Shown here piece by piece: positions 1 to 64,000 of a DNA stretch of 64,000 nucleotides. Position numbers and translations under genes: made by a program. The notes below the pieces were generated by a model. That model had not been told where the DNA came from. It did no database searches and was given only the letters and a program-made list of their open reading frames with translations. Position 1 is the stretch's first letter; every line of letters starts with the position of its first letter. The stretch is from an uncultured Thermoleophilia bacterium (GTDB taxonomy: Bacteria; Actinomycetota; Thermoleophilia; UBA2241). The stretch spans positions 29,108 through 93,107 of the forward strand of contig CAVOVA010000007.1 of the NCBI GenBank assembly GCA_963699725.1, given 5' to 3'.

Positions 1-516
1 CTCGGTGGCGGCCAGATCGAGATCGCCGTCGTCGTCCAGATCGATCGCTTTGACGTCGATGGTCTCGGTGCCGACGACGATCGACCGCAGGAAGGTGAAC
101 CCGCCGGCGCCGTCGCCCTTCAGGACCGTGACCGTGTGCGATGCACGGTTGGCCACGGCGACGTCGAGCACGCCGTCGCCGGTCAGTTCGGCGACGTCGA
201 GCGAGTACGGGTTGTCACCGCCGGTCGCGAAGGAGGTCGCCGGCCCGAAGTGGCCGTCCCCGTCGCCCGCCAGCACCGAGATGCTGTCGTCATCGCCGTT
301 GGCGACCACGAGGTCCAGGTGCCCGTCGCCGGTGACGTCGATCGGCTCCGTCCAGGTGGGTCCAAGCCCCGCGCTGACCCCGTCCACGTAGAAGAGTGGC
401 GTCGTGGCGGCTCGCGCCGCTTCCGCGGACCACATCAACATCGCGATCGCGGCCAGCAAGACCACGATACCGGCGCCGGCCCACGGCCGCGTCCGTATGA
501 CAACCTGTGGATTCAT
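1..516 (-). CDS. FG-GAP/VCBS-repeat protein, N-terminal part (3' end lies beyond the window start)
   Basis: My own minus-strand translation from ATG 516-514 gives MNPQVVIRTRPWAGAGIVVLLAAIAMLMW (signal/anchor). It is followed by repeated TGDGxLDLVVAN and VLxGDGxGxF units typical of FG-GAP/VCBS repeats. The frame stays open to position 1. It is absent from the ORF track because there is no stop in the window. Confidence 0.6.
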   Translation of the reverse strand, partial: MNPQVVIRTRPWAGAGIVVLLAAIAMLMWSAEAARAATTPLFYVDGVSAGLGPTWTEPIDVTGDGHLDLVVANGDDDSISVLAGDGDGHFGPATSFATGGDNPYSLDVAELTGDGVLDVAVANRASHTVTVLKGDGAGGFTFLRSIVVGTETIDVKAIDLDDDGDLDLAATE

Positions 517-1038
517 CGTGCCCCCCGCTCCTCATGTCCCAATACTGCGTCGCCCGCACTTGCCCGCACGGTGACTGCATTGTCGCACAAACGGCGTGTC
601 TGGGCTGCGGTGCGCGTCGTCAGGGTGGACTACGCGCCGAGGCTCTCACCGTGCCCGAGGCACATCGCCCGCCTCCTGCTCGACGCCCTCGGGTTCACGG
701 GCGCGAGCCGCGGCGCGTTCACCACGGTCCATCTGGGGGCTGTGCGGTTGCAGCGCGAGCGGTTCACGGCAGACGCGGACCAGTTCATGCAGACGCTCAT
801 CGATGTGGGGCGGAGTATCGCAGCTCCGCTCCGCATGGACGGACCACGCTGGATCCGCGCAGCCCCGGACGTCCTCGACGGCCTCCCGGAGAGCGCCCGT
901 GGGGAACTCTCCCTGGACGACCCCCTACCGGGCCTGTACGAACTCGCACGCCTCGGGTGGCGCAAGGTCGATCGGTGCGCGGAGAAGGTCGTGAAGTCGC
1001 GCGGCGACACCGGGGGCCAGCGGGTCTGCGCGCCCGGC

Positions 1039-2634
1039 TCAGTCCCGGCCGGCGTAGTAGTGGTAGCGCTCTTCCCCACCACTCTGGTCGGCCACCGTGA
1101 TCACGCCGAGCCTCGGCGCCGGCAGGAGGGCCAGGAAGTCCCTGGCCTCTTCGAGGATCGGGCGCCGCGTCTTGTCCATGTTGACGAGCAGGAGGATCCC
1201 GTCCACGGACCTGGCCAGGGCGGTCGCGTCGCCGACCGGCATGAAGGCGGGCGAGTCGATGAGGACGTAGTCGAAGTTCATGGCCGCCAGCGATGCAATG
1301 AGGTCCTGGAACCGCTGCGACGCGACCATCTCACCCGGATTCGGCGGTATGGGGCCGGACGTCAACAGCCACAGGCGCGCTTTGTCGCCGTAGTTGTCGT
1401 CCGTCGGCTTGGGGCGGTCGCCGTTGCCGCCCATGCGCACCTTGGTGCTGCTGAGCGGCGTCACGCTCTGCAGGGAGTCCTCGAGCGTCGCGATGCCGGC
1501 GACCACCGACGACACGCCCCTGGCGTTGCGCACCGTGAACAGGGCATGGACCCGCGGCCGCCGCAGGTCGGCGTCGATGAGCACGACCTTCTTGCCCGAG
1601 AGCGCCAGAGACGTCGCCAGATTGGCGGTGACGAGGCTCTTGCCTTCGCCCTTCTGCGCGCTGACGATCATGAGGATGCGATTCTCCGCGCCCAGGCTCA
1701 CGAACTCGATGTTGCCGCGGAGGGCCCTCAAGGACTCCGCGGCCCGCCCTTCGGCTTCGGTGACCACCACCAGGGGGCCCTTCTGCATGCTCTCCCGGGA
1801 GATCGACGGGATGCGTCCCACGACCGGAAGGTTCATCATCTCGCCCACTTCCCGATAGCTGCGCAGGCGCGTATTGAGCTTCTCGCGAAGCACAGCGTAG
1901 CCGGCGCCCAGGACGAGCCCGAAGGCGCCTCCCATGATCGCCGACCGCATGGGCTGCGGCGCGTAGGGCGCGCCGGGCGGCGACGCGGGGATGGCGAACT
2001 CGAAGTTGCCCGTCGCCGTCGCCGAGAGGATCTCGAGGTCGCTGAGGCGCTCCTTCAATATGACGAAATCGGACGATGCCCGTTGCGCTTCGGTCTGGAA
2101 TTCCTTCAGCTTCTGGGAGATGACCTGCTGAGCGGCGGCGATACGATCGCGGTCTTTCTCCACGCGGTACTGCACGAACTGCTCGGCGTACAGGTTGGCC
2201 ACCTCCGCCGCCACCTGCGGATCGGGGGACGTGACCGAGATCGTGATCGTATTGCCGACGCCCGAGCTGGATTCGGCATCCGAGGAGCCGACCGAGGCGG
2301 ACGCCGAGTACGACGCATCCGCCGTCGCCTTCGGAAGCTCGAGCCGGACGCGCTTCGCGATCTCCGGCCCGCCGATCATGGTGATCGCACTCTGAAGCTG
2401 GAGTTCCTGACCGACCGTGTTGCCGTAGCCGGAGCCGCCGAACGGGTCGGTGATGTCCAGTTGCGGCTCGTACAGCAGCAGCGCGGAGGCCTCGTACATC
2501 GGCGTCTGGGAGGATGCGTACGCGTAGGCCGCCACGGCAAACGCCAACCCTAGTATGAGGATCACCAGGATGTGCCGGCGCAGCACGGCAACGTAAAGCC
2601 TGTAGTCGATACCTACGGTCTGGTCGGTCGCCAC
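1039..2634 (-). CDS. Polysaccharide co-polymerase / tyrosine autokinase (fused Wzz-like domain plus CpsD/CapB-type BY-kinase)
   Basis: An N-terminal TM segment and chain-length-determinant-like region are followed by a P-loop kinase (SAQKGEGKS, VLIDADLRRP, DYVLIDSPA) and a C-terminal Tyr cluster (ERYHYYAGRD). The start is placed at GTG 2634, preceded by GGGGGAG. The track ORF extends to 2700. Confidence 0.85.
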   Translation of the reverse strand: MATDQTVGIDYRLYVAVLRRHILVILILGLAFAVAAYAYASSQTPMYEASALLLYEPQLDITDPFGGSGYGNTVGQELQLQSAITMIGGPEIAKRVRLELPKATADASYSASASVGSSDAESSSGVGNTITISVTSPDPQVAAEVANLYAEQFVQYRVEKDRDRIAAAQQVISQKLKEFQTEAQRASSDFVILKERLSDLEILSATATGNFEFAIPASPPGAPYAPQPMRSAIMGGAFGLVLGAGYAVLREKLNTRLRSYREVGEMMNLPVVGRIPSISRESMQKGPLVVVTEAEGRAAESLRALRGNIEFVSLGAENRILMIVSAQKGEGKSLVTANLATSLALSGKKVVLIDADLRRPRVHALFTVRNARGVSSVVAGIATLEDSLQSVTPLSSTKVRMGGNGDRPKPTDDNYGDKARLWLLTSGPIPPNPGEMVASQRFQDLIASLAAMNFDYVLIDSPAFMPVGDATALARSVDGILLLVNMDKTRRPILEEARDFLALLPAPRLGVITVADQSGGEERYHYYAGRD

Positions 2635-2847
2635 TCTCTCCCCCGTCTTCCCGTCAATACTACTTCGGCACGTTGGCCCCGGCAATTGAGCCCCATGCAC
2701 ACCGTGGCCGGCCGGGGCGCCGGGTGGCAGCGACCTGTTGCCAACACTGGCTACGGCGGCGGCGTGCCTGCAGCCTGCGCAAACGATCCTGCACGCGCCT
2801 CGTGCTGTACACTGCCGCGTGAAGTGGGTGGTACCGAGGAGGTTTGC
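2635..2847. promoter_or_regulatory. Divergent intergenic region between the BY-kinase gene and the secreted glycoside hydrolase gene
   Basis: Promoters are inferred from gene geometry only. No specific promoter motif is asserted. Confidence 0.3.
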
Positions 2848-4260
2848 GTGCGCCGAGCGGGCTTGGCCGCCGCATTGTGTGTTCTCATCGTCGTGTCCGG
2901 CCTTGCGTACGCAGGCGCGGCGCAGGCGCGTGAAGGACCCCTCCTGCGCGGCATCTGCGACCCCGGGCTGCTCAGCTCATGGGAGCGCTCAGGACTCGGC
3001 GTGGTGCGCGAGTTCGACGAGCGCCTCGGCGCCGACGTCGTGCGCATCAACCTCGCGTGGAGCGTGGCCGAGCCGAGGCGCGGCGTGTACAACGCGGACT
3101 ACCTCGCCCGGGCGGCGGCCGCGGTGGGCGCCATCCGCGCCCGCGGCATGCGGGCGATCGTCCTCGTCTACCACACCCCCCGCTGGGCCTCCGACCGTAG
3201 CCTGTGGGCCCGCCCGGTGACGGGCGACCGGGCGGGCGTCTACCACTCCTACTACCCCCCCGCCGTAGCTGCGCTCGACGAGTTCGGCGCCTTCGCGCAA
3301 CATCTGTCGACGGTACTCGAGGGCCAGGTGCTCGGCTACTCCTGCTGGGTGGAGCCGAACCTGTGGACGTACCTGTACCCGCAGCGGACCTCCTCGGACT
3401 CCGCCTTCGCGGCGCATCGCTACACGCGGATGCTCAAAGCCTTCTCACAGGGCGTGCGTGCCGGCGACCCGACGGCCCAGGTGATCGCCGGTGAGACCAG
3501 CCCCACCGGCGACAACACGCGGCTGCGGACCAGCCCGCGGCGTTTCGCGCTACAGATGCGGCTTGCGGGGGCCGCGGAGCACTTCGATGTCTTCGCCCAC
3601 CACCCGTATCCGGTGGCGGGCAACAAGCGCATCGCGCCCGCCGCGATGCCGCGCAACCCCAGCCACACCGTGTGGCTCGCCAACCTCGGCTCGCTGCTCG
3701 GGGTCTTCCCCGACAAGCCGTTCTACCTCACCGAGTTCGCCTACGCCACGGCGCCGAGTCACCTGTTCGGCGTCTGGGTGAGCGACGCGCAGCAGGCCGC
3801 CTACCTCAACGCTGCGTTTCGCGTGGCCTCACGGTACGACCGCGTCCAGCTGCTCCTCTGGTTCCCGCGCAAGGATCACGCCGCCGGCGCCTCCTATCGT
3901 GACCCGTGGGGCAACTTCTCGGGCCTGCGCACGCTACGTGGAGTGCGCAAGCGCGCCTACTACGCCTATGCCGGCGGCAACCAGCTCACCCTGAAGGCTC
4001 CGCCTTCCGTGCGCAGAGGGGCTACGCTGACCCTGCGCGGGCGGCTCACCAGTGAACGCATGGGCGCGCTCGCCGGCAAGTCGCTCAACGTCGTGGCGCG
4101 CCGGCCCGGCAGGTCCTGGGTCCTCGTCACCCGCGCGCGCACGCGCAGCGACGGCTCCTACGTCGTCAGAGTGCGCCCGCGGGGCAGCGCCACCTGGAAG
4201 GTGAGCTGGTCGGGCGTCGTGGCCAGCCCCACCGACTGGGTGCCCGTCAAGGCCCGCTGA
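2848..4260 (+). CDS. Secreted clan GH-A (TIM-barrel) glycoside hydrolase-like protein with a C-terminal beta-sandwich domain
   Basis: GTG 2848 follows GGAGG. The signal peptide is RRAGLAAALCVLIVVSGLAYAGAAQA. An acid/base-like WVEPN motif and a nucleophile-like YLTEFAY motif are spaced as in GH5/GH39-type enzymes. The GH family is not assigned. Confidence 0.6.
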   Translation: MRRAGLAAALCVLIVVSGLAYAGAAQAREGPLLRGICDPGLLSSWERSGLGVVREFDERLGADVVRINLAWSVAEPRRGVYNADYLARAAAAVGAIRARGMRAIVLVYHTPRWASDRSLWARPVTGDRAGVYHSYYPPAVAALDEFGAFAQHLSTVLEGQVLGYSCWVEPNLWTYLYPQRTSSDSAFAAHRYTRMLKAFSQGVRAGDPTAQVIAGETSPTGDNTRLRTSPRRFALQMRLAGAAEHFDVFAHHPYPVAGNKRIAPAAMPRNPSHTVWLANLGSLLGVFPDKPFYLTEFAYATAPSHLFGVWVSDAQQAAYLNAAFRVASRYDRVQLLLWFPRKDHAAGASYRDPWGNFSGLRTLRGVRKRAYYAYAGGNQLTLKAPPSVRRGATLTLRGRLTSERMGALAGKSLNVVARRPGRSWVLVTRARTRSDGSYVVRVRPRGSATWKVSWSGVVASPTDWVPVKAR

Positions 4261-4266
4261 CCGGAC

Positions 4267-4288
4267 GCCGGCCGCCTCGCGCGCCGGC
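4267..4288. terminator. GC hairpin between convergent genes (GCCGGC-N10-GCCGGC)
   Basis: An inverted repeat is visible in the 28-nt gap between the stop at 4260 (+) and the stop at 4289 (-). There is no U-tract, so its function is inferred. Confidence 0.3.
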
Positions 4289-5317
4289 TCAGGCGCCGGG
4301 CGCGTCCGAGAGCTCGATCCGCTGCACGCCGCCGCAGTTGCGCAGCGACCGCTCGGCAGCCTCCAGCGAGGCGACCACCTGCAACCCCGCGAGCCCGTCG
4401 GTGATCGGGCGCTTGCCGGTGGTCACGCACTCGATGAAGTGGCTGGCCTCGGCGAACAGCGGCTCGACCGTGTCGAGCTTGGGGGCGACGATGTCGCCGG
4501 TGCGGTACGACAGGTGGAACTCGCCGAACGTCTCCGGGTCCTTGTAGTCCACGCCGTGGTCGAAGACCTTGACCTTCTCCACGCTCTCGGTGTCGTCGTA
4601 GAGCGCCATGCGCTGATCGCCGACGATGACCGTGCGGCGCAGCTTGACCGGCGAGAGCCAGGCGATGTCGATGTTGGCGATCACACCCGAGGGGAAGCGC
4701 AGGTTGACGAAGGCGACGTCGGGGATGTTGGGCACGATGCAGCCGCGGCCGGTGACGTAGACGGTCTCCGCGGCCTCGCCGAGCCAGTAGTACAGGATCG
4801 AGAGGTCGTGCGTCGCCAGGTCCCAGACCACGCTCACGTCCTTCTGATGCAAGCCCAGGTTGACGCGCGACGAGGTGATGAAGTGGATGTCGCCGAGGTG
4901 GCCGCGGTGGATGAGGTCGCCGAGCTTGCGCACCGGTGGGCTGAACACGAACGTGTGACCCACCATGAGGGTGAGCCCGGTGCGGTGAGCGAGGATCACG
5001 AGCTCCTCGGCGTCCGCCGTGGAGCTCGTCATCGGCTTCTCGACGAACACGTGCTTGCCGGCCTCGAGCGCCGTCTTGGCGAGCTCGAAGTGGGTGGAGA
5101 TCGGCGTGGCGATGACCACCGCGTCCACGGCGGCGTCGGCGAGAACCTCGTCGTAGCTCTGCGTGGTGGCCTGCGACGGGTTGCGGCGGCGCACCTTGTC
5201 GAGCGCCTCGGCGCGCGGGTCGCAGACCCACTTCACCGAGACACCCGGTACCTCCATGTAGTTGCGCAGGAGGTTGGGGCCCCAGTACCCGTGCCCGATG
5301 ATCGCTACAGTCGTCAT
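4289..5317 (-). CDS. Gfo/Idh/MocA-family NAD(P)-dependent sugar oxidoreductase (WbpB-like)
   Basis: It starts MTTVAIIGHGYWGPNLLRNY (Rossmann GxGxxG), with EKP at FVEKPM and the family-typical length of 342 aa. The 809-aa track ORF is an upstream open-frame artefact. ATG at 5317 was verified in the sequence. Confidence 0.85.
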   Translation of the reverse strand: MTTVAIIGHGYWGPNLLRNYMEVPGVSVKWVCDPRAEALDKVRRRNPSQATTQSYDEVLADAAVDAVVIATPISTHFELAKTALEAGKHVFVEKPMTSSTADAEELVILAHRTGLTLMVGHTFVFSPPVRKLGDLIHRGHLGDIHFITSSRVNLGLHQKDVSVVWDLATHDLSILYYWLGEAAETVYVTGRGCIVPNIPDVAFVNLRFPSGVIANIDIAWLSPVKLRRTVIVGDQRMALYDDTESVEKVKVFDHGVDYKDPETFGEFHLSYRTGDIVAPKLDTVEPLFAEASHFIECVTTGKRPITDGLAGLQVVASLEAAERSLRNCGGVQRIELSDAPGA

Positions 5318-5337
5318 GCTGCCCCCGCGGGTCGTGC

Positions 5338-6864
5338 TCACGCGGCTCCGTGGCCCAGCAGCGCCGCCGGCACCGTGCGCAGGCACAGCGAAGCGTCCAC
5401 CAGACTGTCGCGTGAACAGTCGTACAGAATGTCCTGGAACACCATGTCGTCGAAGCTGACGCGGCTCCGCCCGTCCACCTGCCACACACCGGTGATGCCG
5501 GGCTTCACCTCCAGCCGACGACGGTGCCAGGGCTGGTAGGCGGCGACCTCGTAGGGAAGCGGGGGCCGTGGCCCCACGAGGCTCATATCGCCGATGAACA
5601 CGTTCCAGAGCTGCGGCAGCTCGTCGAGCGAGTAGCGCCGCAGCAGGCGACCGACGCCCGTGATGCGCGGGTCGTCGACCAGCTTGAAGACTTCCTCTTC
5701 CTCGCCGTCGACCGATTGCGTGCTGGTCTCCGCCTCGCCGTTGATGAGCGCGTGCATGTAGTCGCAGTGCGCCGACGTGTCGGCGCCGTTCTGCATGGTC
5801 CGGAACTTGTAGAACTTGAAGGCCCGGCCGTCGAGGCCGATACGCTCCTGGGCGTAGAGCACCGGGCCGCGAGACGTGATCTTGACCGCTACGGCGATAG
5901 CCAGCATCAGCGGGGAGAGCACGAGCAGCGCGCCGGCTGAGACGACGATGTCGAAGGTGCGCTTGACCGGAGCTCGGCGGTGCCCGCCCGGGCTGCGGTG
6001 CGTGCGCACCACCGGCGCCTCGAAGAGGTCGACCAGCAGGCGCCGGCCGGTCAGCGGGCGCAGGCGGTTCGAGACGACGTACACCGAGGCTCCGGAGCGC
6101 TGGCCGGCGGTGATGAGGTCGAGCGTCTGGGTGAGCGTGAGACTGCCGGCGTCGATGAAGAGCGCGCCGAAAGCCGGGCGGCCGGCATCCGTGCGCTTGC
6201 GCAGGTGCTCGTTGACGCTCGCGACCACTCGCTGATCCCTGCCGCCATCGACGAGGGTCATGCGGTTGAAGCCCTTGAGCATCGTGAGGCGTTCGCGCAG
6301 CGGTTCGGTACGGTACGGCCAGCCGACGACCAGGGTGCGGCCCATGTCTTCCCTGAACCGCCGGCCCAGGACGCGCGTAAGCACCACGGTGCGCACCAGT
6401 GCAGCGAAGAGGAAGAAGAGGGTGAACGTGCCGACGACGGTGATACGGGACTGAAACCCGATGGGCAGGTGCAGCAGGTACACGACCAGGGCGCTGATGG
6501 CGGCCGACCAGAGCATGGCCTTGGCCAGCGTGAGCAGGTGCAGAGCGCGCAGCGAGAGCAATTCGCGTTGGTACAGACCCATGGCCCAGAAGACGATGAA
6601 GGTGATCGCCAGCGGCACCAGCATGGACCAGTTGGGAGTAGAGGCCACTGCCCCGTTGGGCCCGATGACCTCGCCGCGGACCATCAGGGCGAGCCCGTAG
6701 GCGATGAGTCCGAAGCACAGGTCGGTGAAGAGGTACCAGCGTGCCGGGTGGAGGCGCGCGGGCACGGCGGACGCGGCTTCGCGCCCGACCGCAACGAGGC
6801 GACGTTCGACGACGGCGGCGTCAAACGATTGCTCCTGCCCGCTCGGCACCCTCATCGCCGTCAT
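5338..6864 (-). CDS. Polyprenyl-phosphate hexose-1-phosphate transferase (WbaP/EpsB-type initiating sugar transferase)
   Basis: It has N-terminal TM helices and a C-terminal bacterial sugar transferase domain (KRTFDIVVS...KFRTM...DELPQLWNV..GDMSLVGPRP...KPGITGVWQV). Confidence 0.85.
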   Translation of the reverse strand: MTAMRVPSGQEQSFDAAVVERRLVAVGREAASAVPARLHPARWYLFTDLCFGLIAYGLALMVRGEVIGPNGAVASTPNWSMLVPLAITFIVFWAMGLYQRELLSLRALHLLTLAKAMLWSAAISALVVYLLHLPIGFQSRITVVGTFTLFFLFAALVRTVVLTRVLGRRFREDMGRTLVVGWPYRTEPLRERLTMLKGFNRMTLVDGGRDQRVVASVNEHLRKRTDAGRPAFGALFIDAGSLTLTQTLDLITAGQRSGASVYVVSNRLRPLTGRRLLVDLFEAPVVRTHRSPGGHRRAPVKRTFDIVVSAGALLVLSPLMLAIAVAVKITSRGPVLYAQERIGLDGRAFKFYKFRTMQNGADTSAHCDYMHALINGEAETSTQSVDGEEEEVFKLVDDPRITGVGRLLRRYSLDELPQLWNVFIGDMSLVGPRPPLPYEVAAYQPWHRRRLEVKPGITGVWQVDGRSRVSFDDMVFQDILYDCSRDSLVDASLCLRTVPAALLGHGAA

Positions 6865-6907
6865 GGCTCGACCCCCCCTCTTCGCTCGTCAGCATCCCGG
6901 CGCCAGG

Positions 6908-8011
6908 TCAGGCAAGTGCCTGCTCCAGCGTCGCGACGACGTAGTTTCTTTGTGCTTGATCGATCTCCGGATACATGGGGAGCGACAAGATGCGCTCTGC
7001 CCGGCGTTCCGCGATCGGGAAGTCGCCCACGCCATAGCCCAGCCCCTGGTAGGCGGGCTGCACGTGCAACGGTACCGGGTAGTGTATCCCGGATTCGACG
7101 CCCCGCTCTCCGAGTCGCTGGCGCACCCCGTCCCTGTCGTCGACCATCACCACGTACAGGTGGTAGACGGCCTCGCTTGCCTCACTCCTATCCGTCACCC
7201 ACACCCCGTGCCTTCCCACCAGCGCCGCATCGTAGTCCGTCGCCGCGAGGCGCCGCGCCTGGTTCCACGCCGCCAGGTGCGGCAGCTTGACCAGCAGCAG
7301 AGCGGCCTGCAGATTGTGCAGGCGGTCGCAGTGGCCGACCACCCGGTGCGTGTACTTGTCCTCCTGCCCGTGGTTGCGGTACAGGCGCACCGTCTCGGCG
7401 GCCGCGGGGTCGCTCGTGGTGACGGCGCCGCCGTCGCCCAGCGCCCCGAGGTTCTTGCCCGGATAGAAGCTGAACGCGGCGGTTTGGCCCATCGAACCTG
7501 CCGGCCGGCCCTTGTAGGTGGCGCCGTGCGCCTGGCAGGCGTCTTCGACGACCGCCAGGCCGTGAGCCGTGGCGACCTCGGCGAGCGCGTCCATGTCCAC
7601 AGGCTGCCCGTACAGGTGCACGGGCACGACCGCGGTGGTGCGCGGCGTGACCGCGGGCCCGACGGCAGCGGTGTCCATGAGACCGTTGCTCTCGAGGCAG
7701 TCCACGAAGACCGGCGTGGCGCCGACGTGGCTCACGGCCTCGGCGGTGGCGATGAAGGTGTTGGCCGGCACGATGACCTCGTCGCCGGGACGCACTCCGG
7801 CGGCGATCAGCGCGAGCTTGACGGCGTCGGTACCCGAGCTCACCCCGACCGCGTGGCTGCAGCCGCAGAAGGCCGCGAAGGCCTCTTCGAACTGCGTGAG
7901 TTCGGGGCCCATGGTGTAGGCGGCGCGCTCGGTGATGGAGCGGAAGGCGGCGTCGAACTCGGCCCGCAACTCAACGGCCTGTTTCTTGAGGTCGACGAAC
8001 GGCACGTGCAT
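6908..8011 (-). CDS. DegT/DnrJ/EryC1/StrS-family PLP-dependent sugar aminotransferase (WbpE-like)
   Basis: MHVPFVDLKKQ...GCSHAVGVSSGTDAVKLAL...SFYPGKNLGALGDGGAV are signatures of the sugar aminotransferase family. ATG 8011 is preferred over the track start at 8062. Confidence 0.85.
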   Translation of the reverse strand: MHVPFVDLKKQAVELRAEFDAAFRSITERAAYTMGPELTQFEEAFAAFCGCSHAVGVSSGTDAVKLALIAAGVRPGDEVIVPANTFIATAEAVSHVGATPVFVDCLESNGLMDTAAVGPAVTPRTTAVVPVHLYGQPVDMDALAEVATAHGLAVVEDACQAHGATYKGRPAGSMGQTAAFSFYPGKNLGALGDGGAVTTSDPAAAETVRLYRNHGQEDKYTHRVVGHCDRLHNLQAALLLVKLPHLAAWNQARRLAATDYDAALVGRHGVWVTDRSEASEAVYHLYVVMVDDRDGVRQRLGERGVESGIHYPVPLHVQPAYQGLGYGVGDFPIAERRAERILSLPMYPEIDQAQRNYVVATLEQALA

Positions 8012-8397
8012 GGTCGCCAGTCCGTCGCCCCGGTGCTCGGTAGTGGCGCCCGCAAAGCCCACTTCATGCCCCCGGAATGGCTGGTCTACGCGCCCAAGAC
8101 TACCCCCCCATGAAGACGGCTAAAAGGGGTAGATGCGCCTATGAGTTGCCACCGTTGACGACGTTGGCCGTCCAATTCGTCACCGCAGCACCCTCCTTCG
8201 AGGCTGAGCGGGACGCGCGACGTCGTTTCGAGCCTGCGGGCACTCAAGCGTAGCCAGAAATGGCAACAGTAGCGCGTGCACTGCCAGCGCATCCGCGTCC
8301 CCGATGCGCGGCGCGCAAGAGCCGGACGACAGGGTCGCGGTGTTCCCCGGGATGCCGCGCGCCAGAGCAGGCGACGCGACGGCCTTCACCCCTCGAT

Positions 8398-9627
8398 TCA
8401 GCCGCGGCGCACGCGACGCAACGCCCCCCGGCTCTTCCGCTTCAGCCGGGCGCGCTCGTGCGCGGCGATCAGGACGGGGATCTGGTGCCGCCATTCCAGG
8501 GACTCCTCCATGCGCCGGCGGCCGAGACGCCCCATCTCGGCTCTGCGCGGCTCGTCCTCCGCCAGCGTCACGATCAGGCGCGCGAGGTCACCCTCGTCGG
8601 ACTGGGCGTAGACGGAGGCGCCCTCGGCGGAGCGCCGGCCCTCGACGAGGTCGAACTGCACCGACGCTTTGCCGAGCGCCATGTAGTCCATGATCTTCGT
8701 CATCGTGGAGGCGTCGTTGAACGGCGTCTTGGGGTCGGGGTTCACGCACAGATCGCAGGTCGAGAGTCGCTGCAGCAGCTCCTCGTCGGAGACGCGTCCC
8801 GGGAACTCGACGTACTCGTCCACGCCGAGGTCGCGACTCAGCCGGCGCAGTCCCTCGACCGCAGGGCCGCCGCCGATGATCGTGAACGAGAAGTCCTGCC
8901 GGCCGAGGTCGTGGACGATGATGCGCACGGCGCGCAACAGGTGATCGATGCCTTCCTGCTCGCCCATGGTGCCGACGTAGCCCACGAGGTAGCGACGGCC
9001 GCGCTTGTACGCAGGGTCAGGCGGGGTCTCGACGAACCGCGACAGGTCTGGACCGTTGCGAACGACGAACACGTCCTCGGGGTGCTTGTGGCCGCGCGTC
9101 AGCGCCACGGCGCGGTACGACTCGTTGGTGGACATGACGACGTCGGCTGTGGCGAACGTCAGCCGCTCCGCGAGCCGCAACAGCTGGTAGAACAGATCCC
9201 TGCGGCCGTACTTGGCCTCGTAGAGCTCGGGCGAGATGTCGTGGTGATCGAAGACCACCCGGGTCCCGTAGAGGAGCTTGAACCAGCCGGCCACGAGGAA
9301 GAGCAGGTCCGGCGGATTGCACACCTCGACGACGTCGAAGCCGCGCTCGCGCCGGACGCAACGCGCCAGACGCCACTCCCGCCAGAGGGCGACCGCGTAC
9401 TCCACCAGGTAGCCGCGCGGCGAGTCCGCCTCCAGGGGCATGTCGTGACGGTACACGTGGATGCCCTCGATGGTCTCGCGGCTCGCGGTCGCTCCCGGGC
9501 CCTTGGGCGAGATCACCGAGACCTCGTAGCCGGCCCCGGCCAGCGCTCGACACTCCATCCACACCCGCCGGTCGAACGGCACCGGGAGGTTCTCGACGAT
9601 GATGAGGAGGCTACCAGCCGACGCCAT
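8398..9627 (-). CDS. Glycosyltransferase, GT4 (GT-B) family
   Basis: MASAGSLLIIVENLPVPFDRRVWMECRALAGAGYEV is a typical N-terminus. The C-terminal half carries the GT4 nucleotide-binding region (VEFPGRV...LCVNPD). ATG 9627 was verified and overlaps the upstream dehydrogenase stop by 17 nt. Confidence 0.8.
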   Translation of the reverse strand: MASAGSLLIIVENLPVPFDRRVWMECRALAGAGYEVSVISPKGPGATASRETIEGIHVYRHDMPLEADSPRGYLVEYAVALWREWRLARCVRRERGFDVVEVCNPPDLLFLVAGWFKLLYGTRVVFDHHDISPELYEAKYGRRDLFYQLLRLAERLTFATADVVMSTNESYRAVALTRGHKHPEDVFVVRNGPDLSRFVETPPDPAYKRGRRYLVGYVGTMGEQEGIDHLLRAVRIIVHDLGRQDFSFTIIGGGPAVEGLRRLSRDLGVDEYVEFPGRVSDEELLQRLSTCDLCVNPDPKTPFNDASTMTKIMDYMALGKASVQFDLVEGRRSAEGASVYAQSDEGDLARLIVTLAEDEPRRAEMGRLGRRRMEESLEWRHQIPVLIAAHERARLKRKSRGALRRVRRG

Positions 9628-10903
9628 GAGTCTCCCGTCCGGAATCGTCGCCGCGGAACTGCCCCGCCAGGTCGATGACGGGTCTGCCGTCGCCGCGGGA
9701 CAACGCCTCGACGAAATCGCCGGACGCGTACGTGACGACGACCGTATCCGCCCACGCAACGGCGTCGCCGGCCGACTCCACGAGCAGCGCCTCGAAATGC
9801 GGCAGGTTGGCGTGGATGTACGCCAGGTTGGTCCCCATGAGGTGGGCGTGGTTCACGTCGCGGTCGTAGATGCGCACCTCGCACCCTTCGCCGAGGAGGC
9901 GCTTGACCAGCGGGACGGCCGGGCTCTCGCGCAGGTCGTCGGTGCCGGGCTTGAACGCGAGTCCCAGCACCCCGACGCGCTTGGGACGCGAGGCGAGCAC
10001 CGCCTGGAAGGCCAGCTCGATCTGCTGGGCGTTGCTGAGCGGGACGCTCTCCAACAGCGGCACCGGCACGTCCAGCCGCCGGGCCTGGGCGAGCAGGGCG
10101 CCGACGTCCTTGGGCAGGCACGAGCCCCCGTAGGCGAAGCCGGGGCGCAGGTACACCGGCGAGACGTTCAGCTTGGTGTCGCGGACGATCACGTCCATCA
10201 CGTCGCGGCCGTCGACGCCGAACGCCTTGGCGAGCCGCCCCACCTCGTTGGCGAACGCGATCTTGGTGGCGTGCCAGGCGTTGGCCACGTACTTGATCAT
10301 CTCCGCGACCGCCGGCTCGACGACGACGACCGGCGCGGACACGGCGGCGTACAGGGCGCGCACCTGGCGCTCCGCGGTCGCGTCGCCGGTCCCGATGATG
10401 GTGTAGGCCGGGGTGTCGTAGTCGCGGATCGCGGAACCTTCGCGCAGGAACTCAGGGTTGAACGCCAGATGGATGTCGGCGCCCTCGGCGGCGAAGAGCT
10501 CGGCGCAGCGCGCGAGGGTGCCGGGCGGCACCGTGCTCCTCAGGACGACCGCGTGCGCCCTGCCGAGGGCTCTCGCGGCCGTGGCGATCTCGCCGCACAC
10601 GCGCATCACGTACTGGAGGTCCGGCTCCCCGTTGGCGAGCGGCGGCGTGCCGACGGTGATCATGGTGATCTCCGAGCCCTCTATCGCCGCCTGCGCGTCG
10701 GTCGTCGCCGTGATGCGGCCGTCGGCCACGGCGCGCGCCAGCAGCACCTCCAGGCCATCTTCCACGATCGGCGAGCGCCCGGCGGCGACGCCGGCCACCT
10801 TCTCGGCGTTGACGTCCACGCCGATCACGTGGTGACCGTCCCGTGCGAGGCAAGCCGCGGTGACGGCGCCCACGTACCCCAGCCCGAAGATGCTGATCCT
10901 CAT
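9611..10903 (-). CDS. Nucleotide-sugar 6-dehydrogenase, closest by eye to GDP-mannose 6-dehydrogenase (AlgD type)
   Basis: MRISIFGLGYVGAVTAACLARDGHHVIGVDV, NPEFLREGSAIRDYD, AEMIKY..NAWHA.KI.FANE, GGSCLPKDV and GLAFKPGTDDLRESP run collinear with my recollection of Pseudomonas AlgD, through to the C-terminal GxxW. ATG 10903 sits in an ATGA overlap with the upstream gene. Confidence 0.8.
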   Translation of the reverse strand: MRISIFGLGYVGAVTAACLARDGHHVIGVDVNAEKVAGVAAGRSPIVEDGLEVLLARAVADGRITATTDAQAAIEGSEITMITVGTPPLANGEPDLQYVMRVCGEIATAARALGRAHAVVLRSTVPPGTLARCAELFAAEGADIHLAFNPEFLREGSAIRDYDTPAYTIIGTGDATAERQVRALYAAVSAPVVVVEPAVAEMIKYVANAWHATKIAFANEVGRLAKAFGVDGRDVMDVIVRDTKLNVSPVYLRPGFAYGGSCLPKDVGALLAQARRLDVPVPLLESVPLSNAQQIELAFQAVLASRPKRVGVLGLAFKPGTDDLRESPAVPLVKRLLGEGCEVRIYDRDVNHAHLMGTNLAYIHANLPHFEALLVESAGDAVAWADTVVVTYASGDFVEALSRGDGRPVIDLAGQFRGDDSGRETHGVGW

Positions 10904-12081
10904 GAGTGGTTCGACTCCTTCTCCAGCAGTGCGGCCAGCGCGTGCAGCATCGTCGCCTGGCCCCAGTGCAGCATCGGGGTCCTGTTCACGACGAGCGGCC
11001 AGCGCTGGAAGTAGAAGTATCCATCGGCATCCTGCATGTTCTCGATAGTCCACGCCGCCACCTGCCGGGCGAGAGCCAGCGCGCGGTCGTCGCCGCGGGC
11101 CTCCGCGATCACCACCAGCGTCTCGATCGCCTGCGCGGCGCACTGGATGTCGACCGGCCACGTCCGGTCCCAGTAGTACCGGGGCGTACCGTCGGGGAGG
11201 AAGAAGTGGTTCGTGAAGAAGTCTGCGCCGCGGGCGAACGCGTCGCGGTACGTGTCGTCACCGCTCGCCCGCATGTAGTGCCGGAGCGAGTCCAGCACGT
11301 AGCCGGTGTGGAAGTTGTCGACCCAGTGCAGGTTCTCCGCTTCCCCGTACCACCAGGAGCCGTCGTCACGCTGGCAGCCCACCGTGTAGGCGATCGCCGG
11401 GGCGGCGACGTCCAGAAACCGCCGGTCCCCGCCGCTCGCCGCGGTGCGCGCGAGGGCTGCAGCCGCCAGCATGCTGGCGTTGTGCACACAGCGGTACGAC
11501 GACGGGATGTAGCTGATGCAGGTCCCCTCGCCCTCGGGGCGACGCTCGAGATCGGCGACGATGAACTCCGCCACGCTGGTCGCCGCATTCTTGTACTCGA
11601 CCTTGGCGGTGACCTCCCAGGCGTCCAGGAAGGCGTGGGCGATCAGGGCGGTCCACACGACCGTGGGCTCGCCTTTGGGCAGGTAGAAGACCCGCGACTG
11701 GTAGTCGAAATGGTTGCCCCAGCAGAGCCCCGAGTACCCCGGGCTCGCGGCCTCCAGCAGCCATGCCAGACAACCCTCGGCGGCGGCGAGATGGCGAAGG
11801 TCGCCGCCGATGCCGTACAGCTTGAGGTAGGCGCGGGCCAGGTACCCGACCGCCTTGGTGCTCGTCGCCGGCTTGATGCCGAGCAGAGGACGCAGGTTCC
11901 AGGGGAACCTGCGCACGCCCTGCTGCAGCACCTGCCGTGACAGCGGAGTGACGGCCAGCGGTCGCACCCACGAGGAGAGGCCGTCGAAGGGGTCGTACGC
12001 GGCGTAATCGTGGTCTTCCAGCCAAGCTTCGAGGCGGGAAGCGCTCTCCCCGAGCACGTCCGTGAGAGGCGCGTCGCTCAC
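10900..12081 (-). CDS. Conserved hypothetical protein, probable (alpha/alpha)6 six-hairpin fold (glycan epimerase, lyase or hydrolase-like)
   Basis: The ORF is 393 aa with high GC3 and is translationally coupled on both sides (GTGA at 12078-12081, ATGA at 10900-10903). Repeated aromatic and acidic helical-hairpin motifs are present (CWGNHFDYQS, DDGSWWYGE, WVDNFHTGY, DADGYFYFQ). The function is inferred only. Confidence 0.55.
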   Translation of the reverse strand: MSDAPLTDVLGESASRLEAWLEDHDYAAYDPFDGLSSWVRPLAVTPLSRQVLQQGVRRFPWNLRPLLGIKPATSTKAVGYLARAYLKLYGIGGDLRHLAAAEGCLAWLLEAASPGYSGLCWGNHFDYQSRVFYLPKGEPTVVWTALIAHAFLDAWEVTAKVEYKNAATSVAEFIVADLERRPEGEGTCISYIPSSYRCVHNASMLAAAALARTAASGGDRRFLDVAAPAIAYTVGCQRDDGSWWYGEAENLHWVDNFHTGYVLDSLRHYMRASGDDTYRDAFARGADFFTNHFFLPDGTPRYYWDRTWPVDIQCAAQAIETLVVIAEARGDDRALALARQVAAWTIENMQDADGYFYFQRWPLVVNRTPMLHWGQATMLHALAALLEKESNHS

Positions 12082-13304
12082 CCTCCCGTCTCCTCCGTCG
12101 CAAACGGCTCGACCGCCGCCGGAGAGTCCGCTCCCGGGCCGGCAGGCGCGAACCAGTCCGTGTCGGGCGCGACGGCGCCGCCCTGCGCGGCGCGCACCTG
12201 GTCGACGACGGCCAGCAGGCGGTCGGCCGCGCGCCGCGGCGTGAAGTGCAGGACCGCGAAGCGCTGGGCCTCGCGTCCCAGCCGTGCACGCAGGGCCGAG
12301 TCCCGCGCCAGCGTCTCGAGCTGGTCGGCCAGAGACGAAGGGCGGGAGTCGGGGGTCACGAGGCCGTGCACGCCATCCTCGAAGAAGTCGTCCACGCCGC
12401 CCACGGAGGCGGTGACGACACCCATGCCGTAGGCCATCGCCTCGAGCAGCGTCGCCGGCATGCCCTCACCATGGCTCGTCGGGAACAGGTAGATGTCGCT
12501 CGCTGCCATGAGCCGCCGCTTCTCCTCTCCCCTGACGTCGCCGAGAAGGCGCACGTGCGCCACGCCGCGCTCGTTGACCCACCGGGCGGCGCGCGGAAGG
12601 TCTGGGCCGTCCCCGGCGACGGACACCCTCAGGTCGAGTCCACGCCCCTGCGCGAGCCGAACGGCCTCCAGCGCCTCGTACACCCCCTTGTCGGCACGGA
12701 TCCGCGACAGGAAGAGCACGTTCAGCGGCCCCTCCCGTTCACCCGGCGCCGCAACGGCGCCGGCGTTCGCGGCGCCCAGCGCGTCGTCGGCGACCACGGT
12801 CGTCGCCGTGTGCACCGGGCCCCGGTAGCCCCACCGGCGGAGCGCCGCGCGGAACCTGCCGGCAAGGACGATGACGGCATCCGCACCGAGGAACGACGCG
12901 GCGAAGGCGCGCCCGAGGCGACCGTCGATGGTCCGCTCGGTGCCGACCTGCCAACCGCGGATGAACACGACCACGCGCCTGCCGCGCGCCTTCGCCATGC
13001 GGACGATCACGCCGTCCCGGACCAGCGACTTGGCGTCCAGGCTGGGGTTGACGATGAGCACGCTACGGTCGTCGGCGCCGAGCTCGCGCCACAGACCGAC
13101 GCCGTCCCCGGCGAGCCGCGCGCCGGCGGACAGTGGCCCGTGTTCGCCCGGACGCTTGCCGATCACGAACAGGCGGGTGTCGCCCGGCAGATAGGGCTCC
13201 AGGCGCTCGTAGAAGTGCGCGACCCCGCCTCCGCGGCGCACGTCGGGCACGGTGATGAGCAGCCTCGCGCGCGCCTCGCCCGGCCCGGGCATCGCCGGCG
13301 TCAT
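12078..13304 (-). CDS. Glycosyltransferase, GT4 family
   Basis: The C-terminal half has LGDVRGEEK..L.AASDIYLFPTSHGEGMPATLLEAMAYGMGVVT (EX7E-type GT4 motif). ATG 13304 is in an ATGA overlap with the upstream GT4. Confidence 0.8.
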   Translation of the reverse strand: MTPAMPGPGEARARLLITVPDVRRGGGVAHFYERLEPYLPGDTRLFVIGKRPGEHGPLSAGARLAGDGVGLWRELGADDRSVLIVNPSLDAKSLVRDGVIVRMAKARGRRVVVFIRGWQVGTERTIDGRLGRAFAASFLGADAVIVLAGRFRAALRRWGYRGPVHTATTVVADDALGAANAGAVAAPGEREGPLNVLFLSRIRADKGVYEALEAVRLAQGRGLDLRVSVAGDGPDLPRAARWVNERGVAHVRLLGDVRGEEKRRLMAASDIYLFPTSHGEGMPATLLEAMAYGMGVVTASVGGVDDFFEDGVHGLVTPDSRPSSLADQLETLARDSALRARLGREAQRFAVLHFTPRRAADRLLAVVDQVRAAQGGAVAPDTDWFAPAGPGADSPAAVEPFATEETGG

Positions 13305-14386
13305 CCGGCCGCCTCCTCGTAGATACCGGTCCAGCGGTCCACCATCTGTGGGACCGAGAAGCGACGTTCCAGGCGCGCGCGTCCTGCCTCGCCCAGACGG
13401 CGGCGCAACTCGGCATCCTCCCGGAGCCGGCGAAGGGCGCGGGCGACCTCCTGCGGGTCGCCGGGCGGCACGACGAAGCCGCTGACGCCATCCTCGACGA
13501 CCTCGCGGTTGCCCCCGCTGTCGGTGCAGACCACCGGCAGCGAGCAGGCCATGTACTCGAGCAGGCTGTTGGAACAGCCCTCGGCGTGCCGCGCGGCGTT
13601 CGTCAGCAGCACGCCGACGTCCGCCGCCCGCACGTGCTCGAACACCTCGAGCCCGGCATCGACGAACGACGCGCTCCCCGCCTCGACCAGCGGGGCGGCC
13701 TGGCGCTCGAGCGCCGGCCGGTCGCCCCCGCCGCCGACGAAGACGAAGCGCCACTCGGCGTCGCCCCCGGCAGTGAGGAGCCGGGCCGCGGCGATGAGCG
13801 AGGTGAAGTCCTTGGCCGGCTCCATGCGGCCGGTCATGACGACGGTGAACGGCCGCCGCTCGTCACCCGCGACTCGGGGGGCGCCTGCCTCGAGACGCGC
13901 CAGCCGCCTCAGGTCGAAGCCGTTGTGGACCACGCGGCCACGCTCGCCTTCGAACCCCCAGGCCCGCAGCCCCGCGAGGCTGTTGGCCACGACGAGACGG
14001 GACGCGCGCATCGCCACGCGACGTGGCACCGCGAACCGCGGATTCACCGTGGCGTTGCGGATGGTGCCGTCGACCACGGGCACGCGGTGCGCGGCGGCCA
14101 CCGGCAGCGCCGCAGAGGCGCTCATCCACTGCCACGTGTGCAGCACGTCGGGCCGCCAGCGACGCACCAGGCGCCAGAGGTCCGCAACGGGCGAGGGATC
14201 CAGCCGCCAGCGGCGCTCGCTCAGGTCGACCGACAGGCCGAGATCGCGGAGCACGGCGACGAACGGGCCGCCGCCCATCCCCCACACGCGCACGTCGACG
14301 CTCCCCGGCAGACTCTCGGCGAGCAGGGCCAGCTGCCGCTCGGCCCCGCCGTTGGGGAAGCTGTCGCGAAGCATCAGGACTCTCAC
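13301..14386 (-). CDS. Glycosyltransferase, GT4 family
   Basis: VRVLMLRDSFPNGGAERQLALLAESL is a GT4 N-terminal motif, and EGCSNSLLEYMACSLPVVCTDSGGNREVV is a C-terminal motif. GTG 14386 is in a GTGA overlap with the upstream gene. Confidence 0.8.
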   Translation of the reverse strand: MRVLMLRDSFPNGGAERQLALLAESLPGSVDVRVWGMGGGPFVAVLRDLGLSVDLSERRWRLDPSPVADLWRLVRRWRPDVLHTWQWMSASAALPVAAAHRVPVVDGTIRNATVNPRFAVPRRVAMRASRLVVANSLAGLRAWGFEGERGRVVHNGFDLRRLARLEAGAPRVAGDERRPFTVVMTGRMEPAKDFTSLIAAARLLTAGGDAEWRFVFVGGGGDRPALERQAAPLVEAGSASFVDAGLEVFEHVRAADVGVLLTNAARHAEGCSNSLLEYMACSLPVVCTDSGGNREVVEDGVSGFVVPPGDPQEVARALRRLREDAELRRRLGEAGRARLERRFSVPQMVDRWTGIYEEAAG

Positions 14387-15537
14387 GCTTCGCCCGCCTC
14401 GTGCCGCTGGTCGTCGAACAACGCGACGTACTGCGCGCACACGCTGTCGGCGCTGTGCGTACGAGCGACGTACTCGACGCAGCGCGCCCCGATCTCGCGA
14501 CGAGCGGCCTCGTCTCGTACCAGCTCCGTGAGCATTCCGGCCATCGCCAGGCCATCACCATCAGCACAGGCGCCGAGCGCGCCGCTGCCGAGGAGTCCGT
14601 TGGGGTCGACGCTGAGCGACACCGTGGGCCTGCCGAGCGCCCAGCCCTCGAGCATCACGTTGGACAGTCCCTCCCACGCCGCGGTGTTGACCACCACGCG
14701 TGACCGGGCGATCAGATCGAGTGCCTCGTCGTGCGACGTACTGCCGACGACGGTGACGTTCGGCAAGGCCGCCAGCTGCGCCAACGCCGACTCAGCGGCG
14801 CCCGCCGACAGGCGGCCCGCGACGGCGAACCGCACGTCGCTCGCCGTCTGCGCGAGCTCGACCAGCTCCGCCAGGCCCTTGCGGCCGCGGTCCTCTCGGT
14901 GGACGTTGCCCACCCAGACGGCGTCGTGCTCCAGCGCGTCTTCGGGCGGTCGGTCCCCCGGGGCGGACACGATGTTCGGTATCAGCAGGTGCCGCAGGCC
15001 CATGCGTGCGCACAGCGCACTCTGGCCCTCGTGCTGGGTGATGATCCAGTCGGCAGCGTCGATCGCGCCTCGGCGGAAGTAGGCGTGCTCGAGCCTGCCC
15101 GCGATCGCCGCGGCTGGGCCCGAGCCCAGACCGTACGGGAGACGCGCGCTGTCTTCGAGGAGGTCCTTGTCGTTGGCCAGGCCGAGGAGCGACACCGCGC
15201 CGGCTCGCCGCGCCGCCCGCACGACGACCGGCGTGAAGTAGGCGCGGCCGCGCACGTAATAGACGTCCGCCTGCAACCCGAGCAGGATCCGGTACAGGTA
15301 GGGGGCACGGTACGTGACGGAGCGCAGGATGCGGACCCCTTTGCCCTTTCGCCATCCGGAGATGAGGCGCACGCCGGCGACGGTCTGTACCTCACCCTCA
15401 TAGCCGGGCACGACCAGAGAGACCTCGTGACCGCGGGCGGCGAGCGACCGCGCCAGCAGCGCCACCTGGCGCTCCGCGCCCCCGGTGTGGCCGCCGAGAA
15501 GGCCCCTCTCCGAATGACTGACACAACACACCCTCAC
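14383..15537 (-). CDS. Glycosyltransferase, GT4 family
   Basis: MRVCCVSHSERGLLGGHTGGAERQVALLARSLAARGHEV at the N-terminus and WEGLSNVMLEGWALGRPTVS near the C-terminus. It is the first gene of a six-gene minus-strand operon (15537 to 8398). Confidence 0.8.
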   Translation of the reverse strand: MRVCCVSHSERGLLGGHTGGAERQVALLARSLAARGHEVSLVVPGYEGEVQTVAGVRLISGWRKGKGVRILRSVTYRAPYLYRILLGLQADVYYVRGRAYFTPVVVRAARRAGAVSLLGLANDKDLLEDSARLPYGLGSGPAAAIAGRLEHAYFRRGAIDAADWIITQHEGQSALCARMGLRHLLIPNIVSAPGDRPPEDALEHDAVWVGNVHREDRGRKGLAELVELAQTASDVRFAVAGRLSAGAAESALAQLAALPNVTVVGSTSHDEALDLIARSRVVVNTAAWEGLSNVMLEGWALGRPTVSLSVDPNGLLGSGALGACADGDGLAMAGMLTELVRDEAARREIGARCVEYVARTHSADSVCAQYVALFDDQRHEAGEA

Positions 15538-15876
15538 CCTGTCGACCCCCCAGGTCTGACTGGCCTCGACCGCCGCTCGTCACTGCCCCGCATAGCCCCG
15601 GTCGACACCTGTCCAAAGGGGTGTCGCAACGTGGGTTCGTGCTTAGGATACGGGCACGTTCGAGGACGGCGCAACACGCGGGTTCCGCGCACGAACCGGC
15701 CTGGCCGCGATCGTTGCCTGACGCGGGAACGCCGACTTCGGAGCTCATCCCCAGCCGCGGTGCCCTCTGCTACCATGAACGCCGGGCGATCCGGTCTCCG
15801 AGCGCGCCCACGAATACTCTGTCGTCGCGAGGGGAGAGTGCATGGCAAGCGGTCCGGCTGAAGCGGCCGTGGCAAC
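15538..15876. promoter_or_regulatory. Divergent 339-bp intergenic region between two glycosyltransferase operons
   Basis: Inferred from gene geometry. It contains a 7-bp perfect inverted repeat, CGACACC-N10-GGTGTCG, at 15603-15626. Confidence 0.35.
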
Positions 15877-18255
15877 ATGAGCGTTGTGCCCCGCATCTCG
15901 TTCGGGATCATCGTGTTCAACGGCGAGCCGTTCACCCGCTACTGCCTGCGCGCCCTCTATCCGCACGCCCACGAGATCATCGTGGTGGAGGGAGGCCACG
16001 AGGGCACGGCAGCCGTGGCGACGCCCGACGGGCACTCCACCGACGGCACGCTTGCGGCCATTCACGCCTTCATCGCCGAAGAAGACCCCGACCACAAGGT
16101 CAAGCTCATCACCCGGGACGGGTTCTGGCCGATGACCGACGAACTCGGCCGGCGCCGCACCGCGCAGTCGCGCGCCTACGCCGAAGTGGCCACGGGCGAC
16201 TACCTCTGGCAGGTGGATATCGACGAGTTCTATCTCCCGGAGGACATGACCCGCATCCTGGAGCTCCTCGCGACGCATCCGGAGATCACCCAGGTGTCGT
16301 TCCCGTTCATCGACTTCTGGTCGCGGCCGCACTACAGCCTCGGGTCCTCCCGGCTCCTGCGCAGGAACCAGGTGCACCGGCTGTTCAAGTGGGGCGAAGG
16401 CTACACCTACGTGACACACCAGCCGCCGATCGTCCATGACGACGCGGGGCGAGATCTTCGGACGGTCAACTGGGTGCGGCCGGAGACGACGGAGCGCATG
16501 GGCATCTTCATGCGTCACTACTCGCACCTTCTGCCCTCCCAGATGGAGCAGAAGGCGCACATCTACCGATGCCAGGACCCGAGCGGCCTCGGCGAGTCGC
16601 TCACCTGGTACGCGGAGAGCTATCTGACCCTGCGCCGCCCGTACCACGTGGAGCGACACTACTACTGGCCCAGCTGGCTGGAGCGCTACGAGGGGCCTCA
16701 TCCGCCGCAGGTCCGCGCGATGATGGACGACATCGCCGCGGGACGACTCGACGTGCGGATGAGGAGGATCGACGACGCCGAGAGACTCCTCAAGAGCCGG
16801 TGGTACCCGCTGGGGGCCCAAGGCCTTCGTGCCGTCGAGCCGGTACGCCAACTGTGGAAGTTCGGCCGGCCGCCCGTGACGAACCTCCTTCGCGGGCGCC
16901 TCCCCAAGCGGTTGCGCGCAGCCCTTCGGGATCAGTCCGCCACGGCCACGGGCCGTGGCGGCGGAGCAGAAGCGGGCGGAGCGGCGTCGCCCACCGCACT
17001 CCCGACCCCGCCCAGGCGCGTCGTGTTCCTCGCCTCCGAACTGACGTTTCCACACGGCATGGCGGCCACCAATCGGATCGCGCTGCTGGCGCGCGCGCTG
17101 ATGGATCAGGGCATGACCCCCCAGGTGTGGTCCGTGCTGCCCGGCGAGCGAGGCGCTCGCACAAGCAACGTCGTCGCCGCCGGCACCTCGGCGGATGGCG
17201 TCCCCTTCGAGTACCTCGCGGGCTCTCCCGTCAAGGGGCTTACCTTCCTCCGCCGACGAAGCGAGCAGTTGCAGGGTTGGGCGTCGGTGCCGATGCGGCT
17301 GCGGCGTCTGGCTCGAGAGCGCGATTCAGTGGTCTATCTCTATGAGACCGTGCAGTACTGGACCTGGTCGAGGCTGGCACTGGTCGTCGCCGCCAGGGCG
17401 GCGCGCCTCCCCGTCGTGATGGAGCTCAACGAGCGGCCCTGGTCGCTGGCCGACGAGAGGAGGTTCCTCGAGCAGCTGGTCTCGCCGCTCTACGGCGTCC
17501 AGGGGGTCGTGTGCATCTCGGAACACCTCCTGCAGTGGGCGCAGGCCCAGACGGCAAAGACCGGCGCGCGCCGGCGACTGCTTCCCGTCCCGATCCTCGT
17601 CGACGTCGCCGAGCAGCGCGAGTCCGACTACCCTTCCGGCGACCCCACCCTCGTGTTCGCCGCCTCGGCCGACTACCGTCAGACCATCGAGTTCATCCTC
17701 GACGCGATGGCGCACGTTTGGTCGCGGCACCCCGCCTGCCGCCTGCAGATCACCGGCGTGAGGCCAGACAGCGGGCGCGGCCAGTGGCTCCTGGAGCGCC
17801 GGCGACAGGGTGCCCTTGACGCGCGGGTGGAGTTGCCCGGCCTGCTGCCACGCGCGGAGCTTCTTGAGCTCTACGGCCGGGCGCACGGCCTACTGATACC
17901 GCTGTTCGACGACGTCCGCTCCTCCGCTCGGTTTCCCACAAAGATCGGCGAGTACCTGGCCTCCGGGCGGCCGATCGTCACGACCGCCGTCGGTGAGATG
18001 CCGCGGTACTTCGAAGATGGGGTCACCGCCTTCATCTCCACCCCGGACGACCCCCGGAGCTATGGCGAGAAGATCGCCGACCTGCTGTCCGACCCCGCCC
18101 TCGCGGCGACCGTGGGACGCGCCGGGCGCGAGCTCTGCCGACGGACCTTCGACTACCGCATCCACGGGCCTGCTCTGGCAGAGCTGGCGACGGCACTCGC
18201 CGCGTCGCCGGCGGCATCCGGCGACCATGAGCCGCAGGGGGCCGTCCATGACTGA
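15877..18255 (+). CDS. Bifunctional glycosyltransferase (N-terminal GT2/GT-A domain fused to a C-terminal GT4/GT-B domain)
   Basis: The N-terminus PRISFGIIVFNGEPFTRYCLRALYPHAHEIIVVEGG is a GT2 signature. From about residue 375, RVVFLASELTFPHGMAATNRIALLARAL and the C-terminal FPTKIGEYLASGRPIVTT are GT4-like. Confidence 0.75.
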   Translation: MSVVPRISFGIIVFNGEPFTRYCLRALYPHAHEIIVVEGGHEGTAAVATPDGHSTDGTLAAIHAFIAEEDPDHKVKLITRDGFWPMTDELGRRRTAQSRAYAEVATGDYLWQVDIDEFYLPEDMTRILELLATHPEITQVSFPFIDFWSRPHYSLGSSRLLRRNQVHRLFKWGEGYTYVTHQPPIVHDDAGRDLRTVNWVRPETTERMGIFMRHYSHLLPSQMEQKAHIYRCQDPSGLGESLTWYAESYLTLRRPYHVERHYYWPSWLERYEGPHPPQVRAMMDDIAAGRLDVRMRRIDDAERLLKSRWYPLGAQGLRAVEPVRQLWKFGRPPVTNLLRGRLPKRLRAALRDQSATATGRGGGAEAGGAASPTALPTPPRRVVFLASELTFPHGMAATNRIALLARALMDQGMTPQVWSVLPGERGARTSNVVAAGTSADGVPFEYLAGSPVKGLTFLRRRSEQLQGWASVPMRLRRLARERDSVVYLYETVQYWTWSRLALVVAARAARLPVVMELNERPWSLADERRFLEQLVSPLYGVQGVVCISEHLLQWAQAQTAKTGARRRLLPVPILVDVAEQRESDYPSGDPTLVFAASADYRQTIEFILDAMAHVWSRHPACRLQITGVRPDSGRGQWLLERRRQGALDARVELPGLLPRAELLELYGRAHGLLIPLFDDVRSSARFPTKIGEYLASGRPIVTTAVGEMPRYFEDGVTAFISTPDDPRSYGEKIADLLSDPALAATVGRAGRELCRRTFDYRIHGPALAELATALAASPAASGDHEPQGAVHD

Positions 18256-19525
18256 AGAGGCACGCACGGAGGCCTCCCTGCGCCTGGAGCTGGATGGCGA
18301 GGGCCCGATCCCGGCCCTGACGGTACGCCATCCGGACCTGGAAGATGCCGAGTCGGCGGGCGCGCAGGTCAGCGTACTGATCGCCGGAGATGTCTGGTGC
18401 CCGGCTGATGCGAGCCTCTCCATCGAGCCCGAGGGCGTGCCGTGGGCGCCCTTCAACTCACGTGTGAGCGACCATGACGTCAGCGTGGTCAATCTCGAGG
18501 CCCCCATCTCCACGGCGGGCGCCGGTGACGCCAAGTCCGGCCCATCCCTGCGCTCTCACCGCGGCGCCGCTCAGGCGCTCAGGGCGGGTGGGTTCGCCGC
18601 GGTGAGCCTGGCCAACAACCACCTCCGCGATGCCGGCGATCGAGGCGTCCTCGACACCCTCGACGCCTGCTCGGCCGCCGGCCTCGAATGCATCGGAGCC
18701 GGGGCCGACCGGGGCGCGGCGCTGACGCCGCTCCTGATCGACGTCGGCGGGTTCACGGTCGGCATCCTCGCGGTGGCCGAGCACGAGTTCTCGATCGCAG
18801 GATCTCGGCGCCCGGGGGCCGCGCCTCTCGAGCCCTACTCCACCCCGGTGCGAGTCCGGGAGCTGTCTTCACAGGCCGACGCCGTCATCGTCATCGTCCA
18901 TGGGGGGAACGAACTCTACGCGCTCCCGAGCCCGCGCCTCAGATCCTTGGCGCATTCCCTGGTCGCCAGCGGCGCGGGCGCGGTCGTCTGCCACCACCAG
19001 CACGTGTACAGCGGAGTCGAGGTGGTCGGTGGCGCGGCGATCGTCTACGGCACCGGCAACTTCTACTTCCCGCCACGCTTCTCCCGCAATCCGGGGTGGC
19101 GCAAAGGATATATGGTGAGCCTCGTGGTGAGCAGGAGCGGTATCGGGAGCTTCCGCCTGCTGCCCTACAGGCAGTCCGACCCCACGCCCTCGGTACTGCC
19201 CCTGACGGAGCGCGAGGCGGCGGAGGTGGCGACGGACGTGCTCTCCCTCTCGCGGACGATCGCCGAGGAGGATGCCGTGCAGCGCGAGTGGTCCCGCTAC
19301 TGCGCGCGCCAGCGCACTCGCTACCTTTCCCGGATCCTGGGCCTGACGCGCCTGGAGCGGGCCGCCTTCGAGCGGGGGGTCTGGCCGTTCTGGCGGCTCC
19401 GGCGCGACGAACTGCCCACTCTCCTCAATCTCCTCACCTGTGAGGCCCACCGCGAGACGATGATCGACGTGCTCACGTCCGAGATCGCCGTCACCCGCAC
19501 CGATATCCCCCCGGAGGCGCCGTGA
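18248..19525 (+). CDS. CapA/PGA_cap-family metallophosphoesterase-like protein
   Basis: VLIAGDV...VVNLEAPI...GFAAVSLANNHLRDAG...ADAVIVIVHGGNE...VVCHHQHV...YGTGNFYF follows the CapA family motif order. ATG 18248 overlaps the upstream stop by 8 nt. Confidence 0.7.
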   Translation: MTEEARTEASLRLELDGEGPIPALTVRHPDLEDAESAGAQVSVLIAGDVWCPADASLSIEPEGVPWAPFNSRVSDHDVSVVNLEAPISTAGAGDAKSGPSLRSHRGAAQALRAGGFAAVSLANNHLRDAGDRGVLDTLDACSAAGLECIGAGADRGAALTPLLIDVGGFTVGILAVAEHEFSIAGSRRPGAAPLEPYSTPVRVRELSSQADAVIVIVHGGNELYALPSPRLRSLAHSLVASGAGAVVCHHQHVYSGVEVVGGAAIVYGTGNFYFPPRFSRNPGWRKGYMVSLVVSRSGIGSFRLLPYRQSDPTPSVLPLTEREAAEVATDVLSLSRTIAEEDAVQREWSRYCARQRTRYLSRILGLTRLERAAFERGVWPFWRLRRDELPTLLNLLTCEAHRETMIDVLTSEIAVTRTDIPPEAP

Positions 19526-20913
19526 TGATCCACCCCGTCCATTGGTACCGCCTGTGGCGGCTCGGAGCGACGGCGAAGCTGCGGCGGCTTCGCGACATCC
19601 AGTGGGCGCCCGCCGCGGAGGTCGAGAGGATGCAGCACCAGAGGCTCGGCGACCTGCTGCGCCACGCTCACGATCACGTGCCGTACTATCGTGAGGTCCT
19701 CGAGCGATGCGGCGTCGTCGATGCCACCGGGGGCGTCGACCTCACAGCCTTCGCCACCGTGCCGTTCCTCGACAAGGACATCATCCGGAGCAGAAGCGAG
19801 GACCTGCTCTCCGACGACCTCGAGCAGCGCCCGTGGTTCCGCAACTACTCGGGCGGCTCCACCGGCGAGCCGGTGGCCTTCGTGCAGGAACAACGGGAGG
19901 ACGACCACTGGTCGCGGGCCGTCACCCTCCTCTTCGACGAGTGGTCGGGCCGGGGACCGGGCGACAGATGCGCGCTGCTCTGGGGCTCGGAGCGCGATCT
20001 CTCCGGTGCGCCCAGCTGGCGTGTCCGCTATCGGCGTCGCACGCGGCGGATACTCGTCCTCAACGCGTTCGGCATGACGCCGGAGCACATGGACGAGTAC
20101 GTCAGGGATCTGAACCGGTACCGGCCGCGCCAGATCCTCGCCTACGCCGGGAGCCTCTACGAGCTGGCGCGGTTCATTCGGGACGGCGGCCTCAGCGTGT
20201 GGTCACCCGCCGGGATCATGACCTCCGCCGAGAGCATCTACCCCGAACAACGGGCGCTCATCGAGAGTGTGTTCCGCGCACCCGTCTTCGATCGCTACGG
20301 CTCGCGTGAGGCGGGCAACATGGCGTGTGAGTGCGACCACCACCGTGGCCTGCACGTCTCCACCCCCACGCACTTGATCGAGTTGCTGCGCCCTGATGGG
20401 ACGCTGGCTGGTCCGGGGGAGTCAGGAGAGATCGTCGTCACCTGCTTCGAGACGCTCGCCATGCCCCTCATTCGCTACCGGATCGGCGACCTTGCGACCT
20501 GGGCCGAGGGCCCGTGCGACTGCGGACGCGCCTGGCCGCTGCTCCAGCAGGTGAACGGGCGCGTGATGGACGCGTTCGAGATTCCCGGGAGCGGCACCAT
20601 CGACGGTTGCTACTTCACCATGGGCTTCTTCGGCCGCGACTGGGTGAAGAAGTTCCAGGTCGTCCAGGAGACAGCTGAGCTCCTGCGCGTCTTCATCGTG
20701 CTTCGCGACCCGGCCACTCCCAAGGAGCGCATCGAGCAAGACCTCGCGCACTACGACGAGCACGCGCGCATCGTCCTGGGCCCGGCCTGCCGAGTCGAGT
20801 ACGAGTTCGTGGACGCGATCACGCCCACGCCACAGGGCAAGCACCGGTACACCATCTCGAAGCTCTCCACGCAGGATGCCGGGCGCCGCCGTCAAACGGA
20901 ACATCGTCCCTGA
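19522..20913 (+). CDS. Adenylate-forming enzyme of the phenylacetate-CoA ligase / coenzyme F390 synthetase / CapK type
   Basis: The YSGGSTGEPVAF P-loop-like AMP-binding motif, a length near 460 aa and the general PaaK/CapK layout support the call. The start overlaps the CapA-like stop (GTGATGA). Confidence 0.7.
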   Translation: MMIHPVHWYRLWRLGATAKLRRLRDIQWAPAAEVERMQHQRLGDLLRHAHDHVPYYREVLERCGVVDATGGVDLTAFATVPFLDKDIIRSRSEDLLSDDLEQRPWFRNYSGGSTGEPVAFVQEQREDDHWSRAVTLLFDEWSGRGPGDRCALLWGSERDLSGAPSWRVRYRRRTRRILVLNAFGMTPEHMDEYVRDLNRYRPRQILAYAGSLYELARFIRDGGLSVWSPAGIMTSAESIYPEQRALIESVFRAPVFDRYGSREAGNMACECDHHRGLHVSTPTHLIELLRPDGTLAGPGESGEIVVTCFETLAMPLIRYRIGDLATWAEGPCDCGRAWPLLQQVNGRVMDAFEIPGSGTIDGCYFTMGFFGRDWVKKFQVVQETAELLRVFIVLRDPATPKERIEQDLAHYDEHARIVLGPACRVEYEFVDAITPTPQGKHRYTISKLSTQDAGRRRQTEHRP

Positions 20914-21028
20914 CAGCCTGGTCCCGACGGCCTGCGGAGCCGACACCGACGGTCTGGGGTCGTCGCACCCGTGTCCGGCGTGTCGGGCTTCGCCGTAGTC
21001 AGATCGGGCAACGCGGAGGGTCGAGCAC

Positions 21029-22999
21029 GTGATACAGAGGCGATTCACAGTGCTCCTCCTCACGGTCATCGCGACCTTCGCAGGAGGTGCGGCGCAGGCT
21101 CACGCCTGGAGCAACGGCCCAGAGGCCGGCAACGGCTTCGGCACCCACGATTGGGTGCTCACCGAGGCGCAACGCCTCGCGACGGCGCGCGGCGCCGACT
21201 GGCTCGATCTCACCGGGGCTCTTCCCTTGACGGACGACCCCGATACCCGATTCAAGGACTTCGCCCACCACCTGGTCGATATTCCCAACGGGATCGTCGG
21301 AACGGCTCCCGGACGCATCACGTACCTCTACCAGAGCGCGCTCGCCGCCCTCGCTGCCGGCGATGCTCGCGCCGCCGGCGTCGACGTGGCTCTGCTCTCC
21401 CACTACTACGCCGACATCTGCAACCCGCTGCACACCGGCCGCTCAGTCGCCGAGCGCCGCATGCACACGAGCTACGAACGCGCCGTAGGACGACTCACGG
21501 ACACCATCGGCGAGAACCGCTCCTGGGTGACGGCCGACGGTTTCGAGCGAGTCACCAACATCCGCGCTCGCGCGCTCGCCTCCGCGACCAGGACCAAGAG
21601 GTCCTACGCGACGTTGGTATCGGCCTACCGCAGCAGAGGTTTCAATGCCACGGTGCGCAAGATCACGCGCCTCTCCCTCAGGCGGGCGGCCAACGAGCTC
21701 GCCGATATCATCACGACGCTGGACACGGCGCGCCTGCAGGACGTTCGCAGCTTCGGCGCCGCCGGCGACGGCGTCGCCGACGACACGGCCGCTTTGCGCG
21801 CCGCGATGAGAGCAGCCGCCACCGCCGGCAGCGGGGTCTACGTCCCAGCCGGAGCCTACAAGGTGAGCACGATCTCCATCCCCAGCGGGATCGTGCTGCA
21901 GGGCGCCGGGCGGTCCGTCTCCTGGATCAAAGGGGGCGTGCTGTTCGGCAGCCGCGACCTGGTCAGGGGGCTGAAGCTGGGTGATGTCGGGCAGCGCACG
22001 CACAACGCCGCCTCCGCCAGAGAGACGACGTTCGAAGACTGCCGTTTCCGTGGCACCGTCCCGATCATGCTCGGCGACGACCACAGTTGCAGCTACATCA
22101 CGTTCCGCGACAGCGAGGTGGAGCGCTCCTTCGGAGGCTGGACCCCCGACGTCAGCCACAACAACATCATCATCGAGGAGTATTCGCCCGGTCCCTACGG
22201 GCACGTCGAGCACATCACCTTCGAGCGCTGCCAGGTGGGCGTGTCCAACGGCTCAGGCGGGCACGACACCGGGTCCCCCGGCGCCGGGCTCGTCGCCCAC
22301 TGCAATCGCAGGACCCCGATCCGGCAAGGCTACAAGGACATCCGGATCATCGACTGCGTGTTCGAGGCGACCGACGAGTTCACGCTCGACTTCGACGACA
22401 AGGTCAGGGCCGACGGCCGTCACTCCAGCAGCAAGGTGCTCATCGAAGGCTGCACCATCAAGGGCGGCGGCGTCCAGGGTCCGCGCAAGTTCGCGTACAC
22501 CATCTGCTTCGAAGCTCCCGAGGGCTGCGTCGTCCGCGACAACCTCATCTACCGCGGCTACATCAACACCTTCAAGATCTGCAAGAACGAGGACCCGGAC
22601 CCCGATCGGCGGCCGCTGATCGTCGAGGGCAACACCTTCGACCTCACGGTGGACAACGGCGTCGACACCCCCGAGGGCGTCAGCATGATCCGCCTCCACG
22701 GCGACAACAACATCTTCCGCGACAACACGATCATCACCGACCTGTCTGACGACACCGAGGCCGGGGACGCGCCCGGTTCCATCCTCAAGCTGTACTACTG
22801 CCGCAGGAGCAAGGTCACCAACAACAAGGTCTATGACCGCGCCACCACGCGGAATCCTCTCCTCCTCCACCTCTACTCCGCCAAACGCAACGCGATCAGA
22901 TCCAACTACTTCTGGAGCAGCCTGCCTACGGGTCTCAAGATCAGCAGACAAGCCGGCTCTGTGGCCAACCTCTTCACCGCCAACACCTACGATCACTGA
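21029..22999 (+). CDS. Secreted two-domain protein: zinc-dependent phospholipase C / P1-nuclease-like domain fused to a pectate-lyase-fold beta-helix
   Basis: The signal peptide ends AQAHA|W. The mature N-terminus W1..H14.W16 (WSNGPEAGNGFGTHDWV) matches the Bacillus PLC spacing, and HYYADICNPLH (H-x3-D-x5-H) and HTSYE (H-x3-E) are also present. From about residue 240, VRSFGAAGDGVADDTAAL..A...GSGVYVPAGAYKV is the classic beta-helix cap motif. Confidence 0.65.
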   Translation: MIQRRFTVLLLTVIATFAGGAAQAHAWSNGPEAGNGFGTHDWVLTEAQRLATARGADWLDLTGALPLTDDPDTRFKDFAHHLVDIPNGIVGTAPGRITYLYQSALAALAAGDARAAGVDVALLSHYYADICNPLHTGRSVAERRMHTSYERAVGRLTDTIGENRSWVTADGFERVTNIRARALASATRTKRSYATLVSAYRSRGFNATVRKITRLSLRRAANELADIITTLDTARLQDVRSFGAAGDGVADDTAALRAAMRAAATAGSGVYVPAGAYKVSTISIPSGIVLQGAGRSVSWIKGGVLFGSRDLVRGLKLGDVGQRTHNAASARETTFEDCRFRGTVPIMLGDDHSCSYITFRDSEVERSFGGWTPDVSHNNIIIEEYSPGPYGHVEHITFERCQVGVSNGSGGHDTGSPGAGLVAHCNRRTPIRQGYKDIRIIDCVFEATDEFTLDFDDKVRADGRHSSSKVLIEGCTIKGGGVQGPRKFAYTICFEAPEGCVVRDNLIYRGYINTFKICKNEDPDPDRRPLIVEGNTFDLTVDNGVDTPEGVSMIRLHGDNNIFRDNTIITDLSDDTEAGDAPGSILKLYYCRRSKVTNNKVYDRATTRNPLLLHLYSAKRNAIRSNYFWSSLPTGLKISRQAGSVANLFTANTYDH

Positions 23000-23007
23000 C
23001 CCGAGGC

Positions 23008-23024
23008 GGCCCCGGTCAGGGGCC
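23008..23024. terminator. GC hairpin between convergent genes (GGCCCC-GGTCA-GGGGCC)
   Basis: A perfect 6-bp inverted repeat sits in the 52-nt gap between the stop at 22999 (+) and the stop at 23052 (-). There is no clear U-tract. Confidence 0.35.
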
Positions 23025-23051
23025 TCCGCGCAGCGCCCCGTGAGCGGCGTG

Positions 23052-23666
23052 CTACGGGAGCGTCCGGATGACCCGGGCGGGATTGCCGGCGGCGACCGAG
23101 AGGGCCGGCATCGAACGCGTGACCACGCTGCCGGCTCCGATCACAGAGCCGTGGCCGATCGTGACTCCCTTGAGCACGATGGCGCCCAGCCCGATGAACA
23201 CGTCGTCCTCGATCCGGACGGGAGCCGTCGCCCCGACGTTGCCACGCCGAGCGGCTGGGTCGAGACCATGCCAATCGGCGTCGACGATCGTCACGTTGGA
23301 GCCGCACAGTACGTTGTCGCCGATCACGATCTCTTCGGCCGCACAGATCACCGTCCCGGTGAAGCCGGAGTTGGCGCCGATCTCGACGCGGGCGCCACTG
23401 CCGATGGCGCTGACCATGCAAGGCCTGTCCACGCCCACGGGGTTCGACCACGGCACGGACCGAAAGACGCAACCTTCGCCGATCACGATGCGGCTGCGCC
23501 CGACGCGATGGAAGCGCGCCACGCCGTAGAAGCGACAGCCGGACCCGACCGTGACGCCCTCCCAGGCGGCTTCGACCTTCACTGCCACGTGCGACAGAGA
23601 CGCCGCGAGACGCTGGGCGTCCTCCCGGAGAGCGGTACGCCGGCGAACGGCGAAGCGCCCCAGCAT
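23052..23666 (-). CDS. Left-handed beta-helix (hexapeptide-repeat) acyl/acetyltransferase
   Basis: Hexapeptide repeats run through VIGEGCV, VEIGANSGF, IVIGDNVLCGSNVTIVD, VRIEDDVFIGLGAIVLKGVTIGHGSVIGAGSVV. The start is uncertain (ATG 23666, or TTG 23699 overlapping the upstream gene). Confidence 0.75.
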   Translation of the reverse strand: MLGRFAVRRRTALREDAQRLAASLSHVAVKVEAAWEGVTVGSGCRFYGVARFHRVGRSRIVIGEGCVFRSVPWSNPVGVDRPCMVSAIGSGARVEIGANSGFTGTVICAAEEIVIGDNVLCGSNVTIVDADWHGLDPAARRGNVGATAPVRIEDDVFIGLGAIVLKGVTIGHGSVIGAGSVVTRSMPALSVAAGNPARVIRTLP

Positions 23667-23691
23667 CGCCCCCAGCTCCCCACGTGTGAGA

Positions 23692-25188
23692 CTAGCCAAT
23701 CCCCTCACCTCCCTGCTCGCGCCGAACCGCTCCGCCGGCGTCGGCGACCGACGCCGCAGGCAGGGCCGCGCGCCGCTCCGATTCGCCCGCCGCGCCCGGC
23801 GCCGGAGCGGTCTCCGCTGCCGGGACCGCATGCCCGGCCACCTGTGGCAGCAAGACACCCGCAGCAAGGAACGCGAGGAACCACAGGTTCATCGGATACC
23901 GTGTCTGGTCCATGAATCCCCAGCCGATGAACGAGCCGATGCCGGTAGCCACGAGGAACGTGAACCAGAGGAGGCCGTACTCCTCCGCCCACGGGTCCGG
24001 GCGGAGGAACAGCCAGAAGGCTCGCGCCGCGTACGCGACAAGCAGCGCCGCGAAGACGGCGGCGCCGGCAAGTCCCGTGCGGTAGACGATCGCGATCCAC
24101 GCCGAGTCCCAACTCCACTGCCTCATCATGTCGTACTGGGGGTCCTGCGCCGCGGTCACGAAGCCGCGACCGAGAAGGATGTCGTCATCGGCCACCAGCT
24201 CGACGGTGCTGGCAAGACGCGCGTTGCGGAGAGCGAGGCTGTCTGAGCTCCCGACCCCGCCGCCCTCCATCGCGTTCTGGATGCGACCCACGAAGTAGTT
24301 GCTCTCGGTCGGCAGGAGCGTCACCAAAGCCACGCCCACCGCCAGGACGACCGCACCGACGGCGATGGCGCGACGGAGCGCGAGCATCTCCTGACCGCCC
24401 TTGAGGAGACGCACGAGGATCGAGATGGCCGCCACCACGGCGGCCATGGCAAGCATCGTGCGTGTGTAGGAGATCCAGACGGCTACCAGATTGACGCCGA
24501 TGATCAGGTAGGTCCACACGGTCCAGCGACGCTTCGCGAACGCGAACGCGAGGCCGAAGATGAGAAGAGGCGACATGAACGCGAACGTGCGCGTGATCAC
24601 CTGGCCGCGGAACAGCGTCTGGAAGTACTCCTCGGCACTGTAGATCCGGATGTGCAGGCCCTGATGGACGACGAACAGCCCCGCGGCCACCGTGCTGACC
24701 ACGACGATGGCGTTGAGAAAGCGCATCACCTCGGTGCGCTCCGAGTGGTACACGATGCCGCGCACCAGCAAGTAGCCCAGCAGCATGAAGGCGAGGCCCG
24801 ACGCCTCGCCGATGGCGGAGCTCAGATCGGCGTGGCGGACGGCCGTCGCGAGAACGCTCAGGGCCACCACGCCGGCGAGCGCGATCAGCAGCAGTTCTTC
24901 CGGGAGCAGCCTGGGGCCGAAGGGAGGCGTGCGTACCTCCCCGGCCGCCCGTCGTGAGGGAAGCAGCCAGCCGGTGCAGACGGCCCACACGACGATGAGC
25001 CAGAGCATCGTGACCTCCACCGTGCTGAGCCGCCCCGGGATCCAGAATGGGCGCAGTTCCTCGAAGAACACCGATTGCCTGAAGAACTGGAGAAACGGGA
25101 TCCCGAGCAGGAAGATCCGGCTCCTCGCGGACTGCCAGACGAAGTAGGCCACGGCGGCGAGCGGCAACAGCAGCAGGAGCGTCCTCAC
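23692..25188 (-). CDS. O-antigen ligase / polymerase family (Wzy_C-like) polytopic membrane protein
   Basis: It has about 10-12 hydrophobic helices, a central loop region and a YTRTMLAMAAVV-type segment. Its position in the glycan operon fits. GTG 25188 is in a GTGA overlap with the upstream gene. Confidence 0.65.
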   Translation of the reverse strand: MRTLLLLLPLAAVAYFVWQSARSRIFLLGIPFLQFFRQSVFFEELRPFWIPGRLSTVEVTMLWLIVVWAVCTGWLLPSRRAAGEVRTPPFGPRLLPEELLLIALAGVVALSVLATAVRHADLSSAIGEASGLAFMLLGYLLVRGIVYHSERTEVMRFLNAIVVVSTVAAGLFVVHQGLHIRIYSAEEYFQTLFRGQVITRTFAFMSPLLIFGLAFAFAKRRWTVWTYLIIGVNLVAVWISYTRTMLAMAAVVAAISILVRLLKGGQEMLALRRAIAVGAVVLAVGVALVTLLPTESNYFVGRIQNAMEGGGVGSSDSLALRNARLASTVELVADDDILLGRGFVTAAQDPQYDMMRQWSWDSAWIAIVYRTGLAGAAVFAALLVAYAARAFWLFLRPDPWAEEYGLLWFTFLVATGIGSFIGWGFMDQTRYPMNLWFLAFLAAGVLLPQVAGHAVPAAETAPAPGAAGESERRAALPAASVADAGGAVRREQGGEGIG

Positions 25189-26456
25189 GCGTGCCCACCT
25201 TGGGACGCAGCGGCAGCATACGGCGTCGGCGCCGGCGGACCCCCGAGACCGAGCGCGTGCCGCACCGCGGCCGCCACTCGCTCGCGGCGGAAGAAGCCCA
25301 TGAAGCTCTCGATGCCGGAGGCGTAGGCGGCGGGCGTCTCGGACATGAGGCGAAGCGTCTCCCGCCGCAGGTCTTCATAGGACCCCTCCGCATACGTGTG
25401 ACCCAGGCCGAACGCCCGCGTGCGCCACGCCATGAGACCTCTCTCGGGCACCAGCACAGGGCGGCCGGCCTCCAGAGCCTGGAGCATCACGCCGCTCGAG
25501 ACGTAGTGGCGACGGTACGGCAGGACGGCACAGGGCGCGGCGCGCATGAACTCGCGAGCGACAGCGAAACTCGGGAGATACGTATCGGTCTCGAGCAAGG
25601 CTCCTCTCCCGGCCAGACTCTCCCGAAGTCGCGCAAGCTCCCCGCTCTGGTCGTCGACCGGCGGCCGCGCACCGCAGTGTGCGAACCGAGCCTCGAGATC
25701 GACGGCGAGACGCACGACAAGCGGGTAGCCTCGCCTCGCATGTGCCGTGCCATAGTACACGAGCACGTCCGACTCAGGGTCTCGAGCGCCGAACTCGCGC
25801 AGGCGCCCCAACCAGGCACGTTCGGTTTCGTTCATCGACCAGTCCTCAACGTCGAAACTCGCGAAGATGTCGGGGAGCCATTCGTACGGCCGGCGGTGAG
25901 TCCCGACGAAGACCTCGTCCAGGCACAGCGCGGCGTCGAGCAGGCGAAAGCGCGGCATGAGACGTTCATGGAAGACGTAGGGGTCCGTGCGCCAGGCGAC
26001 GCTGCCCCGCCGCCAGCGTCCGAAGCGGTTCCTCCACGGATCCGCGTCACGACCGACATGCACGTAGCGCGTATCACGCAGAAAGATGCCCACGCGGCGA
26101 CCCGGAATGCACCGGCGCCGCGTCATCTGCCGCGTCAGCAGATCGAGATGATCGTCGGCCTCGGTCAGCACGGTGATCTCGGCGGCCTGCTCGGTCACCA
26201 GCCGGCACAACGCGTCCAGGCTGATGTCGCGGCCCCCTCGAGGCAGCGCACTGGTGTCCACGAGCTCCACCGGCCCGCGGCGGCGCAGCGCGCCCTCGAA
26301 GGCAGCGCGGGCGGGCGGGTCGAGGCCGCCGAGAGAACCGGCCACGACCACCCCGCAACCGGCGTCGCGCAGGATGTCCGCCAGCGCCTTGCAGTAGACC
26401 TGACGGTGTCCCCCCAGGGCGGGCGAGAAGATCAGCACGCGTGGCGTGAGCGCCAT
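25185..26456 (-). CDS. Hypothetical protein, GT-B-like (unassigned glycosyltransferase or polymer-modifying enzyme)
   Basis: The ORF is 423 aa and ATG 26456 was verified. The N-terminus VLIFSPALGGHRQVY and the C-terminus LPYRRHYVSSGVMLQALEAGRPVLVPERG resemble GT-B Rossmann halves. No family signature was recognised. Confidence 0.45.
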   Translation of the reverse strand: MALTPRVLIFSPALGGHRQVYCKALADILRDAGCGVVVAGSLGGLDPPARAAFEGALRRRGPVELVDTSALPRGGRDISLDALCRLVTEQAAEITVLTEADDHLDLLTRQMTRRRCIPGRRVGIFLRDTRYVHVGRDADPWRNRFGRWRRGSVAWRTDPYVFHERLMPRFRLLDAALCLDEVFVGTHRRPYEWLPDIFASFDVEDWSMNETERAWLGRLREFGARDPESDVLVYYGTAHARRGYPLVVRLAVDLEARFAHCGARPPVDDQSGELARLRESLAGRGALLETDTYLPSFAVAREFMRAAPCAVLPYRRHYVSSGVMLQALEAGRPVLVPERGLMAWRTRAFGLGHTYAEGSYEDLRRETLRLMSETPAAYASGIESFMGFFRRERVAAAVRHALGLGGPPAPTPYAAAASQGGHA

Positions 26457-26473
26457 GGCCCTGCCCCGAGCGG

Positions 26474-27562
26474 CTACCGGGCCCGCTGCGCGGCGGTGCG
26501 CCAGGCGCCTCTCAGCACGGCGAACAGCGGCGCCGGGAGATGCGCCTTCAGCCACTTGCCCGGGTGCAGGCGGCGGGCCACCACGCCGGCGAGGATGTCG
26601 AGGCGGTGACGGTTGCGCCACAGGTACTCGCCCCAGCCGTATCCCTGCATGCAGCGGGCGCCGCGGCGCCGCCCGACCAGCGGCATGTACTCGGCGGCGC
26701 GCACGAAATGGGAGCGCCACAGGCGACGCAGCCGCGATGGCTCCACGGCGAGGCGCTCGTAGAGCAGGAGCGCCTGATTCATGCCGGTGATCGTGATGGC
26801 CGGCCAGTCGGTGAGCCATTCCTGTCCACCCTGCCCCATCAACGCGCACGGCTGGGCGATGTAGTAGCCTGCTCTGCCGGCCATGGCGTGGGCGAGGATC
26901 TTCACGTGCGGGAACAGGTCGTCGAGCGACGTGTCGGCCGCCGACACCATTGGGGAGTCGCTCATCCGCAGCAGGCCGGCGCAGCGTTGCCACTCCGTCC
27001 GCCGAAACACGCTGGAGAGGATCGACGTGTTGACTTCCACCGCATTGGACGTGCGCAGGTCGAAGATGTGCTCCCAGGAGTCAAGCCGCCTGCTCTCGGG
27101 CTCGCGCACGACGCACTCGTCGATGCTGGGCAGCCGCCCGGACCCTTCGTCGCGCAGGAACTCGTCGCGGACCGCCATCCGAGCGGTGAAGTAGTTGACA
27201 TAGAAGTAGTCGATCTCGCCGTGGGCCAGCAGGGCCTGGGTGATGGCCTGCAGCCCGCCGTCGAGCACGAGATCGTCATCCCCGAGCACCCACGCGTACT
27301 CACCCGAGGCTCGTTCGACGGCCAGGAGGAAGTTGCGACTCCCCACGTTCTCGTCGTTGCGGAAGTACCGTATCGGATAGATCGCCGAGGCGGTCGCGAC
27401 CACCGCCGGCGTGGCGTCGGTCGATGCGTTGTCCGAGACGACGATCTCCACCCGCTCGCCGAACGCCGCGCACTGCCGGCACAGTGACTGCAGCATCGGC
27501 TCGAGGAGCGAGGCGCGATTGTACGTGGGCACGCACAGCGAGAGCAGGGGATCGGCGCTCAC
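26474..27562 (-). CDS. Glycosyltransferase, GT2 family
   Basis: LSLCVPTYNRASLLEPMLQSL....VEIVVSDNASTDATP is a GT2 signature, followed by a DDD motif (VLGDDDLV). GTG 27562 is in a GTGA overlap with the wzt stop. Confidence 0.8.
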   Translation of the reverse strand: MSADPLLSLCVPTYNRASLLEPMLQSLCRQCAAFGERVEIVVSDNASTDATPAVVATASAIYPIRYFRNDENVGSRNFLLAVERASGEYAWVLGDDDLVLDGGLQAITQALLAHGEIDYFYVNYFTARMAVRDEFLRDEGSGRLPSIDECVVREPESRRLDSWEHIFDLRTSNAVEVNTSILSSVFRRTEWQRCAGLLRMSDSPMVSAADTSLDDLFPHVKILAHAMAGRAGYYIAQPCALMGQGGQEWLTDWPAITITGMNQALLLYERLAVEPSRLRRLWRSHFVRAAEYMPLVGRRRGARCMQGYGWGEYLWRNRHRLDILAGVVARRLHPGKWLKAHLPAPLFAVLRGAWRTAAQRAR

Positions 27563-28887
27563 GTTCCATCACCCGGCGCCGGGGCCGTCAGCTCGTCCTC
27601 CATCACGTCGGTCTCCCAGGCCAGGCGCGGCCGGATGGCGCCGATCCAGGGCCCGGTGTACTCCTGGCGCATCGCGCCGGTGTCATGCACCGTGAACGAC
27701 ACGACTTCGTCGGCGCGCACCTGCGGCCGCGAGCTGTCCTTGAGCACCCACGCGCTGACGCGATACATGCCGTCGTTGAGGAAGTTCCCGGGCACCGTGC
27801 AGACGGCGCGATACAGCCCGACAGGGTGCGGCCGGCACGACCAGCCGTCGTCGGCGAGGGCCGCCGACGGCGAGCTGTTGGCCGCGAAGACCGTGACCCC
27901 CGACTTGTCGTGCAGGTGCACCGCGGCCGAGAGCCGGTTGCCTTCTGCGAAGTTCCAGAACCAGATCTCGATCTGGATCTCCTCGTCGATGTCGACGTCC
28001 GCAGTGCTCTCGTCGCGCTGCGTGACGCGCACGGCATGCAGCTTGACCTGTTCCCCGCCCGGAGCCTCGTCCGGGTCGCTCCACAGCACGCTCCCCGAGA
28101 CGTCGAGCCCTCGCGTGATGTACTCGCCGACGACGTCGCTCGTAGGGCCGGAGGCGACCACCCTCCCCGCGTCGAGCAGGACGGCGCGCGAGCAGAGCGT
28201 CGAGATCGCCCCCATGTTGTGGCTCACGAACAGCACGGTACGGCCCTCGCTCGCGACGTCGCCCATCCTGCCCAGGCACTTCTTCTGGAACTCGAGGTCG
28301 CCGACGGCCAGGACCTCGTCCACGATGAGGATGTCGGGCTCGAGATGCGCCGCCACGGCGAACGCCAGACGCACGTACATGCCGCTGGAGTAGCGCTTCA
28401 CCGGCGTGTCGAGGTACTTGCCGATCTCCGAAAACGCGACGATGTCGTCGAACTTCTCGCGCACCTCGGAACGACGCATGCCGATGATGGCGCCGTTCAT
28501 GTAGATGTTGTCGCGCCCCGTGAGCTCCGGATGGAAGCCCGTGCCGACCTCGAGGAGGCTGCCGACGCTGCCGACCAGCTCGGCTCTCCCCTCCGTGGGA
28601 TGCGTGATGCGGGTGAGCACCTTGAGCAGGGTGCTCTTGCCGGCGCCGTTGCGGCCGATGATGCCGACCCGGTCCCCTGCCTGCACGTCGAACGAGACGT
28701 CGCGCAGCGCCCACATCAGCTCGGTGCGGCCGCCGGTAGAGGCGCCGCGGTGCTTGAGCCGGCGGAGAGGTGCAGCGGCCAGGTTGCCGAGGGCATCGCG
28801 CAACGTGGGGTTGTTGTCTTTGATGCTGCCGATGCGGTAGCACTTGCCCAGGCCCTCAATGGTGACGACGGTCTCGGGCATGCTCAC
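27559..28887 (-). CDS. wzt: Polysaccharide ABC exporter ATP-binding protein with a C-terminal glycan-binding (Wzt_C-like) domain
   Basis: Walker A GRNGAGKST, signature YSSGM, and Walker B ILIVDEVLAVGD. About 190 extra C-terminal residues are predicted to be all-beta (VKLHAVRV...IEIWFWNF...YRAVCTVPGNFLNDGMYRVSAWV). Confidence 0.85.
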   Translation of the reverse strand: MSMPETVVTIEGLGKCYRIGSIKDNNPTLRDALGNLAAAPLRRLKHRGASTGGRTELMWALRDVSFDVQAGDRVGIIGRNGAGKSTLLKVLTRITHPTEGRAELVGSVGSLLEVGTGFHPELTGRDNIYMNGAIIGMRRSEVREKFDDIVAFSEIGKYLDTPVKRYSSGMYVRLAFAVAAHLEPDILIVDEVLAVGDLEFQKKCLGRMGDVASEGRTVLFVSHNMGAISTLCSRAVLLDAGRVVASGPTSDVVGEYITRGLDVSGSVLWSDPDEAPGGEQVKLHAVRVTQRDESTADVDIDEEIQIEIWFWNFAEGNRLSAAVHLHDKSGVTVFAANSSPSAALADDGWSCRPHPVGLYRAVCTVPGNFLNDGMYRVSAWVLKDSSRPQVRADEVVSFTVHDTGAMRQEYTGPWIGAIRPRLAWETDVMEDELTAPAPGDGT

Positions 28888-29771
28888 ACCACGTCCGCGA
28901 AGGTGCGTTCCATGCGCTTGAAGTAGAACAGCCCTCCGATCAGCAACGCCAGCACCACCACGACGGAGATGGCCATCGTGTAGCTCGGTGGCTGTTCACC
29001 GAGGATCGCCCAGCGGAAGCCCTGGATCACGCCGACCATGGGGTTCAGCGAATACAGCGTGCGAAGGATCCCTTCAGGCACCTTGTCCACCGGGTAGATC
29101 ACCGGACTGAGGTACATCAGGAGCTGGACGAGGAAGGGAACGATGTACTGAATGTCGCGATAGAGGACGTTGAGCGCGGCGAGCCAGAGCGACACCGCCA
29201 GCGCCGTGGCCAGACAGAACAACGTGAGCAGCGGCAGCCACACCATCGTCCAGGCGTAGGGTACGCCGAAGATCGCCATGAGGACCAGCAGCATCACGAA
29301 CGCGATGACGAAGTCGACGACACCCGCGAAGATGCTCGAGATCGGGATGACGAGCCGGGGGAAGTACACCTTGGTCAGGAGATTCGCCCTCGCCACCAGG
29401 CTGACGCTCGCGCGATTGATACCCCCGGCGAAGAGGTTCCAGGGCAGCAGAGCAGTGTAGCTGAAGACGGCGTACGGTACGTCACTGCCCGACTGGACGC
29501 CGAGGAGCATGCCGAAGACCAGGGTGAACACGACCATGGTGACCAATGGATTCAGCACCGCCCAGGCCACGCCGAGGACGGCCTGCTTGTAGCGGACGAG
29601 CACATCGCGCCAGGAGAGGAAGAAGAGCAGCTCGCGGTAGCGCCACAGCTCGCCCAGCTCCAACGCCGACCACCCCGTCCGGGGTCTGATCACCACACCC
29701 GGGCGCTTCGGTGTGGGCGTGTATGCGGCGGGTGTGTCGGTCGGCACGTCCACGTCCGACGCCCTACTCAC
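28884..29771 (-). CDS. wzm: ABC-2 type polysaccharide exporter permease
   Basis: The protein is 295 aa with six hydrophobic helices and the N-terminal LWRYRELLFFLSWRDVLVRYKQAVLGVAWAVLNP motif typical of Wzm/TagG permeases. It overlaps wzt. Confidence 0.8.
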   Translation of the reverse strand: MSRASDVDVPTDTPAAYTPTPKRPGVVIRPRTGWSALELGELWRYRELLFFLSWRDVLVRYKQAVLGVAWAVLNPLVTMVVFTLVFGMLLGVQSGSDVPYAVFSYTALLPWNLFAGGINRASVSLVARANLLTKVYFPRLVIPISSIFAGVVDFVIAFVMLLVLMAIFGVPYAWTMVWLPLLTLFCLATALAVSLWLAALNVLYRDIQYIVPFLVQLLMYLSPVIYPVDKVPEGILRTLYSLNPMVGVIQGFRWAILGEQPPSYTMAISVVVVLALLIGGLFYFKRMERTFADVV

Positions 29772-30756
29772 GAAGCGCCCGCATCCAGTCGTACTCCGCC
29801 GAGAGGCCCTCGAGAAGGCCGACGGCGGGAGCGTAGTCGATGAGCTCGCGCGCCCTCGTCAGGTCGGCCCAGGTGTCCTGGACGTCGCCGGCCTGCTTCG
29901 CCTCGACACGGATGTCCGGCCGCGTCCCGGCCACGTCCCCGAGCATGTCGAGCACGTGAGTGAGCGACACGCGGGACCCGCCGCCCACGTTCAGCACGCT
30001 GCCGGGCGGTGCGGCGCCGGCACGAACGAGGGCCTCGACGATGTCGGCGACGAACGTGAAGTCACGCGTCTGGCCACCGTCGCCGTACACGACCAGCGGC
30101 TCGCCGGCGAGAAGCGCGCGGAGGAAGATGTTGAACGCCATGTCTGGCCGCTGTCGCGGGCCGTAGACGGTGAAGAAGCGCAGCGACACCGTCGGCACGC
30201 CGCGGCACGTCCAGTAGAGCTGCGCGAGATGCTCGCCGGCGAGCTTGGTCACTCCGTACGGCGAGATCGGCCGGCAGACCGCGTCCTCTTGCAGGGGCAG
30301 CGTGGGGCTGTCACCGTACACGGACGACGAACTGGCATAGATGACCCGCTCGACCGCGGACTCACGACACGCCTCGAGCACGAGTTGCGTGGCGAGCACG
30401 TTGTTCTCCGCATAGACGCGAAAGCTCTGACCCCAGCTCGCCCGCACTCCCGCCTGGGCGGCCAGATGATAGACCCGGTCGCATCCCCGGACCAGCTCTT
30501 CGAGCCTCGTCGCGCCGTCGCTGCCCGCCTCGGTCGCCAGCGAGTGGACATCAGTCTCGACGAACGTGTACCGGGGGTCGGCGAGGGCGAGGGTCAGATT
30601 GGCCTCTTTGAGCGCGCGCGGATAGTAGTCCTCGAACGAATCCACGCCCACCACCTGGGCGCCGTCGCGCAGAAGACGCTCCACAAGATGAGACCCGATG
30701 AAGCCGGCCGCGCCGGTGACCAGCACGCGCGATCCGGAGAGATCCACTGAATCCAT
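29764..30756 (-). CDS. NAD-dependent nucleotide-sugar epimerase/dehydratase (extended SDR)
   Basis: VLVTGAAGFIGSHLVERLL (GxxGxxG) and the SSSSVYG...Y..TK catalytic motif are present. ATG 30756 was verified. It is the first gene of the minus-strand exporter operon. Confidence 0.85.
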   Translation of the reverse strand: MDSVDLSGSRVLVTGAAGFIGSHLVERLLRDGAQVVGVDSFEDYYPRALKEANLTLALADPRYTFVETDVHSLATEAGSDGATRLEELVRGCDRVYHLAAQAGVRASWGQSFRVYAENNVLATQLVLEACRESAVERVIYASSSSVYGDSPTLPLQEDAVCRPISPYGVTKLAGEHLAQLYWTCRGVPTVSLRFFTVYGPRQRPDMAFNIFLRALLAGEPLVVYGDGGQTRDFTFVADIVEALVRAGAAPPGSVLNVGGGSRVSLTHVLDMLGDVAGTRPDIRVEAKQAGDVQDTWADLTRARELIDYAPAVGLLEGLSAEYDWMRALRE

Positions 30757-30987
30757 CACTGCCCACAGCCCCGTCGATCGTTGCCCGCAGGCCCCGTCGG
30801 GTGCCTGTCCGAGGAGTCGGCCACGACGACACGCCTCAGCCGACCCGACTCGCCGACATTGTACCAGCCCGCTGCCCTCGCTGAGCCGGCTCGCGACACC
30901 CTGTGTAGACATCCACGGCAACGCGCGCTCCTGCCGAGCAGGCCGGCCACAGGTATCATGTGCGGGCGGCAAGCCTCGGGAGGGCGG
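30757..30987. promoter_or_regulatory. Divergent intergenic region between the ABC-exporter operon and the AsnB-like array
   Basis: Inferred from gene geometry only. Confidence 0.3.
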
Positions 30988-32727
30988 ATGTCCGGACTCA
31001 TAGCTGTCTGCGTGCGCGACGCGGCGACCGATGGTCGTCTCCGCGACGTCCTCGAGGGCTGCGCCCGCCGCCTCTCACCTGACAACATCTCTCCCCGCCC
31101 CCCCTCGACCATGCTGTCGCCGGGTATCGGGTTCGCTGTGACGAACCCTGCTCCGGGCCTCTCTCTCGACGCCAACGGCGTCTGCCTGGGAGCCGTACAG
31201 GACGACCCGGCGACCTGGTCGCGCGTGGCGTCGCCGGTCCCCGACGGTTCCTACGTACTTCTTCGGCACAGCGACGATGCCCTTGAGCTGATCAGCGACG
31301 CGCTGGCGTCGCGGACGGTCTGGTACGTTCACACCGCCGAACTCTTCCTCGCCTCGACGTCCCAGCGGGCCCTCGTCTCTCTTCTCGGCGACTTTCAGCC
31401 AGATCGTGCGGCAGTGCTCTGGATGGCCACGTCGGGAACGCTGGGGCCATCGGCCTCGTGGGATCGCCGATTGAGCAGACTCCCGGGGGCGTCGACGCTG
31501 CGGCTCGATCGCCGGTCGTGGCGCCTGGACGTCACCAGCGAGCCGGTGACGTTCGAACCGGCGCGCCGCAGCGACGAGGAGCACGTCGCCGAACTGGGTG
31601 CGGCGATCCTCGACTCCTGCGCCGACCTGCACGTCGATCTGGCGGACTGGGTCCTGCCTCTATCGGGGGGGATGGACAGCCGGGCGCTTCTTCTGGCCCT
31701 TCTTGAGACGGGGAGGCGCCCGCGCTGCGTCACCTGGGGCCTGCGCAGCGCCGTCACGGATCCCGCCAACGACGCGGCCGTCGCCAGAGTGCTCGCCGAC
31801 ACGACGGGCGTGGAACACCTCTACTACCCCACCGACCACTCGGAGGAGGACGTCGGCGCGGTCCTGGATCGCTTCCTGGTCGCCGGCGAGGGACGCAGCG
31901 AGGACTTCGCCGGGTACACCGACGGCCTCGCCACGTGGAAGCAGCTCTTCGAATCCGGCGTCGCAGGCGTCATTCGCGGTGACGAGCCGGGGTGGGGATA
32001 CCGCACCTATCACTCCGAGAGCTACGCCCGGCGCCGCGTCCACCTCCGAGTCCTCGCCGACTACCCCCCCTCCCATCTCATCCATCAGCTGGGACTGGAA
32101 CCGCAGCCAGTCCCGTCCCAGCTGACGCGCCACGAGCGGGAGAGCCTCACGACCTACCGTGACCGGATCTACGAAGCCTATAATCTCCCCACCTTCTTCG
32201 CCGCCCTGAACGACGTCAAGACGCCATACGTGGAGATCGCCAATCCCTTCCTCACCCGCAGGGTCGTGAGCGTCGTGCGCTCGCTACCGGACCATCTCCG
32301 CGAACATCGCCGCGCATTCGCCGCCTTCGTCCGCGCCTACGGACCCGATGTGCCCTTCGCCACCAAGGCGGCGCCGGCCGAGCCCAGCGAGTACCTGGCG
32401 CGCCCGGGTCTGGTCACCGAGGTTCGGGAAGAGCTCGAGTCGAGCCGGGCGGAGAGTGTGCTGGACCGGGGCGCCCTCGATCGCCTCTGCGCCGCTCTCG
32501 ACGCCTCCCCGAGGTTCGACGCACGGCGCGGGCTGCGAGCGGCCGCACGCAAGGTGATCCCCGACGAGCTCGCGCGCCGGCTGCGACCGAACGCGGCCAT
32601 CCTTCTGAGTGCACGCGAGCTCGCCTTTCGCGTCTGCATCGCGAGCCGCATGGCGACGATGCTCACCGCCGACGCCGCGGCGAGCCCCGCATGGCGGGGC
32701 TCGGAGACGCGGCCGGAGGGCCACTGA
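30988..32727 (+). CDS. Asparagine synthetase B-like adenylating enzyme, paralogue 1 (no N-terminal Cys nucleophile)
   Basis: ATG 30988 follows GGGAGGG. The N-terminal domain has an Ntn-amidotransferase-like pattern (DGSYVLLRHSDDALELISDALASRTVWY...LASTSQRALV). The PP-loop LSGGMDSRALL is intact. The protein starts MSGL, not MCG. Confidence 0.75.
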   Translation: MSGLIAVCVRDAATDGRLRDVLEGCARRLSPDNISPRPPSTMLSPGIGFAVTNPAPGLSLDANGVCLGAVQDDPATWSRVASPVPDGSYVLLRHSDDALELISDALASRTVWYVHTAELFLASTSQRALVSLLGDFQPDRAAVLWMATSGTLGPSASWDRRLSRLPGASTLRLDRRSWRLDVTSEPVTFEPARRSDEEHVAELGAAILDSCADLHVDLADWVLPLSGGMDSRALLLALLETGRRPRCVTWGLRSAVTDPANDAAVARVLADTTGVEHLYYPTDHSEEDVGAVLDRFLVAGEGRSEDFAGYTDGLATWKQLFESGVAGVIRGDEPGWGYRTYHSESYARRRVHLRVLADYPPSHLIHQLGLEPQPVPSQLTRHERESLTTYRDRIYEAYNLPTFFAALNDVKTPYVEIANPFLTRRVVSVVRSLPDHLREHRRAFAAFVRAYGPDVPFATKAAPAEPSEYLARPGLVTEVREELESSRAESVLDRGALDRLCAALDASPRFDARRGLRAAARKVIPDELARRLRPNAAILLSARELAFRVCIASRMATMLTADAAASPAWRGSETRPEGH

Positions 32728-33737
32728 TGTCCGGGCTGATCGTCGCCTGCGCGCGTCCGGGGACCGAGCTGCCCTACTCGGCCGACGATCTGCGGCGCTG
32801 CGCCGCCCGCCTCTCGCCCGACAACCTCACCCCGCACGCCCCGCGGCTGCTGGCGGACCCGGGGCTGATCGCCGCCGTGGTCAACCCCATGCCCGACCTC
32901 CCGCGCGCGCCGGGCGCGGTCTGCCTCGGCGGGCTCGTCGGCGCCCACGACGGCTGGGACGCCACCGGGTCGCGGCGACCGGACGGCTCCTACGCCATCT
33001 GCCGCTTCGACGCCGAGCGCCTGGAGCTGGTGACCGACAACCTCGCCTCCAGGGCGCTGTGGTACGTGCTCCGCGGCGACGTCCTGCTCGCCTCCACCTC
33101 GCAGCGGGCGCTGGTCTGCCTGCTCGGCGACCTGCGCCTCAACGACGCCGCCGTCGCCTGGCTGGCCTCGAGCGGCACCCTGGGGCCCGACAACGCCTGG
33201 GACACGCGGCTGCGCCGGGTGCCGGCGGCGACGGTGCTCTCGCTCGACCGCCGCGCCTGGACCCTGAAGCAAGCCACGGAGTCGCTCGAGCACGAGCCCG
33301 AGCCGCTCCCGGACGCGGTCCATCTGCAGCGCTGGCGCGAGGCCATCCTCGAGACCTGCGCGGAGCTCGACGTCTCCCTCGACACCTGGCTCCTGCCGCT
33401 CTCCGGCGGCCTCGACAGCCGCACGCTGCTCGCCGCCCTCGTCGCCGGCGGGCGCCGCCCGCGCTGCGTCACCTGGGGCCTGCGCCGCTCGCTCGAGGAC
33501 CCCGAGAGCGACAGCGTCGTGGCGCGACGTCTGGCCGCGTACTACGGGGTCGACCACTCGTTCTTCGCGACCGACCCCGGCGACGAGCCGCCGCGCGTGC
33601 TGATCGACCGCTTCCTCGTCGCCGGCGAGGGGCGCACGGACCAGATCGCCGGCTACCTCGACGGGCTCGCCATCTGGAAGACGCTGTTCGACGAGGGCGT
33701 GACCGGGGTCATCCGGGGCGACGAGCCGGGGTGGGGC
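32639..33737 (+). repeat. Direct repeat copy A (1,099 bp; 3' end of paralogue 1 plus 5' 1,011 nt of paralogue 2)
   Basis: Compared by eye and through identical translations in three frames with 34378-35476. The offset is 1,739 bp. One mismatch was found (33452 G versus 35191 C, synonymous). Confidence 0.9.
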
Positions 33738-34466
33738 GAGGACGCCTGTTTCTCCGCGTCCGACGTTCGACGCGGCAACCGCATCGAGGCGATCTCCGAC
33801 TTCCCGTCGGGGCACCTCATCCGGCAGCTGGGACTCGCACGGCAGCCGCTGCCGGGATGGGTCGGGCAGCGGCCCGGTGAAAGCCTCGTCCTCTACGACT
33901 GCAGGCTGACCAGCAGCTACGAGTTCCCTCTCGATCTCGGCCCTCTCAACGACATCAAGTGCGCCTACGTCGAGGTCGCCAACCCGTTCCTCGGCGACCG
34001 GGTGGTGCGGATGATGCGCGCCCTCCCGGAACATCTTCGCCGAGAACGAAAAGGGTTCACTGCCGTGGTGGACCGTCTCGGCCCTCCCATACCGGCTGCG
34101 AAGCGCTCGGCGCTCGCGGGTTTGACGCCGGCCCTGCACGGCCCGCCCTTCCTCGATGAGATGCTCACCGAGCTGGCGTCGAGCGACGCAGAGCGCATCT
34201 GCGAGCGACGCGCACTCGACCTGGTCGCCGACGATCTCCGGCGCGTGAGGCCGACGTCGGCGAGCCGCAGTCTGCGTCACGCCGCGCGTACCGTCATGCC
34301 CCGACGCGTCAGGGCGTCCCTCAGGCTGAGTCCGAAGGCGAGTCTCGCCACCGCGCGCCTGGCGTTCCGGCTCGTGCTCGCGAGCCGCATGGCGACGATG
34401 CTCACCGCCGACGCCGCGGCGAGCCCCGCATGGCGGGGCTCGGAGACGCGGCCGGAGGGCCACTGA
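32727..34466 (+). CDS. Asparagine synthetase B-like adenylating enzyme, paralogue 2 (Cys-less)
   Basis: It overlaps paralogue 1 by TGATG and starts MSGLIVAC. The PP-loop is LSGGLDSRTLL. The first 337 codons are identical to paralogue 3. Confidence 0.75.
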   Translation: MSGLIVACARPGTELPYSADDLRRCAARLSPDNLTPHAPRLLADPGLIAAVVNPMPDLPRAPGAVCLGGLVGAHDGWDATGSRRPDGSYAICRFDAERLELVTDNLASRALWYVLRGDVLLASTSQRALVCLLGDLRLNDAAVAWLASSGTLGPDNAWDTRLRRVPAATVLSLDRRAWTLKQATESLEHEPEPLPDAVHLQRWREAILETCAELDVSLDTWLLPLSGGLDSRTLLAALVAGGRRPRCVTWGLRRSLEDPESDSVVARRLAAYYGVDHSFFATDPGDEPPRVLIDRFLVAGEGRTDQIAGYLDGLAIWKTLFDEGVTGVIRGDEPGWGEDACFSASDVRRGNRIEAISDFPSGHLIRQLGLARQPLPGWVGQRPGESLVLYDCRLTSSYEFPLDLGPLNDIKCAYVEVANPFLGDRVVRMMRALPEHLRRERKGFTAVVDRLGPPIPAAKRSALAGLTPALHGPPFLDEMLTELASSDAERICERRALDLVADDLRRVRPTSASRSLRHAARTVMPRRVRASLRLSPKASLATARLAFRLVLASRMATMLTADAAASPAWRGSETRPEGH

Positions 34467-35476
34467 TGTCCGGGCTGATCGTCGCCTGCGCGCGTCCGGG
34501 GACCGAGCTGCCCTACTCGGCCGACGATCTGCGGCGCTGCGCCGCCCGCCTCTCGCCCGACAACCTCACCCCGCACGCCCCGCGGCTGCTGGCGGACCCG
34601 GGGCTGATCGCCGCCGTGGTCAACCCCATGCCCGACCTCCCGCGCGCGCCGGGCGCGGTCTGCCTCGGCGGGCTCGTCGGCGCCCACGACGGCTGGGACG
34701 CCACCGGGTCGCGGCGACCGGACGGCTCCTACGCCATCTGCCGCTTCGACGCCGAGCGCCTGGAGCTGGTGACCGACAACCTCGCCTCCAGGGCGCTGTG
34801 GTACGTGCTCCGCGGCGACGTCCTGCTCGCCTCCACCTCGCAGCGGGCGCTGGTCTGCCTGCTCGGCGACCTGCGCCTCAACGACGCCGCCGTCGCCTGG
34901 CTGGCCTCGAGCGGCACCCTGGGGCCCGACAACGCCTGGGACACGCGGCTGCGCCGGGTGCCGGCGGCGACGGTGCTCTCGCTCGACCGCCGCGCCTGGA
35001 CCCTGAAGCAAGCCACGGAGTCGCTCGAGCACGAGCCCGAGCCGCTCCCGGACGCGGTCCATCTGCAGCGCTGGCGCGAGGCCATCCTCGAGACCTGCGC
35101 GGAGCTCGACGTCTCCCTCGACACCTGGCTCCTGCCGCTCTCCGGCGGCCTCGACAGCCGCACGCTGCTCGCCGCCCTCGTCGCCGGCGGCCGCCGCCCG
35201 CGCTGCGTCACCTGGGGCCTGCGCCGCTCGCTCGAGGACCCCGAGAGCGACAGCGTCGTGGCGCGACGTCTGGCCGCGTACTACGGGGTCGACCACTCGT
35301 TCTTCGCGACCGACCCCGGCGACGAGCCGCCGCGCGTGCTGATCGACCGCTTCCTCGTCGCCGGCGAGGGGCGCACGGACCAGATCGCCGGCTACCTCGA
35401 CGGGCTCGCCATCTGGAAGACGCTGTTCGACGAGGGCGTGACCGGGGTCATCCGGGGCGACGAGCCGGGGTGGGGC
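34378..35476 (+). repeat. Direct repeat copy B (3' end of paralogue 2 plus 5' 1,011 nt of paralogue 3)
   Basis: See copy A. Identity breaks at 34377/34378 and at 35476/35477. Confidence 0.9.
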
Positions 35477-36217
35477 TACAGTGCCGTCCACTCGGAGACG
35501 TACGTGAGGCGCAGAGCGCACTTCGAAACGGTTCCGGACTACCCGCCGAACCATCTGATCCGGCATCTCGGACTCGCGCCTCAACCCGTTCCGGACTGGA
35601 CGCGGAGGCGGGCCGGCGAGTCACTCGTCCACTTGCGGAACCGGCTCTACGAACGTCACTCGCTCCCCGTGCACCTGTCTCCGCTCAACGACGTCAAGTG
35701 CGCCTACGTCGAGATCGTCAACCCGTTCCTCGGCGATCGCGTCGTCAGAGTCGCCCGAGAGCTTCCGGAGAAGCTCAGCAGTCAACGTGACGGCTACAAA
35801 GCAGTGGTATCCGCGCTCGGTCCCGACGTGCCGACGGCCAAGCACTCGGCGCTCGTCGGCTCAAGCCGGCTGCTGTCGTCCAGCCAGGCCGTCATCGAGG
35901 AGCTTCGCAGAGAGCTGTCGTCGACCGACGCCGACAGGATCTGTGAGCGACGGGGCCTCGATCGCGTCGTCGCCGGGCTCCGCAAGCCGGGATCCGCTCC
36001 AGCGCGCCGGCGCCTCAGAAACGGCGTCCGCGCCGTGGTGCCCAGACGAGTGAGGGTGCTCGTCAATCCGGATCCAGCGTTGACCCTCTCCACCTTCGGC
36101 TTGGCTCTGAGGCTGCACATGGCCAGCCGGATGGCCGCCATGCTGACTGCCGACGCAGCCGCCCTGCGCGCTCGAAACGGTGTGCCTAGTCCACCGCCCC
36201 ACGCGACCGGCGCCTGA
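34466..36217 (+). CDS. Asparagine synthetase B-like adenylating enzyme, paralogue 3 (Cys-less)
   Basis: It overlaps paralogue 2 by TGATG. The N-terminal 337 aa are identical to paralogue 2, and the remainder is divergent. The PP-loop is LSGGLDSRTLL. Confidence 0.75.
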   Translation: MSGLIVACARPGTELPYSADDLRRCAARLSPDNLTPHAPRLLADPGLIAAVVNPMPDLPRAPGAVCLGGLVGAHDGWDATGSRRPDGSYAICRFDAERLELVTDNLASRALWYVLRGDVLLASTSQRALVCLLGDLRLNDAAVAWLASSGTLGPDNAWDTRLRRVPAATVLSLDRRAWTLKQATESLEHEPEPLPDAVHLQRWREAILETCAELDVSLDTWLLPLSGGLDSRTLLAALVAGGRRPRCVTWGLRRSLEDPESDSVVARRLAAYYGVDHSFFATDPGDEPPRVLIDRFLVAGEGRTDQIAGYLDGLAIWKTLFDEGVTGVIRGDEPGWGYSAVHSETYVRRRAHFETVPDYPPNHLIRHLGLAPQPVPDWTRRRAGESLVHLRNRLYERHSLPVHLSPLNDVKCAYVEIVNPFLGDRVVRVARELPEKLSSQRDGYKAVVSALGPDVPTAKHSALVGSSRLLSSSQAVIEELRRELSSTDADRICERRGLDRVVAGLRKPGSAPARRRLRNGVRAVVPRRVRVLVNPDPALTLSTFGLALRLHMASRMAAMLTADAAALRARNGVPSPPPHATGA

Positions 36218-37385
36218 GGCGGCGGCGCAGCGCAGTCGAGACGGAGCCGACGAGCGGCGCCGGATCATCGAATGCGATCACGGCATCGCTGCGGATGCGC
36301 GCCAGAGGCGCGAGCCAGTCGCCCAGGCCGAGCTGCCCCGCTCGCCACTCGTTCATCGAGTCCCTGGCCTCCCGCAGCAGATCACTCCACGCGACTCCAT
36401 CCACCTGCCGCGGCCGCTCGATGACTTCGCCGGCGGCATCGCGATAGGCGATCTCGCTCAGATTGACGCCCGCCGCCGTCGCAAGACCCGCCCACAGGCC
36501 GTGGCGAGCGTTGATCTCGATGAACTTGAGGCGGCCGTCTCTCGCGTCGCGCTTGAACTCCACATCAGAGACACCTCGATAGCGGAGATGCCCGAGGAGC
36601 TGGAGCGTGGCCTCCGCGACCTCGTCGGACCATCGGCTCTCCGCGAGGCGGGTGTTGCCGAAGCCGCGCGGATGCTGCCGCAGCTTGCGCCCGGTGAACA
36701 CCGCGAGCGGGCGACTGGCGGCGTCGTGGTAGGTCGCGGCGAAGTAGACATCGTCATCGCCGCCGGGGACGATCTCCTGGAGCATGAGGGGCCCGCATCC
36801 CCGGACGCGCCGGCAGGCGAGCTCCAGGTCTTCGCGGGATTCCACGACCAGGAGCTTGAGTCCCAGGGCGCGCTTGAACGCGAGCGGGACCGCGGGCTTG
36901 AGTACGGCCGGATAGACCATCGCCGCGGACACGGACTCGAGATCCTCCGCGGAGCGAAGGAACGCTGTCGCCGGCGTGGCCAGACCGGCCTGCTCGGCTG
37001 CCCGCACCTGGTGCTCCTTGTCGGCCAGGTGCCGCATCGCTTCCCAGCGACAGACGGGCAACGTGAAGGTCCCGTCCAGCCGCGCCGCCTGTCGCGAAAC
37101 GCTGGCCACGAAATCGTCCTGTGCCGGCAGGACGACGGTACCTCCAGGGAGCCGGGTCGAGAGCGCGAGCATGTCGTCGACGAAGCCGTCTTCGTCGTAG
37201 TGCGGATCGGCGCAGCGCACCGCGTGCGCGTATCGCGAGGCGAAACCGAGCGCATCGGTCTGGCAGTCGACGGCCACGACCGGCACACCCAGCCTGCCCA
37301 GATCGCGTACGACGGTGAGACCCGTGCCGTTGCTCACCCCGAGCACGACAGCAGGGCGGAGGCCACCCCGCCCGTGGCGGGCCAT
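36186..37385 (-). CDS. ATP-grasp domain carboxylate-amine ligase-like protein
   Basis: PAVVLGVSNGTGLTVVRDLGRLGVPVVAVD is a pre-ATP-grasp Rossmann-like N-terminus. It is followed by YPAVLKPA, MLQEIVPGGDD and the SDVEFKRDARDGRLKFIEINAR core. The start is uncertain (ATG 37385 preferred; 37502 and 37634 are also open). Its 3' end overlaps paralogue 3 by 32 nt, convergently. Confidence 0.7.
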   Translation of the reverse strand: MARHGRGGLRPAVVLGVSNGTGLTVVRDLGRLGVPVVAVDCQTDALGFASRYAHAVRCADPHYDEDGFVDDMLALSTRLPGGTVVLPAQDDFVASVSRQAARLDGTFTLPVCRWEAMRHLADKEHQVRAAEQAGLATPATAFLRSAEDLESVSAAMVYPAVLKPAVPLAFKRALGLKLLVVESREDLELACRRVRGCGPLMLQEIVPGGDDDVYFAATYHDAASRPLAVFTGRKLRQHPRGFGNTRLAESRWSDEVAEATLQLLGHLRYRGVSDVEFKRDARDGRLKFIEINARHGLWAGLATAAGVNLSEIAYRDAAGEVIERPRQVDGVAWSDLLREARDSMNEWRAGQLGLGDWLAPLARIRSDAVIAFDDPAPLVGSVSTALRRRLRRRSRGAVD

Positions 37386-37738
37386 ACGACCGTTCACGAT
37401 CGTGACCACGATGTGACGAGATCTTCCATAGGGACGCCTCCGCGCCGGCTTGTGCAGCACGTCGACGGCCCATCGCCCGGCCCGGCGTCCGCACGCGGTC
37501 ATCCATCCGGCTGTGGCCGTAGAGTACGCTATCTCCCCCTCCACGGTCACGCGGCGGGACGCGTGCTGCGCCGCCTCAGGACCCTCGACGGCGACCGGCG
37601 CCCCGCTGCTGCCGCGCGGCCGCCGTTGGCTCACGGTCGCACCCGGGGCACGGCCGGCCGCAACGGGCTCTGGACCATCCTTGACCGCGACGCGGCCTTG
37701 TCACCACACTTACGCGACACAGCCGAAGGAGCCATCTC
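37386..37738. promoter_or_regulatory. Divergent intergenic region between the ATP-grasp gene and AsnB-like paralogue 4
   Basis: Inferred from gene geometry. A strong GAAGGAG lies 7 nt before ATG 37739. The extent depends on the ATP-grasp start. Confidence 0.3.
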
Positions 37739-39538
37739 ATGGCCGACGTGATCATCGCCTGCCCTCGCAGCGGTTCCCAAGCAGGCGCGGCGGAGCGCCT
37801 GCGGAATGCAGCCCTGCGCCTCGCGCCGCCGGAGTTGCCGACCCGCGAGCCACTGCTGCTCGAGTCCGGCGGCGTCGTAGCCGCCGTCGCGAACCCGACG
37901 GAAGAGGGCGTGTGGCTCCACGACGGCCGTGAAGACGCCACGGTGCGCGGCGCGGTGTGTGTCGGCGGCCTCTTCGGCACGCCCGGAGCATGGTGGCTGC
38001 CGGGTTCGGAAGCCCCTGACGGCACTTACGCACTGGCCAGGTGGGACGCGCGCACGGTCGAGCTCGTCGCCGACACGTGCGCCACTCGCACGCTCTGGTA
38101 CACGGTCTCGGAGGACGGCTTCTTCGCCTCCACATCGCAGCGGGCACTGGTCACTCTGCTCGGTGGCTTCGACCTGCTGCCGGAGGCCGTCGCCTGCTTC
38201 CTCTCCACCGGCACGCTGGGGCCGGACGCTTCGTGGGATGCGCGCATACGCCGCGTGCCGCCGGACGCGCTCGCCGTACTGGACCGCGCGGCCTGGCGCG
38301 TCTCGGTCCACGAGTCCACCTGGCAGTTCACACCTCTTCCCGGCGACGATCGCGCTCAAGTCGCCCGTCTCCGGGACGCCATCGCCGCCACCTGCGGCTC
38401 CCTCAACGTCGACCTCGAGCGATGGGTCCTCGCTCTCTCGGGCGGGTGCGACAGCCGTGCCCTGCTCGCCTTTCTGGTCCAGAACGGGCTCCGCCCGCGC
38501 TGCGTCACCTGGACGACGCGTGCTTCGCTGCGCAAGCCCCTCTCCGACGCTTCGATCGCCCGGCACCTCTGCCGCCGCTACCACGTCGAGCACGAACTGC
38601 TGTTTCTCGATGACGGCCCCGACCTGGATACCACAGTGTCGCGCTTCGTCGCCGCCGACGAGGGGCGCAACGACGAGATCGCGGGCTACCTCGACGGATT
38701 CGCGCTCTGGCGCGGTCTCGTTGCGAAGGGCGCCGAAGGACTCATCAGGGGAGATGAGTCGTTCGGCCCACGGTCGCGCCCGATGGCCGCGGAGAGCGGC
38801 CGAAGGCAGGTCGGGGGCGCAACGCCGGCCGACTATCCCGAGAGCCATCTCCTGCGCAGTCTCGGGCTGGTCGAGCCGACGTGGCCGCAGCGCCTCCAGA
38901 GAACCGAAGGGGAAGACCTCCGCGACTACCGAGCGCGCATCAGCCAGCAGGGCTTCGTGCCCATCGTCCTCGCAGGGCTCAACGGCCCGAAGGCCCGCTA
39001 CCTCGAGATCGTCAATCCTCTGCTGTCCCGAGCGGTGATGGGCGCCGTCCGCGCGTTGCCCACGGAGATGCGAGAGTACTCCCGGGCGTTCGGGAAGATC
39101 GTCGACGGGCTCGACCGCACGGTGCCGTATGCGCGATCCTCCTCCACAAGATCACCCTCGGACCTCTTCGCCTCGCACGAGTTCGCGGACGTCGTCGTCC
39201 GTGAGCTCACCTCGGGGGACATCGAGCGTGTGCTGCCCGGAGACGCCGCCCTCCGCGTGCTCGCTTCACTGACCGTGCCGAGGGCCGGCCCGACTGGTCC
39301 GAAGGCACGTACGAAGGCTCTCCTGAAGAGAGTCGGCGTCGCCCTCCCGATCCGCCTGACCGACCGCATCCACCCCCGCTACTTCGGGCCGAATCGTCTG
39401 TCTCCGGCGAAGCTCGCCTGGCGAGCCCTCCTGGCCAGCCGGACCATCTCGTTGCTGGAAGACGATGCCGGAGCCCTCGCTCGGTCTGGAGGCGCGACGG
39501 CGCTCCCGGGACCCAGGAGTCCGAGCGCACCCCGCTGA
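37739..39538 (+). CDS. Asparagine synthetase B-like adenylating enzyme, paralogue 4 (Cys-less, most divergent)
   Basis: It starts MADVIIAC after GAAGGAG. DGTYALARWDARTVELVADTCATRTLWY...FASTSQRALV is present, and the PP-loop is LSGGCDSRALL. It is collinear with paralogues 1-3 over the full length. Confidence 0.75.
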   Translation: MADVIIACPRSGSQAGAAERLRNAALRLAPPELPTREPLLLESGGVVAAVANPTEEGVWLHDGREDATVRGAVCVGGLFGTPGAWWLPGSEAPDGTYALARWDARTVELVADTCATRTLWYTVSEDGFFASTSQRALVTLLGGFDLLPEAVACFLSTGTLGPDASWDARIRRVPPDALAVLDRAAWRVSVHESTWQFTPLPGDDRAQVARLRDAIAATCGSLNVDLERWVLALSGGCDSRALLAFLVQNGLRPRCVTWTTRASLRKPLSDASIARHLCRRYHVEHELLFLDDGPDLDTTVSRFVAADEGRNDEIAGYLDGFALWRGLVAKGAEGLIRGDESFGPRSRPMAAESGRRQVGGATPADYPESHLLRSLGLVEPTWPQRLQRTEGEDLRDYRARISQQGFVPIVLAGLNGPKARYLEIVNPLLSRAVMGAVRALPTEMREYSRAFGKIVDGLDRTVPYARSSSTRSPSDLFASHEFADVVVRELTSGDIERVLPGDAALRVLASLTVPRAGPTGPKARTKALLKRVGVALPIRLTDRIHPRYFGPNRLSPAKLAWRALLASRTISLLEDDAGALARSGGATALPGPRSPSAPR

Positions 39539-39546
39539 CCAGAAGA

Positions 39547-39699
39547 TCAGGAGGGGGCGCCCAGCACGAAGACCACCGCCAGGCCGACGAGGAAGACGAG
39601 CATGCCGGCTTCCACGACAAGCCCGCGGCGGCGGGCCTCGTCGTCGCTGCTGCCCGGCCGTACCGCGCCTGGACGGTCCGTGCCCCGTGTCGCTCTCAT
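39547..39699 (-). CDS. Small (50 aa) single-pass membrane protein, hypothetical
   Basis: ATG 39699 is preceded by CAGGAGG with a 6-nt spacer. GC3 is high throughout. The C-terminal hydrophobic helix is GLVVEAGMLVFLVGLAVVFVLG. No homology was recognised. Confidence 0.45.
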   Translation of the reverse strand: MRATRGTDRPGAVRPGSSDDEARRRGLVVEAGMLVFLVGLAVVFVLGAPS

Positions 39700-39848
39700 G
39701 GCCAGCCTCCTGCGCCTGCGCCCTCGGGCGCTCCTGTGGTGAGAGCATCGGCACGGACGGCGCCGGGCTTCATGGGACATCCGTCTGTCGCGGGAGGATC
39801 CCGCGCGGCGCGCCGGGACGAGGGTCGCGGCGCGGCAGGGGTGGTGGC

Positions 39849-41000
39849 CTAGGGTGCCTCGCCGCGAACCAGGGCGAGCAGCGCGTCGACGAGCTGTCCC
39901 TCAGGCAGCGTCTCGACGCGCTCGCCGTGGTCGAAGAGCACGCCCTCCCCCGCGCCGGCGGCGATGCCGTAGTCGGCGTGACGGGCTTCCTCCGGGCCGT
40001 TGACGCGGCAGCCCATGACGGCGACGCTGATGACGCGGCCGGCGAGGGCCGGATCCGCGCCGAGACGTCGCTCGACCTCTTCGGCCAGCCCCACGATGTC
40101 GACTTCCGTGCGCCCGCACGTCGGGCACGAGATGACCTCAGGACCGCGGCGCCGGAGGCCCACTGCGGCGAGGATCTGCCAGGCGACCCTCACTTCCTCG
40201 ACCGGGTCGCCGGTCAGGCTCACGCGGATGGTGTCGCCGATGCCGTCGGCCAGCAGGGCGCCGATGCCGACGGCGCTCTTGATAGTCCCGCTCCACACGG
40301 TGCCGGCCTCCGTCACGCCGACGTGCAGCGGCGCCTCCGTCTTCTCGGAGAGCAGCCGGTAGGCTGCGATCGTGTCCGGTACCGACGACGACTTCACGCT
40401 CAGCTTGTAGGCGCTGAAGCCCCACTCCTCGAACTGGTCCGCCCAGCGCAGCGCGGCCTCCACGAGCGCGCCGGGAGTGTCCGTTGCCGCGCGCTCGCGC
40501 AGGTCGCGCGGCAGCGACCCGGCGTTGACGCCGACGCGGATCGCCACGGGCACGTCGCCCTCGCCCGGACCGGCGGGCACCCGGGCCCCTGCCGCCGCGG
40601 CCACGATCTCGCGCACGTGCTTCTCGTTCATCGTCCCCGGGTTGATGCGCACGCCCGCGGCGCCGGCCTCGATCGCCGCCACGGCCAGACGCCAGTCGTA
40701 GTGGACGTCGGCGATGATGGGCACGCGAGGAGCGTCGCCGGTCCCGATCGCGGCCGCCGGCTCCCGGCCCGCGAGCCCCGGTGCCTCGCGCACCACACGC
40801 GCGAACGCCGGGGCTTCCTCAGCCGTCGGCAGGCTCACGCGCACGATCTCGCAGCCGGCGGCGACGAGGGCGCGCACCTGGGCCAGCGTCGCCTCCGCGT
40901 CGCCCGTGCGCGTGCACGTCATGGACTGCACGGCGACGGGAGCGCCGCCACCGACGGGCACGGCGCCCACCAGGACGCGGCGTGCGCTAGGCACGGGCAT
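39849..41000 (-). CDS. ispG: 4-hydroxy-3-methylbut-2-en-1-yl diphosphate synthase (MEP pathway)
   Basis: VGGGAPVAVQSMT, CEIVRVS, IIADVHYD, GVRINPGT, IRVGVNAGSL, ISCPTCGRT and AVMGCRVNGPGE-like motifs are collinear with GcpE/IspG. ATG 41000 was verified. Confidence 0.9.
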   Translation of the reverse strand: MPVPSARRVLVGAVPVGGGAPVAVQSMTCTRTGDAEATLAQVRALVAAGCEIVRVSLPTAEEAPAFARVVREAPGLAGREPAAAIGTGDAPRVPIIADVHYDWRLAVAAIEAGAAGVRINPGTMNEKHVREIVAAAAGARVPAGPGEGDVPVAIRVGVNAGSLPRDLRERAATDTPGALVEAALRWADQFEEWGFSAYKLSVKSSSVPDTIAAYRLLSEKTEAPLHVGVTEAGTVWSGTIKSAVGIGALLADGIGDTIRVSLTGDPVEEVRVAWQILAAVGLRRRGPEVISCPTCGRTEVDIVGLAEEVERRLGADPALAGRVISVAVMGCRVNGPEEARHADYGIAAGAGEGVLFDHGERVETLPEGQLVDALLALVRGEAP

Positions 41001-41988
41001 CCCCGAGCGGCGGCGCCTGCTCCGCGGGCCCGCCGGCGCCGGAGAACCACGCCCAAGTCTCGGCGAGGCCGTCACCCAGCGTCGTCCCTGCCTCCCAGCC
41101 CAGCACCCAGCGCGCACGGCCGGCGTCCGCCCGCGAGTGGCGGATGTCGCCGGCGCGCGCGCCCTCGATCCGCCGTTCGAGTGACCTGCCGGCGAGGTCC
41201 TCGACAACGCTGATGATCTGCAGCAGGTCGGTCTCACGTCCGCTGCCGACGTTGAGCACGGAAGTCCCGGTCAGCGGCCGCCGCAGCGCGGCGAGCACGG
41301 CGGCCACGACGTCGGCGACGTACACGAAGTCACGCGTCTGCCGTCCATCGCCGTAGATAGTGACGGCGTGACCGGCTGCCGCGGCGGCCAGGAAGCGGCT
41401 GATGACGCCCGAGTAGGCGGAGCCGGGGTCCTGCCGCGGCCCGTACACGTTGAAGAAGCGCAGGCAGACGGCGGTGATCTGCCCGGCGTCCGCCGCCTCG
41501 GCGCAGACCTCTTCAGCGGCAAGCTTGGCGCCGGCGTACGGGCTGAGCGGACGGGCTGGGCCGGCCTCGGCGATGGGCATCTCTGCCGCGTCGCCGTACA
41601 CGGCGCAGCTCGAGGCCAGCACGAACCGGTCCGCGCCCGCCTCCACGGCCTGGCGCAGCACGTTGACGGTGCCCCCGTGGGTGACGGAGTCGCAGCCCAC
41701 GGGGTCTTCCACGGACTGCGCGACCGAAGGGACGGCGGCGAGATGGACGACCGAGGAGCAGCCGTCGACGGCGTCGCGCATGCGCACTTCGTCGCGGACG
41801 TCCCCGGCCAGCACCTGCAGCCCGGCGTCGTGCTCCGCAGCCAGACGCCAGGCGCCGTCGAGGTTCTCTTCCCTGCCCGTGCTGAAGTCGTCGACGACGC
41901 GCACATCGGAGCCGCTCGCGAGCAGGGCGTCCACGACGTGCGAACCGATGAACCCGGCGCCGCCGGTGACCAGGGAGAGATCGTTCAT
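40987..41988 (-). CDS. NAD-dependent nucleotide-sugar epimerase/dehydratase (GalE-like extended SDR)
   Basis: LVTGGAGFIGSHVVDALL, SSCAVYG and Y..AK motifs are present. The stop overlaps the ispG start by 14 nt. Confidence 0.85.
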   Translation of the reverse strand: MNDLSLVTGGAGFIGSHVVDALLASGSDVRVVDDFSTGREENLDGAWRLAAEHDAGLQVLAGDVRDEVRMRDAVDGCSSVVHLAAVPSVAQSVEDPVGCDSVTHGGTVNVLRQAVEAGADRFVLASSCAVYGDAAEMPIAEAGPARPLSPYAGAKLAAEEVCAEAADAGQITAVCLRFFNVYGPRQDPGSAYSGVISRFLAAAAAGHAVTIYGDGRQTRDFVYVADVVAAVLAALRRPLTGTSVLNVGSGRETDLLQIISVVEDLAGRSLERRIEGARAGDIRHSRADAGRARWVLGWEAGTTLGDGLAETWAWFSGAGGPAEQAPPLGDARA

Positions 41989-42024
41989 GGGACCATCCTA
42001 CGGCACGATCCCGGCGCGCGCCGT

Positions 42025-43248
42025 CTACCCGCCGAACAGCCTCTTCACATCGTTGAACGTGAGGAAGATGAAGAGCATCACGAGCAGGACGGTGCCGAAG
42101 GCGACCATGCGCTCGAAGACCAGCGTGTCCAGTCGCCGGCCGCGGATCTTCTCGATCACGTTCATGGCGATATGCCCACCGTCGAAGGGCAGGATGGGCA
42201 GCAGGTTGATGAGGCCGAGGTTCAAGCTCAGGAAGGCCAGCAGGATCGGGTACCAGCTCTCCTGCACGGCCTGACGGCTGACGTCGACGATGCCGATCGG
42301 CCCTACTGCTCCGTCGGGGCCGGTCGCGCTGATCTTGCCGCTCAGCAGCCACCAGAAGCCGGTGAACATGCCGACGCCCAAGTCCTTGAAGCCGGTGAAG
42401 CCGAGCTTGACCGCCTCCACCGGACCCGGCCGATCCCGAGTGACCCCGGCGCGCACGCCCAGGTACCCGCTGCCGGGGGCCTGTGGGTTCTCGACGAGGG
42501 TGACCGAGACCGTGCGCTCAGGTCCACCGCCCGCGGGCCGGTAGCTGAGCGCGATCGTCTTGCCGGGGTTGGCGCGGAAGTAGGCGGACGCCTCGTCCCA
42601 CTCCGACCAGGTCTTGCCGTCGGCGCCCACGAGCGTGTCGCCGACGACGAGCCCGGCGGCGGCCGCCGGCGCGCCATCCACGATCTCATCCAGGGAGAAC
42701 GTCGCCCGGGGCACGCCCTGTATGGCGATGAAGAGGATGAGGATCACGACCGCCGCAGCGAAGTTCATGAGCGGACCGGCGGCGATGGTGAGATTGCGCT
42801 TCCAGATGGACTTCTTGTAGTACACGCGGTCGCCGGTGCCCTCGGGGACGTCCTCCTCCGGGAGCATCCCGCTGATCTTGCAGAACCCGCCGAGCGGGAT
42901 GATGCCGATGCCGTACTCGGTCTCGCCCCACGTACGACGCAGAGCCGCCGGCGGGAAGCCGACGTAGAACTTCTCGACGCGCATGCCGAACGACTTGGCG
43001 GCGATGAAGTGGCCGAATTCGTGCACGGTGATGAGCAGCGCGAGGCCGAGGATCGCGACCACCCAGATCCACTGTCCGAGCAGCAGCGACGCGAGCACGG
43101 CGCCGCCGAGAAGAAGCGACCATGGGCTGAGCGCCCGCGGCGGCCTGTCGGGCGCTTTGGCGCGCCCGGAAGAGCCGTCAGCGCGCGCGGATGCTGCGGG
43201 CTGCGTCTCGCTCCCGCTCTCGTTCTCTGGCTTCAAGACCTCAGTCAT
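42025..43248 (-). CDS. rseP: Site-2 (M50) intramembrane zinc metalloprotease with a PDZ domain
   Basis: It has the HEFGHFIAAK zinc motif, a central PDZ-like segment (AAAAGLVVGDTLVGADG) and a C-terminal NLLPILPFDGGH motif. Confidence 0.85.
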   Translation of the reverse strand: MTEVLKPENESGSETQPAASARADGSSGRAKAPDRPPRALSPWSLLLGGAVLASLLLGQWIWVVAILGLALLITVHEFGHFIAAKSFGMRVEKFYVGFPPAALRRTWGETEYGIGIIPLGGFCKISGMLPEEDVPEGTGDRVYYKKSIWKRNLTIAAGPLMNFAAAVVILILFIAIQGVPRATFSLDEIVDGAPAAAAGLVVGDTLVGADGKTWSEWDEASAYFRANPGKTIALSYRPAGGGPERTVSVTLVENPQAPGSGYLGVRAGVTRDRPGPVEAVKLGFTGFKDLGVGMFTGFWWLLSGKISATGPDGAVGPIGIVDVSRQAVQESWYPILLAFLSLNLGLINLLPILPFDGGHIAMNVIEKIRGRRLDTLVFERMVAFGTVLLVMLFIFLTFNDVKRLFGG

Positions 43249-43348
43249 GTGCGTACACGATACCCGTTCGAGGTTACGTGGAGGTTAACGCGCCAGTGAG
43301 CGCCACGGTTCGACGGTGACACCGGCCGGCCGCGCGGCTCCGAACAGG

Positions 43349-44620
43349 TCACGCAGGGCCGCCGGCGGCCTCGCGGGCGAAACGCCGCGCCTCGGCGTCA
43401 CACTCATACACGTCATCCAGCGACGCGACGGGCTCGTCGGCGAGCCACGTGAGGCACTTCTCGACGACCTCGGCGATGCCGAGGAACGCGAGCCGCCCTC
43501 CGAGGAAGGCCTCGACGGCGACCTCGTTGGCGGCGTTGAGGACGATGGGGGCGGCGACCGTACGCGGCGGAGCGCCGGCGGCCGCCGCCTCGCGCTCGAC
43601 GACCGTCGCCTTCTTCCCCGCTTCCTCGGCCAGCGCCAGGCAACGGAAGGTCTCCGCGTCCGGCCGCGCGAAGGCGATCTGCGTGGAGAACAGGTCGAGC
43701 CGCCGCACCTGCGGCAGCGCCGGGCGGTCCGGATAGGCGAGCGCGTAGCCGATGGGTGTGCGCATGTCGGGCACGCCGAGATGCGCGAGGATGGCGCCGT
43801 CGGAGAAGCGCGCCATGCTGTGCACCGTGCTGCGAGGGTCGAGCACGACGGTGATGCGCTCGTACGGCACGCCGAACAGGTAGTGGGCCTCGATCAGCTC
43901 GAGGCCCTTGTTCATCAGCGTGGCCGAGTCGATGGTGATCTTGGGCCCCATCGACCAGTTGGGATGCGCGAGCGCCTCCTCGGGCGTGACGGTCGCCAAC
44001 TGTGCGGCCGTGCGGCCGCGGAAAGGCCCGCCCGACCCGGTCAGCAGGAGTTCCTCGAGCGCCCGCGGCGGGCCGGCGCATGCTCCGTCGACGCCGGCCT
44101 CTCCCCCTCCTGCGGCGATGCACTGGAACAACGCGCTGTGCTCGCTGTCGACCGGGAGGATCGTCGACCCGGCGCGACGGGCGGCGTCCAGCACGAAGGG
44201 CCCGCCGGCGACCATGCTCTCCTTGTTGGCGAGCGCCAGCGTGGCGCCGGCCTCGAGCGCGGCCATGGTGGCGCGCAATCCAGCGGCGCCGACCACCCCG
44301 TTGAGCACGGTCAGGGACGCACCCTCGACGTCGGCACGCTCCGCGGCGCCTGCGACCAACTCACGGATCCCGGCTTCGCCGGCGTGCACCGTGAGCCGCG
44401 GCGCCAGCGCCGCGGCCTCCGTCGCCGCGGCCGCGTCATGCAGGCACACCGCGCGCACCTCGTGCGCCAGCGCCTGCTCGACGACGCCGGCGGCGTCCCT
44501 CCCGGCCGCCAGCCCCACGAGGCGCAGCCCCGGCACGGCCGGCAGCACCTCGAGCGCCTGGCGGCCGATCGAGCCGGTCGACCCAAGGACAAGCAGGTGT
44601 CTGGAGGCCGCTTCAGTCAC
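43349..44620 (-). CDS. dxr: 1-deoxy-D-xylulose 5-phosphate reductoisomerase
   Basis: LVLGSTGSIGRQALEV, LANKES, DSEHSA, NWSMGPKITIDSATLMNKGLE and NAANE motifs are present. The start is GTG 44620. Confidence 0.9.
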   Translation of the reverse strand: MTEAASRHLLVLGSTGSIGRQALEVLPAVPGLRLVGLAAGRDAAGVVEQALAHEVRAVCLHDAAAATEAAALAPRLTVHAGEAGIRELVAGAAERADVEGASLTVLNGVVGAAGLRATMAALEAGATLALANKESMVAGGPFVLDAARRAGSTILPVDSEHSALFQCIAAGGGEAGVDGACAGPPRALEELLLTGSGGPFRGRTAAQLATVTPEEALAHPNWSMGPKITIDSATLMNKGLELIEAHYLFGVPYERITVVLDPRSTVHSMARFSDGAILAHLGVPDMRTPIGYALAYPDRPALPQVRRLDLFSTQIAFARPDAETFRCLALAEEAGKKATVVEREAAAAGAPPRTVAAPIVLNAANEVAVEAFLGGRLAFLGIAEVVEKCLTWLADEPVASLDDVYECDAEARRFAREAAGGPA

Positions 44621-46497
44621 GGGCGCAAGGGTACCACGCCGCCCGCTAGAGGCGCGGCAGGCGGGCGAGGACGTCGGGCGTGGTCTCCAGCGGCGGCTTG
44701 CGCTGCAGGGCGTACCAGGGGGCGACGGAAACAGGCGGATACGACAACCCGCCGCACGCCGCCTGCAGATCGGCGGCGTCCTTCCCCTCGGTCTCCAGCA
44801 GATGCGCGACGAGGGTGGGCACCTCGCGATGGCGCCTGTAGTAGCTCACGGTCGCCTTTGGCAGCGGCGCCGCCGGGCCTCGGCACAGTCAGCTGGTACG
44901 TGTTGGCGGCGATCTCACCGGGCCAGTCGAGGTAGTAGGCCGCTCCCCAGGGATACACGAGCAGCCGGTCGCCCGGACGGCTCTCTCCGGCAACGTCTGC
45001 GGCGAAGCGTTCGAGCCGCTCGCGCTGCGCAGGGGTCACGGCGATGCCCTTCCAGGGCCCGGAATCCATGCGTGCCGAGAGGTCGTCCCAGCCGGCGGCG
45101 CCCTGCTGGAACTGGACCTGGAACGCCAGCGTCACGGCCACGACGGCGGCGAGACCGGCGAGCGCCGGCCACGACAAGCCCTGGTCGCGCCCGTGCCTCA
45201 GCGGCGCCATCCCCCATGCCAGGAACAGCCCGCTGGTCACCACGCCCGGGAACAGGCCGACGGCGGAGTGGATGAGGCCGTCGCCGCTCGTGTACGCGGT
45301 CATCGCCCCGACGAGCAGAGCCGGCGCCCACACCCACAGGAGGAGGCGGGCCCCGTCCACCCTCCGCTCGGCGGGCACGAAGAGGTACAGGTACGGGGCG
45401 GCCAGCGCGTAGACGATCACCGCCCCGGCGGCATGCAGCGACGAGGTGGCCGCCGTGAGCAGGAGCGCCGCGGGCGTGAGCAGGAGCAGCCAGCGCCCGG
45501 CGCGCGGCCTCCGCCGGTAGATCAGGTATGAGATCAGCGCCGCGCCGACGATGTACCACTGGGCGGCCACGAGCGCGATGAAACCCCCGGCGACCTCCGC
45601 CGCCTTGAACGTGCCGCCGAGCTGGTCGAGCTGCCGGGCAAGGTCGATCGTGTAGTCCCAGCAGCGCACGAGGTTCGCCCGGCCCGCCAGCGCGAAGACG
45701 GACACGCACGCGGGGACGACGACGAGCGCGCCTCCCAGGGACCAGGCGCTCAGGACCCGCCAGGCGCGCGCCCCGGACGGCTCGCGCTCGCGCGGCGGCA
45801 GGCGCAGGAACGAACCCTCCGCGATCATCGTCACCGCACCATCGCCGACCGAGAAGGCAAGGAAGACGGCGACGAACGGCGCCAGAAGCAGGACCGTGGG
45901 ATAGGCGACGCAGGCGAGCCCGAAGGCGACGCCGCCCGCCAGCGCGTAGCCGCGCCCGCCGCCGAGGACGGCGACGGAGCCGAGCGCGGCCCCCGCGGTC
46001 AGCAGCAGCGCGCACAGCGTGTTCGCGGTGAGCTGCGGCGTCTCGAACAGGATGACGGTGACGAAGGGCGCGCCGACCAGGGCGGCGAGCGCCCACGGCA
46101 GTGAACGCCGCGCCACCAGGAACACGACGGCTGCCACGAGCACGCTGAGGGCGAGATAGAGATGACGCCCGTACAGCGCCAGACCGGTCACGTCGTTGCC
46201 GCCGAGGACGGCGTAGAGCTTGAAGAACGGGTACGAGAGCAGTCCGGCCGTCTGGACCAGGTTCTGCTCGTCCACGAACGGCCGGTCGCCCAACGCCCAG
46301 CGCCACGGGATCACGATGGCGAAGGCCTCGTGGGTCAGGTTGGCCCCGCGGAAGAGCCTCCACCAGGTGAGGCCGAGCGCCGTGGTGAGCACGGAGGCGG
46401 CGATCGCCGCGCCCGCGAGCGCGGCGCCGTTCGTCCGACCGCTTCGTGCGCCCGGCTCCGGGAGCGCATCGGAAGCATCAGGCGCAGGCCCGGTCAT
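44617..46497 (-). CDS. Polytopic membrane protein, GT-C-like (ArnT/PMT-type) glycosyltransferase candidate; the 3' end appears frameshifted
   Basis: It has at least 11 hydrophobic helices followed by a soluble C-terminal domain. Downstream of about 44850 the track frame becomes Arg-rich with low GC3, while the overlapping frame (44646-44849) keeps coding character. See the finding on this gene. Confidence 0.55.
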   Translation of the reverse strand: MTGPAPDASDALPEPGARSGRTNGAALAGAAIAASVLTTALGLTWWRLFRGANLTHEAFAIVIPWRWALGDRPFVDEQNLVQTAGLLSYPFFKLYAVLGGNDVTGLALYGRHLYLALSVLVAAVVFLVARRSLPWALAALVGAPFVTVILFETPQLTANTLCALLLTAGAALGSVAVLGGGRGYALAGGVAFGLACVAYPTVLLLAPFVAVFLAFSVGDGAVTMIAEGSFLRLPPREREPSGARAWRVLSAWSLGGALVVVPACVSVFALAGRANLVRCWDYTIDLARQLDQLGGTFKAAEVAGGFIALVAAQWYIVGAALISYLIYRRRPRAGRWLLLLTPAALLLTAATSSLHAAGAVIVYALAAPYLYLFVPAERRVDGARLLLWVWAPALLVGAMTAYTSGDGLIHSAVGLFPGVVTSGLFLAWGMAPLRHGRDQGLSWPALAGLAAVVAVTLAFQVQFQQGAAGWDDLSARMDSGPWKGIAVTPAQRERLERFAADVAGESRPGDRLLVYPWGAAYYLDWPGEIAANTYQLTVPRPGGAAAKGDRELLQAPSRGAHPRRASAGDRGEGRRRSAGGVRRVVVSACFRRPLVRPAAQAAAGDHARRPRPPAAPLAGGVVPLRP

Positions 46498-46530
46498 GAT
46501 CCGATCGTCAACACGACCGGAGTGGCTGTC

Positions 46531-47223
46531 TCACTCCCAGGCATCAGTACGGATGGCGGCATCGGGGACGCCGCGATCAAGCAACTGCCCGCTGAGCGCC
46601 GCGAGCATCCCAGGCGGCCCGCTCACATAGAACGCGGGATCGTCCAGCGCCTCGATCGCCGACCACGCCGCGTCCACGCTCAGGACTCCGTCGGACGTCT
46701 CCGCGACGAGGCGGCACGTGAGCGACGGCACCTCCTGCGCGCGGGCCTCGGCCACCGGGCCGTACACGAAGAGATCGGGGGTCCGGGCGCCGTAGAAGAG
46801 CAGGACCCGCGGCGCCCGCCCTGGTTCCAGCGACTGCAGGAACGCGGTGAAGGCGGTCACGCCCGTCCCGCCCGCAAAGAGCACGGCGTCGCGCGACGGG
46901 TCGATGACGAACTCCCCGTAGGGCAGCTTCACCCAGACCTCACGCCCCTCCGCGAGCTCGTCCTCCATGCGCGCGGTGAACGGTCCCTTCACCGCGTACG
47001 TGATCGAGAGCCGATCCCGTTCGCGCGGTGAGCTCGCTATCGAGAACACGCGCGATTCCGGCCAGAATCCGCCCGGCTCGTAGACGTCGAGCGCGAGGTG
47101 GAGGAACTGCCCCGGCCTGAAGCGCGGCACCGGAGCGACGGGCTCCAACTCGACGGTGTACACGCGCTCGCCGTGGTCGGTGACGCTCGCGACGGCACAG
47201 GCGATCTTGCGGACGACGGCCAT
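46531..47223 (-). CDS. FNR-like FAD/NAD(P)H oxidoreductase (E3/AscD-like reductase module without a ferredoxin domain)
   Basis: It has RVFSIAS (RxYS-type FAD motif), FAGGTGVTAF (NAD(P)H site) and a C-terminal YVSGPPGM motif. At 230 aa it has no N-terminal Cys cluster. Confidence 0.75.
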   Translation of the reverse strand: MAVVRKIACAVASVTDHGERVYTVELEPVAPVPRFRPGQFLHLALDVYEPGGFWPESRVFSIASSPRERDRLSITYAVKGPFTARMEDELAEGREVWVKLPYGEFVIDPSRDAVLFAGGTGVTAFTAFLQSLEPGRAPRVLLFYGARTPDLFVYGPVAEARAQEVPSLTCRLVAETSDGVLSVDAAWSAIEALDDPAFYVSGPPGMLAALSGQLLDRGVPDAAIRTDAWE

Positions 47224-47232
47224 TCGCGCGTC

Positions 47233-48588
47233 TCAGCGATCCGCGGGACCCGACGCCCCGCCGTCCCCGCCCTCCACCGCCGCACGCTCGCCGTCCATGA
47301 AGCGACGGAACACCTCGATCATGTACTCCATGCGCGGCTCGTCGATGCCCGGGTAGACGCCGACGAAGAACGTCCGCGCCATGACGGCGTCGGTCGTCGC
47401 CAGGTCGCCCACCACGCGGCACTCGATGTCTTCGAAGGCCGGATGCCTCAAGAGGTTGCCGCTGAAGAGGTTGCGCGTCTCCACGCGGTTGGCCTCGAGG
47501 AACCTGGTGAGCTCGTTGCGCGTGAACCCGGCGTCCTCGCGCACGGTGATCACGAAGCAGAACCAGGACGGGTCGGTGTGCTCCGGCGCGCGCGGAAGCA
47601 GAAGGCGATCCGAGTACGCGCCCAGCGCCTCCAGAAGTCGCGCGTGGTTCTGTTTGCGCGCCGCGATGAACCCATCCAGGCGTGCAAGCTGTGCGCAGCC
47701 GATGGCCGCCTGCATGTCGGTCGCCTTGAGGTTGTAGCCCAGGTGGCTGTACACGTACTTGTGGTCGTATCCGTGCGGCAGACTGCCGAACTGCTGGCTG
47801 AAGCGTTTGCCGCAGGTGTCGTTCTCCCCGCCGGCGCAGTAGCAGTCACGACCCCAGTCACGGACCGACCGGGCGATGCGGGCCAGTTCCTCGTCGTCGG
47901 TGAGCACCATCCCGCCTTCGCCCGTGGTGATGTGATGCGCCGGGTAGAAGGACAGGGCGGCGAGATGCCCGAACGTGCCGGTGAGGCGTCCCCGGTGAAG
48001 GGAGCCCAGTGCATCGCAGTCGTCCTCCACGAACCAGAGGTCGTGCTCTTCGACAAGCTCCATGACGGTGTCGAGGTCGAACGGCACGCCCAGGGTATGA
48101 GCCATCATGATGGCGCGCGTGCGGTCCGAGACGGCCGCACGCAGCTGGTCCGGATCCGCGTTGTAGTCGCCCAGACGCACGTCCACGAAGACGGGCACCA
48201 GCCCGTTCTGCACGATGGGCGCCACGGTGCTGGGAAAGCCGGCCGCCACGGTGATGACTTCGTCGCCGGGCTTGAGCCTCCGCTCGCCGAGCTTGGGCGA
48301 CGTCAGCGCCGTGAGGGCCACCAGATTGGCCGACGAGCCCGAATTGACGAACAAGGCGTCGGAAACGTCGAGGTAGTCGGCCATGCCGGCCTCGAACTCC
48401 TCCGTGAACCGGCTGGCCGTGAGGTAGAAGTCCAGGCTCGCATCGACGAGGCGCCGCAGCTCCTCCTCGCCGAACACGCGGCCCGCGTAGCGCACCGGGT
48501 CCTTCGTGGGATCGAACGGCCTGCCGGCATGACGTTCCTCGTAGAACGCCCCGGCAAGGTCCAGAATCTGCTGTCTGCTGTCTGTCAT
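47233..48588 (-). CDS. rfbH: CDP-6-deoxy-L-threo-D-glycero-4-hexulose-3-dehydrase (E1, PMP- and [2Fe-2S]-dependent)
   Basis: It has FVNSGSSANLVA, TVAAGFPSTV, YSHLGYNLKATDMQAAIG (His in place of the aminotransferase Lys) and the Cys motif CYCAGGENDTC (C-x-C-x7-C). ATG 48588 was verified. Confidence 0.85.
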   Translation of the reverse strand: MTDSRQQILDLAGAFYEERHAGRPFDPTKDPVRYAGRVFGEEELRRLVDASLDFYLTASRFTEEFEAGMADYLDVSDALFVNSGSSANLVALTALTSPKLGERRLKPGDEVITVAAGFPSTVAPIVQNGLVPVFVDVRLGDYNADPDQLRAAVSDRTRAIMMAHTLGVPFDLDTVMELVEEHDLWFVEDDCDALGSLHRGRLTGTFGHLAALSFYPAHHITTGEGGMVLTDDEELARIARSVRDWGRDCYCAGGENDTCGKRFSQQFGSLPHGYDHKYVYSHLGYNLKATDMQAAIGCAQLARLDGFIAARKQNHARLLEALGAYSDRLLLPRAPEHTDPSWFCFVITVREDAGFTRNELTRFLEANRVETRNLFSGNLLRHPAFEDIECRVVGDLATTDAVMARTFFVGVYPGIDEPRMEYMIEVFRRFMDGERAAVEGGDGGASGPADR

Positions 48589-48592
48589 GCTC

Positions 48593-49717
48593 TCACCTCG
48601 AGCGTCCATGGGCGTCCGTCGCAGCGCCCGCCCACGCCAGACCCGCCGCACGGGCGGCGGACTCATAGGCGCGCAACTGGTCCTCGACCAGCTCGCGCGC
48701 GGCGCCTGCCCGCTGGTAGTAGTCGCGATACCACGCCGCAGTGTGTTGCACGGCCTCCGCGGCATCCCAGACGGGCGCCCAGGACAGCAGCTCTCGTGCC
48801 TTGCTGCTGTCGAGGCTCAACCGACCCGCCTCCGGCGGCTGCCCGGCGCTGTCCTCGAGGGTCGCCCACGATCCTGCTCCCCATTCGTCCAGGAACGCCT
48901 CGACGACCCAGCGGACGGATCGCGACGCGTCGTCATCGGCGGGACCGAAGTTCCACGGCCCGGTGAAGACGGCACCATCGCGCACGAGGCCGGCCGCGAG
49001 CCAGAGGTACCCGGCCAGTGGCTCGAGCACGTGCTGCCACGGCCGTACCGCATCCGGGTTACGGACGATGACGGGCTCGCCGGCCGCCAGGGCGCGCGCG
49101 CAGTCGGGGATGATGCGGTCGGGCGCCCAGTCACCGCCGCCGATGACGTTGCCCGCGCGCACGGACGCGACCGCTGCCGACCCGTCCGCGTCAAAGAAGC
49201 TCGCCCGGTACGAGGCCGTGACCAGCTCCGCGCAGCCCTTGCTGGCGCTGTACGGGTCGCGCCCCCCCAGCGGGTCCTCTTCGCGGAAGGCCCGCCCGGT
49301 CTCCGCGTTGTCGTAGCACTTGTCACTGGTGACGACGACGATGGCCGCGACTGCGTCGCAAGCGCGTGCCGCCTCGAGCACGTCGACCGTGCCCATGATG
49401 TTGGTCGCGAAGGTCTCGTGCGGTTCGACGTAGCCTCGCCGCACCAGAGGCTGAGCGGCCAGATGGAGGACGATCGACGGCCTCGCGGCCGCCATCTCCT
49501 TCGCCATGCGGTCCCGGTCGCGTACATCGGCGACGACGTGCCGCAGCCGCGCGCCCAGACCCAGCTCATCGAACAGGCTGGGTTCGGTCGGAGGCTCGAG
49601 CGCGTAGCCCGTGACCTCTGCTCCGAGTCCGAGAAGCCACGACGTCAGCCACGCACCCTTGAACCCCGTATGGCCGGTGACGAAGACGCTTCGGCCGCTG
49701 AACGCGCCGCCGAACAT
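48593..49717 (-). CDS. rfbG: CDP-glucose 4,6-dehydratase
   Basis: VFVTGHTGFKGAWLTSWLLGLGAEVTGYALEPPTEPSLF is the characteristic RfbG N-terminus, with Y..SK catalytic residues. ATG 49717 is in a TGATG overlap with rfbF. Confidence 0.85.
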   Translation of the reverse strand: MFGGAFSGRSVFVTGHTGFKGAWLTSWLLGLGAEVTGYALEPPTEPSLFDELGLGARLRHVVADVRDRDRMAKEMAAARPSIVLHLAAQPLVRRGYVEPHETFATNIMGTVDVLEAARACDAVAAIVVVTSDKCYDNAETGRAFREEDPLGGRDPYSASKGCAELVTASYRASFFDADGSAAVASVRAGNVIGGGDWAPDRIIPDCARALAAGEPVIVRNPDAVRPWQHVLEPLAGYLWLAAGLVRDGAVFTGPWNFGPADDDASRSVRWVVEAFLDEWGAGSWATLEDSAGQPPEAGRLSLDSSKARELLSWAPVWDAAEAVQHTAAWYRDYYQRAGAARELVEDQLRAYESAARAAGLAWAGAATDAHGRSR

Positions 49718-50490
49718 CACCAGGTCTTCCACGGCGCGGCGCCCGAGTCCCACAGCTCCTCGAGCGCGCGCTTGTCGCGCAGCGTGTCCATCGGCTGCCA
49801 GAAGCCGTAGTGACGGTACGCGGCGAGCTGCCCGCTCCGGGCCAGCCCCTCCAGCGGCTCCTTCTCCCAGAGCGTCTCATCGCCGGCGACGTAGTCGAGG
49901 GCCGCCGGCTCCAGCACGAAGAACCCGCCGTTCATCCAGCCGCCGTCACCCCTGGGCTTCTCGACGAAGTCGTGTACGGCAGTGCCGGCGTCGTCCAGTT
50001 CCAGGGCTCCGAAGCGACCCGGCGGCTGCACCGCCGTGACGGTGGCCAGCCTGCCCTGGGACTCGTGCACCGCCAGGAGCGCGGAGAGATCGATATCGGC
50101 GACGCCGTCGCCGTAGGTCATCATGAAGCGCTCACCGCCGAGGTAGTCGGCGACACGTTTGAGGCGCCCGCCCGTCTGCGTCTCCGCACCCGTATCCACC
50201 AGCGTCACGCGCCAGGGCTCGGCGGCGTTCTCGTGCACGACCATCTCCCGGCCGCGGAGGTCGAACGTCACGTCCGCGTTGTGGAGGAAGTAGTTCGCGA
50301 AGTACTCCTTGATAAGGTAGCCCTTGTACCCGAGGCACACGACGAACTCGTCGAACCCCTGCTCTCCGTAGATCTTCATGATGTGCCAGAGGATGGGGTG
50401 CTCGCCGATCTCCGCCATGGGCTTCGGCTTGACCTGCGTCTCTTCCGCGAGGCGGGTACCCAGACCCCCCGCGAGGATGGCTACCTTCAT
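49717..50490 (-). CDS. rfbF: Glucose-1-phosphate cytidylyltransferase
   Basis: MKVAILAGGLGTRLAEETQVKPKPMAEIGEHPILWHIMKIYGEQGFDEFVVCLGYKGYLIKEYF is a near-textbook RfbF N-terminus. ATG 50490 follows GGAGGACGGGAGAG. Confidence 0.9.
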   Translation of the reverse strand: MKVAILAGGLGTRLAEETQVKPKPMAEIGEHPILWHIMKIYGEQGFDEFVVCLGYKGYLIKEYFANYFLHNADVTFDLRGREMVVHENAAEPWRVTLVDTGAETQTGGRLKRVADYLGGERFMMTYGDGVADIDLSALLAVHESQGRLATVTAVQPPGRFGALELDDAGTAVHDFVEKPRGDGGWMNGGFFVLEPAALDYVAGDETLWEKEPLEGLARSGQLAAYRHYGFWQPMDTLRDKRALEELWDSGAAPWKTW

Positions 50491-50634
50491 GCTCTCTCCC
50501 GTCCTCCCCGGTCCATTCGCGAACCGCGCGACCACTCACCCGGACACGACTCCCGTGGATTCTACGCCAACCGCCCGCCGTGCTGACAACGGAGCGATCT
50601 CCCGGGCCGCGGGCGGAGGTCTCGCTCTCCCGCG

Positions 50635-51417
50635 TCAGAACCCCAGGGCGAGGGTGAGCACGAAGTACGAGGCCACGGACGCGAAGATGAGCGCGTCGAA
50701 GCGGTCGAGCACCCCTCCGTGTCCGGGGATGCCCCGGCCGGAGTCCTTGATCTGCACGTCGCGCTTGACGAGGCTCTCGAAGAGGTCGCCGAGCGGGCCG
50801 GCGACGGCGATCACGGCGCCGAGGATCAGCGAGTCGGCCGGGCCGAGCTCCGTGTACAGGCCGATGAAGACGACGAGCAGCACCGTGCTGATGGCGCCGC
50901 CGGCGAACCCCTCCCAGGTCTTCTTGGGGGAGAGCACCGGCGCCATCGGCGTGCTGCCGAAGAACTTGCCGGTGAAGTACGCCATGGTGTCGCCTGCCCA
51001 GGTGCCGAAGATCACGGTGAGCAGGATGAGACCGTCGTCGTCCAGCGGCCGCAGCATGAGCGCGGCGCTGAATCCCAGGCCAAGGTAGAGCATGCCGAGG
51101 AGCGTCACCGCCATACGCACGGTCACGCCCGGCTTGGGGCCCGCCAGCAGGCCGAGAAGCGCGGTGAAGAGCACGCCGGCGCAGATCGCGCCGAAGACGG
51201 CGACCGGGCTGTAGTACCAGGCCATGGCGACCATCAGCGCCACGCCGAGCAAGCCGGCCAGGGGCAGCGGGCGGTACTTCTTGGTCAGCCGGTAGAACTC
51301 GTTGAGCCCGAGCAGGGCGAGGGCGGCCATGAGCGCGAAGAAGATGAGGCCGCCGTGGACCACGACGACGACGGCGACGACGCCGATGACGACGCCGGTG
51401 ATGATGCGCGTCGTCAT
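50635..51417 (-). CDS. cdsA: Phosphatidate cytidylyltransferase (CDP-diglyceride synthase)
   Basis: It is a multi-helix membrane protein with the SPKKTWEGFAGG and RD..IKDSG..IPGHGGVLDRFD signature. It has an ATGA overlap with uppS. Confidence 0.85.
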   Translation of the reverse strand: MTTRIITGVVIGVVAVVVVVHGGLIFFALMAALALLGLNEFYRLTKKYRPLPLAGLLGVALMVAMAWYYSPVAVFGAICAGVLFTALLGLLAGPKPGVTVRMAVTLLGMLYLGLGFSAALMLRPLDDDGLILLTVIFGTWAGDTMAYFTGKFFGSTPMAPVLSPKKTWEGFAGGAISTVLLVVFIGLYTELGPADSLILGAVIAVAGPLGDLFESLVKRDVQIKDSGRGIPGHGGVLDRFDALIFASVASYFVLTLALGF

Positions 51418-52280
51418 GACGCGCCCCCACCGCCGGTGGCCGCGGATTCGGCCGCGGCGCCGCCGTCGGCGGCGGCCCGGCGACCGCCGAACCGGCGCTG
51501 GCGCCCGGCGTAGTCGGCCAGCGCCGCGTCCAGGTCCTCAGGCCCGAACTCGGGCCAGAGCCGGTCGCTGAAGTACAGTTCGGAGTAGGCGCACTGCCAC
51601 AGAAGGAAGTTGCTGATGCGCAGCTCGCCCGAGGTGCGGATGAGGAGCTCGGGGTCGTGCATCTCGGGGGCGTACAGGTGCCGCCGCAGGTCGTGTTCCG
51701 TGAAGGCCGGCCCGGAGGCGCGGCCAGCCGCGCCGGTCGCGTCCGCGCCTGCCGACGCCGCGTATTCGCCCGCGAGGCCCTGAGCGGCGTGCAGAAGTTC
51801 TTGCCGCCCGCCGTAGCCGAAGGCGATGTAGAGCGTCATCCTCGTGTTGGCGGCGGTCAGCGCTTCTGCCTCCTCGATGCGGCGCACCAGCTCAGGGGGC
51901 GCCCCCTCCCTGCTGCCGACGAAGCGCACGCGTGCCCCGCGCTCGTGCATGTCGGGTACCTGCGAATCTATCATCTCCACGAACAGCTGCATCAGCGCGT
52001 CGACCTCATCCCGGGGCCGGTTCCAGTTCTCGGTGCTGAAGGAGTAGACCGTGACTTCGAGGATGCCGAGGTCGAGAGCGTGCTCGAGCACGCGGCGAAG
52101 CGCCTTGGCGCCTGCCCGGTGGCCTGCGGCCACGGGAAGGCCTCTTCCCTTCGCCCAGCGGCCGTTGCCGTCCATGATGATGGCGAGGTACTTGCAGATG
52201 GCGCCGCCGGCCGCAGGCTCCACGGCGCCCGACGCCGATCGCAGGCGCCAGCGCGCCAGCCACTGCCGCAGCGAGGCCAT
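51414..52280 (-). CDS. uppS: Isoprenyl (undecaprenyl/decaprenyl) diphosphate synthase, cis-prenyltransferase
   Basis: It has the IIMDGNGRWA, YSFSTENWNRP and RTSGE.RISNFLLWQ.AYSE motifs. Confidence 0.9.
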   Translation of the reverse strand: MASLRQWLARWRLRSASGAVEPAAGGAICKYLAIIMDGNGRWAKGRGLPVAAGHRAGAKALRRVLEHALDLGILEVTVYSFSTENWNRPRDEVDALMQLFVEMIDSQVPDMHERGARVRFVGSREGAPPELVRRIEEAEALTAANTRMTLYIAFGYGGRQELLHAAQGLAGEYAASAGADATGAAGRASGPAFTEHDLRRHLYAPEMHDPELLIRTSGELRISNFLLWQCAYSELYFSDRLWPEFGPEDLDAALADYAGRQRRFGGRRAAADGGAAAESAATGGGGAS

Positions 52281-52321
52281 GGGCTACTGATCCGGGGTCG
52301 GTGCGCGGGCGGTGGCCCGGC

Positions 52322-52879
52322 TCAGACCTCGAGGATCTCCTCTTCCTTGTGCTTCAGGAGCGCATCGATCTCGTGGACGTGGTCGTCCGTGTACTTCTGC
52401 AGTTCGTGCTCCGCACGCTTCTCCGCGTCCTCGCCGACGTCGCCGTCGTGCACGAGCTCCTTGAGGTCCTTCATGCAGTCGCGGCGCACGTTGCGCACGG
52501 CCACCCGACCGTCTTCGGCGAGGCGGTGGACCAGGCGTACGAGATCCTTGCGCCGCTCCTCCGTGAGCGTCGGGATCGGCAGGCGGATCACCGTACCGTC
52601 ACTGCTCGGGTTGAGACCGAGGTCAGCCTCCATGATCGCCTTCTCGATGCTCCTCATGGCCGACTTGTCGTAGGGCTGTACGGTGAGAAGGCGCGGCTCC
52701 GGCGCGGCGATGTTGGCCATCTGCTTGAGCGGCGTGGACGTGCCGTAGTAGTCCACGTGGATGCGGTCGAGCAGGCCCACGCTGGCACGACCGCTGCGGA
52801 CCGTGTTGAACTCGGTCCTGACGGCCTCGACGGCCTTGCTCATGCGATGATTGGCGTCGGCGAGCAGCTCTTTTTCCAC
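52322..52879 (-). CDS. frr: Ribosome recycling factor
   Basis: It is 185 aa from GTG 52879 (AAGGGAGG upstream). RTEFNTVRSGRASVGLLD..V.YYG...L.Q.A......R.L.VQP.D and LTEERRK.LVK-type motifs are present. The 325-aa track ORF is an upstream extension artefact. Confidence 0.9.
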   Translation of the reverse strand: MEKELLADANHRMSKAVEAVRTEFNTVRSGRASVGLLDRIHVDYYGTSTPLKQMANIAAPEPRLLTVQPYDKSAMRSIEKAIMEADLGLNPSSDGTVIRLPIPTLTEERRKDLVRLVHRLAEDGRVAVRNVRRDCMKDLKELVHDGDVGEDAEKRAEHELQKYTDDHVHEIDALLKHKEEEILEV

Positions 52880-52899
52880 CGGTCCTCCCTTTGCCGGGG

Positions 52900-53637
52900 T
52901 CAACTGCCGGCGGGCGTGTGCACCACGGTGCCAACGCGCTCGCCGGACAGCACGCGCACGATATTGTCGCCGGTCATCTTGAACACATGGATCGGCATGT
53001 GGTTGTCCATGCACAGGCTGAGCGCGGTCGTGTCCATCACTTTGAGCCCGCGCTCGATCGCCTGCAGGTGGGTGATGTCGGCGATGAATTCCGCCGACGG
53101 GTCCTTCTCGGGGTCGGCGGTGTAGACGCCGTCGAACTCCCGCTTGGCCATGAGAATGGCCTCCGCCTCGAGCTCCAGGGCGCGCAGGGCGGCCGCCGAG
53201 TCGGTGCTGAAGTACGGATTGCCGGTGCCCGCGGCGCAGATGACGACGCGGCCCTTCTCGAGGTGACGGATCGCACGCCGGCGTATGTACGGCTCGCACA
53301 CGGCGCGGATCTCGATGGCGCTCATCACCCGCGTGTCGACGCCCTCGTCCTCCAGGGCGTCCTGGAGAGCGAGGGCGTTCTGGACGGTGGCCATCATGCC
53401 GATGTAGTCGCCGGTGGCGCGGTCCATGCCGCCGGCGGCGGCGGCCATGCCGCGAAAGATGTTGCCGCCGCCGACCACGATGGCGATGTCGACGTCGAGC
53501 GCGCGGGCGATCTTGATGGTGCCGGCGATCGACTTCGTGGTCGCCGGATCGATCGCCCGCCTCTCACTGCCCAGGGCCTGGCCGCTGAGCTTGAGCAGGA
53601 CCCGGTGGAAGGCGCGGTTCGGAGGCTCGCCTTCCAT
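52900..53637 (-). CDS. pyrH: UMP kinase
   Basis: It has RVLLKLSGQAL, VVGGGNIFRG, GMMATVQNALAL, AGTGNPYFSTDSAAALRA and DGVYTADP motifs. Confidence 0.9.
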   Translation of the reverse strand: MEGEPPNRAFHRVLLKLSGQALGSERRAIDPATTKSIAGTIKIARALDVDIAIVVGGGNIFRGMAAAAGGMDRATGDYIGMMATVQNALALQDALEDEGVDTRVMSAIEIRAVCEPYIRRRAIRHLEKGRVVICAAGTGNPYFSTDSAAALRALELEAEAILMAKREFDGVYTADPEKDPSAEFIADITHLQAIERGLKVMDTTALSLCMDNHMPIHVFKMTGDNIVRVLSGERVGTVVHTPAGS

Positions 53638-53642
53638 CGGTC

Positions 53643-54254
53643 TCAGCCCGCGACCGTCGTCTCGCCCAGCTGGAAGCGCACGAAGCGGCGCACCTCGACG
53701 TTCTCGCCGATGACGCCGACGAGGTCGGTGCGCACTTGCTCGATGGTGCGGTCCGGGTCCTTCACGAACGCCTGCTCCATGAGACAGGTCTCGGCGAAGA
53801 ACTTCTCGAGCTTGCCGCTGATGATCTTCTCGATCACGTGCTCCGGCTTGCCTTTGATCTGGTCGGATTCACCATAGATCGCCTTCTCGCGCTCGATCAC
53901 GTCCTCGGGCACCTCATCGCGGCTGACCCAGATCGGCGAGGCCGCGGCAACCTGCATGGCGAGGTCGTGGGTGAACTCGCGGAAGGGCTCGCTGCGTGAG
54001 ACGAAATCGGTCTCCACGCCGACCTCGACGAGCACGCCGATCTTGCCGCCGGCGTGGATGTACGAGTCGACGGCGCCGTCCTTGGTCGCGCGGGCGCTCT
54101 TCTTCTGCGCGGTGGCGAGACCCTGCTTGCGCAGCTCGTCCATCGCCTTCTCGAGGTCGCCTCCGGTCTCGGTGAGCGCCTTCTTGCAGTCCATCATGCC
54201 GGCTCCGCTCTTCTCGCGGAGCTCCTTAACCAGTGCAGCGGTGATCTCAGCCAC
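53643..54254 (-). CDS. tsf: Translation elongation factor Ts (short form)
   Basis: ITAALVKELREKSGAGMMDCKKAL.E..GD.EKA...LR is the canonical EF-Ts N-terminus. The protein is 203 aa. Confidence 0.9.
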   Translation of the reverse strand: MAEITAALVKELREKSGAGMMDCKKALTETGGDLEKAMDELRKQGLATAQKKSARATKDGAVDSYIHAGGKIGVLVEVGVETDFVSRSEPFREFTHDLAMQVAAASPIWVSRDEVPEDVIEREKAIYGESDQIKGKPEHVIEKIISGKLEKFFAETCLMEQAFVKDPDRTIEQVRTDLVGVIGENVEVRRFVRFQLGETTVAG

Positions 54255-54299
54255 AGCACGATCCTTTCGTAGGGTCGGCGTTGTTCTCGTTCGGGTGCG

Positions 54300-54831
54300 T
54301 CAGTCGGCCGGCTTCTCAGCCTCTGCCTGGGCCTTGGGCTCGGCCTTCTTGGCGGCCGGCTTCTTCGCCGGCTTGTCCTCGACGGCCTTCTCAGGTTTCG
54401 CCTCGGCCTTGGGCTCGGTCTTCTCGGCCGGCTTCTCGGCCGGGCTTGGCCTCGGCCTTCTTCTCGGCCGGCTTCTCGGCGGGCTTGGCCTCGGCCTTCT
54501 TCTCGGTCGGCTTGGCCTCGGCGGTCCTGGCTGGCTTTGCCTCGGCCTTGGGGGCGGCCTTCTTCTCGGCGGGCTTGGCCTCGGCCTTCTTCTCGGCCGG
54601 CTTCTCGGCGGGCTTGGCCGCTGCAGGAGCCGTCTTCTTCGGCTCCGCGGCCTTGGCGGCGGGCTCGTCGGCGGCCTTCGCCGGCGCCTCGGCCTCAGCC
54701 TTGGCCTTCTCCGCGTCGGCGGCCGCAGCGGCGGCCTGCTCGGCCGCCTCGCGCTCGGCGGCGGCGACGGCGGCGGCGACGGCCGCCTCCTCGGCGGCCT
54801 TGCGCTCGGCCTCGGCCTTCATCTCGGCTTC
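54300..54831 (-). repeat. Coding low-complexity / tandem repeat tract (KPAEKKAEA-type units) in the rpsB 3' region
   Basis: A direct repeat of about 35 nt, cttctcggcgggcttggcctcggccttcttctcgg, occurs at about 54472 and 54562, with many degenerate copies. Confidence 0.8.
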
Positions 54832-55530
54832 GGTGAGCAACTGGCGGCCCTGGGCCACGGCGTCGGCCATCACACGGATGATCAGGCCGCAGCTGCGGAT
54901 CGCGTCGTCGTTGCCCGGGATGATGTAGTCGATCTCGTCGGGGTCGCAGTTCGTGTCCACGAGGCCGATGATCGGGATCTTGAGCTTGCGGGCCTCTTTG
55001 ACGACGATCGCCTCCTTGCGGGGGTCGACCACGAAGACGGCAGCCGGCAGACGGTCCATGCCGCCCACGCCGCCGAGGTTCTGCTCGAGCTTGCGGAGGT
55101 CGGCGCGCAACTGCATCGCCTCACGCGTGGGGAGCAGGTCGAGCGACCCGTCCTCGGAGAGGTGGCGCAGCTCGTGCATCCGCTTGATGCGCTTGTTGAG
55201 CGTGGCAAAGTTGGTCAGCAGACCGCCGAGCCAGCGGTTGCACACGTAGGGCATGGCGACGCGCTCGGCCTGCTCCTTGATCTGCTCCTGGCACTGCTTC
55301 TTGGTACCGACGAAGAGGACGTGGCCGCCGCGCTCCGCGGTCTTCTTGAGGAAGTCGCAGGCCTCGTCGATGAGGACCGTGGTCTTCTGGAGGTCGATGA
55401 TGTAGATGCCACCGCGCTCGCCGAAGATGAACTGCTTCATCTTGGGGTTCCAACGCCGGGTCTGGTGGCCGAAGTGGACGCCGCTCGTGAGCAGGTCCTT
55501 CATGCTCACCGTGTGCTGAGGTGCAGGCAC
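54391..55530 (-). CDS. rpsB: 30S ribosomal protein S2 with a long Ala/Glu/Lys/Pro-rich C-terminal tail
   Basis: GTG 55530 follows AAGGAG with a 7-nt spacer. [24 protein letters not shown], the FVGTKKQ core and NCDPD are present. The last about 146 aa are low complexity. The true stop may be at 54300 (see the finding on the tail). Confidence 0.9.
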
Positions 55531-55756
55531 GACTGACTCCTTCTGAAACGGTTGATGGCGGCGCGAGCCCGGCGCGGGAGCGCCGAAGGCGTGCGCCGCC
55601 TCTCTGTTCCGGCGGACAAGTCAGTGGAATCAGGCGTGGCGGGCGCTCGTGAGCGCCTCCCGCCCGACACCGCCACGGACCCGGGGGTCCGCCGGGTAGG
55701 CATGGATACTGGCGGTCGAGGATGATACCACACGAACGGCCCGAGGACCGCCGGCG
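55531..55756 (-). promoter_or_regulatory. rpsB-tsf promoter and structured 5' leader (candidate)
   Basis: On the minus strand, TGGTATCAT (extended -10-like) lies at 55730-55722. GC-rich hairpins lie at 55638-55664 and 55557-55600 upstream of the AAGGAG RBS. Confidence 0.35.
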
Positions 55757-56551
55757 TCACCCTATCGCGGCCGGCTCGATCTCGTCACGCAGCCTGCCTT
55801 TGAGCCTCAGGATGGCCTTGGTGTGCAGCTGCGAGACGCGTGACTCCGTGACGCCGAGCACCTCGCCGATCTCGCGCAGCGTGAGGTTCTCGTAGTAGTA
55901 GAGCGCGATCACGATCTTCTCGCGCTTGGGGAGCGCGTCGATCGCCGCCGCCAGACGGGACTTCATCTCGCTGAGGTCGAGCATCCGCGAGGGATCGCGG
56001 CTCTTGGGGTCCTCGATCGTGTCGATGAGCGACGTCTGGTCGCCATCCGAGCCCGAGATCGACCAGAGCTCGTCGAGCGCGACGATGCTGGTGTTGGAGA
56101 TCTGCGTGAGCGACTGCTGGAACTCCGGTACCGAGATGTGCAGTTCTTCGGCGATCTCCTCGTCCGTGGGAGCGCGCTGCAGGCGGTTCTCGAGGATCGC
56201 GCACACCTTCTCGATCTCGCGCGCCTTGCTGCGCACCGAGCGCGGTACCCAGTCGAGCGAGCGCAACTCGTCGATGATCGAACCTTTGATGCGGGAGATC
56301 GCGTACGTCTCGAACTTGATCTCGCGATCCGGGTCGAAGCGTTCCAGCGCGCCGATCAGACCGAGCAGGCCGTAGCTGATGAGGTCGGATTCCTCGATGT
56401 GCGACGGCAGCCCGTTGCTCATCCGGCCGGCGACGTACTTGACCAGCGGTGAGTACGCCAGGATGAGGCGGTCCCGCGCCGCCTTGTCGCCCTGGAACTT
56501 GTAGCGTCCCCAGAGCTCCCTTACCTTGCCCTCGTCCATGCGGGTCATCAT
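55757..56551 (-). CDS. whiG: RNA polymerase sigma factor, FliA/WhiG (sigma-28) family
   Basis: Region 2 is LILAYSPLVKYVAGRM...DLISYGLLGLIGALERFDP....F.TYA..RI.G.I.DELR. Region 4 is ALYYYENLTLREIGEVLGVTESRVSQLH. Its position next to rpsB matches the Streptomyces whiG neighbourhood as I recall it. Confidence 0.8.
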   Translation of the reverse strand: MMTRMDEGKVRELWGRYKFQGDKAARDRLILAYSPLVKYVAGRMSNGLPSHIEESDLISYGLLGLIGALERFDPDREIKFETYAISRIKGSIIDELRSLDWVPRSVRSKAREIEKVCAILENRLQRAPTDEEIAEELHISVPEFQQSLTQISNTSIVALDELWSISGSDGDQTSLIDTIEDPKSRDPSRMLDLSEMKSRLAAAIDALPKREKIVIALYYYENLTLREIGEVLGVTESRVSQLHTKAILRLKGRLRDEIEPAAIG

Positions 56552-56560
56552 GGCTCGCCC

Positions 56561-57538
56561 TCAGGCTCGCGGGTGGTGAAGGTCGTAGGTGCGCCGCAGG
56601 TGGGCGCCGCTGACGTGCGTGTACACCTGCGTCGTCGAGACAGAGGCGTGCCCCAGGAGCTCTTGGATGGCACGAAGATCGGCACCCCTCTCAAGCATAT
56701 GCGTCGCGTACGCGTGCCGCAGCATGTGCGGCGACGCCGGATCCATACCCGCAAGCCGGCTGTATTTTACTACGAGTCGGCGTACGTCGGAGGTCAAGAG
56801 GCCGCGGCCGCTCTTGGAGAGCAGGAGCGGCGCCTCCCGAAGCGGCTCCGCGGCGGCCGGTCCGGCGCCTCGTTGTCGCTCGAGTTCGCCGCGGCCGCGC
56901 TCGAGATACCGCCGCAGCGCCGCAGCCGCCTCGTCACCCAGCGGCACGACCCGTGTCTTGCCGCCCTTGCCGTGCACGATGAGCTGCGCCTGGGCGGCCT
57001 GTACGTCCGCGAGACGCAGCGCCACGAGTTCCATGCTGCGCAGGCCGCACCCGTAGAGCAGCTCGAGCACGAGCCGGTCACGGAGCGCCAACGGATCGGT
57101 GCCCTCGGTGGCCGCGAGGAGCGTGTCGACATCGGAGAGGCTGAGCACGCGCGGCAGGCGGCGGCGCCGACGGGGGCCCGGCAGGCTGCGCGCCGGGTCG
57201 GCCGCCAGCACGCCGGACTCGGTGAGGTGCCTCGTGAAGCCGCGCAGCGTCGAGAGCTTGCGCGCCAGGGTGGCCGGAGCGTACCCGCGCCGTCCGAGCT
57301 CGGCCGAGAAGGCGCGCACCTGGCGCCGCCCGAGATCTGACACGGTCAGATCGCGCTCCGCCAGCCATTCGAGCAGCTGCTGCAGATCCGAGGCATAGGA
57401 CCGGCGCGTCGCCGCACTGGCGCCTCGCACTTCGAGCTCGCGCAGGAACGCCGGGCGCATGCCGGTGGGATCAGCCTTCGCCGCGGCTGCGTCAGTCGTC
57501 TCTGGCTGTTCGAAACCGCGCTCGCGCGGAGCTGTCAC
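56561..57538 (-). CDS. xerC: Tyrosine site-specific recombinase XerC/XerD type
   Basis: The R..H.LRHAYATHMLERGADLRAIQELLGHASVSTTQVYTHV catalytic C-terminus is present. It lies between dprA and whiG/rpsB. The start is uncertain (an internal ATG at MRPAFL is possible). Confidence 0.85.
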   Translation of the reverse strand: MTAPRERGFEQPETTDAAAAKADPTGMRPAFLRELEVRGASAATRRSYASDLQQLLEWLAERDLTVSDLGRRQVRAFSAELGRRGYAPATLARKLSTLRGFTRHLTESGVLAADPARSLPGPRRRRRLPRVLSLSDVDTLLAATEGTDPLALRDRLVLELLYGCGLRSMELVALRLADVQAAQAQLIVHGKGGKTRVVPLGDEAAAALRRYLERGRGELERQRGAGPAAAEPLREAPLLLSKSGRGLLTSDVRRLVVKYSRLAGMDPASPHMLRHAYATHMLERGADLRAIQELLGHASVSTTQVYTHVSGAHLRRTYDLHHPRA

Positions 57539-57674
57539 CGGGTACCCCCTGAGGCGCCCTAGGCTTCAACGCGCGGCGCACTCCTTCCTTCCCTGCTCCC
57601 CAAAAGACGCATGCGTTGAACGTGGTCCGCCGACGACCGCTCACGGCCGGCGACGAGAGCCCCGGGAACCGGCC

Positions 57675-59000
57675 TCAGGCTCGGATCAGGCGGTACCGTC
57701 CTCCCTCCACCCGTCGCGCCAACCCCTCCACCTCGAGCTCGCTCACGGCGGCCGCGACCTTCGGCGCCGGCAGCCGGCAACGACGAGCCAGCTCGTCGAC
57801 GGTGAGCGCCGCCGTGCCCAGGGCGTGCAGAACGTCACGGATCGCGCCCCCACCGTGGTCAAGCACGAACGTCGAGTGCATGCCCGGCGTCGCGGGGGCG
57901 GCGTCCCGCCTCTCCGCCCCCGGACCCGGGTCGTCGGCCGCGATCGCGCGCAGCACGTCGGCGGCGCCTTCGCAGACCCGTGCGCCGTCCCGCAGCAGGA
58001 GGTTCGGCGCCGCACTCAGCCTGCGCCCCGCCTCGCCGGGCACGCACAGCACGTCCCGGCCCAGATCCGCCGCGAACCCCGCCGTGATCCTGCCGCCGCT
58101 CCGCACGGCCCCCTCGACGAGCACGACGCCGCGGCCCAGCGCGGCCATCACACGATTGCGGGCGGGAAAGCGCCAGGCTCTCGCAGGCACGCCCCACGTG
58201 AACTCACTGACGATGAGCCCTTCGGCCGCGACGGCGGCGTACAGACGGGCGTTCTCGCGCGGGTACACCACGTCGGCGCCGCACCCGAGGACGGCCACCG
58301 TGCGCGGGAGCACGACTGCGCACGCGTCCACCGCGGCGGTCTGCGCGATCGCGTCTATGCCCATCGCGAGCCCGCTCACGACCACCACACCGGAGCGAGC
58401 GAGATCGCCGCCGAGCATCCGCGCCATCTCCTCCCCATATGGCGATGGGGTGCGCGTGCCCACGACGGCCACGAGAGGAGCGTCGACCAGCGCCGAGACT
58501 CGCTCGCGCACCGCCGGCGCCGTCGCGCCGCCGCGCACGAACAAGCAGAGCGGCGGGTCATCGAGGTCGCGCAGCTGATCCGGATACAAGGGGTCGCTCC
58601 AGGTGACCACGAGATCGCCGGGTGGCCGCCGCTCAGCCCGCCGCAGGCACGCCGCGGGCCCGCCGTGCAGCGCCGCCGTGAAGCGCTGGGCCTCGCTCAG
58701 CCGCTCGGTCCGCCGTCGCGCGACCGCTTCGCCGGACGGCGGTGGCCCCGCGGGCGACGCGGTTCCTTCTCGGCTGCCGGCGTGACGCGACGCGAACGCC
58801 ACGATCTCGGCCGGCGGTCGCTCGAGCAGCGCGCCGGTCGACCGGTATTCACGCAGCAGACGCCCGATGAGACCCGCCCGCCACGAGGCCAGCGTGCCCA
58901 GCCAGACACACATCGCCCGGGCGCCGGAAGGAGCGTCGGAACGGATGCGGCGGCCTGCGGCCGGCCGCGCACGCTCACCCATGCCCTGCGTCCATCTCAC
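57675..59000 (-). CDS. dprA: DNA-processing protein DprA
   Basis: VAVVGTRTPSPYGEEMARMLGGDLARSGVVVVSGLAMGIDAIAQTAA....TVAVLGCG.DVVYP.EN is present, with a C-terminal winged-helix-like tail. The start is ambiguous (GTG 59000 or ATG 58982). Confidence 0.85.
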   Translation of the reverse strand: MRWTQGMGERARPAAGRRIRSDAPSGARAMCVWLGTLASWRAGLIGRLLREYRSTGALLERPPAEIVAFASRHAGSREGTASPAGPPPSGEAVARRRTERLSEAQRFTAALHGGPAACLRRAERRPPGDLVVTWSDPLYPDQLRDLDDPPLCLFVRGGATAPAVRERVSALVDAPLVAVVGTRTPSPYGEEMARMLGGDLARSGVVVVSGLAMGIDAIAQTAAVDACAVVLPRTVAVLGCGADVVYPRENARLYAAVAAEGLIVSEFTWGVPARAWRFPARNRVMAALGRGVVLVEGAVRSGGRITAGFAADLGRDVLCVPGEAGRRLSAAPNLLLRDGARVCEGAADVLRAIAADDPGPGAERRDAAPATPGMHSTFVLDHGGGAIRDVLHALGTAALTVDELARRCRLPAPKVAAAVSELEVEGLARRVEGGRYRLIRA

Positions 59001-60510
59001 GGTAGCTGAGGCTCTCGCTGACGTGCTCCGCGGTGATGCCTTCCGAACCCTCCAGATCGGCGATGGTCCGGGCCACTTTCACGACCCTGTCGACGGCGCG
59101 GGCGCTCAGCCGCAGGCGATCGTAGGCGCGGTCGAGCCGCTTGGTCGCCGCGGGATCGAGGCGGCAGAACCTGCGCAGGAGACGAGTCGTCATGTGCGCG
59201 TTCGCGTAGACACCCGTTCCCGCGAGACGTGCGACCTGGAGACCGCGGGCGGCGACCACCCGCTCGCGGACGGCCGCCGAGGGCTCGGAGGCGCCGGGCG
59301 CCCGGCGCTCCCGCGGCGGCACCCGCGGGACCTCGAGTCGCAGGTCGATGCGGTCGAGCAGGGGACCACTCAGCCGCGAGCGGTACTGCCTCAGGCGGAA
59401 TGCCGGGCAGGCGCACTCGCGCTCGCCGTCGCCGCTGTAGCCGCAGGGACATGGGTTCATCGCGGCCACGAGCATCAGCCGCGCGGGATACGTCACCGAC
59501 GTCAGGCGGCGGCTGATCGTCACCTCGCCATCCTCCAGTGGCTGGCGGAGTCCCTCGAGCGCGGAGAGCCGGTACTCGGGGAACTCGTCCAGGAAGAGCA
59601 CGCCCAGGTGGGCAAGGCTGACCTCGCCGGGCCGCGGCGTGCCTCCGCCGCCGACGAGCCCGGGCGACGAGATCGTGTGGTGCGGCGCCCGGAAGGGCCG
59701 CCGCACCACCAGCGGCTCACCCGGCGGCAGCAGGCCGGCCACGCTGTGTACGCGGGTGATCTCGATGGCCTCCGCGCGCGTGAGCGGCGGCATGATGCCG
59801 GGGATCCGGCGCGCGAGCATGGTCTTGCCGGCGCCCGGCGGACCGCTCATGAGCACGTTGTGAGCGCCCGCCACGGCGATCTCGAGCGCGCGCTTGACCA
59901 GTGCCTGGCCCACGATATCGGAGAAATCGGCGTCGCCGCGTGGCGCGGCCGCCAGCAGTGCGTCCAGGTCGGACGGCGGAGACGCCGCGTCGCCGCCGGC
60001 CTCGATCTGGGCGACCGCCTCCGCGAGGTTCGCCGCCGGGTAGACTTCGAGGCCCGGCACGAGGGCGGCCTCCGCGGCGTTGCCGACCGGCAGCACGAGG
60101 CCGCGGACGCCGCGAGCGCGCAGGCTCTGCGCCACCGCGAGCGCCCCGGCGACCGGCCTCAGACTGCCGTCGAGCCCGAGCTCGCCGACCGCCGCCAGCG
60201 GTCCGCGGCCGTCGGACCCGTCACTGGCCTGACCGGTCGCAAGCAGGAAGGCGAGCGCGATGGGAAGGTCGAACGACGGCCCCTCCTTGCGCAGATCCGC
60301 CGGGGCGAGGTTGACCGTGATGCGCCGCGAGGGGAACTCGAAGGACGAGTTGACGATCGCGGCACGCACGCGCTCCCGGCTCTCCTGGACCGCCGCGTCG
60401 GGAAGCCCGACGACGCTGAACGCCGGCGCTGCCGCGACGATATCCGCCTCCACGACCACCGGGTGCCCCTGAAGGCCGTTCAGGGCCTCGCTGGCGATGC
60501 GTGCGAGCAT
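58975..60510 (-). CDS. comM: Mg-chelatase-like AAA+ ATPase YifB/ComM family
   Basis: The N-terminal Lon-protease-like domain (VEADI..G.P.F.VVGLPD.AV.ESRERV), Walker A MSGPPGAGKTMLA, Walker B GVLFLDEFPE and a C-terminal helical domain are present. Confidence 0.85.
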   Translation of the reverse strand: MLARIASEALNGLQGHPVVVEADIVAAAPAFSVVGLPDAAVQESRERVRAAIVNSSFEFPSRRITVNLAPADLRKEGPSFDLPIALAFLLATGQASDGSDGRGPLAAVGELGLDGSLRPVAGALAVAQSLRARGVRGLVLPVGNAAEAALVPGLEVYPAANLAEAVAQIEAGGDAASPPSDLDALLAAAPRGDADFSDIVGQALVKRALEIAVAGAHNVLMSGPPGAGKTMLARRIPGIMPPLTRAEAIEITRVHSVAGLLPPGEPLVVRRPFRAPHHTISSPGLVGGGGTPRPGEVSLAHLGVLFLDEFPEYRLSALEGLRQPLEDGEVTISRRLTSVTYPARLMLVAAMNPCPCGYSGDGERECACPAFRLRQYRSRLSGPLLDRIDLRLEVPRVPPRERRAPGASEPSAAVRERVVAARGLQVARLAGTGVYANAHMTTRLLRRFCRLDPAATKRLDRAYDRLRLSARAVDRVVKVARTIADLEGSEGITAEHVSESLSYREMDAGHG

Positions 60511-60562
60511 GCTACCTCCCTCCCGGTCGTCCGGCGCGCGGACCGGCCACCCGCCCGGGGTC

Positions 60563-60937
60563 TCATCCGTCGAGGGTGAACGCGCCGGGCAGATGCCGGA
60601 CCGCCGGCGGGCGGCTGGAGGCGTCGACAGCGACGATATCGAAGCGCACGTCGCTCACGCCGCGCAACGCCCACGGGCGCGCCGCCAGCCAGAGCTCGCC
60701 GAGGCGAGCGACCTGGCGGCGCTTGCGCGTGTCGACGGCGTCCTCTGGCGCTCCGAACGACCCGGTATGCCGAGCTTTGACCTCGACGAAGGCGAGCACG
60801 TCGCCACGGCGCACGATGAGATCCAGCTCACCGCGGCCGATGCGCACGTTGCGCCCGAGAACCGTCCAGCCATCCCGCACGAGGTGGCGGGCTGCCGCCG
60901 ACTCCGCGGCGCGACCGAACTGTTGGCGAGCGTTCAC
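60563..60937 (-). CDS. yraN: YraN-family (UPF0102) endonuclease-like protein
   Basis: GRAAESAAARHLVRDGWTVLGRNVRIGRGELDLIVRRGDVLAFVEVKAR is the family signature. The protein is 124 aa. Confidence 0.8.
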   Translation of the reverse strand: MNARQQFGRAAESAAARHLVRDGWTVLGRNVRIGRGELDLIVRRGDVLAFVEVKARHTGSFGAPEDAVDTRKRRQVARLGELWLAARPWALRGVSDVRFDIVAVDASSRPPAVRHLPGAFTLDG

Positions 60938-61082
60938 CGGGCCAGCGTAGAGGCCGGCAGCGGCGGCTCACATGGTGCCGATGGGGCCTCGCGGGTGACG
61001 TTGGCGATTGCCAACCCACCGGCGCGGGCCCTGCTTCCGTGAAGGCAGCGAAGGGCTCACCGGGGCGCGAGCCCCCGGGGAC

Positions 61083-61748
61083 TCAGCGGTCAGTCGCGGC
61101 GTCCGGACCCAGCCCGAGCTGCCGGTAGGCGACGCTGTCGAACGAGAGGCGGTGCAGATCGCACACGCCGTGCTCCGTGATCGCCGCCCGGTGGGCGGCG
61201 GTCGCATAACCGACGTGACGGTCGAAGCCGTACGCGGGATAGGACTCGTGGAGCGTGCGCATCAAGCGATCGCGGGTGACCTTGGCAACGATGGAGGCCG
61301 CGGCGACGGCGGCGGAGAGCCGGTCGCCGCCGACGACCGCCCGGTGTTCGCAGGCGCAGCCGTGCAGGCGAAAGCCGTCGACGAGCGCAACGTCCGGCGC
61401 GGGCTCGAGCGCCTCGAGGGTGCGGGCGAGAGAGCCGAGATTGCAGCGATGCAGGCCGACTCGGTCGATCGTGCCCGGCGAGCACTGCACGACCACCACC
61501 TGGCGTGCGCGCCTCACGATCTCCGTGTACAGGACCTCCCGACGGGAGGCGGTGAGGCGTTTGGAGTCGTCCAAGCCGCCGAGGGCCCCGAGAGCCACCT
61601 CGTCCAGCACGGCGTAGTCGAGGCACACCGAGGCGGCGACGAGCGGACCGGCGAGACAACCGCGACCGGCCTCGTCGGCGCCGGCGACGGCGGCGCCGTC
61701 TGCGCCGGCGGCCGCGAGATCGAAGGCGAAACGATCGTTCACGGCCAC
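61083..61748 (-). CDS. rnhB: Ribonuclease HII
   Basis: VAGADEAGRGCLAGPLVAA (DEAGRG motif), DSK.L. and the GY..H C-terminal motifs are present. Confidence 0.9.
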   Translation of the reverse strand: MAVNDRFAFDLAAAGADGAAVAGADEAGRGCLAGPLVAASVCLDYAVLDEVALGALGGLDDSKRLTASRREVLYTEIVRRARQVVVVQCSPGTIDRVGLHRCNLGSLARTLEALEPAPDVALVDGFRLHGCACEHRAVVGGDRLSAAVAAASIVAKVTRDRLMRTLHESYPAYGFDRHVGYATAAHRAAITEHGVCDLHRLSFDSVAYRQLGLGPDAATDR

Positions 61749-61801
61749 GGCAGGCGTTCTACTTCACCACACTCTGGGCCCTTGCAGGCCGCGCGTCGCC
61801 A

Positions 61802-62410
61802 TCAGTCGACGCCGCCGATGCGGGCCGGCGGCCAGTAGCGGGCGAACGCGTTGCCCACCAGCTGGCTACGCGGCACAGGGCCGAACTCCCGACTGTCGCC
61901 ACTGTCGATGCGATTGTCGCCCATGACGAAGTAGCTGTCCGCGGGCACCTTGTACGGCTTCTGCAGCGACCACGGAAGGCCGTTGTCGAAGGGTTCCGAG
62001 GGCACGGCCTTACCGCTGACCTTGCGCACGTAGGGCTCGTCAAGGGGTTGACCATTGACGTACACGGCGCCGTCGCGCAGCGAGACCTCGTCGCCGGGCA
62101 AGCCGACGATGCGCTTGATCAGCACGGGACCCGTGAAGGGCGGGTGGAAGACGACGATGTCGGCGCGCTCGGGATCCGAGAACCGCCAGGAGAGACGGTC
62201 GACGAGCACGCGGTCACCGATCAGAAGGGTGTCCTCCATGGACTCGGAGGGGATCCTGTACGGCTTGACGAGAAAGGCCTGGATGAGGAGGGCCACGGAG
62301 ATGGCGACCACCGCCAGCACGGCGTACTCGATGAGCGTGCGGCCCGTCGAGGCCTTCTTGCCGCCTTTGGCGGCCTGGTCGCCCGGGGCGCCCTGCGTGG
62401 TGTTCATCAC
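61802..62410 (-). CDS. lepB: Signal peptidase I
   Basis: It has a TM anchor, then box B IPSESMEDTL (catalytic Ser), box D GDRVLV..., KRIVGLPGD and box E FVMGDNRIDSGDSR. Confidence 0.85.
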   Translation of the reverse strand: MMNTTQGAPGDQAAKGGKKASTGRTLIEYAVLAVVAISVALLIQAFLVKPYRIPSESMEDTLLIGDRVLVDRLSWRFSDPERADIVVFHPPFTGPVLIKRIVGLPGDEVSLRDGAVYVNGQPLDEPYVRKVSGKAVPSEPFDNGLPWSLQKPYKVPADSYFVMGDNRIDSGDSREFGPVPRSQLVGNAFARYWPPARIGGVD

Positions 62411-62436
62411 CCTCCTGATTCGCCTGCGGGAGTGTA

Positions 62437-62997
62437 TCAGAGCGCGCGCAGGCGCGAGAGCGGCCAGTACGTGGCGAGGCCCTCACCGACGATCGCGCCG
62501 CGCGGCACGGTACCCCAGTCACGGCTGTCGTCGCTGTCGGTACGGTTGTCGCCCATCACGAAGTAGTTGGCCGCCGGCACGCGGAACGGCTCCGCAAGAG
62601 ACCATGGCTCGTGCATCGTGCTCCCCTCGATGGCGGCCTGCGCGACTGTCGGGTCGAGGTGGCCGTCGGTGCGGTGGACGTACGGCTCGGGTGCCTTCTT
62701 GCCGTTCACGTAGAGGCGCCCTTCCCTCACCTCGAGGACGTCGCCGGGCACGCCGACGACCCGCTTGATGAAGACGATCTCCGGATCCTCCGGATAGTGG
62801 AAGACGATCACGTCCCCACGCTGGGGGTCACGAAGGTGGAAGGTGACGCGGTTGACGAGCACCCGGTCACCCGGCCGCAGCGTGTCGAGCATCGACTCCG
62901 ACGGGATGCGGTACGGCTTGATGAGCCACGACTGGACGGCCAGTGCGACGAGCACGGCGATCGCGATGACCGCGATGTACTCAGCGGCGCGCTTCAC
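62437..62997 (-). CDS. lepB: Signal peptidase I (second tandem paralogue)
   Basis: IPSESMLDTL, GDRVLVNR, KRVVGVPGD and FVMGDNRTDSDDSR are present. Confidence 0.85.
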   Translation of the reverse strand: MKRAAEYIAVIAIAVLVALAVQSWLIKPYRIPSESMLDTLRPGDRVLVNRVTFHLRDPQRGDVIVFHYPEDPEIVFIKRVVGVPGDVLEVREGRLYVNGKKAPEPYVHRTDGHLDPTVAQAAIEGSTMHEPWSLAEPFRVPAANYFVMGDNRTDSDDSRDWGTVPRGAIVGEGLATYWPLSRLRAL

Positions 62998-63024
62998 GGT
63001 GGAGACGGCCCCCGCCGCGACAGG

Positions 63025-63369
63025 TCAGCGCTGCTTCTCGCGGACCCGCGCCTGCTTGCCGACCTTGCCGCGGAGGTAGTACAGCTTCGCGCGACGCACG
63101 TCGCCGATAGCCATGACCTCGATCTTGTCGATCTTGGGCGAGTGCACGGGGAACGTACGCTCGACGCCGACGCCGAAGGACTGCTTGCGGACGGTGAATG
63201 TCTCGCGCACGCCCTGACCCTGGCGCTTGAGCACGATACCCTGGAAGACCTGGATGCGGTGGCGCGTGCCTTCGACGACCTTGAAGTGCACCTTCACGGT
63301 GTCGCCGGCCTTGAACTGCGGCACGTCCTCGCGCAACTGCTCGAGCTCGATGTTCTCGATGATGTTCAC
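63025..63369 (-). CDS. rplS: 50S ribosomal protein L19
   Basis: [55 protein letters not shown] is the canonical L19 sequence. Confidence 0.95.
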
Positions 63370-63465
63370 GGACCCTCGTCTTTCGTCAGAAAAGCGGCGG
63401 CTAGTCTAGCAGGGCGGGCCGGGCGGCGCAAAACCCGCGCCGGCCTTCGGCCACGAAGAATCATC

Positions 63466-64000
63466 TTACCGCTTTCGCACCTGTTCCGCTCGCCAGCGCT
63501 CGATGGCGGCATGGTGCCCGCTGCGCAGCACCTCGGGCACTTCCCAGCCCCGGAACTCAGCCGGCCGTGTGTAGTGCGGGTACTCCGCGCCGCCTCCGAG
63601 CTCCGGCGCGTGCGACTCGCTGACGATGCTGTCCGGATTGCTGATCGCACCCGGCAGCTTGCGCGTCACGGCGTCGAGGACCGCCATCGCGGCGATCTCG
63701 CCCCCGGAGAGTACGTAGGGGCCGAGCGAGACCCGATCGGTCACGAGGTTGGTGACGCGTTCGTCGATGCCCTCGTAGCGTCCGCACAGCAGCACGAGAT
63801 CTCCGCCGGCCAGCTCCGTGGCGAGGGCGTCGTCCAGCTGGCGCCCCTTGGGCGTGAGCTCGACCACGCGCCGCGCATCCTTGACCTGAGCCGCGTCGCC
63901 GCCGAAGATCGCCTCCAGCGCGGCGCAGACCACGTCGATGCGCAGCACCATGCCCGCGCCGCCGCCGTAGGGCGTGTCGTCCACCTGCAGGTGACCGAGG
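63466..64000 (-). CDS. trmD: tRNA (guanine37-N1)-methyltransferase, C-terminal part (5' end beyond the window)
   Basis: [40 protein letters not shown] and YPHYTRP..F.GW.VP.VL.SG.H are present. The frame stays open to position 64000. Confidence 0.9.

Follow-up and report, generated by a model that had tools for sequence, protein, structure and literature searches.

To our knowledge, zinc phospholipases C (PLCs) have been described almost exclusively from Firmicutes, as secreted enzymes and toxins, and the S1/P1 nucleases are found mainly in eukaryotes and in a few bacteria. The closest described relatives of the protein analysed here are the broad-range PLC PlcB of Listeria monocytogenes (8cqm) and Bacillus cereus PC-PLC (1ah7), secreted enzymes of all-helical fold that share a Trp-first mature chain, nine metal-ligand positions and a common ligand spacing (W1, H14, ..., H-x3-D-x5-H, H-x3-E). 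Clostridial PLCs of the alpha-toxin type (1ca1, 1olp, as named in the PDB matches) have a similar zinc domain at the N-terminus and an all-beta domain at the C-terminus, a small membrane-binding beta-sandwich that guides the enzyme to the surface bearing its substrate. The S1/P1 nucleases (5fb9, 8qjm, 3w52) belong to the same superfamily and use the same trinuclear zinc chemistry, the second ligand lying at position 6 in P1 nuclease. The mannuronan C5-epimerases AlgE4 and AlgE6 (2pyg, 5lw3) and the Vibrio lyase RbmB (9ozd) are right-handed beta-helix enzymes that work extracellularly on the polymer of the organism that makes them, and none of them has a PLC domain. We found no published description of an architecture that joins a PLC domain to a beta-helix.

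A protein that combines the two folds is encoded in the window, by which is meant the whole 64,000-nucleotide stretch of DNA from an uncultured Thermoleophilia bacterium that was analysed (Table 1). It consists of a signal peptide, a 211-aa all-helical domain (N-domain) and a 419-aa right-handed beta-helix. In comparison with PlcB and PC-PLC, to which identity is only 16-19%, there is no evident propeptide, the beta-helix is fused behind the zinc domain, and the gene comes from a soil actinobacterium, where it sits in a glycopolymer locus. In comparison with the alpha-toxin type, the C-terminal partner is a large beta-helix of the glycan type, and there is no sign of membrane attack or toxicity. 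The explanation we favour, and hold to be fairly probable, is that the product is a Sec-exported two-domain enzyme at the outer face of the membrane, acting on the glycopolymer of the surrounding Wzm/Wzt (ABC-transporter-dependent) locus.

Table 1 Features of the fusion gene and of the genes around it (positions are those of the window; residues are numbered on the precursor)
Feature	Position	Strand	Basis or remark
GT2-GT4 fusion glycosyltransferase, first of co-directional run	15877..18255	+	Pfam
PGA_cap (CapA-like) protein	17993..19525	+	PF09587 8e-49; true start probably near 18250
CapK/PaaK-like adenylate-forming ligase, directly upstream of fusion gene	19522..20913	+	NCBIfam AMP-dependent ligase and PaaK models
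Shine-Dalgarno GGAGGG	21015..21020	+	8 nt before GTG start; direct sequence reading
Secreted fusion ORF	21029..22999	+	656 aa, GTG start, GC3 0.88
Putative Sec-type signal peptide, residues 1-26	21029..21106	+	ends AHA before Trp27; translation
Zinc PLC/P1-superfamily domain, residues 27-237	21107..21739	+	profile match to PDB PLCs, PF00882 in homologues, AF2, Foldseek
Candidate ligand codons	W27 21107-21109; H40 21146-21148; D69 21233-21235 or D72 21242-21244	+	
Candidate ligand codons	H81 21269-21271; H125 21401-21403; D129 21413-21415; H135 21431-21433	+	
Candidate ligand codons	H146 21464-21466; E150 21476-21478	+	
Right-handed parallel beta-helix, residues 238-656 and stop codon	21740..22999	+	PF12708, PF13229, AF2, Foldseek
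Beta-helix cap motif, residues 239-322	21743-21994	+	PF12708 Pect-lyase_RHGA_epim
Convergent block	23052..30972	-	Pfam

The genome is a metagenome-assembled draft (28 contigs, 87% complete, 4.7% contamination), which leaves room for the fusion being an artefact, either of a chimeric contig or of read-through between two neighbouring genes. However, other samples yielded 11 more 90%-identity clusters with this two-domain architecture, at 34-78% identity. GC3 is a uniform 0.88 over the open frame, and helix 207-233 of the full-length AF2 model leads unbroken almost directly into the cap motif. An artefactual origin is therefore considered highly improbable.

The precursor opens with a typical hydrophobic signal peptide (...GGAAQAHA/WSNG), and neither Ala26 nor Trp27 varies among 11 homologues, which agrees with the view of the preliminary description that the protein is exported and begins with Trp once matured; cleavage would fall between AHA and Trp27. 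Tat export, raised by an Arg-Arg pair in the signal peptide, was rejected because the pair is variable in orthologues and stands outside a Tat-motif context, which leaves the Sec route as the likely one.

Scans of the whole protein against Pfam and NCBIfam assigned no family to the N-terminal part, and the isolated N-domain matched PF00882 (Zn_dep_PLPC) with 13.6 bits (E 0.064), below the curated cut-off of 26.8. A profile built from homologues of the domain matched the solved zinc PLCs (8cqm at 1e-10 and B. cereus PC-PLC at 2.8e-6), and PF00882 itself was found at E<=1 in 11 of 11 close homologues (best 9.9e-7) and at E<=1e-3 in 85 of the 119 family representatives. Since the domain scores under the cut-off and the records of its homologues lack PLC naming (JGI names the close ones 'hypothetical protein' or 'Pectate lyase superfamily protein'), it appears, as judged from sequence, to be a divergent relative that the current PF00882 model under-detects.

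The HMMER alignment to the B. cereus chains (1ah7, 2huc, 2fgn) starts at Trp1 and pairs all nine metal-ligand positions: W27 with W1, H40 with H14, D69 with D55, H81 with H69, the residues H125, D129 and H135 of HYYADICNPLH with H118, D122 and H128, and the residues H146 and E150 of HTSYE with H142 and E146. W42 is paired with W16, so that the PLC-like spacing W1/H14/W16 and the H-x3-D-x5-H and H-x3-E blocks pointed out in the preliminary description were all recovered, and no unrelated family claimed the domain. The equivalent of D55 is D69 by alignment or the invariant D72, both being candidates. Across 40 diverse members, no variation occurs at W1, H14, D46, H55, H99, D103, H109 or E124 (mature numbering), and the nine ligand positions are invariant or nearly so in these 40 and in the 119 representatives. 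The last ligands lie closer together than those of PC-PLC (H109 to H120 here, H128 to H142 there), and position 4 is Gly here and Glu in PC-PLC, where it forms part of the choline pocket; because of this substitution, a choline-type pocket in the N-domain is doubtful.

The AF2 model of the N-domain alone (pLDDT 94.9, pTM 0.92) is all-helical with eleven helices, and its first 17 Foldseek hits were all zinc PLCs (TMq 0.57-0.70), including PlcB, PC-PLC and the alpha-toxin N-domain at TM 0.6-0.7, followed by S1/P1 nucleases as hits 18-28 and then by noise. TMq was 0.66-0.70 (TMt 0.58-0.67) for PlcB and PC-PLC, 0.57-0.69 for the alpha-toxin type and 0.46-0.59 for the S1/P1 nucleases. The pLDDT fell below 50 at residues 16-37 and 76-90 of the full-length model, which included the signal peptide. 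Identity as an S1/P1 nuclease was rejected: the nuclease structures rank under all PLCs (E 0.01-0.2), PF02265 (S1-P1 nuclease) was matched by 2 of 119 family representatives at E<=1e-3 (and by 3 of 11 homologues at E<=1), and the second ligand at position 14 and the Glu as last ligand are both PLC-like, unlike S1/P1. Sequence and predicted structure together place the N-domain, announced earlier as zinc PLC- or P1-nuclease-like, on the PLC side, as a very divergent member of that branch of the trinuclear-zinc PLC/P1-nuclease superfamily with all nine ligands retained. The candidate ligands would bind three zinc ions and, because the site is complete in this genome, phosphodiesterase activity of the domain is probable.

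The N-domain belongs to a large and uncharacterised clade of at least 526 clusters, mostly from metagenome-assembled genomes of Thermoleophilia and Coriobacteriia. Its members nearly always begin right behind the signal peptide, and the domain opens with Trp in 115 of 119 representatives, at precursor residues ~25-45. The usual partners are Ig-like or wall-binding modules (in the 119 representatives Big_1 43, MG4 13, CW_binding_2 10 and CarboxypepD_reg 10, with PKD, DUF5648 and F5/8-C being rarer). The predominance of binding and anchoring partners suits an alternative explanation that casts the zinc domain as payload and gives the beta-helix a targeting or retention role only; the protein would then be a surface-held phospholipase or nuclease that scavenges phosphate or other nutrients or attacks neighbouring cells. 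In that case the glycan bound by the beta-helix could be foreign or belong to the cell itself, and Ig-like, CWB2, PKD and discoidin modules would play this part in other family members. A paralogue in the same genome (P0212), which is secreted, stands alone and has intact ligands, fits this explanation as well.

The C-terminal part was confirmed as the pectate-lyase-fold beta-helix first described. The cap motif, FGAAGDGVADDTAAL...VYVPAGAYKV, matches PF12708 (Pect-lyase_RHGA_epim; E 9e-16, 58.7 bits, cut-off 27) and is followed by PF13229 (Beta_helix; 3e-7, 30.7 bits, cut-off 25.9), the two together spanning residues 239-567, and the full-length AF2 model shows regular short strands, or beta-rungs, through residues 247-655. 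Foldseek gave 108 PDB matches at E<=1e-3, and the best 50 of these are beta-helix proteins except for the PLC 8cqm at rank 49. The structural neighbours of the beta-helix are the AlgE4 epimerase, the RbmB lyase, GH87, tailspikes and GH28/GH110, with AlgE4/AlgE6, RbmB, GH87 and the tailspikes representing glycan-active enzymes from exopolysaccharide systems; AlgE4/AlgE6 and RbmB are the best structural matches (E 4e-8 to 2e-7) at a modest TMt of 0.4-0.5, and AlgE4 is also the best single-sequence match (2e-9). AlgE4, AlgE6 and RbmB have the same N-terminal cap; sequence similarity to them ends after ~100 residues, and their catalytic motifs could not be aligned. Assignment of a CAZy family by sequence was accordingly dropped, as the matches to AlgE4, GH55 and others cover the cap only (query ~232-320) with no alignable catalytic motif, and the NCBIfam rhamnogalacturonidase model scored 35 bits against a cut-off of 500.

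Because CAZy motifs cannot be aligned and PfbA, a non-enzymatic beta-helix adhesin, is among both the structural and the sequence matches, the beta-helix could be a binder, as the zinc-domain-as-payload explanation supposes. Against this, there are polar residues off the Asn ladder that do not vary at all (E384, H392, E446 and D603) or hardly vary (D449, K478, Y508 and D538), the charged residues among them holding across sequences down to about 30% identity. Conservation of E384, H392, E446, D449, K478, D538 and D603 fits an active site better than a passive binding role, and E384, H392, E446, D449 and K478 are put forward from the alignment as candidate catalytic residues.

The surroundings of the gene agree with the glycosyltransferase setting reported in the preliminary description, and make it a glycosyltransferase/ABC-transporter glycopolymer locus, at about 4300-39500 of the window. 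The fusion gene is indeed the final gene of the co-directional run, separated by a 115-bp gap from the ligase gene and followed by a convergent acetyltransferase gene, and the same gene order recurs in loci L058 and L061. The convergent block encodes a hexapeptide acyltransferase, a Wzy_C-like membrane protein (the match being weak in the L058 orthologue and unmarked in L060), an unknown protein, a GT2, Wzt, Wzm and an NAD-dependent sugar epimerase/dehydratase-family protein; together with the last of these, the locus holds a UDP-glucose/GDP-mannose dehydrogenase-family (uronate-forming) gene. The orthologue of the PGA_cap protein in L058 has 426 aa, and that of the ligase carries PF27533 (CapK_C). 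An ORF at 10900-12081 was considered as an unsaturated-uronyl hydrolase that might pair with a lyase and was rejected, having a weak GH88/Pec_lyase match (E 6.5e-4) and no significant PDB sequence match.

L058, which carries a 74%-identical orthologue, is syntenic gene for gene, and a 35%-identical fusion (L059) likewise has Wzm/Wzt, GT2/GT4, PGA_cap and CapK_C genes around it. L010 has Wzm/Wzt, an initiating transferase and an epimerase in common with the window, and beta-helix-only relatives adjoin Wzm/Wzt/Wzy_C genes (L060). The beta-helix fusion is rare, and 0 of 24 genomes of species of the genus carry it. Its linkage to glycopolymer loci of the Wzm/Wzt type persists at identities as low as 35%.

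Comparison of the orthologues separates the two domains. In all close orthologues identity is 60-81% over the beta-helix versus 42-73% over the N-domain. In the window protein and four close orthologues (P0003, P0004, P0008 and P0010), all 13 key positions are intact, and since they are retained at an N-domain identity of only 57-73%, the zinc site appears to be under selection where it is kept. In syntenic orthologous loci, zinc ligands are mutated in P0005 (H125R/H146R), P0006, P0007, P0009 and P0012, the N-domain is truncated in P0011 and P0013, and in P0014 (L061, syntenic) the beta-helix has no PLC domain and a lipobox (AALAC) and a Ser/Thr/Pro linker stand in its place. P0018, likewise beta-helix-only, has an N-terminal hydrophobic anchor and an Ala/Pro linker. 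The tree indicates that the zinc site decayed or was lost in at least three separate lineages. As sister syntenic loci have mutated, truncated or replaced the zinc domain, the sequences point to the beta-helix as the constant, locus-linked enzyme and to the zinc domain as an optional accessory that is intact here; decay and loss in orthologous loci also show that the pathway can do without a working PLC domain. The role envisaged in the preliminary description, release or trimming of the locus polymer by the phosphodiesterase, is weakened by these losses, and is kept below as an accessory activity.

The same comparison bears on two alternatives. A zinc domain that is the payload would not be expected to decay or vanish in the fusion clade while the beta-helix stays in the locus, nor would beta-helix-only relatives be expected in the same kind of locus, and we regard that explanation as rather unlikely. 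The second alternative is that the N-domain is non-catalytic even here, and acts as a membrane tether that binds lipid or phosphate esters, or as an intramolecular chaperone or pro-domain. The beta-helix-only P0014 and P0018 are membrane-tethered by their lipobox and hydrophobic anchor, and the PLC fusions have a cleavable signal peptide, as a tethering N-domain would allow; the ligand-mutated orthologues, moreover, still keep the domain. However, retention of all 13 key positions in the window copy and its four close orthologues, including the Trp after the cleavage site, is expected of a working metal site, the ligands are invariant columns family-wide, and in other members retention is supplied by separate wall-binding modules. 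A purely non-catalytic N-domain is likewise given a low probability.

Under the favoured explanation, a two-domain enzyme acting on the locus's own polymer, removal of the signal peptide would expose Trp27, whose free amino group would hold three zinc ions together with the other eight ligands (H40, D69 or D72, H81, H125, D129, H135, H146 and E150). The beta-helix would most likely bind the sugar chain and then cut or modify it, as a hydrolase, lyase or C5-epimerase, in parallel with the self-polymer enzymes of other exopolysaccharide loci. To this the zinc domain would bring a further reaction, such as cleavage of a phosphodiester in the lipid anchor of the polymer, in its linkage unit or in a nearby membrane lipid. 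Extracytoplasmic action on the locus's polymer, catalysis and the substrates of both domains are what we infer from fold, conserved residues and gene context. The occurrence of intact, decayed and absent forms of the zinc domain in otherwise identical loci amounts to a natural experiment on what the domain adds.

A broader and more speculative proposal, to which we give little weight, is that the N-domain clade of ~500 clusters forms a new class of trinuclear-zinc phosphodiesterases acting on Gram-positive envelope polymers, with the two domains cooperating in the window protein. The targets would be wall glycopolymers with phosphodiester linkages, chains resembling teichoic acids, or exported polysaccharides at their lipid anchors, and not free phospholipids or nucleic acids. 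If this were true, the beta-helix would hold or cut the glycan while the zinc domain severed the phosphodiester that anchors it, so that a polymer bound to the cell would be set free as exopolysaccharide. The clade lies below database thresholds in uncultured soil and sediment Actinomycetota, and combines a full trinuclear site with surface display and many partner modules; the window protein is the clearest case of such a domain wired into a glycopolymer assembly locus, and offers an entry point to the question of substrate.

Guilt by association was tried for the wider family with 119 neighbouring ORFs from 40 loci (crude ORF calls, Pfam tally) and abandoned, as no dominant partner emerged. 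A slight excess of wall-polymer genes was seen in this tally (GT2 4, TagF-like Glyphos_transf 3, TarS_linker 3 and LytR_cpsA_psr 2).

Direct reading of the fusion gene confirmed the exact coordinates proposed in the preliminary description, on the + strand, with a GTG start codon, a Shine-Dalgarno sequence (GGAGGG) 8 nt upstream and a GC3 of 0.88, which matches the genuine genes of the window (window GC 68-70%). The leader is basic and hydrophobic and ends in ...AQAHA, followed by WSNG. Since Ala26 and Trp27 are invariant among homologues and the Arg-Arg pair of the leader is not conserved, the leader appears to be a Sec signal peptide, cleavage of which would leave Trp27 as the first residue.

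Whole-protein family scans gave no match in the N-terminal region, and the isolated N-domain scored E 0.064 against PF00882 (13.6 bits, cut-off 26.8) and E 0.03 against PDB 8cqm. A profile of 11 N-domain homologues matched Listeria PlcB (8cqm) at 1e-10 and B. cereus PC-PLC (1ah7, 2huc, 2fgn) at ~1e-6 to 3e-6, in an alignment that starts at W27=W1 and pairs H40/H14, D69/D55, H81/H69, H125/H118, D129/D122, H135/H128, H146/H142 and E150/E146 (window protein/PC-PLC). PF00882 was matched by 11 of 11 homologues and 85 of 119 family representatives, S1-P1_nuclease by only 2 of 119, and the invariant columns of the family are the ligand columns. The AF2 model of the mature domain, based on a 40-sequence alignment, is all-helical (pLDDT 94.9, pTM 0.92); residues 16-37 and 76-90, of low confidence when the full-length protein is modelled with its signal peptide, are of high confidence here. 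The best 28 Foldseek matches were zinc PLCs (TMq 0.57-0.70), then S1/P1 nucleases (0.46-0.59), and nothing else, with probabilities dropping to ~0.1 below them. The profile search, family scans and predicted structure together settle the assignment to the zinc PLCs, bearing out the earlier proposal of a PLC/P1-nuclease-like domain; the B. cereus PLC N-terminus given in that proposal is identical in the profile alignment. The W1-H14 spacing and final Glu resemble those of PLC and differ from those of P1, and the domain would be similar to PlcB and PC-PLC in mechanism and fold. As the ligands, N-terminal Trp and fold are those of zinc PLCs and the curated Pfam score is not reached, "divergent subfamily" of this family is the most fitting description. 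In this genome the domain shows all the features of a functional trinuclear site and is probably active.

The C-terminal pectate-lyase-fold beta-helix was also as previously described, with PF12708 (Pect-lyase_RHGA_epim) matching residues 239-322 (E 9e-16), PF13229 (Beta_helix) farther along, and regularly spaced short strands at residues 247-655 of the full-length AF2 model (pLDDT 80.9, pTM 0.82). Its closest PDB structural neighbours are mostly glycan-active beta-helices, including the mannuronan C5-epimerases AlgE4/AlgE6, the Vibrio polysaccharide lyase RbmB, GH87 (alpha-1,3-glucanase), phage tailspikes, GH110 and GH28; the adhesin PfbA is likewise among them. Sequence likeness to solved proteins stops past the N-terminal cap, and no CAZy family was identifiable for this PF12708/PF13229 member. 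The fold is certain, a grade that does not extend to the catalytic class. Across 19 homologues with identity down to ~30%, an Asn ladder and the charged residues E384, H392, E446, D449, K478, D538 and D603 are invariant or nearly so, the latter a hint of a candidate active site. The domain would resemble AlgE/RbmB-type enzymes in mechanism and fold. With a uronate-forming dehydrogenase-family gene in the locus, and with an epimerase and a lyase as its best structural matches, our preferred guess is a lyase or epimerase directed at uronates, or a hydrolase that trims chains.

The fusion gene closes a co-directional series of GT2/GT4 fusion, PGA_cap (CapA-like) and CapK/PaaK-like ligase genes, in agreement with its proposed place as the last gene of a glycosyltransferase run. 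A convergent block opposite encodes a hexapeptide acyltransferase, a Wzy_C-like membrane protein, an unknown protein, a GT2, Wzt, Wzm and an NAD-dependent sugar epimerase/dehydratase-family protein; farther upstream are GT4s, a UDP-glucose/GDP-mannose dehydrogenase-family enzyme, a DegT aminotransferase and a Bac_transf initiating transferase. The whole is a surface glycopolymer locus of the ABC-transporter-dependent type, and the link of the fusion to such loci is conserved. A 74%-identical orthologue lies in a locus that is syntenic gene for gene (L058), and a 35%-identical fusion lies among Wzm/Wzt, GT, PGA_cap and CapK_C genes in differing order (L059). Another relative's locus, L010, has Wzm/Wzt, an orthologue of the unknown protein, an initiating transferase and an epimerase in common with the window locus.

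Coordinates of features in the window and in related loci
Feature	Location (strand)	Length
393-aa protein	window 10900-12081 (-)	393 aa
PGA_cap	window 17993-19525 (+)	510 aa as called
Fusion protein	window 21029-22999 (+)	656 aa
Membrane protein	window 23692-25188 (-)	498 aa
Stand-alone N-domain paralogue	G000:C4:30986-31678 (-) / L057:1303-2190 (-)	295 aa
P0014	L061:10001-11479
Adjacent PF12708 paralogues	L059:12269-16315; L060:11540-13123; G003:C7:152863-161675	one of 1348 aa

The ligand positions were tabulated across close orthologues of the fusion. In a maximum-likelihood tree of the beta-helix, every tabulated protein except the more distant P0018 group falls in one close clade (support 100/98), in which the intact forms are early-branching and the zinc domain has decayed or been lost in at least three separate sub-lineages. 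In each of the close orthologues, conservation is higher in the beta-helix than in the N-domain. In this locus type the zinc domain is optional.

State of the zinc domain in homologues of the fusion protein
Protein	State
Window, P0003, P0004, P0008, P0010	13 of 13 key positions kept; N-domain identity 57-73%
P0005 (syntenic L058 gene)	H125R and H146R
P0006, P0007	Most ligands gone, including the N-terminal Trp
P0009	H40Q, D41R
P0012	H135N, H146R
P0011, P0013	N-domain degenerate, N-terminally truncated
P0014 (fully syntenic locus)	No PLC domain; lipobox-type leader (...GGAALAC) and Ser/Thr/Pro-rich linker before beta-helix
P0018 and relatives (more distant; adjoin Wzm/Wzt/Wzy_C)	Beta-helix alone; N-terminal hydrophobic anchor and Ala/Pro linker

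The beta-helix would thus be the constant, locus-linked activity. Its target would be the polymer after export, beyond the membrane; in other loci it is tethered to the membrane, and in the window protein it follows the PLC-like domain. The zinc domain could itself be mainly a tether. As an enzyme, it could contribute an optional step, cleaving a phosphodiester in a lipid anchor, in a linkage unit or in neighbouring lipid. The preliminary description had suggested release or trimming of the polymer; in other loci the pathway evidently runs without the zinc domain, and this speaks against release as an essential step; optional cleavage is kept as a possibility. The folds of both domains are familiar and their functions putative; a large neglected clade, with an intact, decayed and absent series in one locus type, makes the question tractable.

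In the wider N-domain family, an exhaustive HMMER search found 526 50%-identity clusters at E<=1e-3 (213 at E<=1e-10), ranging from stand-alone proteins of ~230 aa to >800 aa, with genome matches nearly all to MAGs of Thermoleophilia, Coriobacteriia and other Actinomycetota. In almost every member the domain begins at residues 25-45, right after the leader. Partners are mainly surface or binding modules (Big_1 in 43, MG4 in 13, CWB2 in 10 and CarboxypepD_reg in 10 of 119 representatives, followed by PKD, DUF5648 and F5/8-C), and a beta-helix is the partner in only 2 of the 119. The payload could accordingly be the zinc domain, targeted by the beta-helix; a locus-linked beta-helix with an optional zinc domain is the reading preferred here. 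The fusion was absent from 24 of 24 same-genus species genomes, where the two domains are in separate genes, and no paper on the architecture or the clade was found in open-access text. A neighbour-gene tally, with crude ORF calling, had no dominant theme and just a few wall-polymer genes. Among the scanned loci L001-L054, TagF-type CDP-glycerol glycerophosphotransferase and TarS-linker genes adjoin PLC-like genes in three and LytR_cpsA_psr in two, which weakly hints at a link between some members and teichoic-acid-like polymers.

The PGA_cap ORF as called overlaps the GT2/GT4 gene by ~260 nt; its true start is probably near 18250, because the L058 orthologue has 426 aa and a short overlap at its start. 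L061 lacks the gene. The 498-aa membrane protein had no Pfam match, its L058 orthologue matches Wzy_C weakly and its L060 counterpart clearly; a WaaL/Wzy-like ligase or polymerase in a monoderm ABC-transporter-type locus raises the question of the acceptor to which the polymer is ligated. The 393-aa protein, encoded by a gene coupled to that of the uronate-forming dehydrogenase and conserved in L061, gave sub-threshold matches only (GH88, E 6.5e-4; Pec_lyase, 1.5e-3) and nothing significant in a PDB sequence search, and may be a six-hairpin glycan-processing protein. Two to three adjacent beta-helix paralogues in three related genomic regions suggest local duplication and diversification of glycan-active proteins. 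P0015 (427 aa, from another metagenome) combines a beta-helix fragment, 83% identical, with ~190 C-terminal residues of Arg/Pro-rich nonsense, and most likely represents the same gene with a frameshift or an assembly error.

The window's own genome, a 3.24-Mb MAG-derived draft (87% complete, 4.7% contamination), encodes one stand-alone N-domain paralogue with intact ligands, 46-48% identity and the leader ALA|WSNG. Its ~45-aa C-terminal tail, with a YH...C...C..C motif, had no Pfam match at E<=0.1 and occurs at the C-terminal end of 7 of 147 family representatives; as one representative matched PF02805 (Ada_Zn_binding), the tail may form a small binding module resembling a zinc ribbon.

Follow-up and report, generated by a model that had tools for sequence, protein, structure and literature searches.

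What could four adjoining genes for asparagine synthetase B (AsnB)-like proteins, none with a catalytic cysteine, contribute to a glycan locus? We addressed this question in a window of 64,000 nt (the whole stretch of DNA analysed) from a soil actinobacterium (Thermoleophilia). A previous sequence-only reading had described four full-length paralogues, the first three chained by TGATG overlaps, and their coordinates, reading frames and overlaps were all verified:

30988–32727, plus strand, c1, putative Cys-less AsnB-like amide synthetase of clade A1 (579 aa, start MSGL)
32727–34466, plus strand, c2, the same, of clade A2 (579 aa, mosaic)
34466–36217, plus strand, c3, the same, of clade A2 (583 aa; examined by AF2 model, Foldseek and Pfam)
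37739–39538, plus strand, c4, the same, of B type (599 aa, start MADV)

The four ORFs are intact (4/4) and a GGAGG-type Shine-Dalgarno sequence lies 5–9 nt upstream of each start; the stop/start overlaps leave one base common to c1/c2 and to c2/c3, and c4, transcribed divergently from the ATP-grasp gene at 36186–37385, has a separate start region. Pairwise identity is 50% for c1/c2, 80% for c2/c3 and 38–41% for c4 against c1–c3, and no transmembrane segments were predicted in any of the four products.

Profile search, the model of c3 and Foldseek agree in placing these proteins in the AsnB superfamily with an intact adenylation site, as had been proposed. With the Pfam Asn_synthase model, c1–c3 reach the cut-off (22.8–27.5 bits vs 21, the highest being c3) and c4 falls below it (13.5 bits). 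The AF2 model of c3 (pLDDT 92.7) has a complete two-domain AsnB fold, with whole-chain Foldseek matches to TsnB9 (6e-17), beta-lactam synthetase (BLS; 1e-15), AsnB (5e-13) and the carbapenam synthetase CarA (4e-12), at TM 0.5–0.63. At the sequence level, likeness to characterised AsnB-type enzymes is marginal: the family profile matched the PDB sequences of TsnB9 with E 9e-5 and of BLS with E 0.023, and c1–c4 scored far under the cut-offs of curated models for AsnB, WbpS-type amidotransferases and lasso cyclases. They belong to a distinct, unnamed and uncharacterised branch of the superfamily, which amounts to at least 770 clusters when grouped at 50% identity and occurs in Actinomycetota and Bacteroidota, always in glycan loci.

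The N-domain pattern PDGSY...LEL..D.LASR.LWY...ASTSQRALV and the PP-loop LSGG[MLC]DSR, both reported before, occur in all four paralogues and are invariant or nearly so among 47 family members, in which the PP-loop reads L-x-L-S-G-G-x-D-S-R without exception. Residues D262, Y310, D312, R330, E385 and R393 are likewise invariant, K411 is conserved in more than 90% of the members, and c1–c4 contain all seven; catalytic equivalences beyond the PP-loop would rest on such motifs. Conservation in the N-domain equals or exceeds that in the synthetase domain: 16 of its roughly 190 residues are invariant, vs 20 of about 390.

Is the glutaminase nucleophile truly missing? Among the 120 homologues listed none has Cys2, and almost all have Ser or Ala at this position, which bears out the absence noted earlier. 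An upstream start restoring Cys2 was considered for c1, which is preceded by in-frame 'MCG' codons in the region separating it from a divergent gene:

29764–30756, minus strand, UDP-glucuronate 4-epimerase-type SDR, divergent from c1 (phmmer against PDB)
30757–30987, no strand assigned, divergent intergenic region with two conserved boxes (alignment of seven orthologous intergenic regions)

Orthologues exclude this start, as they have MCR or MCT instead, and one of them has a stop codon between that site and MSGL. The 'MCG' codons are spurious and lie within a conserved TATCAT promoter-like box (GGTATCATGTGC, 30952–30963); this and a second box, CATTGTA at 30857–30863 (TACAAT on the minus strand), are probably the -10 elements of the c1 and epimerase promoters, respectively. 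Lacking both the Ntn cysteine and the motifs that bind glutamine, the enzymes would use an amine from a source other than glutamine.

As for the carboxylate, the best clue to uronates is the adjoining epimerase. It matches UGAepi from B. cereus (6zl6/6zla/6zld/6zll; E 6.5e-79) and MoeE5 (6kv9; E 9e-69), shows about 50% identity to BcUGAepi as estimated by eye, and contains the motif YGPRQRPDMAF, which keeps the Arg aligned to the carboxylate-binding Arg185 (PMC11519531, PMC12338863, for the UGAepi structures and the role of this residue). We surveyed 88 related metagenomic or MAG loci (GC 0.32–0.71), which held glycan genes throughout, in agreement with the glycan setting first proposed: GT4 and GT2 glycosyltransferases, a phosphoglycosyl transferase, Wzm/Wzt, a Wzz-kinase and acetyltransferases recur. 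The commonest neighbour of the family is an epimerase of the UDP-GlcA 4-epimerase type: in 21 of 53 high-GC loci it lies 0–200 bp from a family member, and among the high-GC loci flanked by 6 kb or more it abuts one in 13 of 21. Among low-GC (Bacteroidota) metagenomic loci it is nearby in only 1 of 20, so the carboxylate may differ across the family; in Algibacter mikhailovii, the genes after a family member encode an epimerase that shares the motif (YGPWGRPDMA) and two nucleotide-sugar dehydrogenases.

The uronate connection had originally been drawn from a distant gene described as AlgD-like:

9611–10903, minus strand, nucleotide-sugar 6-dehydrogenase of UDP-glucose dehydrogenase type (Pfam UDPG_MGDP_dh N, central and C domains; TIGR03026, 390 bits)

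This gene, whose profile matches correct the AlgD assignment, probably accounts for the supply of UDP-GlcA; it lies outside the conserved cassette, 20 kb from the array, in what looks like a separate glycan cluster with a Wzz-kinase gene. Neither a homologue of it nor any nucleotide-sugar 6-dehydrogenase within 10 kb was found in the 88 related loci. The link to uronates is strengthened by the epimerase and weakened as far as the dehydrogenase is concerned.

Fold, motifs, absence of the nucleophile, gene neighbourhoods and paralogue history are what the analysis establishes. For the role of c1–c4 we lean, with slight preference, towards ATP-dependent, glutamine-independent amidation of galacturonate carboxylates in a surface glycan; substrate, nucleophile, order of steps and stage of modification are what we infer. 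The proteins would be soluble amide synthetases whose PP-loop domain adenylates a carboxylate, most likely C6 of a galacturonate derived from the UDP-GalA made by the adjacent epimerase, and the acyl-adenylate would be attacked by an amine to give the amide. This amine, which may be free ammonia, an amino acid or some other compound, would be taken up from solution or delivered by a partner. The galacturonate would belong to an intermediate, nucleotide-linked or undecaprenyl-linked, of a glycan assembled in the cytoplasm and then exported through the Wzm/Wzt ABC transporter encoded nearby. The gene between c3 and c4 could bring another kind of carboxylate-amine ligation, via an acyl-phosphate, into the same pathway:

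36186–37385, minus strand, ATP-grasp carboxylate-amine ligase (Pfam CPSase_L_D2, 25.7 bits; AF2; Foldseek)

Pfam, 620 homologues and the model (pLDDT 93.0) concur on this assignment, made already in the sequence-only reading; Foldseek retrieved PurK, biotin carboxylase, CPS, L-amino-acid ligase and PurT (about 1e-18 to 1e-19). The gene is convergent with c3, which it overlaps by 32 nt. We read it as COG3919-type from the source names of its relatives, some of which are called 'D-aspartate ligase'. A cassette of A-type paralogue, ATP-grasp gene, B-type paralogue and epimerase recurs elsewhere: A-type and B-type pairs flank the ATP-grasp gene in loci L005, L008, L018 and L021, and 'AD' N-termini are paired with 'AG/SG' types in these four and in L006.

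The paralogues fall in three separate clades, each with orthologues elsewhere: A1 (c1; loci L001, L004 and L011–L014), A2 (c2/c3) and B (c4; loci L005, L074 and L075). The array contains a near-identical direct repeat:

32639–33739, plus strand, 1101-nt repeat, copy 1 (copy 2 at 34378–35478; period 1739, two mismatches)

Each copy spans the tail of one gene (c1 or c2) and the first 337 codons of the next (c2 or c3), so that residues 1–337 of c2 and c3 are identical. Beyond them, c2 residues 338–550 are orthologous to the L004 copy at 7406–9124, with 68% identity to copy A2 vs 47% to copy A2'; the c2 tail is 97% identical to that of c1, and c2 is identical to the public protein P0004. The repeat is a gene-conversion tract, and c2/c3 are an old duplicate pair recently homogenised over those 337 codons. 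The array therefore has three sequence types across its first two-thirds, and the identity of each paralogue sits in the C-terminal third. The claim of a four-fold array holds for the number of full-length genes, but overstates a set of three old lineages. Given their age and their lineage-specific C-terminal thirds, each probably handles a different amine or position, and the A1, A2 and B paralogues appear to be non-redundant; the products could be different substituents or one chain.

The sequence-only reading also knew of no described module of this composition. The kind of sugar tailoring is already described, since in moenomycin it is MoeH5 that joins NH3, Gly, Ser, Cys, Ala or a C5N unit to the carboxyl of galacturonate as an amide (PMC8778134). 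There too an AsnB-like enzyme is found beside a UDP-GlcA 4-epimerase (MoeE5, as named among the PDB matches), and the function proposed for c1–c4 parallels that of MoeE5/MoeF5/MoeH5. Uronamides are also made by WbpS, WbqG and PGN_1234 (PMC7468200). What had not been described is the c1–c4 subfamily and its multi-paralogue cassette.

The remaining genes of interest in the window are:

26474–27562, minus strand, GT2 glycosyltransferase (Pfam)
27559–28887, minus strand, Wzt ABC ATPase with Wzt_C domain (Pfam)
28884–29771, minus strand, Wzm ABC-2 permease (Pfam)
23692–25188, minus strand, conserved membrane protein, about 10 TM segments predicted, no Pfam match (the L005 homologue has Wzy_C)
25185–26477, minus strand, soluble 430-aa protein, conserved, no Pfam match
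17993–20913, plus strand, PGA_cap/CapA-type protein and PaaK/F390-type adenylating enzyme

The GT2, Wzt and Wzm genes (26474–29771) are the export/assembly part of the same syntenic block as c1–c4, and the order GT2-Wzt-Wzm-epimerase, three AsnB-like genes and ATP-grasp is repeated in the Thermoleophilia MAG locus L004. The two genes at 23692–26477 are conserved and co-occur with this block. The best NCBIfam match of the PGA_cap/CapA-type protein, far under the cut-off, is the MslH peptide C-terminal epimerase; homologues of the genes in 17993–20913 adjoin family members in other loci, and these are possible accessory genes.

The sequence-only reading had described four full-length paralogues of asparagine synthetase B (AsnB) type, the first three chained by TGATG, with an ATP-grasp gene between copies 3 and 4. 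This arrangement is borne out: the four ORFs (c1 to c4) are intact, a one-base TGATG overlap joins c1 to c2 and c2 to c3, and the product of the intervening minus-strand gene has an ATP-grasp fold in its AF2 model. The genes are as follows.

30988–32727, plus strand: c1, intact ORF, 579 aa
32727–34466, plus strand: c2, intact ORF, 579 aa
34466–36217, plus strand: c3, intact ORF, 583 aa
36186–37385, minus strand: ATP-grasp ORF, convergent with c3
37739–39538, plus strand: c4, intact ORF, 599 aa

A GGAGG-type ribosome-binding site precedes all four starts, and the G+C content of the window is 0.67–0.74. Pairwise identity is 80% for c2 and c3, 50% for c1 and c2, and 38–41% for c4 against the rest; the closest named relatives are annotated as "hypothetical protein [Thermoleophilia bacterium]".

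Curated profiles barely recognized these proteins. With the Pfam model Asn_synthase (PF00733, cut-off 21 bits), c1, c2 and c3 scored 22.8, 23.8 and 27.5 bits, respectively, and c4 13.5 bits. Scores with the AsnB equivalog TIGR01536 (23.8–27.5 bits, cut-off 267.1) and with TIGR03108, the WbpS/WbqG family, which was matched by c4 alone (21.3 bits, cut-off 816.9), are far enough under the cut-offs to rule out membership in either family. The best NCBIfam match was NF033561, the lasso-peptide macrolactam cyclases (37.7–53.7 bits, cut-off 300), which aligned to the central third only of c1–c4, and a profile built from 47 family members gave marginal matches to PDB sequences (TsnB9, E 9e-5; beta-lactam synthetase, E 0.023). 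The AF2 model of c3 (pLDDT 92.7, pTM 0.92) was matched by Foldseek, over the whole chain, to TsnB9 (E 6e-17, TM 0.62), beta-lactam synthetase (E 1e-15), E. coli AsnB (E 5e-13) and carbapenam synthetase (E 4e-12), as well as to human ASNS, with E values ranging to 2e-10; TM values against TsnB9 and the beta-lactam and carbapenam synthetases were 0.49–0.63, with a sequence identity of just 11–17%. Because the model aligns along its whole length with AsnB-fold structures while the curated profiles barely score, c1–c4 are, as judged from predicted structure, genuine two-domain members of the AsnB superfamily that form a deeply diverged branch. The superfamily placement proposed from the sequence is thus borne out by the structural comparison, while the PF00733 cut-off was reached by c1–c3 but not by c4.

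The absence of the catalytic Cys, also noted in that reading, extends to the whole family. Proteins c1–c3 begin with MSGL and c4 with MADV, and nearly all of the 120 homologues retrieved start with M/V/L-[S/A]-[G/D/N]-[L/F]-[I/V]; Cys was found at residue 2 in none of them, Ser or Ala occupying this position in nearly all. A conserved upstream start that restored Cys2 would have reversed this picture, and there is an in-frame MCG 10 codons 5' of c1. Nevertheless, orthologues have MCR or MCT at this place, related locus L011 has a stop codon between MCG and MSGL, and the real starts are all preceded by a Shine-Dalgarno sequence; the MCG is misleading because its bases are part of a conserved TATCAT box. 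This is the second of two boxes, kept in seven orthologous loci, within the divergent intergenic region (30757–30987) that separates c1 from an epimerase gene (29764–30756, minus strand), and the two boxes are probably the two -10 promoter elements.

30857–30863: box CATTGTA (TACAAT on the minus strand)
30952–30963: box GGTATCATGTGC

With no Cys2 among the homologues and the MCG start ruled out, a glutamine-dependent route is taken from the sequences to be excluded family-wide.

Conversely, the adenylation apparatus appears to be intact in all four copies. The PP-loop reported for them (LSGG[MLC]DSR) is present in c1–c4, and its residues S226, G227, G228, D230 and R232 are invariant across 47 members of the family, as are D262, Y310, D312, R330, E385 and R393; K411 is more than 90% conserved in the same set, and c1–c4 possess all of these residues. 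From the order of motifs, and not from an alignment, K411 would correspond to the AsnB lysine and the "IRGDE" motif to the SGEGSDE loop. The N-domain pattern pointed out in the sequence-only reading likewise occurs in all four copies, and this domain contains 16 positions, many of them charged, that are invariant among the 47 members; R93, E100, D104, R109, Q126, R127, D159 and R161 are among its invariant residues. No transmembrane segments were found in c1–c4.

When 1.84 billion cluster representatives were scanned in full, 770 clusters matched at E ≤ 1e-30, and 1539 matched at the looser threshold of E ≤ 1e-10; the family therefore comprises at least 770 clusters, with clustering at 50% identity. 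Members come from high-GC MAGs of Thermoleophilia and other Actinomycetes, and from Bacteroidota (Bacteroidia, Chitinophagaceae and the isolate Algibacter mikhailovii), and are named in their sources "hypothetical protein", "asparagine synthase-related protein" or, automatically, "asparagine synthetase B". The literature searched contained no relevant account of Cys-less AsnB proteins from polysaccharide loci and no paper on the family; for archaeal threonyl-mannuronate, a lead that was followed, the text consulted does not name the enzyme. The kind of system is already known, namely AsnB-fold enzymes that amidate uronates, with or without an ATP-grasp ligase. What is undescribed within the literature searched is the Cys-less subfamily, together with its conserved multi-paralogue cassette including a UDP-GlcA 4-epimerase.

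A neighbour-joining tree with 97 members grouped c1, c2/c3 and c4 in three separate clades (A1, A2 and B, respectively), each with orthologues from other assemblies, and the three copies from related locus L006 were spread over three deep clades. Within the array, a direct repeat of 1101 nt (32639–33739 and 34378–35478, 2 mismatches, period 1739) makes the tails of c1 and c2 alike, and likewise the first 337 codons of c2 and c3. Residues 338–550 of c2, in turn, are 50% identical to c3, 68% to the copy at 7406–9124 of L004, a syntenic Thermoleophilia MAG locus, and 47% to the L004 copy at 9130–10887; the N-parts of these two L004 copies are 77% identical. Because the N-parts of c2 and c3 are near-identical, while their C-terminal parts are about 50% identical and orthologous to different L004 copies, the sequences point to an old c2/c3 duplication whose N-terminal two-thirds were recently homogenized by gene conversion. 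Paralogue identity, on this sequence comparison, is carried by the C-terminal third. An analysis of clade-specific positions yielded just 21 scattered positions, a few of them beside Y310/D312 and K411, a signal too weak to define a specificity pocket.

Locus L091, a close relative assembled from short reads, contains c1 and c3 only and is devoid of the 638 nt specific to c2. This is possibly due to repeat collapse, which would give the same picture, and L091 is therefore not counted against c2. The more distant L004 contains three distinct A-type copies, one of them orthologous to the C-part of c2, and for these reasons we treat c2 as real and not as an assembly artefact. Where a B-type gene would be expected, L004 retains a 37-codon remnant (10913–11026) starting with MADLIVACPRE; the B copy was therefore lost there, and the three A copies and the ATP-grasp gene stay.

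We collected 88 related loci and called and clustered their ORFs. Among those long enough to judge, the family is found in polysaccharide loci, in agreement with the glycan-locus setting first proposed. The genes usually seen around it there encode GT4, GT2 and GT1 glycosyltransferases, a phosphoglycosyl transferase, Wzm/Wzt, Wzz-kinase, hexapeptide acyltransferases and beta-helix proteins. No neighbour is more frequent than an SDR epimerase (34 of the 88 loci), and the same ATP-grasp family comes next (17 loci). Synteny with the window is seen in L004 (GT2, Wzt, Wzm, epimerase on the minus strand, three family members, ATP-grasp on the minus strand, ispG), and the order A, ATP-grasp, B, epimerase (minus strand), often with a phosphoglycosyl transferase, recurs in L008, L018 and L021. 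These three loci, together with L005 and L006, contain pairs of A and B genes, the window being A, A, A, B. Accessory genes that recur near family members encode a PGA_cap protein with a weak MslH-like match, a PaaK/F390-type adenylating enzyme, a FemAB-type GNAT, a class I/II aminotransferase, a LarA-like protein and an MBOAT protein with an SGNH partner; these ligase, epimerase and acyl-transfer neighbours are in keeping with a pathway for amino- or hydroxy-acid substituents, although they are no proof of it.

The epimerase preceding c1 gave its best matches to the UDP-glucuronic acid 4-epimerase structures from B. cereus (6ZL6, 6ZLA, 6ZLD and 6ZLL, E 6.5e-79; PDB codes confirmed in PMC11519531) and to MoeE5 (E 9e-69), WbpP and GalE being much weaker (1e-41 or worse). 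It keeps a FFTVYGPRQRPDMAF segment, whose second Arg aligns with Arg185, the residue holding the UDP-GalA carboxylate (PMC12338863). In 21 of 53 high-GC loci, 0–200 bp separate a family member from an epimerase with the same motif; this holds for 13 of the 21 high-GC loci with at least 6 kb of flank. In Algibacter, which has the single-copy form, the genes after the family member encode an epimerase with the equivalent motif YGPWGRPDMA, a second epimerase and two nucleotide-sugar dehydrogenases; in low-GC metagenomic loci the epimerase link is rare (1 of 20). The dehydrogenase at 9611–10903, taken as AlgD-like and uronate-forming in the sequence-only reading, is of the UDP-glucose-dehydrogenase type, lies 20 kb off in a cluster with a Wzz-kinase gene, and has no counterpart in the 88 related loci. 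As these 88 loci are without such a uronate-forming dehydrogenase and the epimerase link is weak in Bacteroidota, one substrate should not be assumed for the whole family.

The ATP-grasp protein has 620 homologues at E ≤ 1e-5, some of them named "D-aspartate ligase" or "ATP-grasp superfamily carboligase" in JGI. Its AF2 model (pLDDT 93.0) displays the three-domain architecture and fold of the superfamily, and Foldseek matched it about equally to PurK, biotin carboxylase, CPS, L-amino-acid ligase and PurT (E around 1e-18 to 1e-19, TM 0.57–0.66). Its only Pfam matches were CPSase_L_D2 (25.7 bits, cut-off 19.8) and ATPgrasp_Ter, and the TupA-like family PF14305 was not among the matches at E ≤ 0.1. 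The model thus presents it as a bona fide carboxylate-amine or carboxylate-thiol ligase, with generic structural matches. Among known enzymes, the C-domain of Campylobacter Cj1438 is an ATP-grasp glycan amidoligase, and in the peptidoglycan cross-bridge the ATP-grasp D-aspartate ligase Asl is paired with the AsnB-type AsnH on one side chain. TupA-like (WemR family) ATP-grasp enzymes from surface-polysaccharide loci have also been linked to amino-acid decoration (PMC13419641). The cassette resembles these systems in having an ATP-grasp gene in a glycan locus and in pairing it with AsnB-type genes, but differs in that its ATP-grasp protein is not TupA-like.

To our knowledge, every characterized AsnB-fold enzyme (AsnB, BLS, CarA, lasso cyclases, TsnB9) adenylates a carboxylate, which is then attacked by a nitrogen nucleophile. 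The most economical reading of c1–c4 would be the ATP-dependent amidation of galacturonate carboxyls, with the nitrogen coming from ammonia or, more likely, from amino acids or other amines. We favour galacturonate amidation because the proteins have no glutaminase, are soluble, belong to a cytoplasmic pathway for an ABC-exported glycan and are coupled to UDP-GalA synthesis. The original interpretation, an array adding amide substituents to uronic acids, was in this respect reasonable, but is unproven.

Uronic acids that bear amino acids or amines in amide linkage occur widely among O-antigens, capsules and archaeal N-glycans, and we know of few cases in which the installing enzymes have been identified (Campylobacter ATP-grasp, MoeH5 and, for plain uronamides, WbpS-type enzymes). 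The moenomycin pathway provides a precedent: UDP-GalA comes from MoeE5, and amides are formed on GalA carboxyls by two AsnB-like enzymes, MoeF5 and MoeH5. As nitrogen donors for the GalA carboxyl, MoeH5 accepts NH3, Gly, Ser, Cys, Ala and the C5N amine/aminocyclopentanedione (PMC8778134). The likeness to c1–c4 is one of proposed function and of context: MoeH5 and MoeF5 are AsnB-superfamily proteins, more than one per pathway, encoded with a UDP-GlcA 4-epimerase, and they convert galacturonate carboxyls of a lipid-linked saccharide to amides, as we propose by analogy for c1–c4. However, moenomycin is a secondary metabolite made by two such enzymes without an ATP-grasp partner, whereas the window would specify an exported cell-surface polymer and has three or four enzymes from the A and B lineages. 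The solved structures closest to the c3 model offer a different comparison. Beta-lactam synthetase (BLS) and carbapenam synthetase (CarA) also have no Cys nucleophile and, having adenylated a carboxylate, form an amide independently of glutamine, but this amide is an intramolecular lactam within a small substrate derived from amino acids, and their genomic context is unrelated; TsnB9, in turn, keeps a glutaminase-type domain and transfers hydroxylamine.

It is possible, though we consider it unlikely, that each paralogue simply uses free ammonia to form the carboxamide (GalAN-type) of one particular uronate residue, with no part for amino acids or chains and with the ATP-grasp enzyme acting elsewhere. 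The single-copy enzymes WbpS, WbqG and PGN_1234 use glutamine-derived ammonia and retain both the glutaminase site and an N-terminal Cys. No amide modification is more common than the uronamides, and these AsnB-type enzymes produce them by amidating uronic acid carboxyls in O-antigen, A-LPS or EPS loci (PMC7468200). A plain carboxamide is also made by MoeH5, and the conservation of the adenylation residues in the four copies is consistent with such a reaction. Nevertheless, the known uronamide enzymes retain their glutaminase domain and sit in TIGR03108 (eps_aminotran_1), while the window proteins have no Cys2 and score there at most 21 bits, that of c4, versus 816.9. Moreover, a single kind of carboxamide would not call for as many as three to four paralogues of old divergence together with a conserved ATP-grasp ligase, and the neighbours (MslH-like epimerase, FemAB-type GNAT, class I/II aminotransferase, LarA-like racemase) hint at amino- or hydroxy-acid building blocks.

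A more elaborate reading, which we regard as doubtful, has the A-type enzymes, the ATP-grasp ligase and the B-type enzyme acting in sequence on one galacturonate to assemble a short, multi-residue amide-linked chain, independently of ribosomes and NRPS, in the manner of the Mur ligases on muramic acid or of the pair formed by D-Asp ligase and AsnH in the cross-bridge. This would amount to a "stem peptide" on the uronate of a wall polymer, and the C-terminal thirds of the paralogues, which are lineage-specific, would pick the residue added at each step. Successive action on one side chain is known for an ATP-grasp D-Asp ligase and an AsnB-type amidotransferase of Enterococcus and Lactococcus, and the recurrence of A, ATP-grasp, B and epimerase in the distant MAGs L008, L018 and L021, the name "D-aspartate ligase" that one source gives to relatives of the ATP-grasp protein, and the PGA_cap protein, with MslH as its best NCBIfam match, in or near several cassettes all agree with successive steps. 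The basis for a sequence of reactions is, however, purely gene order, and this order is not universal: L011 and L036 have A-type copies only, L074 only B-type, and most low-GC loci a single copy. Additionally, "D-aspartate ligase" is an automated name, and the match to MslH is of 54 bits for a cut-off of 700.

Tailoring of peptidoglycan precursors, that is, stem-peptide amidation or extension as by LtsA/AsnB1, AsnH and Asl, with no secondary glycan involved, is very improbable. AsnB-type and ATP-grasp enzymes carry out such reactions in Firmicutes and Corynebacteria, a FemAB-type GNAT occurs near some cassettes, and the block lies among ispG, rseP, dxr and cdsA, which are housekeeping genes for the envelope and for isoprenoids. 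However, the adjacency to ispG is not conserved (L006–L008 adjoin nuo genes), the conserved partners are UDP-GlcA 4-epimerase, Wzm/Wzt, GT2, phosphoglycosyl transferase and a Wzy_C-like protein instead of mur, fem or ddl genes, and the peptidoglycan amidotransferases of the same fold that we know of keep the catalytic Cys.

We give hardly any credit to a peptide or small-molecule product, either from lasso-type macrolactam cyclases acting on a ribosomal peptide or from moenomycin-like phosphoglycolipid tailoring: the lasso cyclases are Cys-less AsnB-fold enzymes and the best-scoring curated family, graspetides are made by ATP-grasp enzymes, and the MoeE5/MoeH5 analogy comes from an antibiotic pathway, but the NF033561 scores of 38–54 bits are far under the cut-off of 300, prenyl-phosphoglycerate synthase and moe-type prenyltransferase genes are absent, and the family is embedded in Wzm/Wzt- or Wzy-type polysaccharide loci among those long enough to judge. 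Lasso cyclases also need a precursor peptide and a leader peptidase/RRE, and no transglutaminase-like peptidase, PqqD-like RRE or conserved small precursor was seen among the Pfam-scanned genes of the window or the annotated related loci, short ORFs being non-exhaustively covered; a lasso or RiPP reading is rejected on the NF033561 score and on the partner genes missing from this set.

The analysis delimits a sizeable, unnamed Cys-less AsnB-like subfamily from Actinomycetota and Bacteroidota that occurs consistently in glycan loci and, in actinobacteria, is physically coupled to UDP-galacturonate synthesis. If galacturonate amidation is the true activity, these genes would mark, at the genome level, soil lineages of which little is known as having acidic wall polymers with amide decoration, and would supply glutamine-independent glycan amide ligases, apparently of different specificities, for glyco-engineering. 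To judge from the c2/c3 mosaic, the specificity module would be the C-terminal third. Stepwise building of a side chain would be considerably more interesting, if true, but we hold it to be a long shot.

Other genes of the window have counterparts in the related loci. The PGA_cap/CapA-type gene at 17993–19525, whose product has MslH (lasso-peptide C-terminal Trp epimerase) as best NCBIfam match with the same 54 bits, is directly followed by a gene for a PaaK/F390-type adenylate-forming enzyme (19522–20913). Homologues of these genes lie beside family members in L018, L020 and L039, and in L041, L046, L048 and L054, and they may belong to the same amide-decoration chemistry. Four genes at 46531–50535 (minus strand) resemble the CDP-3,6-dideoxyhexose pathway (RfbF/G/H/I-like) and encode a nucleotidyltransferase, a 4,6-dehydratase-type SDR, a long DegT-family protein and an FNR-type NAD-binding reductase. 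In L011 and L027, this set of four is found directly 3' of the AsnB-like genes. The gene at 23692–25188 (minus strand) specifies a membrane protein with around 10 predicted TM and no Pfam match, whose homologue in L005 has Wzy_C (O-antigen ligase/polymerase type), and that at 25185–26477 (minus strand) a soluble, conserved protein of 430 aa, also without a Pfam match; both accompany GT2-Wzt-Wzm in L001, L004 and L012. In several related loci, an MBOAT acyltransferase and an SGNH/GDSL-type or other small partner (L006/L007, 1530–2960; L008, 2937–5470; L089, 7162–9493; L090, 11937–16781) adjoin family members, in both Actinomycetota and Bacteroidota, an arrangement suggesting that O-acyl (or aminoacyl) groups are likewise added to these polymers outside the membrane.

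Scans of the window for tRNA genes and with Rfam returned no matches. Two glycan systems seem to adjoin in this stretch. The first (1–25000) includes genes for a Wzz-type tyrosine-kinase, GH5, a phosphoglycosyl transferase, DegT, several GT4 and a UDP-Glc dehydrogenase, and looks Wzy-dependent because of the Wzz-type tyrosine-kinase gene. The second (26474–39538), which holds the AsnB-like array, is ABC-transporter-dependent and is wedged into a conserved ispG-rseP-dxr-cdsA neighbourhood.

Follow-up and report, generated by a model that had tools for sequence, protein, structure and literature searches.

Concerted evolution by gene conversion is known in bacteria from examples such as tufA/tufB and the rRNA operons. 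Recurrent bacterial cases were surveyed by Wang & Chen (2018, PMC6053082), the searchable text of which reports 26 genes and does not mention 'asparagine'. In a 64,000-nt stretch of DNA from a soil bacterium of the Thermoleophilia (the window), a cell-surface glycan locus was found to include an array of tandem AsnB-like genes, two neighbours of which share a 1.1-kb tract. This tract is a clear, though not unprecedented, case of concerted evolution. As in such cases, paralogues inside one genome resemble each other more than they do their orthologues, synonymous sites are homogenised, several lineages are involved, and ongoing homologous recombination is held responsible. Unlike those cases, only 337 of about 580 codons and 89 nt of the upstream gene are homogenised here while the rest is deeply diverged, and the copies are tandem, 640 bp apart and part of a variable glycan locus instead of being core-complex genes. 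With mammalian TLR1/TLR6, as reported in PMC2077338, the array has in common that the paralogues are tandem, that the conversion domain is sharply limited and that a divergent region probably carries the functional difference; it differs in being bacterial and operonic, and in that the tract also gives rise to variants in copy number. Programmed variation systems, such as silent cassettes of the pilE/pilS type, shufflons and DGRs, are recognised by incomplete silent cassettes, or by a recombinase or reverse transcriptase of their own, beside the variable gene. Both copies described here are complete expressed-type genes with ribosome binding sites, and the neighbours examined (29.7–41.2 kb) are sugar and ligase genes.

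Compared in register, the two tract copies (Table 1) span 1,099 nt, are offset by 1,739 bp and differ by a single synonymous mismatch, at the third base of codon 242 (Gly, GGG/GGC). Paralogues 1 and 2 end in the same 89 nt, and codons 1–337 are the same in paralogues 2 and 3 when numbered from their MSGLI starts, each of which overlaps the preceding stop codon as TGATG. In the 200 nt outside the tract identity drops abruptly to 46.5% upstream and 56.5% downstream. The corresponding stretch of paralogue 1 is 59% identical, and the tract matches only these two places in the whole assembly. Chance falls far short of explaining such identity in paralogues whose remaining sequence is 50–60% identical. 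Both ends of the tract lie in motifs that are conserved across all paralogues (ASRMxxML and GVIRGDEPGWG), and the 3' break sits in the GVIRGDEPGWG loop. The near-identical repeat, the shared tails, the 337 common codons followed by about 240 diverged ones, and the position of the break had all been claimed in the initial annotation, and our re-comparison returned the same coordinates, offset and mismatch. The three open reading frames are intact, and the exact 1,739-bp register is common also to the diverged unit 1. The type-2 C-part is orthologous to A2, B2, F2, H2 and G2 of other genomes and is absent from L022 and L031.

Table 1 Features of the AsnB-like array and its borders, in window coordinates
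Feature	Position	Strand	Remarks
SDR sugar epimerase/dehydratase gene, divergent	29764..30972	-	Left border of the array
AsnB-like paralogue 1 (type 1, 579 aa)	30988..32727	+	PF00733 and NCBIfam matches; type-1 orthogroup; tract covers the last 89 nt only
AsnB-like paralogue 2 (579 aa)	32727..34466	+	Homogenised N-part and type-2 C-part
AsnB-like paralogue 3 (583 aa)	34466..36217	+	Homogenised N-part and type-3 C-part (35477-36217); AlphaFold2 pLDDT 91
Putative conversion tract R, copy 1	32639..33737	+	Last 89 nt of paralogue 1, shared RBS (GGAGGG), TGATG stop/start overlap, codons 1-337 of paralogue 2
Putative conversion tract R, copy 2	34378..35476	+	Last 89 nt of paralogue 2, same RBS and start, codons 1-337 of paralogue 3
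Sole difference between the copies	33452..33452	+	G; C at 35191
Unique type-2 C-part	33738..34377	+	Spacer between tract copies; would be lost in a tract-by-tract deletion
ATP-grasp ligase gene, convergent	36186..37634	-	Context, outside the tract
AsnB-like paralogue 4 (type 4)	37739..39538	+	Not homogenised

The encoded proteins score 22.5–27.4 bits against PF00733 (cutoff 21) and far under every curated NCBIfam cutoff. The PP-loop SGGxDS is present (LPLSGGLDSR), S226, G227, G228, D230 and S231 are invariant in 38 homologues, and all family-invariant residues are retained in paralogue 2. The AlphaFold2 model has a two-domain Ntn-like plus synthetase fold, and its top Foldseek matches are TsnB9, beta-lactam synthetase, AsnB and CarA (E 1e-18 to 1e-11, TM 0.5–0.63). 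TsnB9 hydroxyamidotransferase (7ylz), beta-lactam synthetase (1jgt and others), AsnB (1ct9) and carbapenam synthetase (1q15) resemble the array proteins in this fold, in the PP-loop SGGxDS and in the Lys/Glu motif (NDVKCAYVE) of the C-part, but sequence identity to them is only 10–17% and the array proteins lack the N-terminal Cys. This nucleophile is absent from all four paralogues in the window, three of which start with MSGLI and the fourth with MADVI (family consensus MAGLI), and glutamine hydrolysis is therefore predicted to be unlikely. Membership of the lasso-peptide/macrolactam cyclase subfamily (NF033561) is not supported, the scores of 38–54 bits lying below its curated cutoff of 300; neither a precursor peptide nor a protease was seen among the genes around the array, which are glycan genes. 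Judged by their sequences, the array proteins are an uncharacterised Cys-less AsnB-like family of glycan loci in which the PP-loop is retained.

The same three-gene array, with its own near-identical tract of about 1.1 kb, was found in each of two contigs of other Thermoleophilia species, which come from two independent metagenome assemblies with long-read style naming and indel errors (L020 and L021). Below, W, A and B denote this genome, L020 and L021, and digits denote gene types. Relative to the gene start the tract runs from -88 to 1011 in W, from -88 to 996 in L020 and from about -103 to 1010 in L021. The boundaries agree within about 15 nt across the three lineages, and the 5' boundary is the same nucleotide in W and A. 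The copies differ at one site in L020 and at about three in L021, plus a few near the 5' end, counts that are soft because of the indel errors. Inside each of the three lineages the tract is 99.6–99.9% identical; for the N-part the values are 99.9% (W2–W3), 99.3% (A2–A3) and 99.6% (B2–B3), against 87–95% between genomes. Tract identity between genomes is about 88–89% for W–A, 86.5–87.6% for W–B and 94.5–95% for A–B, and each genome carries private differences. A tract that is near-identical within lineages and 5–13% diverged between them points to long-running concerted evolution. Four control contigs (L023, L024, L025 and L032) belong to the same study series as L020 and L021 by accession series (ERZ250395xx) and contig naming; their paralogues are 78–85% identical and have no such tract, which argues against an artefact of the method.

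Phylogenies of the two gene halves are discordant. The maximum likelihood tree of the N-part groups sequences by genome, with W2+W3 (support 97), A2+A3 (98) and B2+B3 (100), and its support is 45–79 at the nodes that bear on which copy was the donor and which way conversion ran. In the C-part tree sequences group by gene type, with W2 beside A2 and B2 inside a type-2 clade (98–99), W3+C3 (100) and A3+B3 (99). In AU tests the orthology topology was rejected for the N-part (deltaLnL 602, p = 0.0004) and the by-genome grouping was rejected for the C-part (deltaLnL 707, p = 2e-9). The ordinary cross-genome orthology of the C-parts excludes independent duplication. Computed half by half, dS between W2 and W3 rises from 0.004 in the N-part to 0.95 in the C-part, where dN is 0.43; between A2 and A3 it is 0.015 in the N-part. 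Homogenisation of synonymous sites is not the result of selection on the protein. Between W and A orthologues dS is 0.23–0.24 in the N-part and 0.56–0.72 elsewhere. Third-position G/C transversions between W and A reach 0.139 in the tract, equal to the controls (0.113–0.155), so that tract and flanks are of the same age, with no recent transfer of the tract between lineages.

The composition of the array varies widely among close relatives, which include [1,2] (L026, L028), [1,3] (L022, L031) and [1,2,3] arrays. In the [1,3] arrays gene 1 is joined through a single tract to a type-3 C-part; L031 is 98% identical to A and lies on a long-read style contig, and L022 is 95% identical to W. The [1,3] arrays match the product that a tract-by-tract deletion would be expected to leave, and the contigs could in principle also be assembler paths that skipped a loop. 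They look like the chimeras produced by deletion between tandem paralogues in E. coli evolution experiments, as reported in PMC13626634, the intervening DNA being removed. Unlike there, the recombining stretches here are already identical, so that no new chimera would arise and the C-part of gene 2 would simply be removed. The locus is also mosaic between lineages: A1 and B1 are 80% identical and A2 and B2 95%, and the type-1 gene of L031 contains a foreign segment at nt ~200–1000.

We consider domain-limited concerted evolution through recurrent gene conversion between adjacent tandem genes of the AsnB superfamily to be the best explanation of the tract, with a probability of about 0.75. In the ancestor that this genome shares with L020/L021, a single recombination would have replaced the stretch that starts 89 nt ahead of the upstream stop codon and ends in the GDEPGWG loop at codon ~337. 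The two copies would since have offered long perfect homology at a distance of 640 bp, on which RecA-type recombination, within the chromosome or between sister chromosomes, would keep overwriting one copy with the other, any new mutation being either lost or spread to both. The flanks (47–57% identical) would be too diverged for strand exchange, so that the tract could not spread and its boundaries would stay sharp. As a by-product, unequal crossing-over would delete the type-2 C-part together with one tract copy, leaving gene 1, the tract and the type-3 C-part, or would alternatively duplicate that unit, and the type-2 and type-3 C-parts would persist as old, separately conserved modules. 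The initial annotation had proposed a recent unequal crossover or gene conversion. Recombination between tandem paralogues stands, but a single recent event does not, given three lineages that are 5–13% apart in this very tract; a simple crossover would moreover change the copy number, and non-reciprocal conversion fits the retained 1,739-bp register better. Its suggestion that the array can expand, contract or shuffle agrees with the array variants among relatives. A functional difference in the C-terminal part, also suggested there, would be in line with C-parts that are old, distinct types orthologous across genomes, and these may differ in their substrate or acceptor roles.

A three-gene array could also have been rebuilt repeatedly from [1,2] and [1,3] haplotypes sharing one N-part allele, by recombination after DNA uptake in which the 89-nt tail and the genes downstream provided the homology; the copies would then be identical as recent conspecific alleles. 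That all three kinds of array occur among close relatives and that the locus is clearly mosaic speaks for such a route. It would, however, require one and the same rare three-way event to have taken place separately in three lineages, each time with identical boundaries, and it presupposes a gene 2 tail already identical to that of gene 1. The N-parts of the sampled [1,2] genomes (H, G) are 12–24% off those of W, with no suitable donor seen among them, and we regard this route as improbable. Very unlikely is an assembly artefact, in which the repeat was collapsed and re-expanded or [1,2] and [1,3] strains were merged through the shared tract, because the same architecture is present in two independent long-read style assemblies of other species. 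The two-copy state is known from the assembly of a draft MAG (28 contigs, 87% complete, 4.7% contamination), a 1.1-kb exact repeat is longer than short-read insert sizes, and [1,3] variants are known in relatives; yet the N-part that the type-2 C-part needs has no alternative sequence anywhere in the assembly, the copies differ at one site, and the intact reading frames keep the register of the diverged unit 1.

We give even less credence to a single, very recent conversion or crossover private to this genome, with the repeats of its relatives arising as coincidental independent events. The lone difference between the copies would suit it, but not the near-coincident boundaries in three lineages, nor the sister contigs C3 and L031, which show that the tract sequence is lineage-specific and predates the last homogenisation. 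The chance that purifying selection alone maintained the identity is negligible: the N-part, which holds the PP-loop core, is more conserved across the family than the C-part, but a dS of 0.004 within the genome against 0.23 between orthologues refutes this reading, and the tract spans a gene boundary.

GC3 in the tract is 0.979, a value that exceeds the genome's 99th percentile. GC-to-AT synonymous changes in it are 3- to 20-fold depleted relative to paralogue 1 and the C-parts of the same genomes, and G/C transversions, which are invisible to a bias of this kind, occur at a normal rate. This composition would fit GC-biased conversion without proving it. The debate on GC-biased conversion in bacteria still draws chiefly on correlations (Lassalle et al. 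2015, PMC4450053), and the compositional signature of the tract offers an internally controlled test of such conversion. If recurrent intragenomic conversion is the cause, the signature would be unusually direct evidence, with its own internal controls, of a prokaryotic repair or conversion bias towards GC. Only tentatively do we suggest that the tract is both a natural experiment for bacterial GC-biased conversion and a built-in module for adding or removing a glycan-modifying enzyme ([1,3] versus [1,2,3]).

Tracts of this kind readily mislead short-read assembly as well as pipelines for orthology or dN/dS. The locus indicates that homologous recombination can keep one module of a bacterial enzyme gene pair the same through speciation events, even as the other module diverges into separate, conserved types. 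In this Cys-less AsnB-like family, the helical subdomain that follows the GDEPGWG loop at the C-terminal end is the likely specificity module. The tract would explain the variation in gene number among close relatives, which should translate into diversity of surface glycans.

Register comparison of positions 32639–33737 with 34378–35476, whose starts are 1,739 bp apart, revealed 1,099 nucleotides that differ by one mismatch. The sole mismatch (33452 G, 35191 C) is synonymous: in either gene it is the third base of codon 242, and both GGG and GGC encode Gly. The repeat reported in the initial annotation was therefore borne out by the register comparison and the codon check, and is real in the sequence. 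Beyond this tract, identity between the two units drops abruptly, to 46.5% in the 200 nt upstream and 56.5% in the 200 nt downstream, and unit 1 shows 59% identity over the corresponding stretch. Nowhere else in the 28 contigs (3.24 Mb) of the assembly does the tract occur; W1 and W4, the first and last of the window's four AsnB-like paralogues (W1 to W4), are weak matches to it (65–68%). W1, W2 and W3 each start with MSGLI behind a GGAGGG ribosome-binding site, and in W2 and W3 the start codon overlaps the stop of the gene before it (TGATG). The tract thus begins 89 nt before the end of the upstream gene, takes in the translation start signals and continues through codons 1–337 of the downstream gene, in agreement with the shared gene ends and the 337 identical codons that had been claimed. 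Exact-sequence look-ups with paralogues 2 and 3 matched no other assembly.

Reading frames in the window (70% G+C) were picked by codon-position G+C together with family searches. A Wzm/Wzt-type ABC-2 exporter and glycosyltransferases are located upstream of the array, indicating a cell-surface glycan locus. Two minus-strand open reading frames inside the tract (32990–33472 and 34729–35211) were rejected as genes, since their GC1 is lower than their GC2, as in shadow frames of a GC3-rich gene. A plus-strand frame at 36180–37751 gave way to the ATP-grasp gene on the minus strand, which ends within the last 32 nt of paralogue 3 (36186–36217) with no terminator space between them.

Genes of the AsnB-like array and its immediate surroundings in the window
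Gene	Coordinates	Strand	Basis
SDR sugar epimerase/dehydratase	29764-30972	-	codon-position G+C, family searches
AsnB-like W1	30988-32727	+	codon-position G+C, family searches
AsnB-like W2	32727-34466	+	codon-position G+C, family searches
AsnB-like W3	34466-36217	+	codon-position G+C, family searches
ATP-grasp ligase, convergent	36186-37634	-	codon-position G+C, family searches
AsnB-like W4	37739-39538	+	codon-position G+C, family searches
ispG	39849-41237	-	codon-position G+C, family searches

A protein search led to syntenic contigs from related Thermoleophilia, a group that GTDB records list as MAGs of uncultured Thermoleophilia, Microflora Danica bins among them. We divided each gene into the portion within the tract (N-part) and the remaining ~240 codons (C-part), and labelled the C-part orthogroups types 1–5. 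Written as a succession of these types, the array is [1,2,3]-ATP-grasp-[4] in the window (W), [1,2,3] in contigs L020 (A) and L021 (B), [1,5,3,4] in L023 (D), [1,2,5,3] in L024 (E), [1,2,5] in L025 (F), [1,2] in L026 (G) and L028 (H), [1,5,3] in L032 and [1,3] in L031; L022 (C) includes the tail of gene 1, then type 3. Immediately after the tract, at residue 338 (33738–33740), W2 has a Glu (GWG-E-DACF), where W1 and all other type-2 and type-3 proteins have a Tyr (GWG-Y), a change private to W2 at a conserved position directly at the junction.

Self-comparison demonstrated that units 2 and 3 of A and B also share a near-identical tract of ~1.1 kb. Relative to the gene start, the tract extends from -88 to 1011 in W and from -88 to 996 in A, with 1 difference inside each, and from about -103 to 1010 in B, with about 3 differences inside and a few more towards the 5' end, some being indels of the kind that long-read error produces. 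Among 59 fetched loci, self-BLAST found near-identical tracts nowhere but in A and B. D, E, F and L032, which have the ERZ250395xx accession series and contig naming in common with A and B, include no near-identical tract, and their paralogues are 78–85% identical. A genus-wide DNA scan of 54 genomes found no further homogenised lineage; two of these genomes (G058 and G069) gave close matches and, judging by match identities and copy number, are apparently the sources of F and H.

Inside each of the three genomes tract identity is 99.3–99.9%, and between genomes the tract diverges by 11–13% (W vs A or B) or about 5% (A vs B). In maximum-likelihood trees (GTR+G, ultrafast bootstrap) the N-part sorts by genome, joining W2 with W3 (97), A2 with A3 (98) and B2 with B3 (100). 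The C-part sorts by type: W2 is found with A2 and B2 in a type-2 clade (98–99), and type 3 includes the pairs W3+C3 (100) and A3+B3 (99). AU tests rejected an orthologous grouping of the N-part (deltaLnL 602, p = 0.0004) as well as a by-genome grouping of the C-part (deltaLnL 707, p = 2e-9). Nei-Gojobori estimates for the two gene halves separately, a comparison proposed in the initial annotation, gave for W2–W3 a dN of 0 and a dS of 0.004 in the N-part vs 0.43 and 0.95 in the C-part. For W–A orthologues of types 2 and 3, dS is 0.23–0.24 in the N-part and 0.64–0.72 in the C-part; for type 1 (W1–A1) it is 0.56 in both.

Recent transfer of the tract between lineages was ruled out by the third-position G/C transversions that separate W from A, whose frequency in the tract (0.139) matches that in type 1 (0.122) and in the C-parts (0.113–0.155). 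This equality indicates that the tract is as old as its flanks and that, in each lineage, homogenisation of its two copies followed speciation. The nearest relatives likewise point to homogenisation within each lineage: C3 differs from the W tract by 1.8% and L031 from the A tract by about 2%, and the two copies inside W, or inside A, differ at one site. The best reading of these data is long-running concerted evolution of a domain-limited gene-conversion tract. Of the recent crossover or conversion originally proposed, conversion stands; a single accident does not, as three lineages share the tract and the N-part and C-part trees, backed by the AU tests, are discordant. A comparable process is known (PMC6053082); the gene family and the setting are new.

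In D, E and F, which have no identical tract, dS among types 2, 3 and 5 is about half as high in the N-part as in the C-part (D2–D3, 0.38 vs 0.86; F2–F3, 0.55 vs 1.07), which suggests older, episodic conversions of the N-part module.

Could the repeat be an assembly artefact? A strain-merge of [1,2] and [1,3] arrays through the 89-nt tail is formally possible in the window's MAG, but the layout recurs in other species, on two independent contigs of long-read style, and no alternative gene-2 N-part is found anywhere in the assembly. Moreover, all open reading frames are intact with all invariant residues kept, and the tract copies are distinguished by one site.

Single-tract arrays were observed in two relatives. 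L031, whose tract is 98% identical to that of A, has an A1-type gene, one tract and an A3-type C-part, followed by the ATP-grasp gene. L022, 94.7% identical to W, has the gene-1 tail, one tract and a type-3 C-part. By relationship each adjoins a [1,2,3] relative, A and W respectively, and both arrays match the deletion product expected from recombination between tract copies. L022 is a 2.8-kb JGI contig (assumed short-read) that runs straight through the tract, which a single-copy tract in that genome would explain more readily. A JGI metagenome scan with a single-sequence type-2 C-part query found nothing, and a pattern-limited profile scan of the L022 source sample found no close type-2 gene, which weakly supports a true [1,3] array. 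The proposal that the array can expand, contract or shuffle fits the differing arrays of the relatives, including [1,3]; real copy-number variation is likely, not proven, and the tract is best read as also mediating gain or loss of gene 2.

The locus is mosaic between lineages, with A1 and B1 80% identical vs 95% for A2 and B2, and the array is a patchwork of segments with different histories. In the identity matrix, which includes W, A, B, D and F, A2–B2 and A3–B3 are 89–95% identical and B1–F1 94%. The type-1 gene of L031 (L031:6252-8013, compared with L020:6517-8271) is 94–100% identical to A1 at nt 1–200 and from ~1000. Between nt ~200 and ~1000 identity is 71–89%, and this segment has no match among the sampled alleles; the gene is an inter-lineage recombinant with a foreign segment, the 3' junction of which, like that of the tract, is near the GDEPGWG codons.

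The mechanism of homogenisation that we infer starts from the tract boundaries. These agree between lineages within 15 nt, the 5' boundary being the same nucleotide in W and A, so that a single founding event in the common ancestor, with conversion continuing from then on, would be more economical than three separate events that happen to coincide. Both ends fall within the family's most conserved motifs, ASRMxxML and GVIRGDEPGWG, the latter being the motif just after which the break point was first placed; such motifs are where one would expect resolution of an exchange between paralogues that were ~80% identical at the time. Perfect homology over 1.1 kb, 640 bp apart, would be an efficient substrate for homologous recombination, whereas the 47–57% identical flanks would be a poor one, making the domain self-perpetuating yet unable to spread. 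Non-reciprocal conversion would keep the exact 1,739-bp register, which is common to the diverged unit 1 as well, while plain unequal crossover would alter copy number.

GC3 is 0.979 in the tract and 0.81–0.84 in the rest of the array; genome-wide 337-codon windows have a mean of 0.896 (sd 0.064, 99th percentile 0.973), and 0.4% of them reach 0.979. Along the deep branches leading to the tract, polarisation of third-position changes gives 8 GC-to-AT changes vs 37 G/C transversions, compared to 38:24 in paralogue 1 and 42:16 in the C-parts (Fisher p = 1e-5 and 4e-8). The rate of GC-to-AT change per ancestral G/C site in the tract vs the comparison is 0.004 vs 0.088 on the W branch and 0.030 vs 0.12 on the A/B branch, with equal G/C transversion rates (0.075 vs 0.062 and 0.084 vs 0.069, respectively); the signature is thus internally controlled, and the tract's low dS results from depletion of GC-to-AT changes. 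This pattern is what GC-biased conversion, hypothesised for bacteria (PMC4450053), predicts, and we report it as an unexplained correlate. The N-parts of E4 (L024:8001-9752), D3 (L023:8001-9788) and F2 (L025:7406-9124) also have a GC3 of 0.94–0.98 and few S/W differences from the W tract, with no near-identical partner in their genomes today. Consequently, the bias belongs to the whole N-part lineage and its link to present-day homogenisation is weakened; selection on codons or past conversion episodes may be its source. A within-gene GC3-drop statistic was set aside because stop-to-stop ORFs bring in non-coding leaders that contaminate it. Outside the tract, the AsnB-like/ATP-grasp array (29700–39600) has a GC3 of 0.81–0.85, ~1 sd below the genome mean, which hints at a compositionally distinct, possibly acquired segment.

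The window paralogues score narrowly above the Pfam Asn_synthase threshold (22.5–27.4 bits vs 21) and far under every NCBIfam cutoff. In a 38-homologue alignment the PP-loop residues S226, G227, G228, D230 and S231 are invariant, as are three residues around the breakpoint (R330, G331 and G337); at least 90% of sequences keep D332, K411, Y414 and E416, and Cys2 is absent from the family consensus start, MAGLI. GDEPGWGY presumably corresponds to the SGEGSDE..GGY region of AsnB, and K411 presumably to AsnB K449. A phmmer search of W3 against the PDB gave no match, weak hits coming from the profile only. The AlphaFold2 model of W3 is confident (pLDDT 91.3, pTM 0.91), and its nearest solved folds are TsnB9 hydroxyamidotransferase, beta-lactam synthetase, AsnB and carbapenam synthetase (E 1e-18 to 1e-11, TM 0.5–0.63, 10–17% identity). 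In this model the tract ends just past strand 327–329, in a loop with a confidence dip (block 331–340), and the last ~245 residues form a mostly helical C-terminal subdomain with a conserved NDVKCAYVE motif. We infer that these proteins are putative glutamine-independent enzymes that form amides by way of adenylation; the ATP site would lie in the N-part, and most of the substrate pocket in the C-part. The practical value of the finding is that it singles out the C-terminal subdomain as the putative specificity module.
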